From assembly GCA_048938855.1 (NCBI GenBank), contig JBHLLT010000001.1, positions 96,001-160,000 of the forward strand: a DNA stretch of 64,000 nt, written 5' to 3'. This document shows positions 1-64,000 of the stretch, in pieces. How positions within the stretch are numbered: position 1 is the stretch's first letter; each line of letters starts with the position of its first letter. The position numbers and the translations under genes are program-made. The notes beneath the pieces were generated by a model that saw only the letters and a list, made by a program, of their open reading frames with translations, was not told where the DNA came from and ran no database searches. Source of the DNA: Promethearchaeota archaeon (GTDB taxonomy: Archaea > Asgardarchaeota > Lokiarchaeia > Sigyniarchaeales > SOKP01).

Positions 1-66
1 TGCAAATTTAATAATATACAAGCTTCATTTAAGAATAATTATGAAATTATAAAGGATGATTAAAAT

Positions 67-474
67 ATGGAAGAATCTGAACAAGATAATTTATTCACAA
101 CATTTCAACAAACAATTGAAAGTGTTATAAAAGAAAAGAGGAGTGACCCAAAAAATAATAAATTATTAGATAAATTCAATGCTAGGATAATTATCGGTTT
201 ACAAATTGAAGCAGATTATTATTTTTGGGTAAATCTAGTTGGAAAAGATGGAAATTTTACCTTAGGCAAAGGAAAATTAGATGAATATGATTTAGAATTA
301 AGAGCAGCCCCAGAAGATTTAGTTTTTTTTGTTAATGGAGAAAATTCAGTTCTTAATATGATGTTTAAAAAAAGTCAATTTGGACATAAGAAATTGAGAT
401 TTTCAAAAGGATCAACAGGGAAACGTAACTTGGGAATATTATTAAAACTTTCGAAAATTTTAGTATTAGATTAG
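67..474 (+). CDS. SCP2 (sterol carrier protein 2)-like lipid-binding domain protein
   Basis: 135 aa; SCP2-like pattern (FWVNLVGKDGNFTLGKGKLDEYDLELRAAPEDLVFFVNGENSVLNMMF..KLRFS). Confidence 0.6.
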   Translation: MEESEQDNLFTTFQQTIESVIKEKRSDPKNNKLLDKFNARIIIGLQIEADYYFWVNLVGKDGNFTLGKGKLDEYDLELRAAPEDLVFFVNGENSVLNMMFKKSQFGHKKLRFSKGSTGKRNLGILLKLSKILVLD

Positions 475-1121
475 TCTTTAATGAAAATTAATTTATTTTT
501 TTCAAATATTTGGTTCTTTTTAAAAGCAAATTTGTATTCAAAATTTTCAATTTTTCTGGTTTGCTTATTAATTTGGTAAAGCTGTACACTAATTTCTTTA
601 TTTCTAACATTTATAGATAATTCAATAAAAGAAGGAGTACCACTCGCAATGAATGACCATGCGCCAGTAACACTTCCAGGATTAATTAAAAGAATCCCTT
701 CATTTGTTAAAAAAACTTCTTCTTTATGAGTGTGACCAGATACCATAATATTATACCTTCTGTCCTGAGCTAAGATTCCTAATTGATCGTGGTCTCCTCG
801 GGGACTTACTTGTGCTCCATGTGTTAAACCTAGGATAATTTTATCGTTATCTTCAAAAGAAATGACTAATTTTTGATAATTTGGTGCATCACGATTCCCG
901 TAATAATAATCCATATTTCCAATTACTTTAAATAAATTTATTATTGTTTTCTGATTCAAGTAATCAATTAATTTTGGGAAATTAATTAAATCACCTGTAA
1001 ATAAAGTATAATGAAAAGAAGATTTTTCTGTTAATTCATCCAGTTTTTCATATATTTGCACAGGTAGATCTTTTGCACGAACAGGTACATGCGAGTCTCC
1101 AATGCATAATATTCGAACCAT
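471..1121 (-). CDS. YfcE/Vps29-family metallophosphoesterase
   Basis: GDSH, TGD, GNMD, THG and GHTH metal motifs; INPGSVTGAWS..PSF segment typical of Vps29. Confidence 0.85.
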   Translation of the reverse strand: MVRILCIGDSHVPVRAKDLPVQIYEKLDELTEKSSFHYTLFTGDLINFPKLIDYLNQKTIINLFKVIGNMDYYYGNRDAPNYQKLVISFEDNDKIILGLTHGAQVSPRGDHDQLGILAQDRRYNIMVSGHTHKEEVFLTNEGILLINPGSVTGAWSFIASGTPSFIELSINVRNKEISVQLYQINKQTRKIENFEYKFAFKKNQIFEKNKLIFIKD

Positions 1122-1130
1122 GATAATAAA

Positions 1131-2609
1131 TCAAATATAACTTTTATTTTTAGAATCTTGAACTAAAATCCAGAAGTTTTTAATCATATCTCCTAAATTA
1201 GGAAATGTAGGTATGTTATTGTCAGCCATATACTTTGCTACTTTTTGAACTTCTTTTTCCTCACCAATTAACCAAAAGAATATTGGTTTGGATGCATTTA
1301 TGATGCTATCAACTATTTGTTTGTAATTGATAGAACTTCTAAATTGTTTTGAACAAAACATCATATTAAGAATACCCTCTATTCTATCATCTTTTAATAG
1401 AAGATCATAAAGATAAATTGTAAGTTCTCCTGGATTTTTATTATTCATCATTGCTTTTTCCATTGCTGGCCAAAAATCTATGAGGGCAAATCGATTTGGA
1501 GGCATCCATTTAGGAAACATGTCTACAAGAGAATTATATAGTTGATCTCCAAAAATAGGAAACTTCAGACCATATTCTGCAGTTATATCAGCAACAATTG
1601 TACCTGCACCACCTGATCCAGTAATTAAAGATACATTTCCTTCTTTTGGCATGATTTTATTTTTATTATACATTATTGAGAAGGTTCGAGCAAATCGAAA
1701 TAGTTCGTAGAAATCTTTAGCTGGAATTATTCCAGATTGTTTTATTACCGCTTTAGTCAATTCCGCTTTTTCTGCTAATGATCCTGTATGGCTTAAAGTA
1801 GCTTTCTGTCCCTGCTGCGTTATACCGCCTTTTAAAAAAATAATTGTCTTGTTAGTAATTTTCCTTGCTTTTCTACACAATTCGATAAATCTTCTTGGAT
1901 TCTTAAAGGATTCAAGGTATATTGCAATAACATTAACAGTTGGATCTTCTAAAAAATATTCTAAAAATTCAATTTCACTTAAGTCCATCTTGTTTCCAAT
2001 TGAACAAGAATATCTAATACCTAAATCAGGATACTTTTCCATCATATACAACAAATATCCACCATTCAACATCCCAGACTGACTAATTATAGCGATATTA
2101 CCTCTTTTATATTTATAAAAAACAGCAAAACTGCTAAAAAATCCCCCTTTTTTATTAATTTTTGAATTACTACTCTCATCAATTCGAGTAAGCCCCATGC
2201 AATTTGGCCCTAAAATCCGGATTTTTGAGAAATTTTCTGTAATTTTTAAGATTTGATCTCTTAACTCAAGGCCTTTCTCACCTACTTCTTCAAATCCTGA
2301 AGCTTCAATAATAGCTCCTTTAACTCCTTTTTGAATGCATTCTTCTAATATCCCAGGAATTATCTGATTTGGGACATAGAATACAGCAATATCTACATTT
2401 TCCTGAATATCCAAAACTGATTTTTTGAATTCTAGACCAAACAATTCGTCATCTGAGTTAGGGTTAACAGGGTAAATTTTTCCCCCGAAATTATTAGTAA
2501 CAAGATTATCTACAATTCGGTTTCCTCCCTTTGTAAAATTTTTAGAGGCTCCAATTACAGCAACAGATTTTGGATTTAAAAACAAATCAATGATTTTATT
2601 ACTTGACAA
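1131..2609 (-). CDS. acdA: ADP-forming acetate/acyl-CoA synthetase alpha subunit (CoA-binding)
   Basis: PKSVAVIGAS, ILGPNCMG, SQSG, SIGNKMD, phospho-His motif SHTGSLA; TTG start. Confidence 0.85.
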   Translation of the reverse strand: MSSNKIIDLFLNPKSVAVIGASKNFTKGGNRIVDNLVTNNFGGKIYPVNPNSDDELFGLEFKKSVLDIQENVDIAVFYVPNQIIPGILEECIQKGVKGAIIEASGFEEVGEKGLELRDQILKITENFSKIRILGPNCMGLTRIDESSNSKINKKGGFFSSFAVFYKYKRGNIAIISQSGMLNGGYLLYMMEKYPDLGIRYSCSIGNKMDLSEIEFLEYFLEDPTVNVIAIYLESFKNPRRFIELCRKARKITNKTIIFLKGGITQQGQKATLSHTGSLAEKAELTKAVIKQSGIIPAKDFYELFRFARTFSIMYNKNKIMPKEGNVSLITGSGGAGTIVADITAEYGLKFPIFGDQLYNSLVDMFPKWMPPNRFALIDFWPAMEKAMMNNKNPGELTIYLYDLLLKDDRIEGILNMMFCSKQFRSSINYKQIVDSIINASKPIFFWLIGEEKEVQKVAKYMADNNIPTFPNLGDMIKNFWILVQDSKNKSYI

Positions 2610-2636
2610 AATTAAATCAGTTTCTAATTTTTTCGT

Positions 2637-3752
2637 TTAGGCTTCTTTATATTTTTCATATTCTCTTTGAACAAATTGATATAACTCTTTTGCATTTTCA
2701 TCTTCATTGAAATGTTTTATAACAGGAGCTAGAAATTGGTTAAGATATTTTACTACAGCTAATTTTAAATCAGGTGGATTTAATCTACCTTCACTATAGT
2801 CTTTTTCCAATTCCTCATATGAGTTATATTTAACATTTCCACCATATTTTTCCGGGCGCTCAACTTGAATAATATCTACAAGTTCAAAAATAATATATTT
2901 ACAATATTCTAAAACGGGATTTTCTTTAGTTTGTTTAGGCGGGCAATATGCTTTATTTATCTTATGTTTTACAACTTTAGGAGAGTCAAGCATAAATATT
3001 GATGAATCAGGATCAGATTTAGACATTTTTATTTGGATAGCTTTATCAATACCAGTTAATTCTGAAGGAGGAGGTTTATTTAATCCCATTAGCATATGAT
3101 GATGAATTGCGACTGGTTTGGGTTTATTTAGCTTTTTAGCAACTTCTCTTGCTAACATATTTACTTTTCTTTGATCTAAACCAAGTTGACAAATATCTGC
3201 AGGAAGATAGAAAATATCTGCGCACTGCATCAATGGATAAAGAATTTGAGAAGCATAGAGTTTATCAGATTCACTTCTTCCCATAATTTGAGTACATCTT
3301 TTTACTCTTTTTAAGGTAGTTTCTATTCCAATTTTAAGAACTAATTCCCAATACTTATCTTCTTTTACAAGATCCGAAGCATAAATAAATTCAATTTTAG
3401 TTAAATCCATTCCACAAACTTTCCAAACATCTATAAAAAAATCTCCTACTTTTTTAATTACTTCTAAATTACCACCAAACTTCTTATTAGCGGCAGCATG
3501 CCAGTCTGCAACCAGAAATTTAAAACGTACTCCTGCTCTTGTTATTTTATTTACATTAATTGCTCTTAAAAGACCTTGAGCTATATGAATATTTCCTGAA
3601 GGTTCAAAGCCATCATAAGCATAAATCTCCTTATTATGTTTAACTTTCCATGCAATCATTTCTCTTAATTCATCAAAACTAATAATTTCTTCCCCAACTT
3701 CTTCTAATAAAGAGACCTTTTCGTCTAAAGTTAAACCCATATTATCATTCAC
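2637..3752 (-). CDS. tyrS: Tyrosyl-tRNA synthetase (HIAQ subtype)
   Basis: YDGFEPSGNIHIAQG, LYPLMQCADIF, QLGLDQRKVNMLARE, KMSKS. Confidence 0.93.
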   Translation of the reverse strand: MNDNMGLTLDEKVSLLEEVGEEIISFDELREMIAWKVKHNKEIYAYDGFEPSGNIHIAQGLLRAINVNKITRAGVRFKFLVADWHAAANKKFGGNLEVIKKVGDFFIDVWKVCGMDLTKIEFIYASDLVKEDKYWELVLKIGIETTLKRVKRCTQIMGRSESDKLYASQILYPLMQCADIFYLPADICQLGLDQRKVNMLAREVAKKLNKPKPVAIHHHMLMGLNKPPPSELTGIDKAIQIKMSKSDPDSSIFMLDSPKVVKHKINKAYCPPKQTKENPVLEYCKYIIFELVDIIQVERPEKYGGNVKYNSYEELEKDYSEGRLNPPDLKLAVVKYLNQFLAPVIKHFNEDENAKELYQFVQREYEKYKEA

Positions 3753-3874
3753 TAAATATTATATAATTTAGGTAATAGTTTGCTTGATATAACCTTTATG
3801 GATTTTAGAAATTCATTGTTAATCATTATCATAACGTAGTAAGAAATAGAAATTAAATCTAAATAGAAATAAAT

Positions 3875-5011
3875 TTAACCCAAAATTAATAATTCTTCTA
3901 ACTCTTTTTTCATTTTTTGAATATGAGGTTGCCCAAAATGAACTCTGACAGGTTTTAACATCTCAATAATTTTATTTGCAACACCTGATTTCAAATCGAG
4001 AGGATGTAGGCTTTTTGAGAAATATGCTTCTTCGACTTCCTTGTATGAATAAAATTCTATATCTCCACCAAATTTAGATTTTCTTTCAATCGGAAGACTT
4101 GATTCAATATTTCTAAAAATAAGGTATTTTGTCCAATCTAATATGGGATTAAATGTAATGTTACCTTCTGGGCAAAATGCTGAATTAACTTTGGCTCGTA
4201 TATCATCGGGATTATCATTTATAAAAACTGCTGAATTTGGTATTGATTTACTCATTTTCATATCTGACCAAATTTCTTGAAATTTTTTCTCGTCTTCAAT
4301 AGGCCAAATCGATGGTTTTGTCAATCCTAGTATTAAATGATGATGCACACAAATTGGTTTTATTTTTTCTCCATCTATATTTTTTAGGTTATTTTTTTTC
4401 ATCTTTAAAGCAACATCCCTAGCTACTACATGAGCTTTTCGCTGATCATATCCAGCGTGAGCTAGATTAACGTTTTGAATAAAGATATCAGCAACTTGCA
4501 TGGCAGGATATAAGAGTTTTGCAAAATCTACTCCTTCACCTAACTTCCGTCCCATTATTGTAATACTTCTATGCATCCTACTTAATGTAGTATTCTTACA
4601 TACATCGATAAATGTTTCCCAATATGCATCATTATTATGATAGAGATCTGTACCAAGTGTGAATTTTACTTGCTCTGGATCAGCCCCAACACTTATTAAA
4701 CAAGCTTTCAAGCCTTCTTTAAAATATCCCAATCCAATCTTTTGGATTTTCTCTCTATCACCTCCAAGTTTATCGTTTATCCAACTATGCCAATCTGCAA
4801 GAAATATCGAGCATTTAACGCCAGCATCAATAAAATCTTTGATTTTTGACATACAAATAATTCCTGTCCCTAAGTGAATCTTTCCAGAAATTTCAAATCC
4901 AATATAATGATTTAATTGAGTATCGGTTTCGAGATAAAGTTTTAAATCTTCTTCGGTAAGAACTTCCTCTGTTCCTTGCTTTATCAAATCAATCTTTTCA
5001 GAAATATCCAT
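3875..5011 (-). CDS. tyrS: Tyrosyl-tRNA synthetase (HLGT archaeal subtype)
   Basis: YIGFEISGKIHLGTG, LYPAMQVADIF, AGYDQRKAH, KMSKS, LHPLDLK. Confidence 0.93.
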   Translation of the reverse strand: MDISEKIDLIKQGTEEVLTEEDLKLYLETDTQLNHYIGFEISGKIHLGTGIICMSKIKDFIDAGVKCSIFLADWHSWINDKLGGDREKIQKIGLGYFKEGLKACLISVGADPEQVKFTLGTDLYHNNDAYWETFIDVCKNTTLSRMHRSITIMGRKLGEGVDFAKLLYPAMQVADIFIQNVNLAHAGYDQRKAHVVARDVALKMKKNNLKNIDGEKIKPICVHHHLILGLTKPSIWPIEDEKKFQEIWSDMKMSKSIPNSAVFINDNPDDIRAKVNSAFCPEGNITFNPILDWTKYLIFRNIESSLPIERKSKFGGDIEFYSYKEVEEAYFSKSLHPLDLKSGVANKIIEMLKPVRVHFGQPHIQKMKKELEELLILG

Positions 5012-5110
5012 ATTCTCAAATGACTTGTAGATTCTTTACACAATTAATGGTCTTCGTAGTTTTTATAGTTTAATAAATGAGATTTAAAGGGTAAGAATAG
5101 AATTTTATTT

Positions 5111-5686
5111 TTATTTTAATTTTTTTTGAATTTTTAATCGATAAATACCTCCTGGAAGCCATAAAACGATTCCTAATAGACCCCCGAGAAAAAAAGTAAT
5201 AGAATCGTTCCATAAAAAAAATTTATAGACGATTGTTATTATTAGGACTAAAATTCCAATCAGAAATCTTAATGGATTTTTAAATTCATTATTTATTACC
5301 TGATGAAGTATGAAGAAAAACAGGATTATCGCATGTCCACTTAAAGGGATAATGATGATATACCTAACGAATGAAAAAATTGCTACAATAAAACATTCAC
5401 ATAATAATAAAATGTAGAATACTCGTTCCTTTTCCTTTCCCTTCTCATTCCAGAGCCAAATTGCTTCTCCTAATAGAATCCCAAAAGGGAAAAAAACTGG
5501 AATCATGTATATTGGCGGTGTTAAAATACTAAGAGTTTCAGTAGCAGTAATAACAAAGGGGTAACCTCTAATAGCGAAAAATAAAATTGAGAAAATTGTT
5601 ATAATTAATCCAGTTCCATAAATAATAATACCTTCCCTTACTGAAGGTTTTAAATTAGTTAAAAAAGGCCTAATTTTTCTTATCAA
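5111..5686 (-). CDS. Hypothetical integral membrane protein (about 6 TM)
   Basis: Several hydrophobic segments; an SGH motif faintly like PAP2 proteins. Confidence 0.6.
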   Translation of the reverse strand: MIRKIRPFLTNLKPSVREGIIIYGTGLIITIFSILFFAIRGYPFVITATETLSILTPPIYMIPVFFPFGILLGEAIWLWNEKGKEKERVFYILLLCECFIVAIFSFVRYIIIIPLSGHAIILFFFILHQVINNEFKNPLRFLIGILVLIITIVYKFFLWNDSITFFLGGLLGIVLWLPGGIYRLKIQKKLK

Positions 5687-5775
5687 TTAAGTAGTTTAAG
5701 AACTCTAATTTAAGATTTGAGAATTAATATAAAAATAAATAACAGAACCAGAGTTAATAAAAATAGATTCTGAAC

Positions 5776-8469
5776 CTATTTTTGCCTTTCTTCTATTACA
5801 GCTTGAGCTGCTGCTATTCGGGCTACAGGGATTCTATATGGTGAACATGATACATAATCTAAACCAATTGAATGTGCAAATTTGATTGAACTTGGCTCTC
5901 CTCCATGTTCTCCACAAATTCCAGTCTTCAAGTCTGGTCTGGTTTTCTTACCAAGCTCTAATGCCATTTTCATTAACTTCCCTACACCATCTTGATCGAG
6001 AACTTCAAAAGGATTTTCACTCAAAATTTCCTTGTTTAAGTAAATTGGGAGAAATTTACCCTCCGCATCGTCTCGAGAGAAACCATAAGTCATTTGGGTT
6101 AAGTCATTAGTGCCAAAACTAAAAAACTCGGCTTCAATAGCTATTTCATCTGCGGTTAAGGCAGCTCTAGGAATTTCAATCATTGTACCAAACTTATATT
6201 CTAACTCCACACCATAGCTTTTTATTATTTCTTCGGCGATCTCGAGAAGTTGCGACTTAACTAATTGTAACTCCGATATCATACCCACTAGTGGAATCAT
6301 GACTTCTGGGATGACATCAATCCCTTTAAGTTTAAGCTCACAAGCAGCTTCAAAAATTGCCCGTACTTGCATCTCATTAATTTCTGGCCAGACTATTCCC
6401 AGTCTGCAGCCTCTTAAGCCGAGCATGGGATTTTCCTCAGAGAGGGACCGGATAAGGCTGATTACTTTATTCTTCTTCTTAATTTCGGCATCCAATGGGC
6501 TTGTACCTAGTAATGCATTAGATAACGCATTGGTCATTTTAAGTTCCTGACTCTCGAGCAGAACCGTCGATAACTCAGGTAAGAATTCATGTAAGGGAGG
6601 ATCTAATAGTCGGATTGTTACTGGTTTACCTTCCATTATTATAAAAATTTCGTAGAAATCTCCTTTTTGCATGGGCAGTAATTTATTTAACGCATCTTGG
6701 CGATCTTCGGTCGTTCTTGCCATAATCATTGCTTGCACAATTGGCAGACGATCTTGAGCCATAAACATATGCTCGGTCCTGCAAAGCCCGATACCTTGAG
6801 CACCAAATTCAATCGCTTTTTTTGCATCAACAGGAGTATCTGCATTTGCTCTAACTCCCAAAAATTTCATCTCATCAGCCATCTTTAGCAATTCAAGGAA
6901 TTCCCCTCTTATTTCAGGTTCAACTAAAGGAACTTTGCCCTCAATAATTCTGCCCGTCGTCCCATCAATTGTAATAAATTCCCCTTCTTTTACAACCATT
7001 TCAGCAACTCTAAATTCTCTTTTTTCTTCATCAATCTCGACATCTTGAGCACCCACAACAGCAGGTTTACCCATACCTCTAGCAACCACTGCGGCATGGG
7101 AAGTTTTTCCACCAAATTGAGTTAATACACCGCTAGCAGCATAAAGTCCGTGTACATCTTCAGGTTTAGTTTGTGGTCTTACAAGAATTATTTCTGCATT
7201 TTCTTGATTTGCCAACGCTTCTGCTCTATCAGAATCAAAAACAGCTACTCCAGAAACTGCTCCTGGAGATGCGTTAATACCATGAGCTAAAACATGGATA
7301 ATTGAATTTTCATCAATGCTTTTAAATAATAATTTTGCTACTTTTTTTGAATCTATACTCATTATCGCTTTTTCTTTAGAAATTAATCCCTCTTTAACCA
7401 TATCAACTGCAATTTTAACAGCAGCTGATGGGGTTCGTTTTCCATCTCGTGTTTGTAGAATATTTAATTTTCCGTCCTCAATGGTAAATTCTATATCTTG
7501 CATGTCTCTATAGTGTTTTTCAAGGTCAATCATAGTTTTCAAAAGTTCCTTATATACTTTAGGAAACTCGTCCTTCATTTCTTCGAGCTTTTTAGGTGTT
7601 CTTATACCTGCAACTACGTCTTCTCCTTGAGCATTTGCTAAATATTCACCAAATTTGACATTTTCTCCAGTTGAGGGATCTCTAGTGAAAGCAACTCCTG
7701 TAGCAGAATTCCAACCTTTATTTCCAAACACCATTGTTTGAATATTGACTGCTGTACCAAAATCGGGAATATTGTTAATTTTTCGATATGTTATAGCCCG
7801 TCTATTATTCCAAGATTTAAAGACTGCTTCGATTGCTATAAACAATTGTTTAAAAGGATCTTGTGGAAACGGAGTACCAATTTCATTTTCATAAAGTGTT
7901 TTATAATCTGCTATAATCTTTTGTAAATCATTTACTTTTAAATCTGTATCTTGAGCATTTCGACCAAGAGCTCTTTTATATTTATTTAAAATTCTCTCGA
8001 ATTTTTCATCACCGATTCCCATACAGACATCTCCAAACATTTGGATAAATCTTCTCCATGAATCATAAGCGAATCGAGTATTTCCCGTTTGTTCCGCTAA
8101 TCCTAATACACTATCATCATTTAACCCTAAATTAAGAACTGTATCCATCATTCCTGGCATGCTCATTGGAGCCCCAGATCGCACGCTTACTAGCAAAGGG
8201 TTTTTAAGATCACCAAACTTCTTTCCTGTAGTTTCTTCTAACTTTTTAAGATATTCCATGACTTTTGGTTTTAATTCTTTCATTATTTTTTCTGGATTCC
8301 CAAAATAAAGAAGACATGCTTCTGTTGTTATTGTAAATCCTGGGGGGATCTTAAGTCCTAAATTGGTCATTTCTGCTAGATTTGCTCCTTTTCCTCCGAG
8401 GAGATTTTTCAAATCTTTATTTCCTTCGTTAAATCCATAGACAAATTTCTTGTTTTCCGTAGTTGTCAT
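5776..8469 (-). CDS. ppdK: Pyruvate, phosphate dikinase
   Basis: LLGGKGANLAEM, PLLVSVRSGA, GEDVVAGIRTP, phospho-His GGKTSHAAVVARG, FSFGTNDLTQ, GICGEHGG. Confidence 0.97.
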   Translation of the reverse strand: MTTTENKKFVYGFNEGNKDLKNLLGGKGANLAEMTNLGLKIPPGFTITTEACLLYFGNPEKIMKELKPKVMEYLKKLEETTGKKFGDLKNPLLVSVRSGAPMSMPGMMDTVLNLGLNDDSVLGLAEQTGNTRFAYDSWRRFIQMFGDVCMGIGDEKFERILNKYKRALGRNAQDTDLKVNDLQKIIADYKTLYENEIGTPFPQDPFKQLFIAIEAVFKSWNNRRAITYRKINNIPDFGTAVNIQTMVFGNKGWNSATGVAFTRDPSTGENVKFGEYLANAQGEDVVAGIRTPKKLEEMKDEFPKVYKELLKTMIDLEKHYRDMQDIEFTIEDGKLNILQTRDGKRTPSAAVKIAVDMVKEGLISKEKAIMSIDSKKVAKLLFKSIDENSIIHVLAHGINASPGAVSGVAVFDSDRAEALANQENAEIILVRPQTKPEDVHGLYAASGVLTQFGGKTSHAAVVARGMGKPAVVGAQDVEIDEEKREFRVAEMVVKEGEFITIDGTTGRIIEGKVPLVEPEIRGEFLELLKMADEMKFLGVRANADTPVDAKKAIEFGAQGIGLCRTEHMFMAQDRLPIVQAMIMARTTEDRQDALNKLLPMQKGDFYEIFIIMEGKPVTIRLLDPPLHEFLPELSTVLLESQELKMTNALSNALLGTSPLDAEIKKKNKVISLIRSLSEENPMLGLRGCRLGIVWPEINEMQVRAIFEAACELKLKGIDVIPEVMIPLVGMISELQLVKSQLLEIAEEIIKSYGVELEYKFGTMIEIPRAALTADEIAIEAEFFSFGTNDLTQMTYGFSRDDAEGKFLPIYLNKEILSENPFEVLDQDGVGKLMKMALELGKKTRPDLKTGICGEHGGEPSSIKFAHSIGLDYVSCSPYRIPVARIAAAQAVIEERQK

Positions 8470-8638
8470 ACTTTTTTACCAAACTCTTAATAATCATCAA
8501 CTCGATAAAATACAAACAACACTCTTAGTTTTTATATTTTACTTTGATGACTTGTAATACTACTCTTATTATAGAAAAGGTTTTAGATTGAAATAAAATT
8601 TACGGAAAAACGAATAAAGCGGGACAACTATTCAATTA

Positions 8639-9445
8639 TTATTTATTAAAAGCGTCAAGTAAGTCCCAAATTCCATTTATAACAAAATCAGGTTTATATT
8701 CACTTTTTTTTATATCTTCTAGAGTTGTTTCTCCAGATAAAACGCAACAAGTTGTCACTCCTGTCTCAATACCCATTTTAATATCAGTATATAAGCGATC
8801 TCCAAAAATGACAGCACTTTTAGGTGATAGATCTAACTGATTTAATTTAAAAAGAAGCATTTCTTTACTCGGTTTGCCAAAGACCTTAGGCATTCTTTTA
8901 GTAGCTTTGAATAGAAGTGCGGCTATTCCTCCAGCATCAGGAATATATCCATTTTCAGTTGGGCATCTATTATCAAGGTGTGTAGCTATATATGGAAAAT
9001 TTTCCTTTTGAAGCAAATACGATGCTTTTGCTAAACGTTCATATGTTAATTCTTGATCAAATGCAAGCACTAAAATTTCCGGATTATCTTCAGTTAATAT
9101 AAATCCCTCATTTAAAAACTCGGTTTTAAGTGATTGAGTTCCTAACAAAAAGATATTTTTAGCATTATGTCTTTTAAGGTAATCTATTGTGGGATGCTGA
9201 GATAAAATTAAATCTTCTCGAGTAATATTTAGGTTAAACCCATCTAATTTTTTTAGGTAATCGTTTGTTGATTTGCTTGAATTATTAGAAAGAAAGAAAA
9301 CATCCTTATTCTTTTTTCTTAATGTTCCTATCAGTTCTTGAACACCTTGGAATAATGTATCTCCTAAATAAAGAGTACCATCTAAATCAAAGAAGTAGAC
9401 TTGCTTATTAAGTAGTTCGAATATTTTTCTACTGTGATTACTCAT
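8639..9445 (-). CDS. HAD-IIA (NagD-like) phosphatase
   Basis: FDLDGTLY, LSNNS, GKP, GDRLYTDI, VLSGET. Confidence 0.9.
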   Translation of the reverse strand: MSNHSRKIFELLNKQVYFFDLDGTLYLGDTLFQGVQELIGTLRKKNKDVFFLSNNSSKSTNDYLKKLDGFNLNITREDLILSQHPTIDYLKRHNAKNIFLLGTQSLKTEFLNEGFILTEDNPEILVLAFDQELTYERLAKASYLLQKENFPYIATHLDNRCPTENGYIPDAGGIAALLFKATKRMPKVFGKPSKEMLLFKLNQLDLSPKSAVIFGDRLYTDIKMGIETGVTTCCVLSGETTLEDIKKSEYKPDFVINGIWDLLDAFNK

Positions 9446-9508
9446 CTTAGATTTATTGAATAATTTAGATTTTAATTAATAAGAAAAAAAAATTGAAAGT
9501 TACTAATT

Positions 9509-9940
9509 TTAATAAAATTCCGTATCTATCATTGTGGTAGAAACTACAAGTTCTTGCGCAGCTCTAGTAGCTCTTAGAACTTTAGCCATGTCGCCTTTAA
9601 GTTTAAATTTACCAGCAAGTAACCCACGAATTGGATCTAATTCTTTTTTTAAGACTTGTACCCAAGCATCATAAGGACCTGAATAAATGTATTCTGTATC
9701 AACTTCCTCACCTTTTTCTAGTACTCTAGCTCCTGTACATTCTCCATGGTAAAGTCCAACAAACATCCTAATTTCATGGTCTAAATTTCCGGAAGGTTCT
9801 ACAATAAAAAGAAAATCACCTTCCCATCCATCAGGGGGAAAACCCTCTGGCCCAGCGGCATCCTTATAATTAGGATTGTCATTAATTGCTTTTTGATATG
9901 CTTCAGCCCATTCTGGGCTCCCAAATTTCATTTTTATCAC
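9509..9940 (-). CDS. SCP2 sterol/lipid-binding domain protein
   Basis: FGSPEWAEAY..WEGDF..GPYDAWVQVLKKELDPIRGLLAGKFKLKGD. Confidence 0.85.
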   Translation of the reverse strand: MIKMKFGSPEWAEAYQKAINDNPNYKDAAGPEGFPPDGWEGDFLFIVEPSGNLDHEIRMFVGLYHGECTGARVLEKGEEVDTEYIYSGPYDAWVQVLKKELDPIRGLLAGKFKLKGDMAKVLRATRAAQELVVSTTMIDTEFY

Positions 9941-10051
9941 TCCATACCTATTATATTTTTTGGTTTTTATTTGTATATTTTATTTAATTCAATTTTCAAT
10001 AAATATTTCATTTTTATTTTAAAACAAAAAGTTATGTATATTTTTTAATTA

Positions 10052-11776
10052 TTATTTAATTTCTCCTCTTTCCCTCATCTTAGAGATTTCTTCATCTCTA
10101 AGTTTTCTCTTAAAAAGTTTCATAACCATTGTTAGGGGTAGATCTTTCCTAAATTCGACATATTTAGGCACTGCATAAGGTTTCACTTTAGGTTTCAAGT
10201 AGTCGATTATATCTTGTTCAGTTACTTTTCCTTCATATTCTTTATTAAGAGCTACAAATGCCTTTACTCTTTCACTACCAGGCCTTTCTGGATCTGGTAC
10301 TCCAATTACCCCTGCAACTTTAACTGCAGGATGCTCATGTAGAATATCATCAATTACTCTAGAATATACCTTATTACCAGATACATTAATCATGTCTTTG
10401 ATACGATCTTCAATGTAGAAATAACCATCTTCATCCATTCTTCCAATATCACCCATCCTGAGCCATCCATCCTCAGTTAAACCTTTTTTTGCTGTGGGCC
10501 AATATCCTTTCATAAGTTGAGGGCCACGGACCCAAATTTCCCCCGATCCACCAAATGGAACCTCTTCTTCCGTTGTTGGATCTACAATTTTTACTTCCGT
10601 ATCAGGTAAAGGTACACCTACCCCAGTTTTCTTCTTTAGCATGATTCCAGTAACTTTAGAAAGAGGTGAAATATTAACCGTTGAGACTGCTGTAGTTTCT
10701 GTAGCACCGTACCCTTCTCCCATTGGAATACCAGTTTTATTCTCAAAATGACCGACAACTTCCTCGGGTATGGGTGCCGCCCCTGATAGATAAAAAATGG
10801 ATGCTTTAGGTATATCCAAATCTAAGAATCTTATGTAATGTGCAGGAACTGCGGTTACCATGAAAGGACGATTTTTTTTTATTGTTTCTACAATTCTAAA
10901 CATATCTCTCGGATCCAGTAAAAAGATTTTTAGTCCCCATGAGATGCTGGCGTGAATAGCGAGATGCCCGTATGCGTGGAAAATAGGAACACAAACTACA
11001 ACAGCAGCTTTTCCAATAATCCCGGGTTTAATTGGATCCATCATCCAATGTATACATTGAATTACATTAGTGGTAATATTATAATGAGTTAACATTGTAC
11101 CTTTTGGAAGGCCTGTTGTACCCCCTGTAAAAGGTAAAAGAGCGAGATCTTCCATTGGATCTATTTCAACCGCTTTTTCAAGAGGCTCATACTTTTCAAG
11201 TAAATCCAAAAATGAAAAATATCCTTCATCGGAGATTTCTTCCATTTCAAGTAATTTATAATCAGGAAATATTCTTGTTGGAGTATAAATAATAGTGTTT
11301 ATTTCAACTTCATCTTTTACTTCATTAATACGTTCAAGACGTCTATAAGAGCAAACTACAGTTTTACCTCCACATTCTTTTATCTCATGGATTAAATCAC
11401 CCGTTTTATGTAAAATACTTAATGGAACATGCACAGCTCCAATTTTAAGCGCAGCGTAATCTACAAAAATAAATTCAGGGCAGGAAGGTAGAACAGAAAC
11501 CACTTTATCTCCTTTTTTTAAGCCTAGATCTAAAAAAGCATTTGCTAGCTTATCAACTTTTAATTTCAATTCCTTATATGTAATTTCTTCATCAAGATAG
11601 ACACAAGCTATATTATCAGGATATTTATTTGCACTATCTTCAAGAAATTGATATATATTGATTTTAGGATATGGCTCCATTGAATGTTTTAGCTTAAAAG
11701 GTCCCACAAAATATGATTTTAACCAAGGTTTATCTGCATAAGAATACTTTTTTTCTTCACCCATTATTCTCACCAT
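10052..11776 (-). CDS. Long-chain fatty-acid--CoA ligase (AMP-binding)
   Basis: FTGGTTGLPKG, EGYGATET, GDIG, DRIKDMINVSG. Confidence 0.9.
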   Translation of the reverse strand: MVRIMGEEKKYSYADKPWLKSYFVGPFKLKHSMEPYPKINIYQFLEDSANKYPDNIACVYLDEEITYKELKLKVDKLANAFLDLGLKKGDKVVSVLPSCPEFIFVDYAALKIGAVHVPLSILHKTGDLIHEIKECGGKTVVCSYRRLERINEVKDEVEINTIIYTPTRIFPDYKLLEMEEISDEGYFSFLDLLEKYEPLEKAVEIDPMEDLALLPFTGGTTGLPKGTMLTHYNITTNVIQCIHWMMDPIKPGIIGKAAVVVCVPIFHAYGHLAIHASISWGLKIFLLDPRDMFRIVETIKKNRPFMVTAVPAHYIRFLDLDIPKASIFYLSGAAPIPEEVVGHFENKTGIPMGEGYGATETTAVSTVNISPLSKVTGIMLKKKTGVGVPLPDTEVKIVDPTTEEEVPFGGSGEIWVRGPQLMKGYWPTAKKGLTEDGWLRMGDIGRMDEDGYFYIEDRIKDMINVSGNKVYSRVIDDILHEHPAVKVAGVIGVPDPERPGSERVKAFVALNKEYEGKVTEQDIIDYLKPKVKPYAVPKYVEFRKDLPLTMVMKLFKRKLRDEEISKMRERGEIK

Positions 11777-11798
11777 AAAAAAAATAAATCGAGAAAAA

Positions 11799-13676
11799 TT
11801 AAAAAATTAAATCAATAGTCCAATCTAATCCAAGCTCTTTAAGTTTCTCCTTAGTTGGAATACCATTTTTATCCCAACCACGAAATTCATAATAACTATC
11901 TAGAAGGGGCGCTAGATTAACTGTTTGTCCTTTCCCGGGTCCTTCGGGGAGAGGTTCCTCTAATAAACGAGCAGGAAGTGTATCATCTTTCCTATCTAAT
12001 CCTTCTCTTACATTATAGACCCTAGCAAGATTAAAAAGTCTTTCACCAGTTTTTCGAAAATCTGATGCTGTAAATGAATATCCTAATAATTTAGATATTA
12101 AAGCTGCCCAATCATCAGCACTTAGAACAATACCCATAAATTTACAACCCCCAATTGCATCAAATACGCTAAACCCATCTTCTAATTCCTTTAGAATAAA
12201 TGTTTTTTCTGGGATTTCTTGAAGTGGATCACCTACATCAGCATCATCAATCAACATAAAAGGCATCGATAAAAATGCAGGGCCTTCAATCCAAGCAGTA
12301 ATATGATCACCTCCTCGATTTGCTGTAGCATATGCTAATCCCGTGATTTTAGCGGCTCTACTATCATATGCGGGAAGTTCTAACCCTTTAACTTGCATAG
12401 CAAATTTAATTGAATCTTTATCTAATTTTTGTGCCATTATTCTTGTTCCCTCTGCTAATAAATCACCAATTCCCTCCCTTTTACTTATTTTTGCTAGGAG
12501 ATCAATCATTACATCAGCATCCCCAAATTTTAATTCAATTCCTCCAGTTTGTTCGTTTGTTAATATTCCTTTCTCATAGCATTCCATTGAAAAACCTATT
12601 ACATTTCCAGCGGATATTGTATCAAGTCCATATTCATTACATAGAAAATGGGCATATGTAATCGCTTCTAAATCATCAATACCGCACATAGTCCCTAGAG
12701 CTCCTATTGACTCGTATTCTGGTCCTTCTCCTTGACTCTTATATTTTCCTTCCTTAATTTCAGCAAGACGCCCACAAGCAATGGGGCAAGCGAAACATGG
12801 TTTTCGATCAGTAAGAATTGTTTCATTGATTGCTGTTCCATTTATTTTTTCCATATTAGGAAAAACACCAGTTTGCCAGTTTCTTGTAGGTAGCCCACCT
12901 TTAATTCCAACTAAATCAACCATAGTAGCTGTTCCATATACCTCAAGAGTCATTTTTAATAGACTTTGATTTACCCAGTCATACCTTTGTTTTGCTTCTT
13001 CTTTGTATTCGTCTGGATTTGCTACTTGAATTTTAGCATTACCTTTAGCAGCAAGAGCTTTAACTCTTTTAGAGCCCATTACAGCTCCCACTCCGCATCT
13101 TCCAGCAGCACGTCCCCAATATGGTTTATCGCAATCATTCATTATTGCGGCATATTTAACAAGATTTTCTCCTGAAATACCAATACATGAGACATTAAAT
13201 TTATCTCCCAGTTCTTCTTTTATGATTTTTGTTGTTTCAGAGGTATTTTTACCCCAAAGATGACTAGCATCCTTCAATTCAGCCTTTCCATCTTCTGTAA
13301 CTAAATAAACAGGCTTTGGAGAAATTCCCTCGAATATAACGCCATCGAAGCCTGATCTTTTTAGGTCACGCCCCCAAAATCCCGCAGAATTTGCTTCTGC
13401 CCAAATACCTGTGAGGGGAGATTTTGTCACTACAGCATATCTTCCTGTACTTGGTGAGGGTGTTCCTGTTAAAGGTCCTGTCATAAAAATTAATTTATTT
13501 TCTGGTCCTAATGGCTCGATTCCTTTTGGTACTTCTTCTAACAAATATTTTGTAGCTAATCCTGCTCCTCCTATGTATAATTTTAAAGTCTCTTCATCTG
13601 GAAATTCTTCGCTAATTTTCCCAGTTGTCAAATCAACCCTTAGAATCTTTCCCATATAACCGTATATCTTTTTCAC
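11799..13676 (-). CDS. aor: Aldehyde:ferredoxin oxidoreductase (tungsten AOR family)
   Basis: GYMGKILRVDLT, TKSPLTG, AAGRCGVGAVMGSK, CFACPIACG, EGPEYE, GLDTIS, YYEFRGWD. Confidence 0.93.
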   Translation of the reverse strand: MKKIYGYMGKILRVDLTTGKISEEFPDEETLKLYIGGAGLATKYLLEEVPKGIEPLGPENKLIFMTGPLTGTPSPSTGRYAVVTKSPLTGIWAEANSAGFWGRDLKRSGFDGVIFEGISPKPVYLVTEDGKAELKDASHLWGKNTSETTKIIKEELGDKFNVSCIGISGENLVKYAAIMNDCDKPYWGRAAGRCGVGAVMGSKRVKALAAKGNAKIQVANPDEYKEEAKQRYDWVNQSLLKMTLEVYGTATMVDLVGIKGGLPTRNWQTGVFPNMEKINGTAINETILTDRKPCFACPIACGRLAEIKEGKYKSQGEGPEYESIGALGTMCGIDDLEAITYAHFLCNEYGLDTISAGNVIGFSMECYEKGILTNEQTGGIELKFGDADVMIDLLAKISKREGIGDLLAEGTRIMAQKLDKDSIKFAMQVKGLELPAYDSRAAKITGLAYATANRGGDHITAWIEGPAFLSMPFMLIDDADVGDPLQEIPEKTFILKELEDGFSVFDAIGGCKFMGIVLSADDWAALISKLLGYSFTASDFRKTGERLFNLARVYNVREGLDRKDDTLPARLLEEPLPEGPGKGQTVNLAPLLDSYYEFRGWDKNGIPTKEKLKELGLDWTIDLIF

Positions 13677-13871
13677 ACCTCAATACAATTTTTAGTTTAC
13701 TTTTTTTTTATCGAGTAATTAAAAATTTCGATTAATTATTCTTATTTCTTTAATTATAAAATAATTTCTATTTTTCAAACTAACTAATAATAATACTTTA
13801 CTTTCAATGTTAAAAGACGAATTTAAAAGCATTAAAATAAAAAGGTAAGATATTAAAAAAATTAAATAAAT

Positions 13872-15011
13872 TTAGACACCAATTCCAATAGTATTGCCAA
13901 TACCAGCAATAATAATTTTTGAGCCTTTAATTGTCCGTTTTCGAATAGCTATCTTTATTTTTTCAACGAATTTTGGGACAGATTGAGTAATTGGTCGTTT
14001 CATGGTTGTAATAGCATCTTCCAACGATTGTTTACAAATTAGAGCATCAATCGGAATTGATTTACCTGTTGATGATTCTTCAATGTAATGCTTTTCAATA
14101 CCAATTCCTCCAATCGCAGCACCAACTCCAACTGCCATGGAACCCGTTTTATCTCCTGTAAGTTTTAAACCAGCATCAATCATAATTATTCTTGATATCG
14201 AATCACCGTGTTGATCGATTAATTCCTTGATGGCTTTGCCTGGTTTTCCAACGGTACCACCTGGACCTTTAGCTCGAACGATATATATTGTTCTTTCTTC
14301 AAATTCTAATTCTTGTACGATTGTATCTCTTTCAACTTCATTAGCAACAATATCATTATTTACAACTGACCTTACAAAACTTGCAGCAACTAGCGGTCCA
14401 AGTCCATCTCCTATAGGACTTCCTTCTGAGAAAGCCTTAGCTGCATGATAATAGGCTTTAGCCATGGTCATAATTAATCCTAACTGGTATGAAATTTGAA
14501 GTAGCAGTATCATTGATTTAGATTTCTTTCCTAAAATTAGGTAGTGTCGGATTAATCTATAAATAAAGTCAATTGCCATTGTTGCCTCCAATAAATTCTC
14601 TAAATTAGCTCTTTGTACAATATCAGCATTTGGGGCTAAAAATTCAACTTCTTCCTTGAACCTATTGTCTCTTACATCAACAATATGATCAAATTTGGGA
14701 ACAATTCCATATGGATCGAGAGATACAGGGGAAATGGTTACGAAAGTAAGAAAATCTTCAAGCTGAAGCATTAAATCCTTTTGAGTCTTTTTTTTATTTG
14801 CGAATTCTTTAAAGTTTGTAATTAATATTTCTTTACATTCATCATTCCATTTTTTTAATTTCTCTAGGGCAGCTTGGATTTGTCTAGATGCTATCCATGC
14901 CTGTAGTTTTTGCCCATAAAACATAGAAATAAAAATAAGCAAAAACCATAATAAAGATATTATGAGAGAAATCGGATCTGTGCCTGTGGTTCCTTGATAA
15001 ATATTATTCAT
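13872..15011 (-). CDS. DUF1512-family membrane-anchored protein
   Basis: N-terminal TM; PVSLDPYGIV, PIGDGLGPLVA, GPGGTVGKPG, IMIDAGLK, C-terminal GIGNTIGIG. Confidence 0.8.
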   Translation of the reverse strand: MNNIYQGTTGTDPISLIISLLWFLLIFISMFYGQKLQAWIASRQIQAALEKLKKWNDECKEILITNFKEFANKKKTQKDLMLQLEDFLTFVTISPVSLDPYGIVPKFDHIVDVRDNRFKEEVEFLAPNADIVQRANLENLLEATMAIDFIYRLIRHYLILGKKSKSMILLLQISYQLGLIMTMAKAYYHAAKAFSEGSPIGDGLGPLVAASFVRSVVNNDIVANEVERDTIVQELEFEERTIYIVRAKGPGGTVGKPGKAIKELIDQHGDSISRIIMIDAGLKLTGDKTGSMAVGVGAAIGGIGIEKHYIEESSTGKSIPIDALICKQSLEDAITTMKRPITQSVPKFVEKIKIAIRKRTIKGSKIIIAGIGNTIGIGV

Positions 15012-15131
15012 CTCTTTGTTAAAATTAAAGATTGATCTAAAATATCAACCTTCTAAATTTTTATAATAAAAAAATTTATTTATTCTTTTCGATTATAAAG
15101 CATTAGAAAACAAGATAATTCGGCATGTTAT

Positions 15132-15572
15132 ATGATTGAAGACGAAGATGATGAGGATGTTTTAAAAAAAGGTATAACACTTAAAAGCATTTTAAAAAAC
15201 CTTGCGTTTATTTTACTTATTGTAGTTGGTATCTTATTAATATATGTAGATTTTGGATTTGACCAATTAACAAGATGGTCAATTGGTTTCATGCTAATTT
15301 GTTTTGGAGCAACATTAATACAATTCCAGAAAAGTCCTGCTGAACCTGTTAGACAGACTTTAACAATTTTAATCTGTAAATTATGTGGACTTACTAAAGT
15401 CAGAAATTATCAAAAAGGAGACTTTGTCTTTAAAAAATTGGATAGATGTGATAAATGTAATAACTCAATGGAAATAAAACAAATATATTCCGTGAGATTA
15501 AAAAGTCACACTGAGAAATCTAAAACACAAGAAGATAAGAAAGAAGATTTAAAAGTTAAAAAAGAAAATTAA
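15132..15572 (+). CDS. Two-TM membrane protein with C-terminal zinc ribbon
   Basis: Two hydrophobic helices, then CKLC..RNYQKGDFVFK..CDKC..MEIKQIY. Confidence 0.7.
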   Translation: MIEDEDDEDVLKKGITLKSILKNLAFILLIVVGILLIYVDFGFDQLTRWSIGFMLICFGATLIQFQKSPAEPVRQTLTILICKLCGLTKVRNYQKGDFVFKKLDRCDKCNNSMEIKQIYSVRLKSHTEKSKTQEDKKEDLKVKKEN

Positions 15573-15593
15573 TACTATCATCTTCTAATTTGT

Positions 15594-15599
15594 GTGGTG
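15594..15599 (+). promoter_or_regulatory. Shine-Dalgarno-like GTGGTG before the putative ATT start of coaD
   Basis: GTGGTG ends 8 nt before ATT 15608 in an otherwise AT-rich spacer. Confidence 0.45.
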
Positions 15600-15607
15600 T
15601 TTTTTAG

Positions 15608-16054
15608 ATTCTAAAGAAAGTTGGGTTAGGTGGAACTTTCGATCATCTACATGAAGGTCATAAATTCCTTTTAAGAACTGCCTTATCTGTAGCCGAATTT
15701 GTAGAAATCGGATTAACCTCCCAAGATTTACTGAAAAATAAACAATTTACATCAAAATTAGAAGATTATAAAACAAGAAAAGAAAATTTGTTAATGTATA
15801 TTGAATCTATTGCTGATTTAAAACGTATAAAAATAGTTGAAATACGAAACTGGACAGATATGGATAAATATGCTCAAGATCCTGAATATGAAGGACTAGT
15901 TGTCAGTTTTGAAACATATGAAAATGCCCAAAAATTAAATGAAAATAGGGAAAAAGAAGGATTAAATCCTCTCGTTTTAATTGTTATTCCACTTCTCAAA
16001 GATAAAGATAATATAAAAATCAGTTCTACTTCAATAAGAGAAAAATTAATATAA
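15608..16054 (+). CDS. coaD: Archaeal phosphopantetheine adenylyltransferase (extends 60 codons upstream of the ORF-track start)
   Basis: Frame is open from ATT at 15608: ILKKVGLGGTFDHLHEGHKFLL..IGLTS..LVVSFET..N..R..GL.PL..ISSTSIR. Confidence 0.85.
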   Translation: MLKKVGLGGTFDHLHEGHKFLLRTALSVAEFVEIGLTSQDLLKNKQFTSKLEDYKTRKENLLMYIESIADLKRIKIVEIRNWTDMDKYAQDPEYEGLVVSFETYENAQKLNENREKEGLNPLVLIVIPLLKDKDNIKISSTSIREKLI

Positions 16055-16076
16055 TAAAAAAGAATATTTTGAAGAT

Positions 16077-19000
16077 CTAGAAGTCTTTAGTAATTTTATC
16101 AATTCTTTTTTTTTTTTCATCTATAAAGATTCTTGATTTGTTTCTGTCGTGGAGAATTGAAGCAGCAAAAATAGATATCGCAATTCCGATTGAAGCTACC
16201 AGGATTATTGAGAGGGTTAATGGTACTGAAATTTCAGAAATTCGGTCAGGGGTGTTATATAAATTTACTACATTGGTCTGTTCTGATTCAATATTGCCTA
16301 CTAAATCAAATGCTTGATATGTGATAAGATAATCTCCCGGTGAAAACCCCGATAATCTGAAAGCTCCTGAATAAATTATCCAACTAGAGCTATTAATCCT
16401 GTATCTTATTATAGATACGCCAGATTCAAAATGATCGTCTGCTATAAGGTAAAAAACTGTTAAGTCAGTCACTACATTTAAACCAGAATAGGGCGTAAAT
16501 AAGAGAGTAGTGTTAGGAGGACTAAGATCTTTATTTATTGTTATTTTAGCATAACTTTCTTGACCAAATGTATCATTAGCATAAAATTTTATTGTAACGG
16601 GTCCATGTCCGTAATTTTCCCACTCCAATTGATTAATAGTTCCCGATAAACCTTCAAAAGTGATTTTAGTCATTCCATTATCTAATGTGTACCATTTTGC
16701 ATCTAAATATAAACTTGTGATTGAAACTTCAAAATATGGAGCATTATATCCATAGAAATCCCCAGCTTGAGGAAAATTTATTGAAATTTGAGGAGGAGCT
16801 ATCGGTATGTTTAATGTAAAATATCTTATGTCCGATGAATAGAAATATCCTAAGGAATTATTCCCAAACAATTGAATTGAATGAAGTCCATTATCTAACA
16901 TGGGTAATGTGATATTTCCAATAATAGTGATATTATTATTACCATCTAAAGAATATCCTATCCATTTAAAATTAGGTGTTTTTTCAAAACTTAGTAATAA
17001 ACCTTCATTAAAATTATCTCCAATGGCATAATATGGGTCCCATGAAAAGCCAATAGCATCTATATAAAAATTGTAATCGACTCCTCCTGCCCCACCCGAA
17101 TAAAATTCAATACCACCAATGTTGTTGACTGGATTCCAAAAATTACCATTTGTAATTTTTTGTACACCATTAACTGAAACATTTATTTTATCAGTATCAC
17201 AATTAAATTCTAACTTAATATGATACCAGGTATTAGGGGTATAGTCTTGAATATTTTGACTCGCACCATCACAATATTGTAGCCATCCATTATAATTAAA
17301 AGCAATATAGGTAGCATACGCACCAGAAACATCATTTTCTCGAAAAGCAACATAACTCTGCCTTAAAGCAGATATTCTCATCCACCATTCAACTTCTCCA
17401 TGAATTTGTGTTGAACAAAGATCTCTTCTCATATAAGCTATATTGGTATTATCATTATCATAGAATTCAGCCACTTTATGATGCCCATCTAAACCAGAGA
17501 TAATTTGAAATGTGGTTCCAGACTCTTCTTCAATCTTCCATCCATTTGGATAAGAACCATCTCTAGTATCTTCAAATCCATATGTAGCTGGATAATATCC
17601 ACTCATTGGTTCTGTATAGGTAATATTTTCAGGAGTAATTATATTGAGATAATAGGAAGTATTAATTGTAAAATATCTAATGTCAGACTCGTAAAAAGTT
17701 CCTATAGAATTATTGCTAAAAACTTGGATGGTGTGTATTCCATCTAAACTAGGATATGGAAATGTAGTATTTCCTAGAATCGTTTTATTGGTTTGTCCAT
17801 CTAAAGAATATCCTATCCATTCTGGAGTAAAGTTAGTTTCAAGACTAAGTAATAAACCTTCATTCTCATTATCTCCAATCTCATAATTTGGATCCCATGA
17901 GTATCCAACAGCATCTACATAATGATGATATCCTGAGACAAAATTGCCACTATTAAAATCGATTCTATTGAAATTATCCCCTGTAACAACTGCTTCAAAA
18001 GTAAAGTCAGTCCCACTCTGTTTTAAATTACCCTGATCATCAAAAATAGAAAAACTATAGGTATCTGTACTCATATTGATGTCTACTGAAACCAAATACC
18101 ATGTATCTGCTGAATAGGTAAAACCATAATACCAATTACCCTGATCATGATAACGCAACATTGAATTATCATATAATGAAAGGGTTATCAATCTAATAGA
18201 ATTTTCAAATACCATAAAATGAGTTATTTTACTTGTACTTGTAACTCTCCACCAAAATTCAATAGTTCCGCTTGTTTGATTATCAATATCTTGCGAGAAA
18301 CCACAACTTATCCCTGAACCTGCTGAAGTTTTATAAATGTCTACTATTTTATTATGACCTCCTATATTTGCCTCAATGGAGACTTGGCCTCCGATATCAA
18401 CAACTGTCCATCCTTGTGGATTTTCGCCATTACCTGAATCTTCAAACCCATACGTAGCTGGATAATAACCACTCATTGGTTCTGTATAGGTAATATTTTC
18501 AGGAGTAATTATATTGAGATAATAGGAACTATTAATTGTAAAGTATCTAATATCAGATTCATACATAGTTCCAATTGAATCATTACCAAAAACTTGTATG
18601 GTGTGTATCCCATTTAAACTAGGATATGGAAATGTCGTATTTCCTAGAATCGTTTTATTTAATTGGTTATCTAATGAATATCCTATCCATTCTGGAGTAA
18701 AGCTAGTATCAAAACTAAGTAATAAGCCTTCATTCACATTATCTCCAATCTCATAATTTGGATCCCATGAATATCCGATAGCATCAATATACATATTATA
18801 ACTAGTATGAGCTGTAGAAGTACTCATATAGAAATTATCACTATAAAATTCATTACTTTGGAATGGCATCTCAGCTGATTCTACCCCATCTATCCAACAC
18901 TTCCATGTATACTGATCTAGTCCCAAATAATTTCCAGTAGTACATTCAAAAGCAATTCTAATATGGTACCATGTATTATCTAATGGTGCAGGCATGTTAC

Positions 19001-20453
19001 CTCCAGTAGCCTTCTGAATAATCAAATCTGTTTGAGTTGCTGTTTGATATCTCCATTGATCATACCGACTTCCCATACTCACTAGATTATTTTTTTCTTG
19101 TCTAATTGCAAGTCCGGTTCTATCATATGCATCATCAACTAAAAACCAGTACTCAATAGTTCCATTATCAACATTCATACTAAAATTATTATAGCAGCTT
19201 GCCCTATAAGAATATCCATTATCATCAAACCATAATACTTTATTATGGCCACTCCTACTCGAAACCACCGAAATAGGATAATTATCTGCGTTTATAAGGT
19301 AGGAAGGAAGAGTTCCATCTGGATCACTTTCAAATCCATATGTCGCGGGATAATATCCACTCATTGGTTCTGTATAGGTAATATTTTCAGGAGTAATTAT
19401 ATTGAGATAATATGAAGTATTAATTGTAAAATATCTAATATCAGACTTGTACATAGTTCCCATAGTATTATTACCAAAAACTTGGATGGTGTGTATCCCA
19501 TCTAAACTAGGATATGGGAATGTAGTATTTCCTAGAATCGTTTTATTTAATTGGTTATCAAAAGAATATCCCTGCCAATCAGGTATAAAAGAAGTATCAT
19601 AACTAAATAATAATCCTTCATCAAGGTTATCTCCGACATTATAGTGAGGATCCCAAGAGTATCCAATTGCATCAATATACATGTTATAACTGGTATGAGC
19701 TGTTGAGGTGCTCATATAAAAATTATCAGCAAAAGTCGCATTATTTTGGAATGGCATCTCTGCCGATTCTATTCCATCAATCCAACATTTCCATGCATAT
19801 TGATCTAATCCGGAATATTTTCCAGTAGTACATTCAAAATCAATTCTAATATGGTGCCATGTATTATCCAAAGGACTTGGCATATCACCTCCAGTTGCCC
19901 TTTGCATATTGAGATCTGTCTGAGTACTTGTGTGATATTTCCATTTATCATACCTACTTGAAAATTGAACTAAAGCAGTATCCCCTTGCCTTGTAATCAA
20001 TCCTGTTCGGTCATAAGCATCATCAATTAAAAACCATAATTCGATAGTACCATTATCAACATTTAGACTAAAGTTATTATAACAGCTTGCTCTATATGAA
20101 TATCCATTATCGTCAAACCATAATACTTTATTATGGCCACTCCTACTCGAAACCACTGAAATAGGAAAATCACCTAAGTTTACAATGTAGGAAGGAAGAG
20201 TTCCATCTGTATCACTTTCAAATCCATATGTTGCAGGATAATATCCACTCATCGGTTCTGTGTAGGTTATATTTTCTGGAGTATTAATATTAATCTCTGG
20301 TCCGCTTATTCTTAGTTCATGTAAATTAATAGGATCTTCTTTTAAATTTTCTAAAATAAAACTATAATTAACCGAACTAAAGAGCATAAAAGCACTAAAA
20401 ACAGAAATTAATAACATCAATAAAACAAATCTATTTGATTTCACATTTACCAT
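16077..20453 (-). CDS. Large secreted, C-terminally anchored surface glycoprotein with four lectin-like/Ig-like repeats
   Basis: N-terminal hydrophobic signal (likely start MVNVK at 20453; ORF open to 20504), 4 repeats, C-terminal Ig-like domains, TM helix plus basic tail, many N-x-S/T sequons. Confidence 0.8.
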   Translation of the reverse strand: MVNVKSNRFVLLMLLISVFSAFMLFSSVNYSFILENLKEDPINLHELRISGPEININTPENITYTEPMSGYYPATYGFESDTDGTLPSYIVNLGDFPISVVSSRSGHNKVLWFDDNGYSYRASCYNNFSLNVDNGTIELWFLIDDAYDRTGLITRQGDTALVQFSSRYDKWKYHTSTQTDLNMQRATGGDMPSPLDNTWHHIRIDFECTTGKYSGLDQYAWKCWIDGIESAEMPFQNNATFADNFYMSTSTAHTSYNMYIDAIGYSWDPHYNVGDNLDEGLLFSYDTSFIPDWQGYSFDNQLNKTILGNTTFPYPSLDGIHTIQVFGNNTMGTMYKSDIRYFTINTSYYLNIITPENITYTEPMSGYYPATYGFESDPDGTLPSYLINADNYPISVVSSRSGHNKVLWFDDNGYSYRASCYNNFSMNVDNGTIEYWFLVDDAYDRTGLAIRQEKNNLVSMGSRYDQWRYQTATQTDLIIQKATGGNMPAPLDNTWYHIRIAFECTTGNYLGLDQYTWKCWIDGVESAEMPFQSNEFYSDNFYMSTSTAHTSYNMYIDAIGYSWDPNYEIGDNVNEGLLLSFDTSFTPEWIGYSLDNQLNKTILGNTTFPYPSLNGIHTIQVFGNDSIGTMYESDIRYFTINSSYYLNIITPENITYTEPMSGYYPATYGFEDSGNGENPQGWTVVDIGGQVSIEANIGGHNKIVDIYKTSAGSGISCGFSQDIDNQTSGTIEFWWRVTSTSKITHFMVFENSIRLITLSLYDNSMLRYHDQGNWYYGFTYSADTWYLVSVDINMSTDTYSFSIFDDQGNLKQSGTDFTFEAVVTGDNFNRIDFNSGNFVSGYHHYVDAVGYSWDPNYEIGDNENEGLLLSLETNFTPEWIGYSLDGQTNKTILGNTTFPYPSLDGIHTIQVFSNNSIGTFYESDIRYFTINTSYYLNIITPENITYTEPMSGYYPATYGFEDTRDGSYPNGWKIEEESGTTFQIISGLDGHHKVAEFYDNDNTNIAYMRRDLCSTQIHGEVEWWMRISALRQSYVAFRENDVSGAYATYIAFNYNGWLQYCDGASQNIQDYTPNTWYHIKLEFNCDTDKINVSVNGVQKITNGNFWNPVNNIGGIEFYSGGAGGVDYNFYIDAIGFSWDPYYAIGDNFNEGLLLSFEKTPNFKWIGYSLDGNNNITIIGNITLPMLDNGLHSIQLFGNNSLGYFYSSDIRYFTLNIPIAPPQISINFPQAGDFYGYNAPYFEVSITSLYLDAKWYTLDNGMTKITFEGLSGTINQLEWENYGHGPVTIKFYANDTFGQESYAKITINKDLSPPNTTLLFTPYSGLNVVTDLTVFYLIADDHFESGVSIIRYRINSSSWIIYSGAFRLSGFSPGDYLITYQAFDLVGNIESEQTNVVNLYNTPDRISEISVPLTLSIILVASIGIAISIFAASILHDRNKSRIFIDEKKKRIDKITKDF
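16815..20295 (-). repeat. Four intragenic tandem repeats of about 290 aa (spacing 888, 888 and 870 nt)
   Basis: TPENITYTEPMSGYYPATYGFE occurs 4 times; DNA anchor CCACTCATYGGTTCTGT at 17599, 18469, 19357 and 20245. Confidence 0.92.
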
Positions 20454-21032
20454 TCTATTATATCCTATTTTTTTGTCTAATTTAATAATTATAATATTGA
20501 GCATATTATTAATAACTTTCTTTTGGTAGCTTTCCTATTAACTCTATACATAAAAATCTTATAATATTTTAAGTAATTCAATAATTTTTATTATAATTCA
20601 AGAAAATAGAGCGAAAAAGATTAATTGTTCTTTTTGAATTGTAAGAAAAATATAATTAATAAGGATTTTAGCTGTTAAAGAATAATAATTTTTTTTTAGG
20701 ATTGAATTATATATTTATTTAAGTTGATATGGAGTCTTGATGAGAAGAATATGAGTTTAAAAAAATCAATCTTTGAATTGAAAAAAATTTTTCATCCTGA
20801 TTCATTTTTCTTTTTATTATTTATTTTGCCAAGGGAATATCGCTTTTAATTTAAAATTATTCACTTGGCTGCGGATTTTTATATTTATCATTATTCAAAA
20901 ACAAAATTTTTATTGTGAAAAAAGACAAAAAATCTTTCTAATTCAAGATAGGGCTATTTGGAATGATTTAATTCACGAAAGATTTAAATACATTCGAGAT
21001 CTTAAAAGATATAATAAAAAAGAAAAATTTTA

Positions 21033-22580
21033 TTGATGAAGTTCATGACTATTAAACTGAGAAGGCAAGCTATTGAAATATTAAAAGAGCTGAAAAAAAG
21101 ATCGGGTGTGGCATTAGCAAAGGATCTTGCTAGTGAATTAAAGATTGATTACATTGTTCTTATGTCAGCCATTAATGATTTGATAGAGCATGATTTAGGG
21201 GGTTTCGAAGAAGAGGAAATATATCAGATTTCTCTAAATGATGAGGGTAAGGATTACTTAGCAAAGGGACTTCCTGAACGTCAATTACTTAATATTTTGC
21301 TAGATAATAATATCAAAGAAATAAAATTAGACGATTTACTTAAAAAGTCAAAGTTAGAAACAAGTATTTTTTATATTGGAATTGCTAATTTGAAAAAAAA
21401 TAGATGGATTGCTCAGAGTAAAGCTTCTGGAGAAAATGAAATCTACTTAATAGCAGATGATTTTCCTCAAACAGAAATCGAAAAATTTCTCCAAAAATTC
21501 AAGGGAAATACTACAATAGATTATTCTACGTTATTGAAAAAAGATATACAGCAACATGATCAATTAAATAAAAGAAAATTAATAATAAAAAAGCAAAAGA
21601 CCGAAAGGAAAATATATCTAACAGATACGGGAAAAAAAATTTCTGCATCTAATATACAGGAATTGAAACAGGTTAGTAAGATTACATCAGATATGCTTAG
21701 TTCAGGAACTTGGAAAAATTATGAATTAAAATCTTTCGATGTATCTAAACCAGGACCTTTATTAAAAGCGGGAAAAATACATCCTATGATTCGGTTAATA
21801 AATGAAATACGAGAAATATTTTTATCTATGGGATTTACAGAAATTAGAGGCCCCATCATTGAGAGTGCTTTTTATAATTTTGATGCATTATTTCAACCAC
21901 AAGATCATCCAGCTCGCGAAATGCAAGATACATTCTATTTAAGCAACCCAAAAACCGCTAAATTACCTGAAAGTGATAGAGTAAAAGCAGTTAAGGAGAC
22001 TCATGAAAATGGTGGTGATTCGGGTTCTATTGGATGGGGTTATGAATGGGATAGTGAAACAGCAAAAAAGACTGTTTTAAGAACACATACAACAGCTACA
22101 ACAATAAGAAGATTAGCCCAATTTTATAGAAATAATGAAAAAGTACCATTAAAGGTATTTTGTATTGATAGAGTATTTCGAAATGAAAAACTCGATAAAT
22201 CACATTTAGCAGAATTCACTCAAGTTGAGGGTATTGTTATCGATGACCATTTAAATCTATGTGATTTAATTGGTTTGTTATCAGAGTTTTATAAAAAATT
22301 AGGATTTGAAAAAATTATAACAAGACCTGGATTTTTTCCCTATACGGAGCCTAGTATGGAAGTATCAGTATATTTCGAGAAATTAGGTGAATGGCTAGAA
22401 TTTGGAGGCTCAGGAATTTTTAGACCGGAGGTTACATATCCCTGGGGTATTAAAGATCCAACTCGTGTTTTAGCATGGGGTCAAGGACTTGAGAGAATTG
22501 CGATGCTATATTTTGATCGGAAGGATATTAGAGATTTATATATTAATCCAATAAAATGGTTGAGGAATCAATCATATTAA
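21033..22580 (+). CDS. pheS: Phenylalanyl-tRNA synthetase alpha subunit (archaeal/eukaryotic type)
   Basis: NFDALFQPQDHPAREMQDTF, LRTHTT, FRNE, FFPYTEPS, WGQGLER. Confidence 0.97.
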   Translation: MMKFMTIKLRRQAIEILKELKKRSGVALAKDLASELKIDYIVLMSAINDLIEHDLGGFEEEEIYQISLNDEGKDYLAKGLPERQLLNILLDNNIKEIKLDDLLKKSKLETSIFYIGIANLKKNRWIAQSKASGENEIYLIADDFPQTEIEKFLQKFKGNTTIDYSTLLKKDIQQHDQLNKRKLIIKKQKTERKIYLTDTGKKISASNIQELKQVSKITSDMLSSGTWKNYELKSFDVSKPGPLLKAGKIHPMIRLINEIREIFLSMGFTEIRGPIIESAFYNFDALFQPQDHPAREMQDTFYLSNPKTAKLPESDRVKAVKETHENGGDSGSIGWGYEWDSETAKKTVLRTHTTATTIRRLAQFYRNNEKVPLKVFCIDRVFRNEKLDKSHLAEFTQVEGIVIDDHLNLCDLIGLLSEFYKKLGFEKIITRPGFFPYTEPSMEVSVYFEKLGEWLEFGGSGIFRPEVTYPWGIKDPTRVLAWGQGLERIAMLYFDRKDIRDLYINPIKWLRNQSY

Positions 22581-22598
22581 AATGGAGGAGTAAGAGTT

Positions 22599-24284
22599 AT
22601 GCCGACTTTAGAATTAAAAATTGAAAGATTAGAAAAGTTAGTTGGTAAAAAATTAGAGATTAAGGATTTAGAATACGATTTACAATGGATAGGGTTAGAT
22701 TTGGAAGATATTAATGAGGAAGAGCAAAAAATTAAAGTTGAATATGATCCAAATAGACCTGATTTTTCTAGTCCTGAAGGGATTGCTAGAGCTCTTAAGG
22801 GTTATTATGAAATAGAATTAGGAATACCTTCATTCGAAATTTTACCGGGTAAAATTGAATTAAATGTTGATCCAATTGTTAATAGAGTCCGACCATATAT
22901 TGTCTGTGGTGTTATCAGAGATATTGATTTAGATGAGGATGAAGTTGCTACTTTAATGAATATTCAAGAACACTTACATTGGGCAGTAGGCCGAGATAGA
23001 AAAAAGGTAGCAATTGGTGTTCATGATCTTGATAAAATTACACCCCCTTATCGATATACTGCAGTTAAACCAGATTCTGTAAGTTTTATACCATTACATG
23101 GGGATGGTTATCCCATGAATTTAGAAGAAATATTACTTTTGCATGAGAAAGGTATTGAATATGCTCATATCTTAGAAGGAAAAGAAGTTTACCCTATAAT
23201 TTATGATAATAACAATGAAGTTTTGTCTTTTCCACCTGTGATAAATGGAGTTTTAACAACTGTTACTGACGATACTAAAAATTTATTTTTGGATTTAACG
23301 GGAACAGATTTTAAAGCGGTAAATTTAGCTTTAAACATTTTATCAACAACTTTAGCAGATATGAGTGCAAAGATTGAAAGTGTTAAAGTGAATTATGAAA
23401 AAGGAAAAGAAATTGTAACTCCAAATTTAAAGCCTGAAAAATGGGAGGTAGAAATTGACTATATTAATGATTATATGGGGTTAAAATTATCTCCGAAAGA
23501 TATGATAAAATGCTTTAATAAAGTTAGATTTGACGCTAAACAATCTAGTAAAAAAGGTTATTTAGATATCATGATTCCAGCATATAGAGGAGATATTATG
23601 CATAAAGTCGATTTCACTGAAGATTGTGCTATTGGATATGGATACGATAAATTACCAAGAACAATTAGGGAAGGAGGGATAGGAAAGTATCATCCAATTC
23701 AGTCATTTTCAAATAAAATTCGAACTATAATGATTGGTGCTGGATACTTAGAAGTCTTGAACCTTATCTTATCTAACTCTGAGAAGCATTATGAATATAT
23801 GAAGCAAGAATTTAAAGAAAAAGAAAATGTCCAGATTTTAAATCCTGTTTCAAAAGAATACAACACAACAAGAACAAGTCTTTTACCAAAATTATTAGAA
23901 ACTTTATTGAACAACCGTTCTGAAGAAAAACCAATAAGAATATTTGAAGTTGGTGATGTCATATTACTTGATAAAAGCGAAGAAACTGGTGCTAAAAGAG
24001 AAGTTCATCTTTCAGCTACTACATATCATGAAAACGCAGATTTTACAGAGATTAGATCGACTTTAGACTTTATAATGACTTCACTTGGCTATGAGAACGA
24101 ATATGAGGTTAAATCTGAGAAACATCCAAGTTATATTAATGGTCGCTTCGGCAATGTTTATTTAAATAATACTAATATTGGAGAAATTGGTGAATTACAT
24201 CCAGAAGTGCTTTTAAATTTTAAATTAGAATTTCCCGTTGCTGCCTTAGAACTCAATTTTCAACATTTATTAAACAATATATAA
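22599..24284 (+). CDS. pheT: Phenylalanyl-tRNA synthetase beta subunit (archaeal type)
   Basis: PNRPDFSSPEGIAR, AIGVHD, SFPPVIN, PAYRGDIMH, GELHPEVL. Confidence 0.96.
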   Translation: MPTLELKIERLEKLVGKKLEIKDLEYDLQWIGLDLEDINEEEQKIKVEYDPNRPDFSSPEGIARALKGYYEIELGIPSFEILPGKIELNVDPIVNRVRPYIVCGVIRDIDLDEDEVATLMNIQEHLHWAVGRDRKKVAIGVHDLDKITPPYRYTAVKPDSVSFIPLHGDGYPMNLEEILLLHEKGIEYAHILEGKEVYPIIYDNNNEVLSFPPVINGVLTTVTDDTKNLFLDLTGTDFKAVNLALNILSTTLADMSAKIESVKVNYEKGKEIVTPNLKPEKWEVEIDYINDYMGLKLSPKDMIKCFNKVRFDAKQSSKKGYLDIMIPAYRGDIMHKVDFTEDCAIGYGYDKLPRTIREGGIGKYHPIQSFSNKIRTIMIGAGYLEVLNLILSNSEKHYEYMKQEFKEKENVQILNPVSKEYNTTRTSLLPKLLETLLNNRSEEKPIRIFEVGDVILLDKSEETGAKREVHLSATTYHENADFTEIRSTLDFIMTSLGYENEYEVKSEKHPSYINGRFGNVYLNNTNIGEIGELHPEVLLNFKLEFPVAALELNFQHLLNNI

Positions 24285-24322
24285 TATTAGGGATATTAAA
24301 AAAAATATGAAGAAGATTATCA

Positions 24323-24577
24323 ATGGAAGAAATTGAGATTTTAAGAAAAGATATCGATAAAATTGACGATAAAATCGTTGATTTATTAAATATGCGAGCA
24401 GAGCTTGTTGTGGAAATTGGAAAAATTAAAAAACAAATGAAAATAGAAGTGTTACAACCTCAGAGAGAAAAGGAAATCTTAAAGCGAGTTAAGGAAAAGT
24501 CAATCTTATTAAAGAGCACTAGTATTGAAGCAATATGGAAAGAAATTCTAAATGCATGTAGATTAATCCAATCTTAA
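24323..24577 (+). CDS. Chorismate mutase (AroQ, stand-alone)
   Basis: LRKDIDKIDDKIVDLLNMR..IGKIK..QPQREKEIL. Confidence 0.88.
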   Translation: MEEIEILRKDIDKIDDKIVDLLNMRAELVVEIGKIKKQMKIEVLQPQREKEILKRVKEKSILLKSTSIEAIWKEILNACRLIQS

Positions 24578-24676
24578 ATTCTATTTTTAGAAACTTTTTT
24601 ACATAGCAAAATATATACTAACTTATTCTATGATTTGAAGGTAAAAATTCTATTACCTTAAGCATAAAAATATTGA

Positions 24677-25411
24677 ATGAAAAAGATACTTGAAATGTCA
24701 GGAAATATAAGATTTGATGGTCGGAAATTTGATGAACTAAGAAATACCTCAATAGAAAGAAATTATCTTAAATATCCCGAAGGTTCTGTTCTAATAATTC
24801 AAGGAAACACAAAAGTTATTGTGACGGCGTCTATTATAGATTCTGTACCACGATTTTTGGTAGATACAGGAACTGGATGGATTACAGCAGAGTATTCAAT
24901 GCTACCAAGAGCTACCCAAATTAGAAATCAAAGAGAAATTCATAAAGGACGAACCTTCGAGATTCAAAGATTAATTGGTCGTAGTATTCGAGCAGCTTTT
25001 AATTATGAAAAACTTGGAGAACGAACTATTAGAATTGATTGTGATGTTATTCAAGCTGATGGGGGCACTAGGTGTGCCTCAATAACTGGTGCGTTTGTAG
25101 CTGTGTTTGACGCTATAAATTACCTTTATAATGAGCAATTAATCTATGAATTCCCAGATTACAATGTTATAGCAGCAATATCTTTAGGTATTAAGAATAA
25201 CCAAGTTCTATTGGATTTAGATTATGGTGAAGATTCAAAAGTAGATGTAGATTTTAACTTGGTTATGAATGATAATACTGAAATTATTGAATTACAAGGA
25301 ACAGCAGAAGGTGCAACATTCACAAAAAAGAAATTGGGTGAAATTATAGAATTAGGAGAAAAAGGGATTTTAGAATTAATAAAAATTCAAAAAAAAGTAT
25401 TAAATCTATAA
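24677..25411 (+). CDS. rph: Ribonuclease PH (bacterial type)
   Basis: GWITAEYSMLPRAT, GRTFEIQRLIGRS, DCDVIQADGGTRCASITG, LDLDYGEDS, ELQGTAEG. Confidence 0.92.
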   Translation: MKKILEMSGNIRFDGRKFDELRNTSIERNYLKYPEGSVLIIQGNTKVIVTASIIDSVPRFLVDTGTGWITAEYSMLPRATQIRNQREIHKGRTFEIQRLIGRSIRAAFNYEKLGERTIRIDCDVIQADGGTRCASITGAFVAVFDAINYLYNEQLIYEFPDYNVIAAISLGIKNNQVLLDLDYGEDSKVDVDFNLVMNDNTEIIELQGTAEGATFTKKKLGEIIELGEKGILELIKIQKKVLNL

Positions 25412-25457
25412 ATTAAAGTTTCTATAAATTTAAGTTTCAATAAATAGCAATAAAATA

Positions 25458-26915
25458 CTATTTAAATTTATCTAAATCTAATTTATCTATAGATTTAGTT
25501 ATTTTCAATTTTTCTCTCGATGATTCAGCTATCTTCTTAAGGTGATGCTGTTTTATAGTTCTAAATTCAGATAATTTTTCTTTATTTATATCAATCAAAT
25601 TATTATTCTCTCTAGGATCTAATTCCAAATTAAATAAGAATTCTGTATTATTTTCTTCATCATATATGTATTTCCAACCTTGATTTCGAATTGCTAATAA
25701 GAGAAATCCTTCTTTTTCATTTCTTTTCATAGAACCACTTTTTTGATAACATTCGGAAATGATAATACCAGTTTTTCTAAGAGTTTTACCTTTAATCAAT
25801 GAAAGTAGACTTACTCCCTGGAAGTTATCAGGAATTTCTATTCCATAATAATCTAAGATTGTTGGGGTTACATCAATTAATTGAATTGTATCATTTATCT
25901 TATTTTTGATTGATTTCTTACCTAATTCTACAATTATTAAAGGTACTCTCAAAACCTCATCAAAAATGGTCCCTTGATGGCCAAAAAACTCATGTTCATA
26001 AAAGCTTTCACCATGATCAGCAGTTATAATAATTAAACAGTCATTTTTAATTTCCTTTTTGACTGTTTCTAAAAAAAGGGCTAGATATTCATCAACAAAG
26101 TTAATTTCAGCATCATACAATGTTTTTAAATCATCTACATATTTAGGAGTTATTTCTATGTCCTTTACATTTGGATAAACTTGTTCTACAAGGAATTTTC
26201 TTTCCGATATATTAAAATCTTTTTTCCTAAAACTTAAAACATTTCGCATGGGAGGATTATAAGGACTATGAACATCCATAAAATGTGCCCAAATAAAACT
26301 AGGTTTTTTAAGGGTTTTTAAAAATGAATTTAATTTGTTTACAACATAGGGTGCATTATAAGCGATAGGTGTAAATGGTAGTAAAATGTCTGTAAGAAAG
26401 GGTATTTTCTTTCTTAACCATGTTTTTAATCTATTAAATCCTTTGATTCGGTACATTAACTTGTTTGATAGGTTATGATAGTCAAGAATTTTTTTCAAAT
26501 TAGCAATTAATTTGAGTTTTAAACTATTCTTAGGTTCTTTTTTATACCGTTCTCCGTCAAGAAAAGTGTCGAATCCACGGTCAAAATTAAAATATTTCCC
26601 AAGATTAGGGTTACTGTGAATTGCAAAGGTATTTATATTGTTTTCTTTTAACAGCTGTGGTAACGTGATTTTTTCAGGAGGTAATGGACTAAAACCGCCA
26701 TCTAATAAAGGTAAAATTGAAGTAAAGAGTGAAGAGAATGCAGTAGGTGACTCCGGTCCGTTTGTAATTGCGTTTAAAAAAATAGAACCTTCTTCAGCGA
26801 ATTTTTCCAAATATGGTGCAGTATTTCGGTGATATCCATAAGACTTCAAATGGTCGGCTCTTAAAGCATCAATAGTTAATAATATTACTGTCTTTTTTTG
26901 CTGTTCAGGAATCAT
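25458..26915 (-). CDS. Sulfatase-like hydrolase/transferase (alkaline phosphatase superfamily)
   Basis: LTIDALRADH, HFMDVHSPY, ITADHGE, GHQG, VPLII; ESPTAF in place of CxPxR. Confidence 0.85.
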   Translation of the reverse strand: MIPEQQKKTVILLTIDALRADHLKSYGYHRNTAPYLEKFAEEGSIFLNAITNGPESPTAFSSLFTSILPLLDGGFSPLPPEKITLPQLLKENNINTFAIHSNPNLGKYFNFDRGFDTFLDGERYKKEPKNSLKLKLIANLKKILDYHNLSNKLMYRIKGFNRLKTWLRKKIPFLTDILLPFTPIAYNAPYVVNKLNSFLKTLKKPSFIWAHFMDVHSPYNPPMRNVLSFRKKDFNISERKFLVEQVYPNVKDIEITPKYVDDLKTLYDAEINFVDEYLALFLETVKKEIKNDCLIIITADHGESFYEHEFFGHQGTIFDEVLRVPLIIVELGKKSIKNKINDTIQLIDVTPTILDYYGIEIPDNFQGVSLLSLIKGKTLRKTGIIISECYQKSGSMKRNEKEGFLLLAIRNQGWKYIYDEENNTEFLFNLELDPRENNNLIDINKEKLSEFRTIKQHHLKKIAESSREKLKITKSIDKLDLDKFK

Positions 26916-27012
26916 CGTAATATATAATAAATATGGATAAATAAAATTTTGGAATAATTAGTAGGGACACTCACAATAAATTTGAACCAGCTAATATTAT
27001 TTGGAAAAAACG

Positions 27013-28164
27013 TTAATGAGCTTCAATTCCTAATTGTTCTGGATGTTCTTGGAAATACTTAACTCCCTCTTTAATAATATCAACTATCGACTTGAGAGGT
27101 CTCCATCCAATTTCATTAATTATCTTATCATTTCTTCCAATTAATAATGGCACTTCACTTGGCCTTAATCTATTTTTATCAACAAATACACCAGTAGATA
27201 TATTAAATAATTTTTTTGCTAATTTAACATAATTTGCTATAGTAATTCCTTTACCAGAACATACATTATAAGGTTCACCGTATTTTTTTTTTTCACTAAC
27301 CAATATATATGCATTGACTGTATCGTTAACATGAGTATAATCTCTAATAGCATTTGGGTTCCCAATTACAATTTTTTCTCTTAAATTATTTAAAACTTCG
27401 ACGATTTGTCGATGAACTACGCTAGTAACAAATTGAATTCCTCTTCGTGGACCCTCATGGTTAAAGCCACGAGTTATAATGCTAGGAATCCCATAAGAAT
27501 TATGATATAACCAAGCTATTTGTTCAGTAGCGCATTTTGATATTCCATAAACACTTCTAGGACGAAAAGGATTTTTTTTTATATCTTCAGTTACAGGAAC
27601 CTCATTTGGATCAACTAAACCATATTGTTCACTACTACATGCCACTTGAATGCTATCTAAATTACTGTTAAACCGTCTAGCGGCTTCGAAAAGTTTTACA
27701 GTTCCAATTATGTTATTATGAGCAACTCTTGCAGGTTCTCTAAATGAAGTGGGTATAAATGACTCTGCAGCAAGATGAAATACAGCATTTGGTTCTACTT
27801 CTTCAAATATTCTATAAATTCTTTCTGCACTTGTAATATCCGCTTCATGTAAAATAATCTTCCCCCGTAAATGTTCAATATTCTCATGCATAGGAACAGC
27901 ATGTCTCCGAATAGTACCATATATTTCAGCACCTAAATCTAATAACTGTTCAGCAAGATGACTCCCAGCAAACCCACTTATACCGGTTATCAAAACTCTT
28001 TTTTCATTCCAATAATTTTTATTAGGTTTGGCAGAAGTGCGATTCTTAAAATCTTCTAAGTATTTTTCAATTTTTTCTGGTACAATAATAAATCCTTGGT
28101 GTTCAAGTTCTTTAACACGTGGATTTTCCTCAATTATTTTCTCAATTGGTATTAGGTTATTCAT
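27013..28164 (-). CDS. GDP-mannose/heptose 4,6-dehydratase-family SDR
   Basis: TGISGFAGSHL, FHLAAESF, SSEQYG, YGISK, FNHEGPRRG. Confidence 0.85.
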   Translation of the reverse strand: MNNLIPIEKIIEENPRVKELEHQGFIIVPEKIEKYLEDFKNRTSAKPNKNYWNEKRVLITGISGFAGSHLAEQLLDLGAEIYGTIRRHAVPMHENIEHLRGKIILHEADITSAERIYRIFEEVEPNAVFHLAAESFIPTSFREPARVAHNNIIGTVKLFEAARRFNSNLDSIQVACSSEQYGLVDPNEVPVTEDIKKNPFRPRSVYGISKCATEQIAWLYHNSYGIPSIITRGFNHEGPRRGIQFVTSVVHRQIVEVLNNLREKIVIGNPNAIRDYTHVNDTVNAYILVSEKKKYGEPYNVCSGKGITIANYVKLAKKLFNISTGVFVDKNRLRPSEVPLLIGRNDKIINEIGWRPLKSIVDIIKEGVKYFQEHPEQLGIEAH

Positions 28165-28423
28165 AGTATAAGTTATTTTAAATTAAAGATTTATTTTTAA
28201 GTTAATTATTAATTTTTTGGGTTAATTTTATTAAATACAAGTGAAATGTGTTGAAAAAATATTATATAGCAAGAATTTCCATAGATAAAATGGTTTAGAG
28301 AATTTATTTTCTTCAAACAGAGACAACATTAGTAAAAATCTTAATATCAAAAATCATCTATCAAAAAATATTAATCTTAATAGATTTTTATTAAATAATT
28401 GGAAAAAAAAATCATTATCTTCA

Positions 28424-29626
28424 TTGTTCTCCATTGTTATGAATAAAAAAATAAACATCCTGATTTTGTCTCCTTTATCTCTAGAAAATGGCAGAGGTGG
28501 TGAGATATCATCCATGGAATTAGCTGCTGGTTTAAGTAAATATCATAATATAACCCTTATTGATAGTAATGTTTCTTTTGGTAATAATCTATTGAGTAAA
28601 ACGTCAATTCTTAAAAAATTAAACGGAGTTAAGAGAAATGATAGAATAAAATTCGCAACTTTAAATTTATTTAATAAAACCTTTACATTTCCTTATGTTA
28701 GGGATATAATACGGTTATATAAGAAAATAAAAAAATCCGATATTATCTATACATCGAATTTTACAATAAAAACAAATCTAATACTTATGCTTTTTAGTCT
28801 ACTTCATCGAAAAGGTAAATTTGTGATTGGTCATAGAAAACCTATGTTTAGTGATAAGGTTCTTTCTATTTATAATTTAAAAAATAGAAGTTCGATCCTC
28901 TTGTTTTCATTATTAAAGAAGAGATTGCACCATCATACAATTTCTTATCACGCGAAAAAATATTTAGAATATTTTATTCCTTCAAATAAAATTACACATA
29001 TTATACATGGAATAGATCTAGAAAACTTTCTTAAAGACCAAAAAGAAATTTCAAAGAAAGACACTTTAAATTTTATTTATGTAGGCTCTATTGATGCTAT
29101 TCATAAAGGAGTAGATGTTTTATTAGATGGAATTGAAAAAACTATAGAAGAAAACAAAAATCTAAAGGTATTTTTTGAATTTTGTGGAGTGGGTCCATTA
29201 GAAGAAAGATTAAAAAAGCTGGAACTAAGATACCCTAATTTCATAAGCTACAATGGTTATGTTGATAATGAAATAATTCATACATATTTTAAAAGAAATG
29301 ATGTTTTTTTATTTTCTTCTAGAAGAGAACCATTTGGTAGAGTTTTAATTGAGGCTTTAGCGGCTAAATTAATTATTCTTTGTAGCAAAACATTTGGTTC
29401 AATCGAAGTTTTAAAGAATCAAGAATTTGCCTTTTTCTTCCATAAATTAAATCCTGAAGAAATAAGAGATAGGATTTTAGAAGTATATAATTTATGGAAA
29501 AATGATATAATGAAATTCAATGAACTTAAAGAATTAGCTATTAAATATGTTGTTCAAAAATATTCATTGTCGCAAGAAATTGAGTCATTTAGAAAACTAT
29601 TCGAAAATCTCGTAGGTATTAGATAA
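28424..29626 (+). CDS. Glycosyltransferase family 4
   Basis: GGE at the N-terminus, KGVD, SRREPFGRVLIEALA. Confidence 0.88.
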   Translation: MFSIVMNKKINILILSPLSLENGRGGEISSMELAAGLSKYHNITLIDSNVSFGNNLLSKTSILKKLNGVKRNDRIKFATLNLFNKTFTFPYVRDIIRLYKKIKKSDIIYTSNFTIKTNLILMLFSLLHRKGKFVIGHRKPMFSDKVLSIYNLKNRSSILLFSLLKKRLHHHTISYHAKKYLEYFIPSNKITHIIHGIDLENFLKDQKEISKKDTLNFIYVGSIDAIHKGVDVLLDGIEKTIEENKNLKVFFEFCGVGPLEERLKKLELRYPNFISYNGYVDNEIIHTYFKRNDVFLFSSRREPFGRVLIEALAAKLIILCSKTFGSIEVLKNQEFAFFFHKLNPEEIRDRILEVYNLWKNDIMKFNELKELAIKYVVQKYSLSQEIESFRKLFENLVGIR

Positions 29627-29628
29627 TT

Positions 29629-30888
29629 ATGAAAATTGCATTATTTACTTATCAATTTTATCCTAAATATGGGGGTATTTCTCACACAACTACTAGTTTA
29701 TGTAAATTATTTCGAGAAAAAGAACATGATTTGCATATCTTTAATCCATACCACAAAGGTAAAAATATTCACAATATTTTAGATAAAAACTACTACACTA
29801 TAAAAGATATTTACAAGTTTTTAAAAAATAAACAGCTATTATATTTTCTTATCTTAGCAATTTGGAATATAGTACGAGAAAAAAGAATTAGCTTAGAAGA
29901 TCGAATAAAAATGGTATTATTTCTATTTGTACCAAAATTCGGTATAAAATTTACGATAAATCTCCTAAAAACTTATCCATATTTTAAAAAGATAGATTTT
30001 GATGTTATATTTGGTTGTGCTACAGGTGGTTTCACATTGCCACTAATTTTTGTGCTCTCCAGAATTTTTAAAAAAAAAGTTATTTGCTTATCTCATGGCC
30101 AAGATTTCTTAATAAAGAGACTAATTTCACTTAAAGCTAGCTATATAAAAAATTTGGATAAGATTATCCTGAGTAATACAGTAATGAAAGATCTAATAAA
30201 GTCAATATATAATTTACCTGAAGATAAATTAACCATTATTAATCGCGGAATTGTCCTAAATGATTATGAAGTAAAAGAATCAAAAGAAGAATTAAGAAGA
30301 AAATTGAAGATTAAAGATAATTGTTTTGTTATACTAAGTGTAGGGAACCATGTTAAAAGAAAAGGTTTTGATTTAGTGATAAAAGCAGTTGATAAAATCG
30401 TAAAAAAAGATCCAAATATTCCCATTAAGTATTATTTAATTGGTCGAGGTCATTATACACAAAAATTAAAACAAATAACTGAAGAATTAAATCTTAAAAA
30501 TTTTATAGAATTTCTTGGAGAAATTGATGATAATGAAAGAAATAGATATTATAAATTATCAGATGTCTTTTTAATGCCTTCCACTATAGAAAAAAGTTCA
30601 ATTGAGGGTTTTGGGATTACATTTCTAGAAGCTAATTATTTCAAGTTGCCTGTAATTGGAGCTGCAACAGGCGGTATAACTGAGGCGATCATAAATGGGA
30701 CAACAGGGTTACTTGTTAAACCAAATGATATAAATGACCTAACTGAAAAAATCTTGTTTTTCTATAATCAACCGGAAAAAACAAAAGAAATGGGAGAAGA
30801 GGGATATAATAGAGTTATAAATAATTATAATTGGCATAAAATTTACGAGGAATATATTAAAGTTTTCAGAAATGTAATACAAGAGTAA
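29629..30888 (+). CDS. Glycosyltransferase family 4
   Basis: YPKYGGI, RKGFD, EGFGITFLEA, GGITEAI. Confidence 0.9.
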   Translation: MKIALFTYQFYPKYGGISHTTTSLCKLFREKEHDLHIFNPYHKGKNIHNILDKNYYTIKDIYKFLKNKQLLYFLILAIWNIVREKRISLEDRIKMVLFLFVPKFGIKFTINLLKTYPYFKKIDFDVIFGCATGGFTLPLIFVLSRIFKKKVICLSHGQDFLIKRLISLKASYIKNLDKIILSNTVMKDLIKSIYNLPEDKLTIINRGIVLNDYEVKESKEELRRKLKIKDNCFVILSVGNHVKRKGFDLVIKAVDKIVKKDPNIPIKYYLIGRGHYTQKLKQITEELNLKNFIEFLGEIDDNERNRYYKLSDVFLMPSTIEKSSIEGFGITFLEANYFKLPVIGAATGGITEAIINGTTGLLVKPNDINDLTEKILFFYNQPEKTKEMGEEGYNRVINNYNWHKIYEEYIKVFRNVIQE

Positions 30889-30936
30889 TGAAAATAGTTA
30901 AGTCCATTATAAATTTGTATATAATGATGTTATAAA

Positions 30937-31680
30937 TTAAGCTTTTATCCCAACAACACAGGCTACTTTTTTTAATTTATTTGATTGATTTTCAGATATA
31001 ACCCAACCATTTTTACTCCTTTCATATATCTCAAATTCAAGTATTCTAAATCTATGAATTAATTGCTCTAATGATTTTTGATCATAATTTCTTTCAAACG
31101 GATCTACAATTGCTTTTCCAAAAGGCACCGTTAAAATTAGTTTCCCTCCAATCTTTAGGAGATTATATATTTTTTCAATAGCTTTTTTATCACCATGCTC
31201 AAATGGTTTTATATTATACGCAGGAAGACCAATATGTTCTATAGTGCTAATACAGATAACACAATCAAATGATTCATTAGGTAGATCAATATCAAAAAAA
31301 TTTCCTTGAATAAACTCTAAGTTCTTATGCTTAAATATAAAAGGTCTATAATCAATTCCTACAACTTTGTATCCTAATGAAGCAAGTTGCATTGAAATCT
31401 TACTTCCTACACATCCTAGATCCAATATCTTTTCCATTTCGTTAAAATCAAAATTTTTATATAAAAATGGAATTTCTACGATCCTTTCTCCGATATTTAT
31501 CTTTTTAGATTTCAAATTAATTATTCTGTAAATCAAATTAAAAAAATTTACAATCTTTGCTTTAAGACCTGAGATTTCATAGTATATATCGTCATCAAAC
31601 TCAATGTAATGCCTTGCTTTCGAATATGATAAAAATTTCTTTATTTCAGTTAATATATGGTTTGAAGTCATGTTATTCAT
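30937..31680 (-). CDS. Class I SAM-dependent methyltransferase (DUF268-like)
   Basis: ILDLGC, FDCVICISTIEHIGL, LLKIGGKLILTVP. Confidence 0.8.
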   Translation of the reverse strand: MNNMTSNHILTEIKKFLSYSKARHYIEFDDDIYYEISGLKAKIVNFFNLIYRIINLKSKKINIGERIVEIPFLYKNFDFNEMEKILDLGCVGSKISMQLASLGYKVVGIDYRPFIFKHKNLEFIQGNFFDIDLPNESFDCVICISTIEHIGLPAYNIKPFEHGDKKAIEKIYNLLKIGGKLILTVPFGKAIVDPFERNYDQKSLEQLIHRFRILEFEIYERSKNGWVISENQSNKLKKVACVVGIKA

Positions 31681-31835
31681 AGTAAAAATGATTAATCCAA
31701 ATAGTCTTACTTAAAATTTATAATTTTTTAATAAATTAAGGAATGGTTTTTTATGGAATTTTATAGTAGTGAAGTATTTTTGATCTGTTCCTGAATTTTC
31801 ATAACATTGTTAAATCTAGCTTTAAACTTGTCTCC

Positions 31836-33302
31836 TTATTTTTTTGAAAAAATTCTCCTTGCTGATCTTTCAATTTTGCTTTCCTCAGATTTATAGTATT
31901 CAATGTATGGCAATATTTTACTAAATAGATGTTTTTTTATATCAATAATATTATTTTTTGTTGATTTACTAAGATCATATACTTCTCCAGGGTCGGCTTT
32001 TAAATTAAAAAGTTTTATAGATTTTGTTTGACCATCGAAAATTAATTTCCAATCTAATGTTCTACAAGAGATCATTATAAAGAATTTGTAAGAATCCTTA
32101 TTATAAGCTGTATAACTAATTTTATTATGATGCAATATAATACTTATAGCATATTTAGAATTTTTAAATCCATTTTCCTTTTTGATAATATTTACTAAAT
32201 TTCTTCCTTGATAGTTCTCATCTTTTGGAAGTTTAAATAAATTTAGAATTGTAGGCCCTATATCCAATAATTGTACTTGTTCTTGTAGAATTTTTGCTTT
32301 ATTTAATGAAGTATTGAGTTTAATTAAGAGTGGCACCCTAAGAAGTTCATCGTAAAGACTAGGATAATGGCTTAAGCAATTATGTTCAAACATTTCATCA
32401 CCATGATCCGCGGTAAGAATTATTTTAGTGGAATCATAAATGCTTAAGTTTTTTAAATATTTGATTAAAATTCCTATGTAAAAATCGACATAATTAAGTT
32501 CTGCATTATGTAATATTTCTATAGTCTTCCCTATTTTTTTTTTATCTAAATCTTTTGACCAATCTGGATTTGTGCTAATTTTATTTATAATTTGATTGAT
32601 AAACAATTTAGTGTCGTCAGAGATATGTTGATCCGATACATTTTTAATAGATTTATTGGATGGAAAATAGGGAGTATGTGCATCCATAAAATGGATCCAT
32701 AAAAAAAAATTTTTATGATAATTTCTTTTTAACCATTCAAGTGATTTTGCAGTAATGTTCCTAGCATTTAAATAGGGAGATTCTACTTTTTTTATAACAG
32801 ATCTTTTTAAAGTGTGTTTAAATATTTTTGAAAATATATTTCTAATTTTTTTACCATATTCTTTAAGGGAGAAAAATTCGAGGATTTTCTCGTTTATTAA
32901 ATATATTAGATTAACAAATTGTTTTTTTGAACTATAATATTGAGGTTTTTTGAACATATCATAAAAATCATCAAAACCAAGATTGTAATTGCAATAATTT
33001 CCTAAGTGTGGATTAGAATGAATTCCACAAGTTTTAATATTGTTTTCGCTGAGAATTTTATAAAAAGTTTTTTTATGCAAAGGTAAAGGTGCATAGGAGA
33101 CCTTCATTGCAGGTAATTCAGAAGTAAAAAGAGAATAAAAGGATGACGCAGTATTTGAACCATTTGCAATAGCATTATTAAAACAGTATGATTCTTTCGA
33201 CAACTTGTTGACATTAGGTAATATATCTTTATCATAACCATAAACTTTTAAGCAATCTCTTCGGCAGCAGTCAATTGTTATTAATATTAGTTTTTTTACC
33301 AT
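31836..33302 (-). CDS. Sulfatase-like hydrolase/transferase
   Basis: ITIDCCRRD, HSNPHL, HFMDAHTPY, LTADHGD, VPLLI; SNTASSF at the nucleophile position. Confidence 0.85.
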   Translation of the reverse strand: MVKKLILITIDCCRRDCLKVYGYDKDILPNVNKLSKESYCFNNAIANGSNTASSFYSLFTSELPAMKVSYAPLPLHKKTFYKILSENNIKTCGIHSNPHLGNYCNYNLGFDDFYDMFKKPQYYSSKKQFVNLIYLINEKILEFFSLKEYGKKIRNIFSKIFKHTLKRSVIKKVESPYLNARNITAKSLEWLKRNYHKNFFLWIHFMDAHTPYFPSNKSIKNVSDQHISDDTKLFINQIINKISTNPDWSKDLDKKKIGKTIEILHNAELNYVDFYIGILIKYLKNLSIYDSTKIILTADHGDEMFEHNCLSHYPSLYDELLRVPLLIKLNTSLNKAKILQEQVQLLDIGPTILNLFKLPKDENYQGRNLVNIIKKENGFKNSKYAISIILHHNKISYTAYNKDSYKFFIMISCRTLDWKLIFDGQTKSIKLFNLKADPGEVYDLSKSTKNNIIDIKKHLFSKILPYIEYYKSEESKIERSARRIFSKK

Positions 33303-33613
33303 GACTTATATTAACCATTTGCTAATCTTAAAGTGAATTTTCTTGAAAGCGTTTTATTTGTTATTTTGGAGAGTCTTATTTAAAATTTATAATTTTTTAA
33401 TAAAAATCATAAATTGTCATAACAATTCATTAATTCTATTTATTTCAAAAAGTAGGAGTAACAATAAATAATCTATTAAATGATGGTTTATTTGGATTAT
33501 CAATAATGAGTAATTACTTGGATCTTAATCTGTATAAAATTGTATAGTCAATTTCATCTAAGCTTGGACATATGTAATTCTAATTTAATTATTGAAAAAA
33601 GAGAATAAAATTT

Positions 33614-34771
33614 ATGAATTTTATTGCTAATGAACAATCGAGTTCCAAAAGAAACTTAAGAGTATTATATTTCACGCCAGTTTTCAATCTGAAAAATACT
33701 AAAATCGATACATATATGACGAAGGAAGTTAAATCTGTAGTGGCAAATTACCCAAATATAGAATATCTGGTATACTTGGCAAATCCTCGAAAAAATAATG
33801 AAGTAATTATGTATAATGAGAGAATCCTGCAAGTAAATAGAAAAACATATAAAAATATTCATTTTTTAAAGGAAGCAATAAAAATATTTGTTAAATTTAA
33901 ACCGCATATAGTTCATTCACATTATGTTGTTCCATCAATTATTATCAATTTTTTTGCTAAAATATTCAGAGTACCTACAATTCTCCATGGGAGAGGACAA
34001 GATGTAAATTATCGCCCATATCGAAACGTTAAGAGTAAAATTCTATTATTGATAGCAGGAAAATTAAACACGCTTATTTTAACAGTTTGTAAATCGATGA
34101 AAAAAGATTGTATGCAATTTAAAATAAGAAGAAATAAAGTTAAGGTGATTTATAATGGAATTGATTACATGTTTTTTGTTCCAAAAGAGAAGGATTTTTT
34201 TTCAATCCAACGCCCTTTGGAATTAATTCATGTTGGAGCGTTAAATCCCAGAAAAGCCCAACACTTAATCATTGAAGCATGCAAAAAGTTAAAAGAAAAC
34301 AACATTAAATTTCATTTAACTTTAATTGGAGAAGGGATTCTAAAACAAAAATTAATTGATTTAATTAATAAATATAAATTAAAGGATTCTGTTGATTTAT
34401 TGGGAAACATAGAGCATTATAACCTCCCAAAATATTTACAAAAAGCAGATTTAATGGTTTTTCCATCATTGACCGAAGGTTTACCAAATGCAGTATTGGA
34501 AGCAATGAGTATGAAGTTAGTTGTAATATTTACAAGAGTTGATGGTAATTTGGAGCTAGTTCAAGATGTTGGAACTATTTTAGTAGACATTAATAATCCT
34601 CAACAATTATTCGATGCAATAATGCATTATTATAACAATCCTAGTAAATTTAAAATTGGAGGAGAGATAAATAGAAATTTCATTGTTAAAACATTCAGCT
34701 GGGATAAACACGCAAAAGAGTTATATCATGTGTACAATTTATTATCACATAAAAAAAAGGACAAAAAATGA
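33614..34771 (+). CDS. Glycosyltransferase family 4
   Basis: HGRGQDV, IYNGID, PSLTEGLPNAVLEAM. Confidence 0.9.
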   Translation: MNFIANEQSSSKRNLRVLYFTPVFNLKNTKIDTYMTKEVKSVVANYPNIEYLVYLANPRKNNEVIMYNERILQVNRKTYKNIHFLKEAIKIFVKFKPHIVHSHYVVPSIIINFFAKIFRVPTILHGRGQDVNYRPYRNVKSKILLLIAGKLNTLILTVCKSMKKDCMQFKIRRNKVKVIYNGIDYMFFVPKEKDFFSIQRPLELIHVGALNPRKAQHLIIEACKKLKENNIKFHLTLIGEGILKQKLIDLINKYKLKDSVDLLGNIEHYNLPKYLQKADLMVFPSLTEGLPNAVLEAMSMKLVVIFTRVDGNLELVQDVGTILVDINNPQQLFDAIMHYYNNPSKFKIGGEINRNFIVKTFSWDKHAKELYHVYNLLSHKKKDKK

Positions 34772-35589
34772 CAATTAATAAAAAAATTCGTAGAATCTTT
34801 TCAAAAACTTTCGCAATAGCAGAGAAAAACACACGTATGCAATTTAGGTTTAAGTATAACGTGATATTTAGATGGTTTACTCCCATTATAACAATTTTAA
34901 TGCCTATTATTATTTTGGATCAGTTTTTTAATGCTAGTATTGATATTTATCCTTGGAACGCTCAAAATTATATGATATTTGTATTTATTGGATATAACAT
35001 ACTATTAATGCAAAAGATGCTTAACAACATTCCAGTATATTTATTAAGAGAAAAATACTGGAAAACACTTCCTGCTCTTATTACAGCACCATTCAATAGA
35101 TTTTATTTATTATTTGGTTATATTCTTTCTGAATTTTTAGGTATTATTATACCATTTACAATTTTTTTTGTAACACTTCTAATCTTTTTTCCTATCTCAA
35201 TAACTACAATATTAGCAATATTAGTTATGTTTATTGGAGTTGGAATTGTATTTTCAGGGGTTGGATTATTTTTAGGAGTATTTGCTATCTCAAATGAAAA
35301 TTACTTATATATCTTTGATTTTACACTTAAACTTATTTTTTGGTTTAGCTGTGTTACTTATCCTTTTCAATTATTTCCCTCTGTAGTCCAAAATATTATT
35401 AACCTAAATCCAATTTATTATTTAATTGATATTATTCGTTGGACTTGGATTGAAAATAATCTCATTTTAACTGCAATCTCACACCCGTTGCATATTTTAA
35501 TATTTTCACTTTCTTTAGTTATCTTTCCGATTATATGTGTTCTTGTTTTTGATTATATATATAAAAAATTAGGTATTACGGGGTATTAA
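34768..35589 (+). CDS. ABC-2 type transporter permease
   Basis: About 6 TM; REKYWKTL..LITAP, YP..LFP..NPIYY..IR. Confidence 0.85.
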   Translation: MTINKKIRRIFSKTFAIAEKNTRMQFRFKYNVIFRWFTPIITILMPIIILDQFFNASIDIYPWNAQNYMIFVFIGYNILLMQKMLNNIPVYLLREKYWKTLPALITAPFNRFYLLFGYILSEFLGIIIPFTIFFVTLLIFFPISITTILAILVMFIGVGIVFSGVGLFLGVFAISNENYLYIFDFTLKLIFWFSCVTYPFQLFPSVVQNIINLNPIYYLIDIIRWTWIENNLILTAISHPLHILIFSLSLVIFPIICVLVFDYIYKKLGITGY

Positions 35590-35590
35590 T

Positions 35591-36505
35591 TTGAATAAAT
35601 ATATAATAGAGACTTTTAACTTATCCAAAAATTATCATCTGAAAGGAAATAAACTAATCCGTGCTTTAGATAACGTGAATATTAAAATAGAAGAGGGAGA
35701 AAAGTTTGGTTTATTAGGCCCAAACGGAGCAGGTAAAACTACAATGATATCTATTTTAACTACTCTAATACAACCATCAAGTGGTTATGCAATCATAGAT
35801 GGTAATAATGTTATAAAAAATCCTAATAGTATCAAAAATAAAATTGCACTCATGCTCGGAAGTGACATGATATATTATAGAATAACAGGATATTCAAATT
35901 TAAAATTCTTTTGTAAAGTTTGCGATGTAAAGAATTATAAAAAAAAGATTTTAGAGGTATCAAAAGAGTTAGAAATAGAAAAATGGCTTAATGAGTATGT
36001 TGAGCGTTACTCATCAGGAATGAAAATTAAATTATCATTATGTAGAATTCTGCTTATTGATCCAAAGATATTATTTTTAGATGAGCCGACCTTGGGTCTT
36101 GATATCAAAACAACAAATTTTATTATTGATAAATTAAAAACCTTGAATAAAACAATATTTATAACTAGTCATAATATGGATGTTGTTGAAAAATTATGTA
36201 CAAAATTTGCTTTTATTAATGAAGGTAAAATTCTTAGAACAGGGACTAAGGAGGAATTAAGTAAAGTATTACAAAAAGGCATAAAAATTTCAATTGGTAT
36301 TACTGAAAATAAAGATAAATTTAAAGAAGAATTAGAAAAACAACACTTTATAACAAATATAATTGATGAAACAGATGGGTTAGTTATTGAAATTTTAAAG
36401 AGAAAATTCTATACTCAATTATTTCCAATTTTTCAAAAATACAATATTACAAAAATTCAAGAATTAGAACTATCTATTGAAGATTTATTCTTTAAAATAA
36501 TATAA
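35591..36505 (+). CDS. ABC transporter ATP-binding protein
   Basis: GPNGAGKTT, YSSGM, LFLDEPTLGLD, TSH. Confidence 0.92.
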   Translation: MNKYIIETFNLSKNYHLKGNKLIRALDNVNIKIEEGEKFGLLGPNGAGKTTMISILTTLIQPSSGYAIIDGNNVIKNPNSIKNKIALMLGSDMIYYRITGYSNLKFFCKVCDVKNYKKKILEVSKELEIEKWLNEYVERYSSGMKIKLSLCRILLIDPKILFLDEPTLGLDIKTTNFIIDKLKTLNKTIFITSHNMDVVEKLCTKFAFINEGKILRTGTKEELSKVLQKGIKISIGITENKDKFKEELEKQHFITNIIDETDGLVIEILKRKFYTQLFPIFQKYNITKIQELELSIEDLFFKII

Positions 36506-36565
36506 AGTATAAAAGAAATTAAGACAACATAGAAAAGACAATTAAAATAAGATAAAATGTAAAAA

Positions 36566-37447
36566 ATGTTAAAATTTTTCTCAAGAGTGAGAACATTTGA
36601 AAATTTAAAAGAATATTTTTTTTTTAAAATAATATCTCTTATCTTTAAAACAAAAAATAAGGGTTTCCATATCTTTGATGAGGATTGGGATAATCTTATC
36701 ATCTTAGATGCTTGTCGATATGACTTTTTTAAGAAAATAATACCTTCTATAAATATCGATGGAGTGCTTAAAAAAAAAATATCTTTAGGTAGTCATACAG
36801 CTCAATTCCTAAAAGAAAATTTTAAAAACAGAAAATATGAAAATATCGTCTATTTAACAGCGAATCCCGTTGTAAATCAGTTACTAAATGATAGGTTTTA
36901 TCAAATAATTTCAGTATGGGATCAAGGATGGGATAAGAAATTTCATACTGTACTTCCAGAAGTTATGTATCAATACACTCTAAACGCAATAAAGAAGTAT
37001 CCAAATAAAAAATTGATTATCCATTTCATGCAACCACATTTTCCATATATTGGTTATGATATTAACAAAGGAATAATTAATACCGGTATTAAAAAAAGTA
37101 TTTTTTCTATATATCACAGTGATCATTGGACAAAATATAATCTTCTTTCTCTTTTGAAAGGATACTTGAAAAGTCTACAAATTTCTTTGTTTTATGTTAA
37201 AAAATTAGTTAATGTCTTATCAGGTACTACTGTTATTACATCAGATCATGGAGAGTCTTTTGGTGATTATATTCATCCTTTCTTTCCAATTAAGTTTTAT
37301 GGTCATGAAATTAATGTGAAAATGCCTGCATTAACCGAAATTCCATGGTTTGTCATTAAAAAACAGAAGATTGAATTAACTGAAAAAAGAAGTATGGAAT
37401 TAGAAAAGGAAATCTTAAGAACATCTATTAAAAAGCTTAAATTATAA
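36566..37447 (+). CDS. Short alkaline-phosphatase-superfamily (sulfatase-like) protein
   Basis: WDNLIILDACRYD, SLGSHT, HFMQPHFPY, ITSDHGE, YGH, PW. Confidence 0.8.
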   Translation: MLKFFSRVRTFENLKEYFFFKIISLIFKTKNKGFHIFDEDWDNLIILDACRYDFFKKIIPSINIDGVLKKKISLGSHTAQFLKENFKNRKYENIVYLTANPVVNQLLNDRFYQIISVWDQGWDKKFHTVLPEVMYQYTLNAIKKYPNKKLIIHFMQPHFPYIGYDINKGIINTGIKKSIFSIYHSDHWTKYNLLSLLKGYLKSLQISLFYVKKLVNVLSGTTVITSDHGESFGDYIHPFFPIKFYGHEINVKMPALTEIPWFVIKKQKIELTEKRSMELEKEILRTSIKKLKL

Positions 37448-37482
37448 ATTTATTTCTTACCATATGAGAGCCTTTAAATTTA

Positions 37483-38694
37483 TTAATTTGTCTTTTTAGC
37501 ATTTTCAGAAAAATTACTATTTAAAAATTGAGTTTTTATAAATCTATTGAGTTTATATCTTTCTCTAGCAAATTTACCTTCTGATAACAAATAATTTAAA
37601 GGACAACCATTGATAGGAATTTTAAGTTGATTTCCTATTAAATCATTGATTGTATGTATAATGTCAAATAGTGTAATGTCCATGTTAATCTTTAAACCTC
37701 CGAAACTACAAGATGGGAATTTTATTAAAAATGGAACCTGTTTTTGGAAATCGTAACCACCATTATGAAAAAAAGCATTGAATTGTAGTCTATTAGGAAT
37801 TTTTTTAATTTTGGGGAGTGTTTTTAATAGTCTCCTAATTCTATTATAAATTTTAAAAAACAGTGCATAAATTTTTAAAATTTTAGGGGGTAATCTGGAT
37901 CCAATATCCCCTAATCCTTCACCATGATCAGATGTAATGATTATTAAAGAATTATGATATAAATCTTTATCTTTTAAGATTTTAATCAAAGCTAGAATAT
38001 GATTATTCATAACTTCAATAATCCGTTTCTCATAAACCATTTTAACAAATTTAATACTTATTTCTCTTTTTTTTATTTTATTAATTAATTTTTTACCAAT
38101 TTCTCGATAATTTTGTCCAGTGATTTTGTCTTTGAAAAAATCGTTTATCCCATAATTATGATGCGTTTTCCAAAAATGCAGGAAAACAAAATTAGCATTG
38201 TCTTTATTTTCTATAATATAATTTTTCCATACATCTGGTATCATTCTAAATTCATCATCTGCGGAACCTACATAATCTTCTACATTATTACCTAAAAACT
38301 CTTTATCCCATACAAACATTGGTTCAAGGCCTAAATGATCGATAATCTGTTTACGAAATGGGATAACACTATCTTGTCCAACTATATTCTCATACTCTAA
38401 TGGATAATTTGTGAATAAAGCAGAATTACAAAAAGATTTAATCTTAAAACCAATTTTTTGTAATTGATAAGGAAAATCGAAGTATTTTGATTTAAAAAGG
38501 TAATCGCCAAAAAAAATTGCATAATGAGAATTAAATGTGTTTGTATATATTGAATTGCAGTTAGAGAAACTTACAAAATCATTTTGAATTTCATTACACA
38601 TATTTTGCATGTTAGAATAAAACACATCTCTTCTAACACTATCGAGTACGATCAGAAAAATGTTTTTTATATTATTTTTATCAATATCAGACAT
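37483..38694 (-). CDS. Sulfatase-like hydrolase/transferase (divergent)
   Basis: IVLDSVRRD, YTNTFNSH, HFWKTHHNY, ITSDHGE, VPFLIK. Confidence 0.75.
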   Translation of the reverse strand: MSDIDKNNIKNIFLIVLDSVRRDVFYSNMQNMCNEIQNDFVSFSNCNSIYTNTFNSHYAIFFGDYLFKSKYFDFPYQLQKIGFKIKSFCNSALFTNYPLEYENIVGQDSVIPFRKQIIDHLGLEPMFVWDKEFLGNNVEDYVGSADDEFRMIPDVWKNYIIENKDNANFVFLHFWKTHHNYGINDFFKDKITGQNYREIGKKLINKIKKREISIKFVKMVYEKRIIEVMNNHILALIKILKDKDLYHNSLIIITSDHGEGLGDIGSRLPPKILKIYALFFKIYNRIRRLLKTLPKIKKIPNRLQFNAFFHNGGYDFQKQVPFLIKFPSCSFGGLKINMDITLFDIIHTINDLIGNQLKIPINGCPLNYLLSEGKFARERYKLNRFIKTQFLNSNFSENAKKTN

Positions 38695-38708
38695 TAATGA
38701 TCCAAATG

Positions 38709-39320
38709 TTATATTTTTTGTAATATTACCTCCATTTCCTTAGGGAAGACTAATCTTGATATGTATCTTTCATAAAAATGAGGATGCAGGTTTGCAAAAG
38801 AGGTTACAAGTCTACTAATGATATTACTTTCTGGATTAAACGAAATCCTACGAATAGTGAAATTAATTTTTCTATCACTATGGTAATATGAAAGATAATG
38901 TCTATCTGATAAATAATTAAAGGTTTTCATTGCGAAGAATCGTACATGAGTAGGATCTGCATATGCATTAATACTAGAAAAATGGGGGACCATTACCCTT
39001 AGGATTCCTTCAGGTTTTAATATTCTATATATTTCTTCCATCACGCCAAAGAAATTTGCTATATGTTCTAAAACATGATTAGCGATAACAATATCAAACT
39101 GGTTATTCTCAAATGGGTAGGGAATTTCATTTAAATCATGAACAACATTTACATCAGGGAGGTCAACCTTATCTAGCCCTATAACCTCAGTATTTTTATT
39201 ACTTGACTTATATTTATTTGTCCCACATCCTATATCCAAAATCTTAAGTGAATTCCTTTTCATATCTAAATTCAATTTATTATTTATTTTTTCTTTTATT
39301 ATTTTCAAAACAACTTTCAA
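38709..39320 (-). CDS. Class I SAM-dependent methyltransferase
   Basis: ILDIGCG, HVLEH, RILKPEG, DPTH. Confidence 0.85.
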   Translation of the reverse strand: MKVVLKIIKEKINNKLNLDMKRNSLKILDIGCGTNKYKSSNKNTEVIGLDKVDLPDVNVVHDLNEIPYPFENNQFDIVIANHVLEHIANFFGVMEEIYRILKPEGILRVMVPHFSSINAYADPTHVRFFAMKTFNYLSDRHYLSYYHSDRKINFTIRRISFNPESNIISRLVTSFANLHPHFYERYISRLVFPKEMEVILQKI

Positions 39321-40404
39321 GATAATTTAAAAAATTAACTCCGGTATTTTCAATAGAATATTCATTTTTAATGTAGTCTACAGTATTTTTTGGTTTTGAA
39401 AAGTCTCCATCCCTTACCAATTTCATTTTATTCACGAGATCATTAACATCTCCAGTTTTAAAATATAATGGATAATCTCTTAATATTTCTCGATGTACAT
39501 AAGTATCAGATGCTATTACAGGTTTGTCTAGATATAGTGCCTCTACAGGTGTTAATCCAAATCCCTCAAAACTTGATGGATCCACGTAAATTCTTGATTG
39601 AGCAATTGCTTTCAAAGCTTCTTTATGGGATAAGGGATAATGATCACAATTCAATTTTAAATTTTTATCATGGTGACGCCCTATAACTACTATTTTTAAT
39701 CCCAGCTTTTTTGCAGCTTCAACAAATATTTTTTGGTGTTTATGTGGAGTAATTCTACTTACATTTATCGCATCGTATTTTATTTTTAGATCTTTTGGGA
39801 TGCTACTTAAAAGATCTGAATCAACACATAAATGCCAGACTTTACTGTCGATATTTAGATATGTTTTAAGACATATTTGTGTAAATTTTGAAATCGATAA
39901 GTTCAAATCTGATTTTTTTAGGAAGTTACGATAATTTTTATAGTAAGTTATTTTATTGTAAGGATTCAAATTGATTTTACTGTATAAACTCAATGAGTTA
40001 GATTTATTATTTTTTCCTATGCCCTTCTTTTGGTTATTGGCTTCTCTTTTTTTATATATAAACTTTTTAAAGATATCAAATATCTTCTTAATTTGATTAT
40101 TATTATGAATATGATAATAGATTAAGTGGTATAAAAGTTGTTTTCCATACCACCAGGGTTTATTATATTTGTATTGATTAGTTAAATGATGCGGTGGAAT
40201 ATCAAGGATAATATTTACAACTTTGATATTATTTTTTTTAATAAGTTTCCAGACTTTTAGTACCTTGTACATGTGAGAAACACTCTCACATATAACAACA
40301 TCGACATCAGTAGAAAAGTGATTAAGAAGAACATTATGGTTATTATTTTCAAGATAATTTATTAACGGTCTAAGATACTGTGCGCTAAATAATGTGATTT
40401 TCAT
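39280..40404 (-). CDS. Glycosyltransferase family 4
   Basis: SRITPHK, PSSFEGFGLTPVEA, PVIASD. Confidence 0.85.
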   Translation of the reverse strand: MKITLFSAQYLRPLINYLENNNHNVLLNHFSTDVDVVICESVSHMYKVLKVWKLIKKNNIKVVNIILDIPPHHLTNQYKYNKPWWYGKQLLYHLIYYHIHNNNQIKKIFDIFKKFIYKKREANNQKKGIGKNNKSNSLSLYSKINLNPYNKITYYKNYRNFLKKSDLNLSISKFTQICLKTYLNIDSKVWHLCVDSDLLSSIPKDLKIKYDAINVSRITPHKHQKIFVEAAKKLGLKIVVIGRHHDKNLKLNCDHYPLSHKEALKAIAQSRIYVDPSSFEGFGLTPVEALYLDKPVIASDTYVHREILRDYPLYFKTGDVNDLVNKMKLVRDGDFSKPKNTVDYIKNEYSIENTGVNFLNYLESCFENNKRKNK

Positions 40405-40601
40405 AATTACAGTATTATATTTTTTAGTGCTTATTTTTTCATAAGGATAAAAACTCCAATCAATATACTCAAATGAGTATAATAACTGATAAATTTTTGG
40501 GAATATTAAAGAGCTCTTAAATAAAATAGAAGGATAATCTCAAATTGATAAAGTTTTTTATCTTTCTTATTTTAATTAATACTAATTATTAAAGGGAATG
40601 A

Positions 40602-41669
40602 ATGGGATTGACCAGAGTATTAGTGACAGGTGGAGGGGGCTTTATTGGTTCACATTTAGCAGAATTTTATGCTAATCAAAATGATATTGATGAGATTACA
40701 GTTATAGATAACCTTTCTAGATCAATATTATTAAATAAAGAAATCAAAAGTTTAAGATACAATTGGGATTATCTACATAAATACAAAAATATAAAATTTA
40801 TTGAAAAGGATATAACTGATTTTGAATTTTTAAAAAAGTTATTAGATGTTAATTCTTTTGACTATATATTTCATACAGCTGCTCAAACAGCCGTAACAAC
40901 TTCTATTATTAAACCAATTCCAGATTTTAGAAATAATGTCATAGGAACTTTTAACTTGCTTGAATCCATAAGACTATCCAAACAGGACCCATGTGTAGTC
41001 TTATGTTCAACAAATAAAGTCTTTGGTAATAATGTAAATAATTGTGAAATAATAGAAAATGAATCTAGATATTCCTTTACTGAGGATAACCGCTATGGGA
41101 TTTCTGAAGAGTTTCCTATTGATTTATGTGAACATACGCCTTATGGAACTTCAAAACTGTGTTCTGATCTTTATTTTCAGGAGTATGGTCATCTTTATGG
41201 GATGAAAACAGCTGTTTTTCGTATGTCTTGCATTTATGGAACCAGGCAGTTTGGAATAGAAGATCAAGGGTGGATTGCACATTTTATTATTTCAGCAATA
41301 TTGGGAAAGCAAATTACGATTTATGGTGATGGTAAACAAATAAGAGATATCTTACATGTATCTGATTTAATACAAGCATTTAATTCCTTTGCACAAAAAG
41401 CAAAATCTATTAAACACGAAGTTTTTTGTATGGGAGGAGGATCAGAAAATACTCTTTCCCTTTTAGAGCTTATTGAGATTCTAAAACAAGAGCTAAAAAT
41501 GAATATTTCTTATGATTTTGGGGAATGGAGGTCAAGTGATCAGAAAGTCTATATTTCTGATATTAGAAAAGCTAAAAGAATTCTAGACTGGAGCCCTAAA
41601 ATGTCTGTTAATGAGGGAATTAAAGAATTGATTAATTGGGTCAAATTTAACAAAAAATTGTTCTCATAG
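40602..41669 (+). CDS. NAD-dependent epimerase, CDP-paratose 2-epimerase (RfbE)-like
   Basis: GGGGFIG, AQTAVTTS, STNKVFG, PYGTSK, FRMSCIYGTRQFGIEDQGW. Confidence 0.85.
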   Translation: MGLTRVLVTGGGGFIGSHLAEFYANQNDIDEITVIDNLSRSILLNKEIKSLRYNWDYLHKYKNIKFIEKDITDFEFLKKLLDVNSFDYIFHTAAQTAVTTSIIKPIPDFRNNVIGTFNLLESIRLSKQDPCVVLCSTNKVFGNNVNNCEIIENESRYSFTEDNRYGISEEFPIDLCEHTPYGTSKLCSDLYFQEYGHLYGMKTAVFRMSCIYGTRQFGIEDQGWIAHFIISAILGKQITIYGDGKQIRDILHVSDLIQAFNSFAQKAKSIKHEVFCMGGGSENTLSLLELIEILKQELKMNISYDFGEWRSSDQKVYISDIRKAKRILDWSPKMSVNEGIKELINWVKFNKKLFS

Positions 41670-41688
41670 ATTTAATCAAAAATATAAG

Positions 41689-42450
41689 CTATTTTTTTAA
41701 AATCCCAATACCTCCAGCCTTTTGATTTCTATCCTCAATTATTTCCTCGAAATCAAAATTTTTTTTAATAGTTTCCCAAAATTTATATACATTTTCTCCG
41801 TGTGGAGTAGGTACAATATCATGGAAAGCAATTAGTCCACCCTTTTTTAAAAGGGGACTATACATTTCAAAATCTTTCTTAACTCCATTAAAGGAGTGAT
41901 CTGCATCTATAAATATAAAATCCAATTTCTTACCCTTTAAAATTTGTTTTATGCGATGTAATGTTGTATTATCATGAGAATCCGCCCTTATTAATTCTAA
42001 TCTTTGATTTACATGCGAGAATTGTTTAATTATATGGATTCTCCAGTCAGAATAAACTCTCCATTTAGAGCCTGGACCTCCAATTTTACCTTTGGGTAAA
42101 TCTATACTTAATAACAACGCATCATTTCTAGCAATTCTTGAAAATAAAAAGAGTGTTCCTCCATCTAAAGTGCCTATTTCGAGTATATATTTTGGATTAC
42201 TTTTTTTGACCATTTTTAATAATTGAATGATTTCGGATCTAGTCTGTTGCAAATTTAAAATTTTTTTTTTCTTTTGCAATAAAGTGAAATCAACTAAATC
42301 ATCAATTTTATAATTTCTAAGAGATATATTCTTTATTCTAATAACAAGTTTAAAGAGGCTTAAAATTCTCAAAAAAATAATTATTGGATTTCTAACTTGG
42401 TTTTGTATAAAGTCTTTAATTCTGGAAAATAAATTTAACATGATTAACAA
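41689..42450 (-). CDS. Class I SAM-dependent methyltransferase (Methyltransf_24-like)
   Basis: LEIGTLDGG, DFIFIDADH, GGLIAFHD. Confidence 0.85.
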   Translation of the reverse strand: MLIMLNLFSRIKDFIQNQVRNPIIIFLRILSLFKLVIRIKNISLRNYKIDDLVDFTLLQKKKKILNLQQTRSEIIQLLKMVKKSNPKYILEIGTLDGGTLFLFSRIARNDALLLSIDLPKGKIGGPGSKWRVYSDWRIHIIKQFSHVNQRLELIRADSHDNTTLHRIKQILKGKKLDFIFIDADHSFNGVKKDFEMYSPLLKKGGLIAFHDIVPTPHGENVYKFWETIKKNFDFEEIIEDRNQKAGGIGILKK

Positions 42451-42454
42451 TAGG

Positions 42455-43729
42455 TTATTTATTTTGCCTTATCGTTTTTTTAAATAAATTGATATATTCA
42501 TTTATTAAGGATTCCCAATTAAAATCATTTATAACTCTTTTGTAGCCATACTCCCCCATTTTGTTTCGTTCTTCTTCATGTTCATACAAATAGATAATTG
42601 CTTCTACTAATTCAGTCAAATCGTTTGGTTTTATTAATAATCCAGATTTTTTATGTTCAATTGCCTCAGTTATTCCTCCAGACATTGTTCCTATTACAGG
42701 TATTTTAAAAAAATTAGCTTCCAAAAATACAATCCCAAATCCCTCAATAGTTTTATTTGTTGAAATGGAAGGTGTAACAAAAATATCTGAAGCTTTTAGA
42801 TATTTATTTTTCATTTTATCATCGACAGCCCCGATGAATATTACTTCTTCTTCTAATCTCAATTTTTTTGTTAAATCTTTTAAATTCTGAGTTTCTGGTC
42901 CTTCACCTAGTAAAAAGTATTTTATATTCAAGTGGGGATATATCTCCTTTATTTTCTTCATTGCTTTTATAACAATTTGGAAGTTTTTTCTTGTAGCATG
43001 ACGACCAACACTAATTAAAACAAATTCATTATCAGGAATATTTAAAGCTTCCCTAAGTTCCTTTTTACCCTCTTTCAAAACAAAATCTGATGGATAAAGC
43101 CCACGGTGAATTATAGTTAATTTATCATCAGTCAAATGATTAACCCTTTTAATTAGATCTTTCATTTTATTACAACTTAAAACAATACGATCAAATGATC
43201 TTAAATAGTAAGTTTTTAGTGAATAGCGTGAGCGTACAAGTATATCATCACCATGACCCCAACAAATGCATTTTTTTTTTATCACCCTTGATAAAATATA
43301 TCCTAATGGCATAATAATATTGCCACATGCACTTACAAGCACTAAATCAGGATTAATTGTTTTGATATATGGATTGATTAAAGATAGGTTTTTAACAATA
43401 TGTATAAGAACATGAGGTTTAATTAGAAGATATAAAACCATGTTAAGTCTGAAATAAAATTTTACTTCTTTATCTAAGGTAATTTTCCAGAAAGAACGGA
43501 TTAAGAATAATAAGAAGGATTTTTTTTTACACAGAAGAAGTAAATCCTTAAAATTATATCTTTTTTTACTTTTATGCAAAATATTGAAAATATTTTTTCC
43601 TTTGTAATTATAATTAAAGATATAGAGTTTTTCTTGCCTCCCTTTAAAAGCTTTACACATATTTGTAAAGGTTTTTGCCACTCCTCCATGTGTGGGATAA
43701 AATTCATTTGTAATTAAGCAAAGTTTCAT
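42455..43729 (-). CDS. Glycosyltransferase family 4 (paralog of 29629-30888)
   Basis: YPTHGGV, RKNFQ, EGFGIVFLEANFFK, GGITEAI. Confidence 0.9.
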   Translation of the reverse strand: MKLCLITNEFYPTHGGVAKTFTNMCKAFKGRQEKLYIFNYNYKGKNIFNILHKSKKRYNFKDLLLLCKKKSFLLFLIRSFWKITLDKEVKFYFRLNMVLYLLIKPHVLIHIVKNLSLINPYIKTINPDLVLVSACGNIIMPLGYILSRVIKKKCICWGHGDDILVRSRYSLKTYYLRSFDRIVLSCNKMKDLIKRVNHLTDDKLTIIHRGLYPSDFVLKEGKKELREALNIPDNEFVLISVGRHATRKNFQIVIKAMKKIKEIYPHLNIKYFLLGEGPETQNLKDLTKKLRLEEEVIFIGAVDDKMKNKYLKASDIFVTPSISTNKTIEGFGIVFLEANFFKIPVIGTMSGGITEAIEHKKSGLLIKPNDLTELVEAIIYLYEHEEERNKMGEYGYKRVINDFNWESLINEYINLFKKTIRQNK

Positions 43730-43918
43730 ATAGTCAGTAAAGCATCTCTATTACAATTAATAGTTTTAAGTAAATTAATAGGAACTATCTAAAAAACATT
43801 ATGTAGGGAAGGTAATATAATGCTTGCCTTAAACAAAACTTTTAATATTTCCCTATAATTATGGGTCATTACATAACATTAAATATAATGAAATATTATT
43901 GATGATAAATATCTTAAC

Positions 43919-44170
43919 ATGGTAATTTTAATGTCCGAAGATGAATATAAAGTAGAATATACTACGGTTTCAATTCCAAAACCTTTAGCCGAAAAAATAA
44001 AAGAGAGAATGAGAGGTACAGGTTTTGCGTCTGTATCAAGCTATGTTACATATGTATTAAGACAAGTGTTATCGTCTATAGAAGAAGAAGAGAGATCAAA
44101 ACAAGCATTTAGTAAAGAAGAAGAAGAAAAAGTTAAACAACGGTTAAGAGATTTAGGATATATTGATTAG
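43919..44170 (+). CDS. Ribbon-helix-helix (CopG-like) protein with C-terminal RLRDLGY tail
   Basis: YTTVSIPKPLAEKIKERM..GFASVSSYVTYVLR (RHH), then FSKEEEEKVKQRLRDLGYID; likely start at 43931. Confidence 0.85.
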   Translation: MVILMSEDEYKVEYTTVSIPKPLAEKIKERMRGTGFASVSSYVTYVLRQVLSSIEEEERSKQAFSKEEEEKVKQRLRDLGYID

Positions 44171-44224
44171 AAATGAAAAATTTTCAAAATGAGACTTTTT
44201 AATTAGAAGAGGTTATGAGCTTAA

Positions 44225-45373
44225 ATGATAAAACCACATGGTGGAACACTGATTAATAAGGAGTTACCCAGAATTGAAAAGGATCGGATAATGGAAGAAA
44301 TCGATGAATTTGAGAAAATTGCTGTTAAACCAGAGACACTTAAAGTAATCAAAAACATTGCTTTTGGAGTTTTTAGTCCCTTAGAAGGATTCATGAATGA
44401 AAATGATTATCATTATGTATTAGATACAATGTACTTGGAGAATAATATTGCTTGGCCCTTTCCAATTACGCTTGATGTCTCAGAGGAAGAAATTCAAAAT
44501 TTAAAACCTGATGATAAAATTATTCTGACAAACGATGCTGATTTTCCAATTGCATTAATGAGTATTGAATCAATTTATCATTACGATAAGAACCAATATG
44601 CTGAAAAGACTTATGGGACATTGGATAAGAATCACCCTGGAGTAACGAATGTTTTTAATTACAAACAACTCCTTATAGGAGGAGAAATATTCTTAATTAA
44701 CGAGCCTAGACCAATTTTCCCAGATTTAGATCTAAAGGCTGTTGAAACAAGAGTACTTTTTAAAGAAAAGGGTTGGGATAGGGTTGTAGCATTTCAAACT
44801 AGAAATCCTCCTCATTTAGGTCATGAATATGTTCAAAAAGCAGGATTGACATATGTAGATGGCCTATTTATCAATCCTGTTATTGGAAAGAAAAAAAAAG
44901 GCGATTTCTTAGATATTGTAATTATTGAAGCATACTTGTCACTTATAAAAGAATATTATCCTAAAAATAGAGTGGTGTTAAGCACATTTGAAACTGAAAT
45001 GAGATATGCAGGACCAAAAGAAGCTATTTTTCATGCTATAACACGAAAGAATTTTGGTTGCGATCATATAATAATAGGACGAGATCATGCGGGAGTTGGT
45101 AATTATTATGGGCCTTATGATGCTCATGATATATTCGATAAATTCCCTGATTTAGGTATTGAACCAATTAAATTCAGATCATTCTCAAAGTGTAGTAAAT
45201 GTAATGCCGTAGTTAATGATAAAATTTGTCCGCATCCACCTGAAATGCAAAATTATTTTGCAGGAAGAGAAATTAGAGCCGCATTACAGGCAGGAAAACC
45301 ACCTAGCATCGAAGTTATGCGCCCTGAAGTCGCAGAAGTTATTTTAAAATATAAAAACCCATTCGTAGAATAA
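44225..45373 (+). CDS. sat: Sulfate adenylyltransferase (ATP sulfurylase)
   Basis: PHGG, FSPLEGFM, AFQTRNPPHLGHE, MRYAGPKEA, GRDHAGVG, RPEV. Confidence 0.97.
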   Translation: MIKPHGGTLINKELPRIEKDRIMEEIDEFEKIAVKPETLKVIKNIAFGVFSPLEGFMNENDYHYVLDTMYLENNIAWPFPITLDVSEEEIQNLKPDDKIILTNDADFPIALMSIESIYHYDKNQYAEKTYGTLDKNHPGVTNVFNYKQLLIGGEIFLINEPRPIFPDLDLKAVETRVLFKEKGWDRVVAFQTRNPPHLGHEYVQKAGLTYVDGLFINPVIGKKKKGDFLDIVIIEAYLSLIKEYYPKNRVVLSTFETEMRYAGPKEAIFHAITRKNFGCDHIIIGRDHAGVGNYYGPYDAHDIFDKFPDLGIEPIKFRSFSKCSKCNAVVNDKICPHPPEMQNYFAGREIRAALQAGKPPSIEVMRPEVAEVILKYKNPFVE

Positions 45374-45409
45374 ATTATACTGAAAATACAATTCAAATGT
45401 TGAATTTTT

Positions 45410-46792
45410 GTGAATAAAAAAAGATTGGTCATAATTGGTCTAGACTGTGCCACCCCTAGAACTCTTTTTGAAGATTTTATTAATGATTGCCCTAACATAA
45501 AAAGACTGATAGAATCAGGGGTTTATGGAAAACTGAGAACTTGTGATCCCCCTATAACGATACCAGCATGGATGGTAATGGCAACAGGAAAAAAAGCAGG
45601 TACTTTGGGATTATACGGTTTTAGACATAGAAAGATAAATACTTATAACGATTTCTGGATAGCCTCCTCCTACAACATAAAAGAACCAAAAGTTTGGGAT
45701 ATTATTGCTAAAAAGGGATTAAAGTCATGTGTTTTAGGATTACCACCAACTTATCCACCCCAAAAAATAAATGGATGCCTAGTATCAGGATTTATTACTC
45801 CCGACAGTAAGGCAGAATTTACATATCCCCCAGAACTTAAAGAAGAGATTTTAAAAAATATAGGAGAATATTTGTTTGATGTCAATTTTAGGGTTGAAAA
45901 TAAAGAGATTTTATTGGAAGAAATCTATAAAATGAGTAAAATTCAATTTAAGACAATAAAATTTCTAATACAAAATAAAGAATGGGATTATTTTAAATTT
46001 GTAATCATTGGATTAGATAGATTCCACCATGCATTTTGGAAATACTATGATAAAAAACACCATAAATATGAACCAAATAATCCTTTCGAATTTGAAATGA
46101 AAAAATATTATAAATATTTAGATAAAGAAGTAGGTGAACTCTTAGAGATATTGGATGATGATACGGTTATAATGATTGTTTCAGATCATGGCGCAAAAGC
46201 AATGAAAGGTTTAATTTGTGTGAATATGGCACTTGAAGACTTAGGTCTTCTGAAATTTAAAACAAAACCAAGACCTAGAACCAGAATTGGAGAGGCAGAC
46301 ATTGACTGGGAGAATACCTATGCTTGGGGTTGGGGTGGATATTATGCGCGGATATTTTTAAATTTGAAAGGTAGAGAACCAAATGGAATAATAGAAAAAG
46401 AAGACTATGAAAAAATTCGAGATGAAATTATAGATAAAATAAAATCTATTAAAGATCACAAGGGTAACAAAATGAATACCAAGATATACAAACCTGAAGA
46501 TATCTTTGAGATTATTCGGGGAGATACTCCTGATTTAATGGTATATTTTGATGATTTAAATTGGAGATCTGCGGGAACCGTGGGATATGATTCAATGTAT
46601 TTAGATGAAAATGATACAGGTCCTGATGATGCAGTTCATGATTGGTATGGTGTATATTTGATTTATGATCCAAAAAAAAAAATAGGTAAAAATTTAGGAG
46701 TAAAAAGCATTCTCGATATAGCACCTACTTCACTTAATATTTTGGGAATAGATATTCCTTTTGACATGGAGGGCAAAATTATTAAATTTTAA
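45410..46792 (+). CDS. Nucleotide pyrophosphatase/phosphodiesterase-like alkaline phosphatase family protein
   Basis: IGLDCA, PPITIPAW (Thr nucleophile), DRFHHAFW, VSDHG, ENDTGPDDAVH. Confidence 0.88.
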   Translation: MNKKRLVIIGLDCATPRTLFEDFINDCPNIKRLIESGVYGKLRTCDPPITIPAWMVMATGKKAGTLGLYGFRHRKINTYNDFWIASSYNIKEPKVWDIIAKKGLKSCVLGLPPTYPPQKINGCLVSGFITPDSKAEFTYPPELKEEILKNIGEYLFDVNFRVENKEILLEEIYKMSKIQFKTIKFLIQNKEWDYFKFVIIGLDRFHHAFWKYYDKKHHKYEPNNPFEFEMKKYYKYLDKEVGELLEILDDDTVIMIVSDHGAKAMKGLICVNMALEDLGLLKFKTKPRPRTRIGEADIDWENTYAWGWGGYYARIFLNLKGREPNGIIEKEDYEKIRDEIIDKIKSIKDHKGNKMNTKIYKPEDIFEIIRGDTPDLMVYFDDLNWRSAGTVGYDSMYLDENDTGPDDAVHDWYGVYLIYDPKKKIGKNLGVKSILDIAPTSLNILGIDIPFDMEGKIIKF

Positions 46793-46812
46793 TAAAAAAG
46801 GTTAAAAAAAAA

Positions 46813-47355
46813 ATGGAGCATAAAGGATTTACATTATGGTTTACTGGACTTCCATGTTCAGGTAAAACTGTACTAGCAAACTCAGTTGCGGAGGACTTGA
46901 AAAGAAGAGGAATGAAAGTAGAGCGCCTTGATGGTGATATAGTAAGAAAGAGCTTAACTAAAGATTTAGGCTTTAGTGAAGAAGATAGAAATATGAACAT
47001 TGAAAGGGTAACATTTGTAGCTAAATTATTAACTCGAAATGGTGTTGCTGTGCTAGCTTCTTTTGTATCACCATATAATAAGATAAGAGCATATTCGCGT
47101 AAAGAGATTGGAGAATACATTCTTGTGTATGTAAAATGTTCGTTAGAAGAATGTGAAAATAGAGATGTAAAAGGGATGTATGCAAAGGCACGAGCAGGAG
47201 AAATAAAAGATTTCACAGGAATTGATCATCCTTTTGAAGAACCTGATCAAGTTGAGATTGTAGTAGAAACTGATAAACAAACAGTTGAAGAAAGTAAAGA
47301 AGTTGTTTTGAAAGCTTTAGCAAAACTAGGGTATCTTCCTAATCAACATAAATAA
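46813..47355 (+). CDS. cysC: Adenylyl-sulfate (APS) kinase
   Basis: WFTGLPCSGKT, LDGDIVR, SFVSPY, RDVKGMY, FTGIDHPFEEP. Confidence 0.96.
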   Translation: MEHKGFTLWFTGLPCSGKTVLANSVAEDLKRRGMKVERLDGDIVRKSLTKDLGFSEEDRNMNIERVTFVAKLLTRNGVAVLASFVSPYNKIRAYSRKEIGEYILVYVKCSLEECENRDVKGMYAKARAGEIKDFTGIDHPFEEPDQVEIVVETDKQTVEESKEVVLKALAKLGYLPNQHK

Positions 47356-47377
47356 TGAATATCAAGTAATCAAATTA

Positions 47378-48304
47378 TCAATTAATTAATTTTTTTATTT
47401 GTTCTAAAATTTCTTTTTGATTTATATTATAAGCATCCAATAGTTTCTCTCTTCTTCCGGATTCTCCAAATGAATTATTTATTCCAATAAATTTCATCGG
47501 AATTGGATGATTTTTAGAGATAATTCGTGCAATTATACTTCCAAACCCACAATAGACATTATGTTCTTCTATAACTATAATCCCATTAGAGTCTACTACC
47601 TCCTCCAACAGAGATTTATTGTCTATAGGTTTAACAGTAGGAAGATTGATAACTTTAATAGAGAGATTTAACTCTTTTTCGATGGATATCGCAGAATTGA
47701 TAGCTAATATACTACCATATCCGGTTCCTATTAAACATATATCTTTTCCTTCCTTTAATATATCTGGTTTTCCAAATTTAAAAATATAATCATCCTTATG
47801 AATTTTAGGAAATGCACCTCTGGGCAATCTTACATAAAATGGTCCATTTGTATTAATAGTATATTCTAGTATTTTTTCAAGTTCAATATTATCTGAAGGA
47901 ACTAAGACGTTTAAATTTGGTAAAATAGCCATTAGACTGAGATCCTCTAATGCATTATGAGTGCTACCATCCTCTCCAACTAAACCAGCATGGGTTGTAA
48001 TTATTTTTACATTCAAATTATCATGACAAGCAAATCTTATGAATTCCCATGCTCTTCCAGTTGTAAATATAGAAAAACCACTTACTACGGGAATTTTTCC
48101 AGAAATTGAAAATCCTAATGCAGTACCCAACATATTTTGTTCTGCAATTCCCATATCGAAGAATCGATTTGGGAAGGTTTTAGCAAATTTAAATGTTTTT
48201 GTAGATAATGATAAATCGGCATCCAAAACAACAATATTCTCATTTTTGTGACCTAATTCCACTAAGAAGTCCCCGAAAGTATCTCTAAGAGCTTGTTCTT
48301 TCAT
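47378..48304 (-). CDS. Transketolase, C-terminal (pyrimidine-binding) subunit
   Basis: DADLSLST, GIAEQNM, GEDGSTH, IEEH; likely start MKEQ at 48304. Confidence 0.92.
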   Translation of the reverse strand: MKEQALRDTFGDFLVELGHKNENIVVLDADLSLSTKTFKFAKTFPNRFFDMGIAEQNMLGTALGFSISGKIPVVSGFSIFTTGRAWEFIRFACHDNLNVKIITTHAGLVGEDGSTHNALEDLSLMAILPNLNVLVPSDNIELEKILEYTINTNGPFYVRLPRGAFPKIHKDDYIFKFGKPDILKEGKDICLIGTGYGSILAINSAISIEKELNLSIKVINLPTVKPIDNKSLLEEVVDSNGIIVIEEHNVYCGFGSIIARIISKNHPIPMKFIGINNSFGESGRREKLLDAYNINQKEILEQIKKLIN

Positions 48305-48308
48305 CGAG

Positions 48309-49163
48309 CTACACACCTTTTAATATTTCTTCTTCTATATCTTCGAGTTCTTTAAGAGCTAAGTTGTATTCATCTTTATTTGGGGCACGCCCATGATATT
48401 CTCTTGTGTGTTGCATAAAAGAAACATCAGCTCCTTTGATTAGATAAGAGATGATAACTTTAGGTTTTCCAATAACTGATTTAATTTTTTCAAATCCATG
48501 TAGAGTTTCTGTTAAGCTTGAGCCATTTACTTCAATAACTTCCCAGCCAAATGCTTTCCATTTATGTACTAAAGGTTCTAATGCCATAATTTGTTCTGTA
48601 GACCCATCAATTTGAATCCCATTGCGATCTACTATTGCAATTAGATTATCTAATTTATAGTGACTAGCAGACATGGCTGCTTCCCAAATGACCCCTTCAT
48701 TTAACTCTCCATCTCCTAACAAAACATAAATATTTCTTTTTATATTATCCAATTTGGCACTTAAAGCACATCCAATCCCAATAGATAATCCCATTCCTAA
48801 AGAGCCCGTTGATATTTCTATTCCAATTTCAGGATTTTTAACAGGATGACCTTGTAATTTTGAACCAAATTTTCTTAAAGTAAATAAATCATCCTTTTCA
48901 ATAAAACCGATACTGGATAAAACGGCATATAGCGCTGGTGCCGCATGTCCTTTACTTAAAATAAAAATATCTCGTTCTTCCCATGTTGGATCATCAAAAT
49001 TAATTTTCATAATATGGTTATAGAGGAGATAAATTATATTAGCACATGATAATGAACCACCTGGATGCCCCGATTGGGCCTCATATATCATCCTTAAGAT
49101 GTTTTTTTTAATTTCTATAATATCTATTAGGATTTTTTGTTCTTGGTCCTTAGATAATTCCAT
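48309..49163 (-). CDS. Transketolase, N-terminal (TPP-binding) subunit
   Basis: SGHPGGSLS, LSKGHAAP, LQGHP, STGSLG, GDGELNEG. Confidence 0.94.
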   Translation of the reverse strand: MELSKDQEQKILIDIIEIKKNILRMIYEAQSGHPGGSLSCANIIYLLYNHIMKINFDDPTWEERDIFILSKGHAAPALYAVLSSIGFIEKDDLFTLRKFGSKLQGHPVKNPEIGIEISTGSLGMGLSIGIGCALSAKLDNIKRNIYVLLGDGELNEGVIWEAAMSASHYKLDNLIAIVDRNGIQIDGSTEQIMALEPLVHKWKAFGWEVIEVNGSSLTETLHGFEKIKSVIGKPKVIISYLIKGADVSFMQHTREYHGRAPNKDEYNLALKELEDIEEEILKGV

Positions 49164-49185
49164 TCTAACACTTAGAGTGTGTAAA

Positions 49186-50184
49186 TTATGATTTATTTAT
49201 TTTAGTTAAAATATATTTAGAAAGCTTCTCAATATTATAAAATTCAACTGGAGGAAGTATTGCAGCAAAAGCTGCAGCAAATAAGGCTATTTTTACTCCA
49301 TCCAAAATAGAAATTTCTGATGCAAATGATAATCCTAATGCAGCCATAATTACACTACCCACGGCTACATAACTTCTGACTGGTTGATTTAAAATGGGAC
49401 TAATTTTATTAACCATTTCAGTATCTTTAGAAAAAAGATAAGATTCTAATTCTAAATAATTTAATAAGAGATTTTTACATTTTGATGAGTTCAATATCCT
49501 CCTTCCCGCAATATTAACACTGGTTTCATTACAACAGTCAATTGAAAATGTATTTAAAGCTTTTTGAATATTCATCTTGATTAATTCTATATCTTCATAT
49601 AGATAATAATCAAATTTTGTAGGACGCGCGATGATAGGAATATTTTTAAAGTGTCCTTTTAAAAATCTCACCAATTTTTGAATATATAAATCTTTGAAAA
49701 TTCCTTCTAAACCATAATCTAAAATTAATATCGCTCCAACATCATTGGACTGATCAGATATGATATTGATAAATTTTTCTATCAAGGATTCAGAAATACC
49801 ATCATTGTAATTAGTTTCTAGTCGTAAAAGATGTTGATTCATAGCTTTTATTCGAGTTATTTGAGGTGTTCTTACCTTTTCATTCACCAAGATACCAGAG
49901 GTATTAATCTTTAACTCTTTCATTTTCTTCAAAAAAAATTGACCCTCAAAATCATCACCAATAATACTGCATGTATAAGGTATTCCACCTAAAGATTGAA
50001 TAAAGCGTAATACTAATCCAGTTGCACCAATATAAATGTTGGTTCTCTCTATTTTGACATTTGGAACAGGAGCATCTGGAGAAATACTATTTGTATACCC
50101 AAATATGTACTTATCAATTAATGCGTCTCCAATAACTAATATTTCTTTACCCTTCCATTTAGAAATCTCGTCTATAAGAGCCAT
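49186..50184 (-). CDS. HldE/RfaE-like heptose-7-phosphate kinase domain (PfkB fold), apparently degenerate
   Basis: VIGDALIDKYIFG..SISPDAPVP, RIKAMNQHLLRL, ILDYG; GAGD motif absent. Confidence 0.75.
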   Translation of the reverse strand: MALIDEISKWKGKEILVIGDALIDKYIFGYTNSISPDAPVPNVKIERTNIYIGATGLVLRFIQSLGGIPYTCSIIGDDFEGQFFLKKMKELKINTSGILVNEKVRTPQITRIKAMNQHLLRLETNYNDGISESLIEKFINIISDQSNDVGAILILDYGLEGIFKDLYIQKLVRFLKGHFKNIPIIARPTKFDYYLYEDIELIKMNIQKALNTFSIDCCNETSVNIAGRRILNSSKCKNLLLNYLELESYLFSKDTEMVNKISPILNQPVRSYVAVGSVIMAALGLSFASEISILDGVKIALFAAAFAAILPPVEFYNIEKLSKYILTKINKS

Positions 50185-50193
50185 TTTACTATT

Positions 50194-50850
50194 TTACTTT
50201 TTCAAATCTCCTTGTAATTTTTCCCAATCTTTAAGAAAGTCTTCCAATCCTTTATCTGTATTAGGGTGTTTGAACATTTTTTCAAGCACAGAAAATGGAA
50301 TTGTGGCAATGTGTGCTCCTATTTTAGCAGCTTCAATGACATGTCTAGTATTCCTCACAGAAGCTACTATTAATTCCGATTTAAAATCATATGCATTTAA
50401 AATATCCATAGATTCCCAGAGAAAATCAATTTCATTCTGACCATTATCCATAAGTCTACCTATAAAAGGACTTATATATGAAGCTCCTGCTTTAGCAGCA
50501 ATTAAAACTTGATTTTGGGAAAAAACAAGAGTGACGTTTGTTTTAATTCCTTCTGGTTCGAGTATTTTAACAGCTTTAATTCCATCCTTTGTAAAGGGAA
50601 TCTTTACTACAATATTTTGAGCGATTTTAGATAATTCACGAGCCTCTTTAACCATTTCTTCAGTTGTTAGACCTATGACTTCTCCGCTAACAGGTCCATC
50701 AACAATTTCACAAATTTTTCTTAATTGTTCAACAGGTTCAGCTCCTTCTTTAGCTAAAAGAGTAGGATTTGTAGTAACCCCATCAATTATCCCTAATTCT
50801 TGCATTTCTTTTATCTGGTCTAAATTCGCAGTATCAATAAAAAATTTCAA
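50194..50850 (-). CDS. tal: Transaldolase (short TalC/Fsa family)
   Basis: FFIDTAN, GVTTNPT, SGEV, VVKIP, SPFIGR (the Glu/Phe pair indicates transaldolase). Confidence 0.9.
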
Positions 50851-50894
50851 AATGTTTCACGAGTGTTTTTAATTGATTATAATAATAATTTGTT

Positions 50895-51437
50895 TTATAT
50901 ATTTATAGCAAATTCTTTTAAATTTTTAAATATCATGTCTGGTGCTATTGCACCAATTTTTTTTTTTTCTTTCTTTCCATATCCCGTTAAAACCAGAACT
51001 GTTCTGCAATTTGCGGCTTTACCAGTTTGAATATCATTTATTGTGTCGCCAACCATATATGATTCACTTAAGTCAATTTTATATTTAGACTGTGCCTTTA
51101 AAATCATTCCTGGATTTGGCTTCCTACAATCACATGAGCCAGTAAATTTGGGATGGTGCGGACAATAATAAATATCATCTAATTGCACATTATTTTTTTT
51201 TAATATATTTTCCATCTTTTCATGAATAGCTGAAAGCGTTTCTTTAGTAAAAAAGCCCCTCGCTATACCTGCTTGATTTGTTATAATTATTAAAAGAAAG
51301 CCCTTCAGTTTAAGAATTTTTAAAGCCTTAATTGATCCTTTAATAAATTTAAAATCTTTTGGATCTGAGAGATATTTAACTTCTTTATTTATAACACCAT
51401 CCCGATCTAAAAATATTGCCTTATTTTGGCTAGTCAT
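50895..51437 (-). CDS. gmhB: D-glycero-D-manno-heptose 1,7-bisphosphate phosphatase
   Basis: FLDRDGVIN, TNQAGIARG, CPHHP..CDCRKP, MVGD; likely start MTSQ at 51437. Confidence 0.9.
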   Translation of the reverse strand: MTSQNKAIFLDRDGVINKEVKYLSDPKDFKFIKGSIKALKILKLKGFLLIIITNQAGIARGFFTKETLSAIHEKMENILKKNNVQLDDIYYCPHHPKFTGSCDCRKPNPGMILKAQSKYKIDLSESYMVGDTINDIQTGKAANCRTVLVLTGYGKKEKKKIGAIAPDMIFKNLKEFAINI

Positions 51438-52065
51438 TAAGATCAGATTCTTTAAGTAATTTAATAATTTTATTGGGATTTTTAGCATGCAGAATAGTAC
51501 TCGAGCTAGATAAAATATCTGTATTTTTTAACAATTTTGCGTTTGATAGATTAATCCCACCATCCACATCAATAAGAAATTCATATTTTCTTTTATATTC
51601 AGCTAACTCATTTATTTTATTTACAGTGCTTGGTATAAATTTTTGACCTGACCAACCAGGATTAACACTCATTACTAGGACAAAATCGATTTTATCTAGA
51701 TATGGTACAATCTCAGTAATAAGAGTCTCTGGTTTTATAGCAAAACCAACTTTCTTATTTTTCTTTCTAACTTCTTCTATAATTAATGCTTTATTGTCAA
51801 GAATTTCAAAATGGAATAAAAAAACGTCAATAAAGTTAATAATTTTTTTAATATAATCAATCGGATTTATAACCATCAAATGAGCTATTATGGGAATGTT
51901 ATAAATTCCTTTTAAAGTTTTAAAAACATCTAAATTATTATTTGTATTATTTACAAATTTACCGTCCATAATATCTACATGAATGTAGTCTAAACCTTCT
52001 ATTCCTTTTAATATATCTACATTGAAGTTTTTTGTTGCATGAATAGAAACTGCGACTTTTTTCAT
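51430..52065 (-). CDS. rpe: Ribulose-phosphate 3-epimerase
   Basis: HVDIMDG, HLMV, MSVNPGWSGQKF, VDGGIN. Confidence 0.92.
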   Translation of the reverse strand: MKKVAVSIHATKNFNVDILKGIEGLDYIHVDIMDGKFVNNTNNNLDVFKTLKGIYNIPIIAHLMVINPIDYIKKIINFIDVFLFHFEILDNKALIIEEVRKKNKKVGFAIKPETLITEIVPYLDKIDFVLVMSVNPGWSGQKFIPSTVNKINELAEYKRKYEFLIDVDGGINLSNAKLLKNTDILSSSSTILHAKNPNKIIKLLKESDLND

Positions 52066-52075
52066 GAAGTACCAA

Positions 52076-52642
52076 TTATCCAAAAAGTTCTTTTTCAACT
52101 AAATAACAAATAATATGTCCAACGGTTATATGTCCTTCTTGAATTCTCGGCGTATCGGTTGAGGGTATCTTTAAACAAATATCTGTAATATCTTCAACTT
52201 TGCTTGGTTTTTGCCCAGTAAAACCCACAGTTATAGCGCCTTTTTCTTTAGCTTTTATCAAACCTTTTATTACATTAGGAGAGTTCCCAGATGTGCTAAT
52301 TCCAATTACTATATCTCCATTTTCTACAAATGAGGCAACTTGTCTCTCAAAAACTAAATCATAGCCAAAATCATTAGCTGTAGCAGTAACAACAGATGTA
52401 TTAGTGTGGAATGCAAGTGCGGGGAGAGAATCTCTATCTTTATAGAATTTCCCAACGAATTCAGCAGCTATATGCTGCGCATCTGCAGCACTTCCACCAT
52501 TACCGAAAAGGATCACTTTTTTCTTATTCTTATAGGCATTTATGATTTTCTTAGATATATTTGCTATAATCGGTGTTAGATTCTTAATGCTTTTTATAAC
52601 TTTAGTATTTTCATCTAAAATTAAGTTTATTTTATTTTCCAT
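52076..52642 (-). CDS. gmhA: Sedoheptulose-7-phosphate isomerase
   Basis: GNGGSAADAQHIAAEF, ANDFG, ISTSGNS, TPRIQEGH. Confidence 0.95.
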   Translation of the reverse strand: MENKINLILDENTKVIKSIKNLTPIIANISKKIINAYKNKKKVILFGNGGSAADAQHIAAEFVGKFYKDRDSLPALAFHTNTSVVTATANDFGYDLVFERQVASFVENGDIVIGISTSGNSPNVIKGLIKAKEKGAITVGFTGQKPSKVEDITDICLKIPSTDTPRIQEGHITVGHIICYLVEKELFG

Positions 52643-52673
52643 TATCTCATCTTTTTTAGTATATTATTCATAA

Positions 52674-53684
52674 TTATTTAATTTCCCAAACTTCAAGACC
52701 CCTTGGATTAAAGTGAAAATTGACAATTTTGCCACCAATTTTTTCTAACTCCTGAATTACTTTATATTTTTGATTGGGTTCAGAAAATAGTAATAAATGG
52801 CCTCCACCTCCAGCACCTAATAGTTTTCCACCCAAAACACCGAATTTTCTTGAAGTTAAATAAAAATTTTCTATTGCTTTATTTGATATTTTACTGCTTA
52901 AGCTTTTTTTAGCTAACCAACCTTTATGTAAGAGTTCTCCAAATTCATTTAACATTTTTAGATTATTAGATTCGATAATACTTCTCATCGAATAAGCAAC
53001 TTCTTTTAGGTCTTCCATCGCTTCAATATACGACTTCTTTTCGATTTTATATCCTTTCAAAACCTCATCTTGTATCTCAGAAGAAAAATGAGAACCCCCT
53101 ATATAACATAATATTAACCGAAATTGGAGCTCATTGATCATTTCTTGACTTGTGTTTATTGGAATTAAATTCACCTTATCAGTGAATTCTATAAAATTAA
53201 AGCCTCCATAAACCGCAGCAAATTGATCTTGATATCCTCCTTTCTGTTTTAATTCAATTCGTTCAATATCGTATACTTTTTGGGCAATATCATATTTCGA
53301 AAATCCTAAATTATAATATTTATTTAAAGCACCAATTAATGCAACTGACAATGAAGAAGATCCCCCCATTCCAGAACCTGCAGGAAGTTCTGAATGTACA
53401 ATAATATTTAATCCCTCTTCTATTTTTAAAACATTAATTATACCTTTAAATAATTCAAAATCAGTTGAATAATCTCTATCTCCTATTTTAAACTCAAATT
53501 CTTTATTGAAAGCTGTTGAAAAAATATGAATCTTATTGTCCTTTCTTGGTTTTAAAGTGATGTATACATGGCGATCAATAGTTGTACTTATAACACATCC
53601 ACCATGTTCAACACAATATGGAGCCATATCAGTACCACCTCCACCAAAACTCACTCTAAATGGTGCCTTTGAACGTAATATCAT
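52674..53684 (-). CDS. hddA: D-glycero-alpha-D-manno-heptose 7-phosphate kinase (GHMP family)
   Basis: APFRVSFGGGGTD, PAGSGMGGSS, GGYQDQFAAVYGGFN, GGKLLGAGGGG. Confidence 0.88.
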   Translation of the reverse strand: MILRSKAPFRVSFGGGGTDMAPYCVEHGGCVISTTIDRHVYITLKPRKDNKIHIFSTAFNKEFEFKIGDRDYSTDFELFKGIINVLKIEEGLNIIVHSELPAGSGMGGSSSLSVALIGALNKYYNLGFSKYDIAQKVYDIERIELKQKGGYQDQFAAVYGGFNFIEFTDKVNLIPINTSQEMINELQFRLILCYIGGSHFSSEIQDEVLKGYKIEKKSYIEAMEDLKEVAYSMRSIIESNNLKMLNEFGELLHKGWLAKKSLSSKISNKAIENFYLTSRKFGVLGGKLLGAGGGGHLLLFSEPNQKYKVIQELEKIGGKIVNFHFNPRGLEVWEIK

Positions 53685-53872
53685 ATAAAGCACTTTTTTT
53701 GGAATTGTAAAATACAATCAAATTTGTTCATGTTAAATCATTAAAAAATTTGATTATGAATTCACATAATTAATCAAATTTCTAATTCATTTCTAATAAG
53801 TTATCATATTCTTTAATTTAAATAATAACTTAAGTACTATTGAAATATCAAAACTAATCTTAAATAAATGAT

Positions 53873-55006
53873 ATGACTAAAAAAGTATTAGTGACGGGTG
53901 GAGCTGGTTTTATTGGTTCCCATTTGGTGGATGATTTAATCAAACAAAAAGGGCATGAAGTGACTATTGTTGATACTTTAGAAGAACAGGTTCATGGAAA
54001 ATTAACACATCCTCCAAACTATCTTAATAAAGATGCTAAATTTTATCGTAGTTCTGTAACTGATTATAAAACGTTAGAAGATTTAGTACGAGATACTGAC
54101 ATCATTTTTCATTTAGCAGCTAAGGTAGGAGTTGGACAATCAATGTATAAAATTAAAGAATATATCAACAATAACATACTAGGATTGGGGAATTTACTTG
54201 ATATTTTAATCAATAGTACACATAATGTGAAAAAAGTTATTTTAGCATCATCTAACACTGTTTATGGAGAAGGAAAATCAGTTTGTGATAAATGTGGGAT
54301 AATATTTCCAGAATTAAGAACAATAAGTCAATTAAAACGCCAGATTTGGGATTTAAAATGCCCTAATTGCGGATTAGTTGTAAAACCTCTTTTAACAGGA
54401 GAAAATTCGTCATTAAATCCTAGTTCGATTTATGCATACACGAAATTAGCTCAAGAAAAGATTGGCTTAATGATTGCAAACACTTATGGAATTAAAATGT
54501 CTGTTTTAAGATTTTTTTTAGTGTATGGTCCTAGACAAGCACTTTCAAATCCATACACGGGAGTGTGTTCTATATTTTGCACTAGAGCTCTTAATGGAAA
54601 ACCTCCCATAATATTCGAAGATGGAAAACAAACTCGAGACTTTGTGAATGTAAGAGATGTTTGTCATGCTTTAGTTCTGGCCATGGAAAAAGCTGAAACT
54701 AATGGTGAAATTTTTAATGTTGGTACAGGTGTACCAATGACAATAGCAGAAGTAGCAGAGATTATTACTAAAAAAATTAACCCAAATTTAAAACCAATAT
54801 ACAATCTTAATTATAGAATTGGTGATATCCGACATTGTGTTGCTGATATTTCTAAAATAAAGGAAAAACTAGGATTTTCACCAATGGTAAGTTTTAGAGA
54901 AGGGATAGATAATTTAATAAATTGGGTGAAGTCTCAAAAAAAAGATATAATAAAACCTTCGGATATTGCTATACAAGAATTAAAAGAAAAAGGATTATTA
55001 AAATAA
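53873..55006 (+). CDS. NAD-dependent epimerase/dehydratase with Zn-finger insertion
   Basis: GGAGFIG, AAKVGVGQSMY, CDKC..CPNC insert, YAYTK, GPRQALSNPYTGV. Confidence 0.88.
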   Translation: MTKKVLVTGGAGFIGSHLVDDLIKQKGHEVTIVDTLEEQVHGKLTHPPNYLNKDAKFYRSSVTDYKTLEDLVRDTDIIFHLAAKVGVGQSMYKIKEYINNNILGLGNLLDILINSTHNVKKVILASSNTVYGEGKSVCDKCGIIFPELRTISQLKRQIWDLKCPNCGLVVKPLLTGENSSLNPSSIYAYTKLAQEKIGLMIANTYGIKMSVLRFFLVYGPRQALSNPYTGVCSIFCTRALNGKPPIIFEDGKQTRDFVNVRDVCHALVLAMEKAETNGEIFNVGTGVPMTIAEVAEIITKKINPNLKPIYNLNYRIGDIRHCVADISKIKEKLGFSPMVSFREGIDNLINWVKSQKKDIIKPSDIAIQELKEKGLLK

Positions 55007-55039
55007 ATCATAATCTAATTTTTTAACTTATAGTTTAAT

Positions 55040-56104
55040 ATGGAAAAAATTCTTATTTCTGGAGCCAATGGTTTTTTAGGATCACATTTAATTGATTTTG
55101 CCATTAATCAAGGCAAAATGGTATATGGGATCGATCTTCCTGATCGTCCTCGATACAACTTAGCACATTACACTGAAGGAAAGATTCGCTTTACTTTAAA
55201 AGAGAAATTGAAAGCATTTGAAGATTTTATTCAAATTCCAACATCCAACAAAGCTTTTATTTTTCTTGAATGTAACCTAAATAATGCAGAATTGTTAGAA
55301 AAAATACTCCTAAAATTTAAACCAAGATATGTTTTTCATTTTGGAGCTCAGCCATTAGTTATTCCTTCATGGAAAGATCCTGTAGGGACTATTGAAACAA
55401 ATGTTATAGGAACTATTAATCTTTTTGAGATAATTAAAAAACACAAAATAAATAGTAGAGTGATAACTGCTTGTACAAGTGCTGAATATGGATCCAGCAC
55501 TGCATTTAACCGACCGTTAAGAGAAACTGATCCATTATTAGCAATACATCCCTATGGTATTAGTAAAATAGCCGCTGAATTACTTGCTCGTCAATATTAT
55601 ATTAATTTTGGAATTGAAATTATAAATCTCAGGTTTTTTAACCAAACAGGTCCTAGAAAAAAAGGAGATGCATGTGCTGATTTCATGAGCAAAATCGCAA
55701 AAATTGAATTAGGATTATCAGAACCAGTAATCGAGGTTGGAAATTTAAATGCATATCGTGATTTTACGGGAATAAAGGATTCACTTAAAGCAATTTGGAA
55801 AGCAGCAACAAACGGTAAACCTGGAGAGACATATAACGTCTGTTCAGGTAGAAAAATTCAAATAAGACAAATTTTAAAAATTGCATTAAGTTTTTCATCG
55901 AAAGATATTAAGGTTATAGAGAATGTACCTCAAAAATTAAGAAAAACCGATGAGGATATTATCATCGGAGATAACTCTAAAATAAAAAATGAGCTAGGAT
56001 GGGATATTTCAATTCCTATTGAGGAAACCCTAAAAGATATGTTTGATTATTGGATAAATTATTACAAGAAATATGGAATAGAAGAACAGCCCATAAGTAA
56101 ATGA
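55040..56104 (+). CDS. GDP-sugar dehydratase/reductase-family SDR (Gmd/Rmd-like)
   Basis: GANGFLGSHL, FHFGAQP, TSAEYG, PYGISK, FFNQTGPR, VGNL..RDF. Confidence 0.82.
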   Translation: MEKILISGANGFLGSHLIDFAINQGKMVYGIDLPDRPRYNLAHYTEGKIRFTLKEKLKAFEDFIQIPTSNKAFIFLECNLNNAELLEKILLKFKPRYVFHFGAQPLVIPSWKDPVGTIETNVIGTINLFEIIKKHKINSRVITACTSAEYGSSTAFNRPLRETDPLLAIHPYGISKIAAELLARQYYINFGIEIINLRFFNQTGPRKKGDACADFMSKIAKIELGLSEPVIEVGNLNAYRDFTGIKDSLKAIWKAATNGKPGETYNVCSGRKIQIRQILKIALSFSSKDIKVIENVPQKLRKTDEDIIIGDNSKIKNELGWDISIPIEETLKDMFDYWINYYKKYGIEEQPISK

Positions 56105-56106
56105 TT

Positions 56107-59100
56107 TTATTTTCTTCTAAAATTAAACTTAATTTTTTTAATTTTTTCTCTAGTTATTCTAGATTTACAATGTGGACATTCAATTTCAGAACCCTTCTTT
56201 AATTTTGATATTATATTATCTTTTAAGGCAGCAGAACAATCTTTATTTGGACATATATTTAAAATACCAGATATAAGATTTTTCTCTTCAGAAAAATCTT
56301 TAGATAGAATCTCAAGATCTTCAATATTAATTTTTTCTGTGATTGTGTTTTGATTTCTATCCAGAAACTCCTTCAAATAGTTCGATTCTGTGCCAATTCT
56401 TAATACTATCTTTTCATCAACCTTATATCCATGCTTTTTGCGGATGAATTGTATATTTCTAATTAAATCATTTACCACTCGCTCAGCTAATATAGAATCA
56501 TCAACAGATATATCTAGATAAACATTACAGAATTTAGATTCCGCTTTAATTAAATGGTCGGATGGCTTAATTGAATTGACAATTTCCAATTCTTTTACAT
56601 TCCCAATTTTCTTAATAATTTCAGGAAATTCCAGTTTTGGCATATCTTTTTTTGCTTCTAATATGATTTTTTTATTTGGCCACCTTAATCTAATTCTGTT
56701 TTCATCTTTTATAGCTCTCACAATTTCTATTAATTCTCGTGTAAAATGCATTTGTTGTTCTAATTCTTCTTGTATTAATTTTTCATCATATTTTGGCCAA
56801 TCTTGTAAATGAATACTTTCTGATTCTTCAAAACCAATTGATTTTAAGTGTGATTTGAACATTTTGAGAAAAATCTCTTCACTTATCATAGGATTAATCG
56901 GCGCTAATAATAAAAGAACTTTATATAACACATGGTAAAGAACTTCCATTATTAATAATTTATTTGGATCTTCTGAATAAATATCAAGTTTTTCCCGGTT
57001 TAGCATTATATACCATCTGCTAATGTCATTTACAATTAGATCCCTTAACTCCTCTGTAATCCATGGAAGTTGATATTCATCTGATAATTGTGTTATTTTC
57101 TTAATTGTAGAATTTAGTCTTGAAATAATCCATTTATCTAATTTACCAATCCTTTTTAGATCCAATCTATTCTTTGAAGGATTAAAATCAGCCAATTTAA
57201 ACTTTTCATTTGCGTATACATAGACATTCCATATTGTATTAATAATTTTATAGGTGTCGGTATATTCTTTAAGATTAAAATTGAAATCTCGGCCAGGTTG
57301 AGTTACGCCTATACAATAAAAGCGAAAAGTCTCAGCTCCTTTAATATCAGAATAAGATTTCTTTTTTTGCAATTCTGGAACTGTACCTTCTATAAGATCT
57401 TCAGGATTTATAACAGTACCCTTCGATTTACTCATTTTAGCTTTTTCCATTAACACCCAACCATGCATATAGCATGCATTATAATTCTTGCGACCTGAGG
57501 ATACCATTGCACTATTTAATAAACTATTAAACCATCCCCTAATTTGATCTTTTCCTTCTATTATGAAATCTGCTGGTACCCAAGTGTCATAATGACTCTT
57601 ACCATCATAAATTTCTTGAGCTGCCCACATAACTGAACCAGAATCTAACCATACATCTAGAATATCTGGTATTCTTCTCATTGTGCCTTTATTACAATCC
57701 TTACAATTCCAAGTAACTTGATCAATCCAAGGTCTATGTAAATCCTCAGGGCATTCTCCTGCAATTTCTTTTAATTCTTGACTGGAACCAATTACTTTAA
57801 CTTTTTTACAATCTTCATTATCACATATCCAAACACTTAAGGGAATACCCCAAAAGCGTTGCCTAGATATACACCAATCCTTTAAGGTTGTTAACCAACT
57901 TTTAAACCATCTGTTTCCTGCCCAATCCGGTATCCAATAGATTTCTTCATTTTTTTCAAGTAATTTTGGAATTAAACTTTCGGTTTTAAAGAACCATTGA
58001 TTTGTAGCTCTATAAACTAATTTTGAATCACACCTCCAACAATGTGCATATTCATGTTCGATTTCACGGGTTAAAATCAGCATTCCCTTTTCTTTTAATA
58101 ATTCTAATATTTTTTTATTGGCATCAAAAACATACATCCCTTCAAATTTTCCTGCTTCCTTCTTATATACACCTCTAATGTTAACAGGGTTAAAGATGGG
58201 TATATTATTAGCAACCCCGACTTCGAAATCTTCAGGACCATGTCCTGGAGCTGTATGTACTAAGCCGACTCCCTCTGATGCTGAGACATATTCTTCCGAA
58301 AGTATTATAGAATGAATTTTTTCACTTTGTTTTGCTAATTCTCGTTGGAAGGGAACTTCATCCAATAAAGGATGTATATATTTTTTACCTTCTAATTCTT
58401 CTCCATAGAAATCTTCCACAATTTTATATTTATATCCTAATTCTCCAGAAATTAGGTGTGTTATTGAATTTTTTGATAATATCCAATATTCTTTTAAATC
58501 TTCAATATATACTTTAGCATATTCAGCAACAGGATTTACCATTATAGCAGAGTTAGCAACTAATGTCCAAGGAGTAGTAGTCCAAATAATATAATAAGTA
58601 TCATCCATATCTTCTGATTTAATTTTTAAGAATAAACTTGTATCCTTAATATTTTTATATTCATGCTCATGTTTCGCTAAAGCAGTTGCACATCGAGGAC
58701 AACAATTCAAAGGTCGATAAAACCTATATAATAAATCATTTTCCCAAGCTTTCTTTAAAGTCCACCAAATTCCTTCAATATAACTATTTTTAAACGTTAT
58801 GTAAGGATTATCCCAATCCCAAAAATAACAGCCTAATCTTTTAAATTGGTCGTTCATTATTGCTAGATTTTTTAAAGCGAATTCTTTACAATTCACAATA
58901 AATCTATCCATCCCGTATTTTTGGATTTCTTGCTTGTTTTTGATTCCTAATTCTTTTTCCATTTGAACTTCAATAGGTAATCCATGAGTATCATAACCAG
59001 GAGTATCGGTAACTTTAAAACCTTTCATCCGTTTATATTTTATTAAATAATCTTTTAGTATTTTATTCCATGCTGTTCCTAGATGAATAGAACCAGTAGT

Positions 59101-59253
59101 ATAAGGAGGCCCGTCAATAAATCGCCATGTTTTCTTACCCGCTTCTTTTTTTCTAATTAAGGAATAAATATCTTCTTTATTCCAGAATTGCAATATATTT
59201 TCTTCTAAATCTGTTAAATTGAGCTTTTTATTCAATTCTTCCACGAAAATCAT
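56107..59253 (-). CDS. ileS: Isoleucyl-tRNA synthetase (archaeal/eukaryotic type)
   Basis: DGPPYTTGSIHLGT, GYDTHGLPIE, WTTTPWTL, GLVHTAPGHG, DWCISRQRFWG, KMSKS. Confidence 0.97.
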   Translation of the reverse strand: MIFVEELNKKLNLTDLEENILQFWNKEDIYSLIRKKEAGKKTWRFIDGPPYTTGSIHLGTAWNKILKDYLIKYKRMKGFKVTDTPGYDTHGLPIEVQMEKELGIKNKQEIQKYGMDRFIVNCKEFALKNLAIMNDQFKRLGCYFWDWDNPYITFKNSYIEGIWWTLKKAWENDLLYRFYRPLNCCPRCATALAKHEHEYKNIKDTSLFLKIKSEDMDDTYYIIWTTTPWTLVANSAIMVNPVAEYAKVYIEDLKEYWILSKNSITHLISGELGYKYKIVEDFYGEELEGKKYIHPLLDEVPFQRELAKQSEKIHSIILSEEYVSASEGVGLVHTAPGHGPEDFEVGVANNIPIFNPVNIRGVYKKEAGKFEGMYVFDANKKILELLKEKGMLILTREIEHEYAHCWRCDSKLVYRATNQWFFKTESLIPKLLEKNEEIYWIPDWAGNRWFKSWLTTLKDWCISRQRFWGIPLSVWICDNEDCKKVKVIGSSQELKEIAGECPEDLHRPWIDQVTWNCKDCNKGTMRRIPDILDVWLDSGSVMWAAQEIYDGKSHYDTWVPADFIIEGKDQIRGWFNSLLNSAMVSSGRKNYNACYMHGWVLMEKAKMSKSKGTVINPEDLIEGTVPELQKKKSYSDIKGAETFRFYCIGVTQPGRDFNFNLKEYTDTYKIINTIWNVYVYANEKFKLADFNPSKNRLDLKRIGKLDKWIISRLNSTIKKITQLSDEYQLPWITEELRDLIVNDISRWYIMLNREKLDIYSEDPNKLLIMEVLYHVLYKVLLLLAPINPMISEEIFLKMFKSHLKSIGFEESESIHLQDWPKYDEKLIQEELEQQMHFTRELIEIVRAIKDENRIRLRWPNKKIILEAKKDMPKLEFPEIIKKIGNVKELEIVNSIKPSDHLIKAESKFCNVYLDISVDDSILAERVVNDLIRNIQFIRKKHGYKVDEKIVLRIGTESNYLKEFLDRNQNTITEKINIEDLEILSKDFSEEKNLISGILNICPNKDCSAALKDNIISKLKKGSEIECPHCKSRITREKIKKIKFNFRRK

Positions 59254-59558
59254 CTAATGAAAATGTGAATGTATATATTAAGAAGCTCAAATTAAAAAAT
59301 TTAATTAATTCATCTAAAAACTTATATATGGAGACTTTAAATTTAACAATAATATAGAATCTTTCAATAGAATGCTCTATTTTTAAATTGGGCATTATTA
59401 TAAATCAGATTTTCAATAAATATAATGATTTTTTAGTTCTCTTGATTAATTCAAAATTCGAATCATAATCTGTTCAGTTTAATTCTACTAAAATTAATCA
59501 AAGAGAACTCTCAATTTTTGAAAACAAATAATAAATCAAAAGAATATAAAGCTTCTTT

Positions 59559-61217
59559 TTATCTTAAACAAAAACCACATTTTCCAAACGATTTTATAGT
59601 CTGCTCCCAGCAATGATTATGATAAGCTCGATTACAATGTGGGCATTCTGTATGACAACTGTCATCTCCAGCTATTTTTTTAGTACAACTAGGACATTCA
59701 ATTTTGTGGCATATAACACATGAAACCACTGATACTTCGAAAATCTTTTTTGAAATTAAATTAAATAAATCAACGAGATAACTAAAGGGGGTCCATTCTT
59801 TAAAAAAATCATTGAAGGAGGCATGTAAATCATTCTTAATTTTTTCATGAGCTTCAAGTTCAAATTCATTAATAACCTTCACTTCTGGCATTTTCATTGG
59901 ATAATCAATTGGCAGATTAATTTGAAAGTTAAATGTAAGATCTTCTGTCTTCATTTTTCCCTTCATTTCAACATTTAAAGTGGCTGTTGTTTGATCAAAT
60001 TTTATGTTTTTATAATGATCCTTTAATAAATCAATTTCAAAATTAATTCTTGAATTTTTATCGACTAACCAGGAGATTTCTCTGATGATTTCAACTGGTT
60101 CAGTTTCATTTTCCATCCAACCTTGATAAGCGTTTAATTCCTCAATAGGTTTTTTAATAATATCCAGTAATTCAGGATCCAATTCAATAATCGGAGGATT
60201 TGGATAGGGATCTAAATCAATTTCCATTATATACTCTTTAAATCCATAAGTCAGTAGATTGACCTTCAATTTTGTTAAACTATTCGGAATATTTTCACAT
60301 TGATACTCTCCAGATATTTTCTTAGACTGTATTTCAATTTCTTTTACAAAAAAGAGTTTCTTTTCTAACTCATGTAATACGTCTACAATATGTGGAGACT
60401 TTTTGGAATCCCATTCTTTTAAATTGTCAATTGATGTATAAGGATCTCCTAAAATACTCCTTGTCTCGTCTGAGAATGTTATGATTGGTCTTTCTGGATA
60501 ATTCATGAAATCTATTGTAATTATAAATGTTTTTGTAAGAGTTATAGTTATATAAATATTGACTACTGCTCGCCTAGAATCAATTTGATCATAAGCATAT
60601 TCTTGTTGAATTAAACTAAGTTCGGTGTTGATAAGCACCCCTAAATCTTCACTATCTTCTATTATATATTCATCTTGAACTATATTCGATCCTAAATTTT
60701 GTCTAAGTTCTTGAGGTGAACTACTTGATGAATTGTCTGTATAAAATAAATCATCTGTCTTTTCTAGGGAAGTGATATTTTCATCATATTGAAAATCTGG
60801 AGGATAAGCATTTAGATCGGGCGTTATAAATTCTTCTTCTTCGGTTGTAATTTTATTAACATATTCATCACTTATACTTTTTTCTTCTACATCTTTTTCT
60901 AAAGATTTAACAGCACTTTCAATTTTAGATCTCAACTCTTCAACAACATCAACTACAGTAGAGTTTGGTGTCCATTTAATTAAATTATTTAACTGAAAAT
61001 CACCTAATAATTTAGTTATTTCATTATGATAAATCATTTGAGGAGGAGAATTTGGAAACTCATCATCAAATTTAATCTCTAACTCATACTTTTTATCTTG
61101 AGCTTCATAAACATAACCATAAAGGTGTGATATTTCACCTGAAACCATCCAAAATGAAAACTCTTTGGCTATTTTTTGAGCTTCTCTTAATATTCTTTGC
61201 CTATCCATAAAAGTCAC
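59559..61217 (-). CDS. Multi-UBC-like (UEV/RWD) domain protein with C-terminal RING-type zinc finger; putative E3 ligase
   Basis: Four repeats with (F/Y)PxxP and later W..(V/L)xx(V/I/L) motifs; Cys/His-rich C-terminus CVIC..CPHC..HNHC..CGFC. Confidence 0.7.
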   Translation of the reverse strand: MTFMDRQRILREAQKIAKEFSFWMVSGEISHLYGYVYEAQDKKYELEIKFDDEFPNSPPQMIYHNEITKLLGDFQLNNLIKWTPNSTVVDVVEELRSKIESAVKSLEKDVEEKSISDEYVNKITTEEEEFITPDLNAYPPDFQYDENITSLEKTDDLFYTDNSSSSSPQELRQNLGSNIVQDEYIIEDSEDLGVLINTELSLIQQEYAYDQIDSRRAVVNIYITITLTKTFIITIDFMNYPERPIITFSDETRSILGDPYTSIDNLKEWDSKKSPHIVDVLHELEKKLFFVKEIEIQSKKISGEYQCENIPNSLTKLKVNLLTYGFKEYIMEIDLDPYPNPPIIELDPELLDIIKKPIEELNAYQGWMENETEPVEIIREISWLVDKNSRINFEIDLLKDHYKNIKFDQTTATLNVEMKGKMKTEDLTFNFQINLPIDYPMKMPEVKVINEFELEAHEKIKNDLHASFNDFFKEWTPFSYLVDLFNLISKKIFEVSVVSCVICHKIECPSCTKKIAGDDSCHTECPHCNRAYHNHCWEQTIKSFGKCGFCLR

Positions 61218-61321
61218 ATTGAAATTAAATAAATTTAATTCTTTATAAACAAAGATAAAATTTTATCTTAAATGTATTTGCACATATTGGATTATTATAT
61301 TTTTTAATATTAAAAAAGAGT

Positions 61322-62848
61322 TCAAATTTGAGAATTTGAATTCTTAAATATTAAACTTCTTAATAAAGCAATGAAATCTTTAATTTCTTTGAAAGTTACT
61401 GCCTTTAATAACAATATTACAATCAAAAATATACCAAAATAAAATCCTGAAAATACTAATAATATCAATACATTGGTTAGATTAAATTGAAAGAAGAGAT
61501 TAATAAGATAGATAAATACCAGCACAGAGGCTGCTGAAATTACATATTTAAATATTGTGGGCAACATATTTGAATCAAAATTTATCTTATTTTTTTTCTT
61601 TACCAAGATGGTTGAATATATTGTATATATTGAATTTGGAATCATTATTGATAATATTGCACCCACAGTGTAAAAAATAGGGATTAAGATGAAACTTAAG
61701 GTGATGGTAAAAACAGAGGCAATAGCGTAAAGTTTATATACTAGCTTTGGTTCGTTAGAAGCCCATAAGAAATAACCCCCAGCTACATCAATTATGTTGA
61801 TATTAAGAAAAAATATATACAACTTTAGATAATCAGCAACAGGAGCATAACTAGGAGCAAACATTAATGCAATTAAAGGATCTGAGAAAAATAGAAAATA
61901 AAAAGATATTGGAATTGTTAACAACAAACCATATTTAAAAATTAAATTATAAATTGTCTGAATCTTTCCTCTTTCCTCAGGCACATCTTTTTGAATATAA
62001 TGAGAAACATAGGGGAGTATAAATCTCGAGAAAATTATTGCAGGGATGGAAAAACTCACAATCATCCATTGTACAATCGTATAATATGCTATTTCACTGT
62101 CATCATAAGCAGCTAAGATAAATTGATTAGAGTATGTGATAACATTTTGAAAAAATACATAAAGAAAAATAAAAATTGAAAATTTCAAGAGAGTTCTCGA
62201 TAACTCACGATTAAATTTAAAAAAGGATGATAAGTAATTGTATTTAATTTGAGCAAAAATTAAGATTACAATTAATTGAATTAACAGGGCAAAGGAAAAT
62301 AACATGACAATTTGAGGCAATGACATATTAACAATAAAGATAAAACTTACAATGATAACTTTTATCACTTTAGAAAAGATAAATGATATAGCGAATAGAT
62401 TAAATTTCCATAAACCTTGAAATATGCTTTCAAAATAATTAACAATATTATTAGAAATTAAGATTAAGGAGGTAAATTTTAGGACAATACCTAGACCTGG
62501 CATATGATAGAATGATTCGAATAAATCAGCACATAAAAAGAGTATTACTGAAAATATTAACGTAAACAGAATAATCCATTTTAATCCTTCAGAAAATAAT
62601 TTAACAAGTTTATTTGGATCTTTATCTTTTTCTGCTGATAATTGCTGGATTATAGTTGTACTTAACCCTACATTTGAAAAAATTGTAAAAAAAGTTAAAA
62701 ATGTCAAAGAAAACTGATAAACCGCATATTCTCCAGGAGGAAAATTATGTGTTAATATTAAAACAATTAATAAATTGGATATAAAGGCTATTAATAAAGT
62801 GATTGAAATTATAAAAAAACTCTTGAATGCCTCTTGTTTATTCTTCAT
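61322..62848 (-). CDS. Oligosaccharide flippase (Wzx/MOP family)
   Basis: About 14 TM segments; MOP-type pattern (..PGEYAVY.., GLSTTIIQ, ..IAYY..). Confidence 0.85.
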   Translation of the reverse strand: MKNKQEAFKSFFIISITLLIAFISNLLIVLILTHNFPPGEYAVYQFSLTFLTFFTIFSNVGLSTTIIQQLSAEKDKDPNKLVKLFSEGLKWIILFTLIFSVILFLCADLFESFYHMPGLGIVLKFTSLILISNNIVNYFESIFQGLWKFNLFAISFIFSKVIKVIIVSFIFIVNMSLPQIVMLFSFALLIQLIVILIFAQIKYNYLSSFFKFNRELSRTLLKFSIFIFLYVFFQNVITYSNQFILAAYDDSEIAYYTIVQWMIVSFSIPAIIFSRFILPYVSHYIQKDVPEERGKIQTIYNLIFKYGLLLTIPISFYFLFFSDPLIALMFAPSYAPVADYLKLYIFFLNINIIDVAGGYFLWASNEPKLVYKLYAIASVFTITLSFILIPIFYTVGAILSIMIPNSIYTIYSTILVKKKNKINFDSNMLPTIFKYVISAASVLVFIYLINLFFQFNLTNVLILLVFSGFYFGIFLIVILLLKAVTFKEIKDFIALLRSLIFKNSNSQI

Positions 62849-63099
62849 TTTAATTTCAAGATTGCTATTTTTTCTTTAATAGATGTAATATTTTTATTGA
62901 TCTTTATTTTCCAATTAAAAGAAATTGTAAATATAATAATATTTGATTTAAAATAACTATTTTCAATATTATTCTATTTAATGTAAATTACCAACTTTTT
63001 TTGTCTATATCAATTTTTAGAATTAATTTTATCAAAAAAGAATAATTAAAAATATAAAGTTAAAACCTAAATCGCTTAATAATAAATTAATGGTTAAAA

Positions 63100-63969
63100 T
63101 TGCCCTCAAATCATACTCAAAAGCTTCCAAATTTTTTATGCATTGGAGCTGAAAGAAGCGGTACTACGTGGTTATATGAAGTGCTAAAAAATCATCCAGA
63201 GGTTTATTTATATCCTTACCTTAAAGAGATTAATTTTTTTAGTGAACATTATAAAAAGGGATTGAATTGGTATAAACAATTTTTTGTGAACTCACAAAAA
63301 TTTTCATATAAAGCAATTGGAGATATTTCTCCTCAATATTTTCACGAAAAGGAAACCTCGTCTCGTGTTGCTAATGATCTGCCAGATGTTCGTTTTATTT
63401 TGATTTTAAGAAATCCTGTGAATAGGGCTTTTTCTGAATATACTTATAATAAATTGATTTTGAACATAGAAGATTCTTTTATGGAATTCTTGAAGAAAAG
63501 ATCTCGTGCATACGAAATTGGATTTTATTCTCAGCATCTCAAAAGGTGGTTTGAAGTTTTTCCAAAAGATCAATTTTTAATATTTATATTTGAAGAAATG
63601 ATGGATGATAAAATTAAGTCCTTAAAGAAAATATCCGATTTTTTGAATATTCAATTTAATCTTTTTGATAGGAATATCGTTTTGAGTAAAATTCATTCCT
63701 CTGATATTCCTAGATTCCATGGATTATATACTCATGGATACAAAGTTGCTAGTAAAATGAATGAATATCTTGTCTCGAAGGATTTATATCTAATTTCATC
63801 AAATCTTAAGCGATTTAAAAAATTGTTTGATTTATTTAGTAGTAAAAGTGAGAAAGAAAAGATAAATCCGATCTTACAGAAGAAACTGTATTTAAATTAT
63901 AAAGAAGATATTCTAGAATTAGAAAATATATTAGGGAGAGATTTAAATCACTGGAAATTTGAAGATTAA
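63100..63969 (+). CDS. PAPS-dependent sulfotransferase
   Basis: 5'-PSB loop PNFLCIGAERSGTTWL, KEINFF, SPQY, 3'-PB LRNPVNRAFSEY. Confidence 0.9.
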   Translation: MPSNHTQKLPNFLCIGAERSGTTWLYEVLKNHPEVYLYPYLKEINFFSEHYKKGLNWYKQFFVNSQKFSYKAIGDISPQYFHEKETSSRVANDLPDVRFILILRNPVNRAFSEYTYNKLILNIEDSFMEFLKKRSRAYEIGFYSQHLKRWFEVFPKDQFLIFIFEEMMDDKIKSLKKISDFLNIQFNLFDRNIVLSKIHSSDIPRFHGLYTHGYKVASKMNEYLVSKDLYLISSNLKRFKKLFDLFSSKSEKEKINPILQKKLYLNYKEDILELENILGRDLNHWKFED

Positions 63970-64000
63970 GCTGATCTCTTTAATTTTATCTGATTTATTA

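Follow-up and report, generated by a model that had tools for sequence, protein, structure and literature searches.

The 64,000-nucleotide stretch of DNA analyzed here (the window) contains an operon for PAPS synthesis that opens with a gene for a small RHH protein, and the same-strand neighbors of this gene are sat, an NPP-type enzyme gene and cysC. The question raised by this locus is why a protein that resembles a regulator should end in a C-terminal tail, FSKEEEEKVKQRLRDLGYID, that is also found on AlkP-fold enzymes. The preliminary description of the window proposed a sulfo-relay, in which the tail Tyr is transiently sulfated, the NPP enzyme cleaves the phosphosulfate bond of APS or PAPS and loads the tail, and the sulfatase-like enzymes of the locus unload the group onto glycan. 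We arrive at a different answer, to which we give a probability of roughly 80%: the RHH-tail protein is a dedicated, autoregulated RHH transcription factor of the archaeal PAPS operon, and most likely its repressor.

Translation of ORF 43919–44170 gives an 83-aa product that does end in FSKEEEEKVKQRLRDLGYID, as first described. Nearly all homologs are 79 aa long with an MSEDEYK N-terminus, and the ATG at 43931 has a Shine-Dalgarno-like GGTAA 5 nt upstream of it, so the gene most likely runs from 43931 to 44170 (+ strand) and encodes a 79-aa protein, of which the tail forms residues 59–79 (44105–44167, + strand). The AF2 model of this protein (pLDDT 85.6, and 94–95 across residues 11–50) has helices at residues 17–28, 35–59, and 62–75. 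All top Foldseek matches to the model are RHH proteins (NikR, ParD, Arc, and omega); the NikR alignment has an rmsd of 1.0 over 42 columns, and 71 columns align with ParD-like chains. With so small a domain, the E-values of the matches are weak. Model and matches thus agree on the RHH fold, an N-terminal beta-strand followed by two helices. PF01402 (RHH_1) scores only 14 bits (E 0.05) against a cut-off of 20.5, and none of the NCBIfam profiles match. The family comprises 861 clusters at 50% identity. A PDB sequence search returned nothing for either the RHH-tail protein or the operon NPP, and an experimental structure showing a docking site for the tail is therefore absent.

The region upstream of the gene carries evidence for autoregulation. 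A TATA-box-like AT-rich element, a likely part of the operon promoter from aligned upstream regions, lies at 43838–43849 (+ strand), and TTTATAA/TTTATATA elements are found at the same distance 5′ of a repeat array in 30 Asgard loci as well as in euryarchaeal loci. The array itself, a putative operator at 43856–43891 (+ strand), is placed after the TATA box and before the start codon and consists of three in-phase 10-bp units (TAATTA../TCATTA../ACATTA..) along with a fourth, degenerate one (TAATGA). Nowhere else in the 3.95-Mb genome do three such units recur every 10 bp; a genome-wide search with the strict three-unit pattern found the operon's own promoter and nothing else. Among the aligned upstream regions the array is the best-conserved block, and a TAATTAAAT(R) tandem array precedes family genes in Thermococcus, Methanocaldococcus, Thermoplasmata, Altiarchaeales, and Aenigmarchaeota. 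Overall it was detected in 44 of 95 family upstream regions, vs. 22 of 1897 random windows. Repeated half-sites at a gene's own promoter are a feature of the RHH superfamily, P22 Mnt/Arc, CopG, NikR, and ParD-type antitoxins having tandem or inverted operator repeats that overlap their own promoters, and the RHH-tail gene has such half-sites in putative form. The conserved array shows the RHH-tail protein to be a probable binder of its own promoter. RHH dimers would occupy the tandem 10-bp TAATTA-type repeats between TATA box and start codon and, to judge from this position, would block use of the promoter. Archaeal PAPS synthesis supplies glycan and metabolite sulfation, and we know of nothing on how it is regulated. 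The analysis provides a concrete putative operator, conserved across phyla, together with a candidate repressor, both of which are testable in the tractable Thermococcales.

A gene cluster of this kind has been published from Pyrococcus yayanosii (PYCH_17520–17560) and Thermococcus onnurineus (TON_1704–1707), with the order copG-sat-DHH pApase-NPP-cysC(-tauE) (PMC8268124, PMC4463584). The window shares with it the gene order, the small CopG-type gene before sat, the NPP-type enzyme, and cysC, and the Thermococcales loci have the same tail and the same putative operator. PYCH_17520 is annotated as a “putative copG transcription factor” (PMC8268124), and the CopG gene PAP_09880, which is located beside sat (PAP_09885), is up-regulated along with it (PMC6981617). 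The regulator is thus already published, but only as putative; the cluster papers describe neither tail nor operator (PMC8268124, PMC4463584), nor did we find the operator or the tail shared by regulator and enzymes in other literature within reach of our search. The window differs from the published cluster in being set in an Asgard glycan locus and in having no DHH pApase, tauE, or small sulfotransferase gene in the operon, or in the genome with the queries used (tblastn with three operon DHH proteins gave nothing at E 1e-3). The DHH gene is also missing from most Asgard copies of the operon.

Genomic context ties the RHH-tail gene to sulfate activation in general. The large archaeal family to which it belongs has sat (or cysDN) as its neighbor in Asgard, Thermococci, Methanocaldococcus, and Thermoplasmata, and the four-gene cassette (RHH-tail, sat, NPP, cysC) is kept in Asgard loci. 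In our survey of 301 Asgard genomes, 88 of the 93 with an RHH-tail gene also have sat. Of 72 loci outside Asgard (Thermococci, Methanocaldococcus, Thermoplasmata, and others), about 61 have the gene directly upstream of sat, and only about 16 include an NPP; in 5 further loci the gene precedes cysD/cysN. The RHH-tail gene tracks sat/cysDN, not NPP. In most of about 100 loci from other genomes its same-strand neighbors are sat/cysDN, DHH, NPP, cysC, sulfotransferase, or tauE. Toxin genes adjoin it neither in the window nor in most of these loci, and a type II antitoxin of the ParD/CcdA type was rejected for want of an adjacent cognate toxin gene. One apparent natural knockout of the regulator (G228) proved to be a gene cut by the end of a contig. 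Distant members from metagenome contigs, mostly <3 kb, were uninformative as to context.

The enzymes of the operon fit this picture. The sat gene (44225–45373, + strand) encodes an ATP sulfurylase with PUA_2 and ATP-sulfurylase domains (PF01747 E 3.6e-81; NF003166 474 bits), and cysC (46813–47355, + strand) an APS kinase (PF01583 E 2.1e-59). Between them lies a COG3379/NPP-type AlkP enzyme (45410–46792, + strand; PF01663 E 5.4e-47) with a PPITIPAW...ATG motif at the Thr nucleophile region. It ends in DMEGKIIKF, with no tail, as had been noted. To our knowledge, no phosphosulfate-cleaving activity exists for this type of enzyme. At 54% identity over its full length to an operon NPP from Methanocaldococcus sp., it is, on sequence comparison, an ortholog of the Methanocaldococcus and Thermococcales operon NPPs, TON_1705 included. 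TON_1705, from the same operon position, is reported as a characterized inorganic pyrophosphatase (PMC9653972, PMC4463584, PMC8268124), and a table in one of these papers gives a kcat of 2.1 per s and a Km of 18.8 uM for PPi hydrolysis (PMC9653972); TON_1705 is the one enzyme of this type for which we know of such a measurement. The operon NPP is probably an inorganic pyrophosphatase of the TON_1705 type, and the proposal that it loads the tail loses its footing. By this orthology, Sat and CysC would make PAPS, and the tail-less NPP-type enzyme would hydrolyze pyrophosphate and so pull the unfavorable Sat reaction forward.

The PAPS would then go to ordinary sulfotransferases encoded in the glycan locus around the operon. 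A canonical PAPS-dependent sulfotransferase (PF00685, above the cut-off at 81.3 bits, E 1.2e-22) is encoded at 63100–63969 (+ strand), with a PSB-loop-like GAERSGTTW and an RNPVNRAFS motif; it adjoins a Wzx-type flippase (61322–62848) and probably uses the PAPS that the operon makes. PF00685 sulfotransferases are present in the genome, this one being in the window, and canonical PAPS sulfotransferases are also found inside many related operons. Since no PAPS reductase (PF01507) was found in the genome and canonical sulfotransferases are present, we take the operon to serve sulfation rather than assimilation. The locus had also been described as holding four sulfatase-like enzymes without a tail. 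The LGY tail is indeed missing from all four, although only three are clear PF00884 proteins (25458–26915, 31836–33302, and 37483–38694); the fourth (36566–37447) matches weakly (E 1.4e-3), under the Pfam cut-off. In none of the four do the first 150 residues contain a C/S-x-P-x-R formylglycine motif.

On the repressor reading, the tail would serve the regulator as a functional helix. Its L, G, and Y are invariant across 89 RHH-tail family members, its conservation equals or exceeds that of the RHH core (0.64 vs. 0.47–0.60), and it is near-identical between phyla. A C-terminal helix after an N-terminal RHH dimer is also seen in P22 Mnt/Arc, CopG, NikR, and ParD-type antitoxins, and such helices either oligomerize (Mnt) or wrap a protein partner (ParD-ParE). 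The RHH-tail protein is unlike the NikR and ParD-type families in having no ligand-binding domain and no toxin gene beside it, and we know of no 20-residue tail module common to metabolic enzymes and any of these families. The most economical reading is that the tail would provide dimer-dimer cooperativity along the repeats or would bind a conserved partner that sets DNA binding. Many AlkP-fold enzymes would have the same mini-module as a docked C-terminal helix. The conservation of the tail, however, exceeds the needs of a simple oligomerization helix and points to a conserved protein partner. Identifying what the tail binds could show it to be no more than a cooperativity helix, or could uncover a novel coupling of a metabolic enzyme to the transcription of its operon.

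A transcription factor and nothing more leaves unexplained why enzymes of the pathway itself, with AlkP-fold or PAPS_reduct domains, bear the tail as well. The preliminary description held that many sulfatase/NPP-family proteins carry such a tail, and they do: 83 of the 120 best homologs of one tail-bearing COG3379 AlkP enzyme end in ...EEEEIKERLRxLGY[ILV]x. Matches to a tail-only profile in 301 Asgard genomes are the C-termini of 420–580 aa ORFs, and all those classified among the ORFs with a genuine LGY tail are PF01663 or PF00884 proteins. Using residues 44–83 of the 83-aa ORF as query for longer proteins with a fused tail gave 17 candidates, none significant, the tail being too short for the database searched.

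One explanation for the sharing, unlikely in our estimate and compatible with a transcription-factor role, is that an enzyme without a tail of its own, the operon NPP or some other AlkP-fold protein, receives the regulator's tail in trans where relatives hold their fused tail in cis, so that the enzyme titrates the repressor or the repressor modulates the enzyme. In the AF2 model of a tail-bearing NPP relative (pLDDT 92.4 for the whole model), the linker and tail helix (residues 481–528) have pLDDT 80–98, which suggests, from pLDDT only, that the fused tail packs on the AlkP domain. The operon NPP has the same fold and aligns with this relative from end to end, stopping about 48 residues earlier. 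All operon NPPs examined with a complete C-terminus are tail-less, and none of the tail-fused enzymes found adjoins an RHH-tail gene. The suggestion that tail-less enzymes go with stand-alone tails, and fused tails occur elsewhere, thus stands at the level of loci but fails at that of genomes, five of which (G011, G022, G041, G132, and G276) hold both forms. Furthermore, in about 50 of the 72 euryarchaeal operons an AlkP enzyme is missing although the RHH-tail gene is there and its tail is nearly identical; the only COG3379 members elsewhere in four genomes with such operons are heterogeneous, and a fifth genome has none.

A broader version, which we regard as doubtful to the same degree, makes the LGY tail a pathway-wide docking tag: a portable helix of 20 residues for which AlkP-fold and possibly other sulfate-pathway enzymes have a conserved site, fused in cis to many enzymes and supplied in trans by the repressor. 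If this is right, free enzyme without a tail, for instance the operon pyrophosphatase, would titrate the repressor or come under its control, and transcription of PAPS synthesis would be tied directly to enzyme occupancy in several archaeal phyla.

Convergence, in which the tails are alike only as generic helices (acidic N-cap, amphipathic helix, Gly-based C-cap) with no function shared between regulator and enzymes, is considerably less probable. The motif is short, and the LGYL at the end of CysC (...LAKLGYLPNQHK), which had been grouped with the tail, is just such a fold-intrinsic cap: it lies in the helix with which APS kinases normally end, and the solved structure 7yq0 ends in LMELGYL. 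However, the regulator and enzyme tails are similar over about 20 positions ([FL][ST]xE[DE]Exx[IV]KxRLRxLGY[LI][DE]), with per-genome E-values of 1e-8 to 1e-11. Of the long ORFs classified, moreover, none but AlkP-fold and PAPS_reduct proteins have the tail, and a search of the whole 3.95-Mb genome found a single carrier of a FSKEEEEKVKQRLRDLGYID-type tail, the RHH-tail protein. The tail profile also gave weak scores for a few CysC C-termini and for a phage integrase, the latter a match that is probably due to chance and is the kind that convergence would predict.

The sulfo-relay is not supported and is very improbable: the invariant Tyr, the presence of the tail on several classes of sulfate-pathway protein, and the missing formylglycine motifs speak for it, but the RHH-tail gene has its own conserved putative operator and follows sat rather than the AlkP enzymes, the NPP ortholog is a characterized pyrophosphatase, canonical PAPS sulfotransferases are available in the genome and in many operons, Lys replaces Tyr in about 25% of enzyme tails, and neither this analysis nor the literature searched indicates a Tyr-sulfate intermediate. 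Its model was DltX, a membrane micro-protein whose C-terminal Tyr carries an acyl group in D-alanylation. The RHH-tail protein is likewise small, with a conserved Tyr near its C-terminus, but it is soluble, has a putative operator of its own and no indicated group transfer, and its Tyr lies two residues from the end; a carrier of this type was also rejected on the failure of strict co-occurrence with an enzyme, most euryarchaeal operons with the RHH-tail gene lacking an AlkP enzyme. The closest precedent in its favor is Agl30/Agl31 of Halobacterium salinarum, AlkP-fold (sulfatase-fold) proteins of a glycosylation cluster that are genetically N-glycan sulfotransferases, needed for sugar sulfation (PMC11980604). 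The glycan locus of the window, with three to four sulfatase-fold proteins, resembles that cluster by fold and setting but has a canonical PAPS sulfotransferase as well, and the paper describes neither a tail nor an RHH partner, gives no chemistry for a donor, and names neither PAPS nor any sulfate donor (PMC11980604).

A TPR protein was considered as receptor for the tail and set aside, as there is no TPR gene in the window or beside RHH-tail genes. At three loci, tail-bearing NPPs adjoin large TPR or TPR-CHAT proteins.

The small gene at the head of the sat-NPP-cysC operon is best read as encoding a putative ribbon-helix-helix (RHH) repressor of that operon, in a gene cluster that is itself already published. 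Four closely packed genes lie on the + strand of the window: the small ORF (43919/43931-44170), sat (44225-45373; PF01747 plus PUA_2), an NPP-type AlkP enzyme (45410-46792; PF01663, E 5.4e-47) and cysC (46813-47355; PF01583). The translated ORFs reproduce as written the C-terminal sequences given for the small protein, the NPP and CysC in the preliminary description. The small gene likely starts at 43931, giving a product of 79 aa, because nearly all homologues have this length and a GGTAA site, which aligns with AGGTGA of euryarchaeal relatives, precedes that ATG. Judged by the source names of these homologues, the organism is an Asgard archaeon. The AF2 model of the small protein is confident, and its top Foldseek matches are RHH proteins only, including ParD-type antitoxins over 71 columns. 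The family comprises 861 clusters at 50% identity, 65-100 aa long for the most part, all with both the RHH and a C-terminal tail (an acidic helix plus RL(R/K)xLGY). Within it, conservation of the tail equals or exceeds that of the DNA-binding core, and the tail is near-identical across Thermococci, Thermoplasmata and Asgard archaea. Longer relatives also exist (P0124, P0143, P0154, P0197, P0211 and P0250); one carries two tandem RHH-tail modules behind an N-terminal RHH, and in several of ~200 aa an unknown middle domain separates the N-terminal RHH from an RHH-tail.

Alignment of the regions upstream of 31 Asgard loci revealed one conserved block, 40-75 nt 5' of the start codon. The window's copy consists of three in-phase 10-bp units (43856-43881) and a degenerate fourth, and this three-unit array is the sole such site in the whole genome. 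Euryarchaeal loci carry the same tandem TAATTAAAT(R) array, of 3-5 units, with a TATA-like element on one side and the Shine-Dalgarno site on the other, and it is kept even in the GC-richer DNA of Thermococcus. A relaxed three-unit pattern was present in 44 of 95 upstream regions, compared to 22 of 1897 random and 15 of 232 AT-matched windows. The 10-base spacing would place successive RHH dimers on one helix face, 3' of the TATA box, a layout for this putative operator that would be expected of a cooperative repressor. PYCH_17520 has been named a “putative copG transcription factor” (PMC8268124), and in Palaeococcus the CopG gene adjoining sat goes up together with sat (PMC6981617). We found no earlier description of the phylum-spanning putative operator in the literature searched.

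The tail on the RHH protein is confirmed, and so is the premise that such a tail is a common C-terminal appendage of sulfatase/NPP enzymes. When a profile of the family was run against 301 Asgard genomes, its tail-only matches fell at the C-terminal ends of ORFs of 500-580 aa, every one classified being PF01663 or PF00884; a 24-column tail profile added further AlkP-fold matches, some of them sulfatase-type enzymes from the same genus as the window. The sole non-AlkP-fold exception, a weak match on an integrase (C-terminus RLRNLGK), seems to be due to chance. One tail-bearing enzyme carries the annotation “predicted AlkP superfamily phosphohydrolase/phosphomutase”; of its 120 best homologues, 83 have the ending ...EEEEIKERLRxLGY[ILV]x and the majority of the others a basic variant, KERIKxLKxLGKI. 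An LGY tail also ends both an aenigmarchaeote PAPS_reduct-domain protein that adjoins an RHH-tail gene (L135:2893-3390) and an NPP-PAPS_reduct fusion from Patescibacteria (P0394, 757 aa); the tail is therefore not restricted to AlkP-fold proteins. No description of a tail module shared by a regulator with AlkP-fold and PAPS_reduct enzymes was found in the literature searched.

Scanned in full and in all six frames, the window's genome shows the tail only once, and the tail-only profile agrees. The LGYL ending of CysC is different, as it aligns with the final helix in APS kinases of solved structure. An 89-aa ORF outside the window (contig G000:C34, around 192045, - strand) has an Arc/MetJ-like motif and ends in ...NLKLLGYFEEIP, an ending that might be distantly related to the tail or resemble it by chance. 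At three loci of other Asgard genomes (L042:4289-7705, L045:4657-7044 and L047:1649-3831), NPP enzymes with the tail adjoin very large TPR proteins; one of these neighbors is fused to a CHAT protease domain, and the Pfam scan covered the neighbors at L042 and L045. By analogy with EEVD-TPR, the TPR proteins might serve as receptors of the ...LGYLD C-terminus, though this is only a hunch.

The regulator's tail could fill, in trans, the site taken by the fused tail of enzyme relatives. In the AF2 model of a tail-bearing relative (pLDDT 92.4), linker and tail (residues 481-528) have pLDDT of 80-98 in 10-residue blocks, with a helix at 511-523, which suggests a tail docked on the AlkP domain rather than free. 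The operon NPP aligns with residues 1-480 of this relative and then ends, and for these two reasons the idea stays alive. Against it, tails that are almost the same are also kept where the operon or the genome lacks such an enzyme. The RHH-tail gene lies immediately 5' of sat in ~61 of 72 loci (Thermococci, Methanocaldococcus, Thermoplasmata, Altiarchaeales and Aenigmarchaeota) and 5' of cysD/cysN in 5 further loci; in the same 72-locus set a DHH pApase is usual and a small canonical sulfotransferase frequent, and NPP is present in only ~16. This genomic context settles the question against a role specific to the NPP.

In Asgard loci the RHH-tail gene stands at the head or tail of sat-NPP-cysC, frequently in two copies and frequently beside a TauE permease. 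In many of these operons sat-NPP-cysC is flanked by RHH-tail paralogues, two or three in number (L048, L049, L051, L052 and L055), and in L051 and L052 one comes after an NPP whose own tail is basic and degenerate. Among the 301 Asgard genomes, sat is also present in 88 of the 93 that carry the RHH-tail gene, and 45 have sat without it, mainly of the fused 580-aa sat-cysC type, counts that are descriptive, as related genomes are not independent. Some matches in the five RHH-tail genomes without sat lie at contig ends.

The proposed sulfo-relay, in which the NPP enzyme loads the tail Tyr with sulfate and sulfatase-like enzymes pass it to glycan, is not supported, as the small protein reads as an RHH repressor and PAPS has a likely conventional consumer. 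That route presumed no ordinary sulfotransferase, but the window's genome encodes two (PF00685/PF13469): a canonical PAPS-dependent one inside the window (63100-63969, +; PF00685, 81 bits) and a second at G000:C20:41960-42787. With these two, and no PF01507 PAPS reductase domain found in this 97% complete genome, PAPS is therefore made for sulfation. Homologues of the operon-type DHH pApase, TauE and small sulfotransferase were not found in the genome by tblastn. The operon NPP shares 54% identity with the Methanocaldococcus operon copy, and its position is that of TON_1705 and PYCH_17550 in Thermococcales. A published listing gives TON_1705 as an inorganic pyrophosphatase (kcat 2.1 per s, Km 18.8 uM; PMC9653972), and the enzyme has been discussed as a PPi-removing partner of ATP sulfurylase (PMC4463584, PMC8268124).

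On its 5' side the operon is preceded by a glycan-biosynthesis locus with GT4 glycosyltransferases, methyltransferases, an ABC-2 exporter, sugar epimerases and three clear plus one weak sulfatase-fold genes (25458-26915, 31836-33302, 37483-38694 and 36566-37447). As the preliminary description stated, the tail is missing from all sulfatase-fold proteins checked; the formylglycine C/S-x-P-x-R motif is likewise absent from the first 150 residues of all four, which may be not sulfatases but sulfotransferases of the kind represented by Agl30/Agl31 in Halobacterium (PMC11980604). On the 3' side are pentose-phosphate genes, further sugar-nucleotide enzymes and a Wzx-type flippase (61322-62848) adjoining the canonical sulfotransferase. 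Close to the glycan locus, a 1475-aa protein (16077-20504, -) includes a sialidase-like carbohydrate-binding module and is probably located at the cell surface. Another protein, of 552 aa (59559-61217, -), combines a ubiquitin-conjugating (UQ_con) with an RWD/UBC-like domain and is probably a component of an Asgard ubiquitin-like system.
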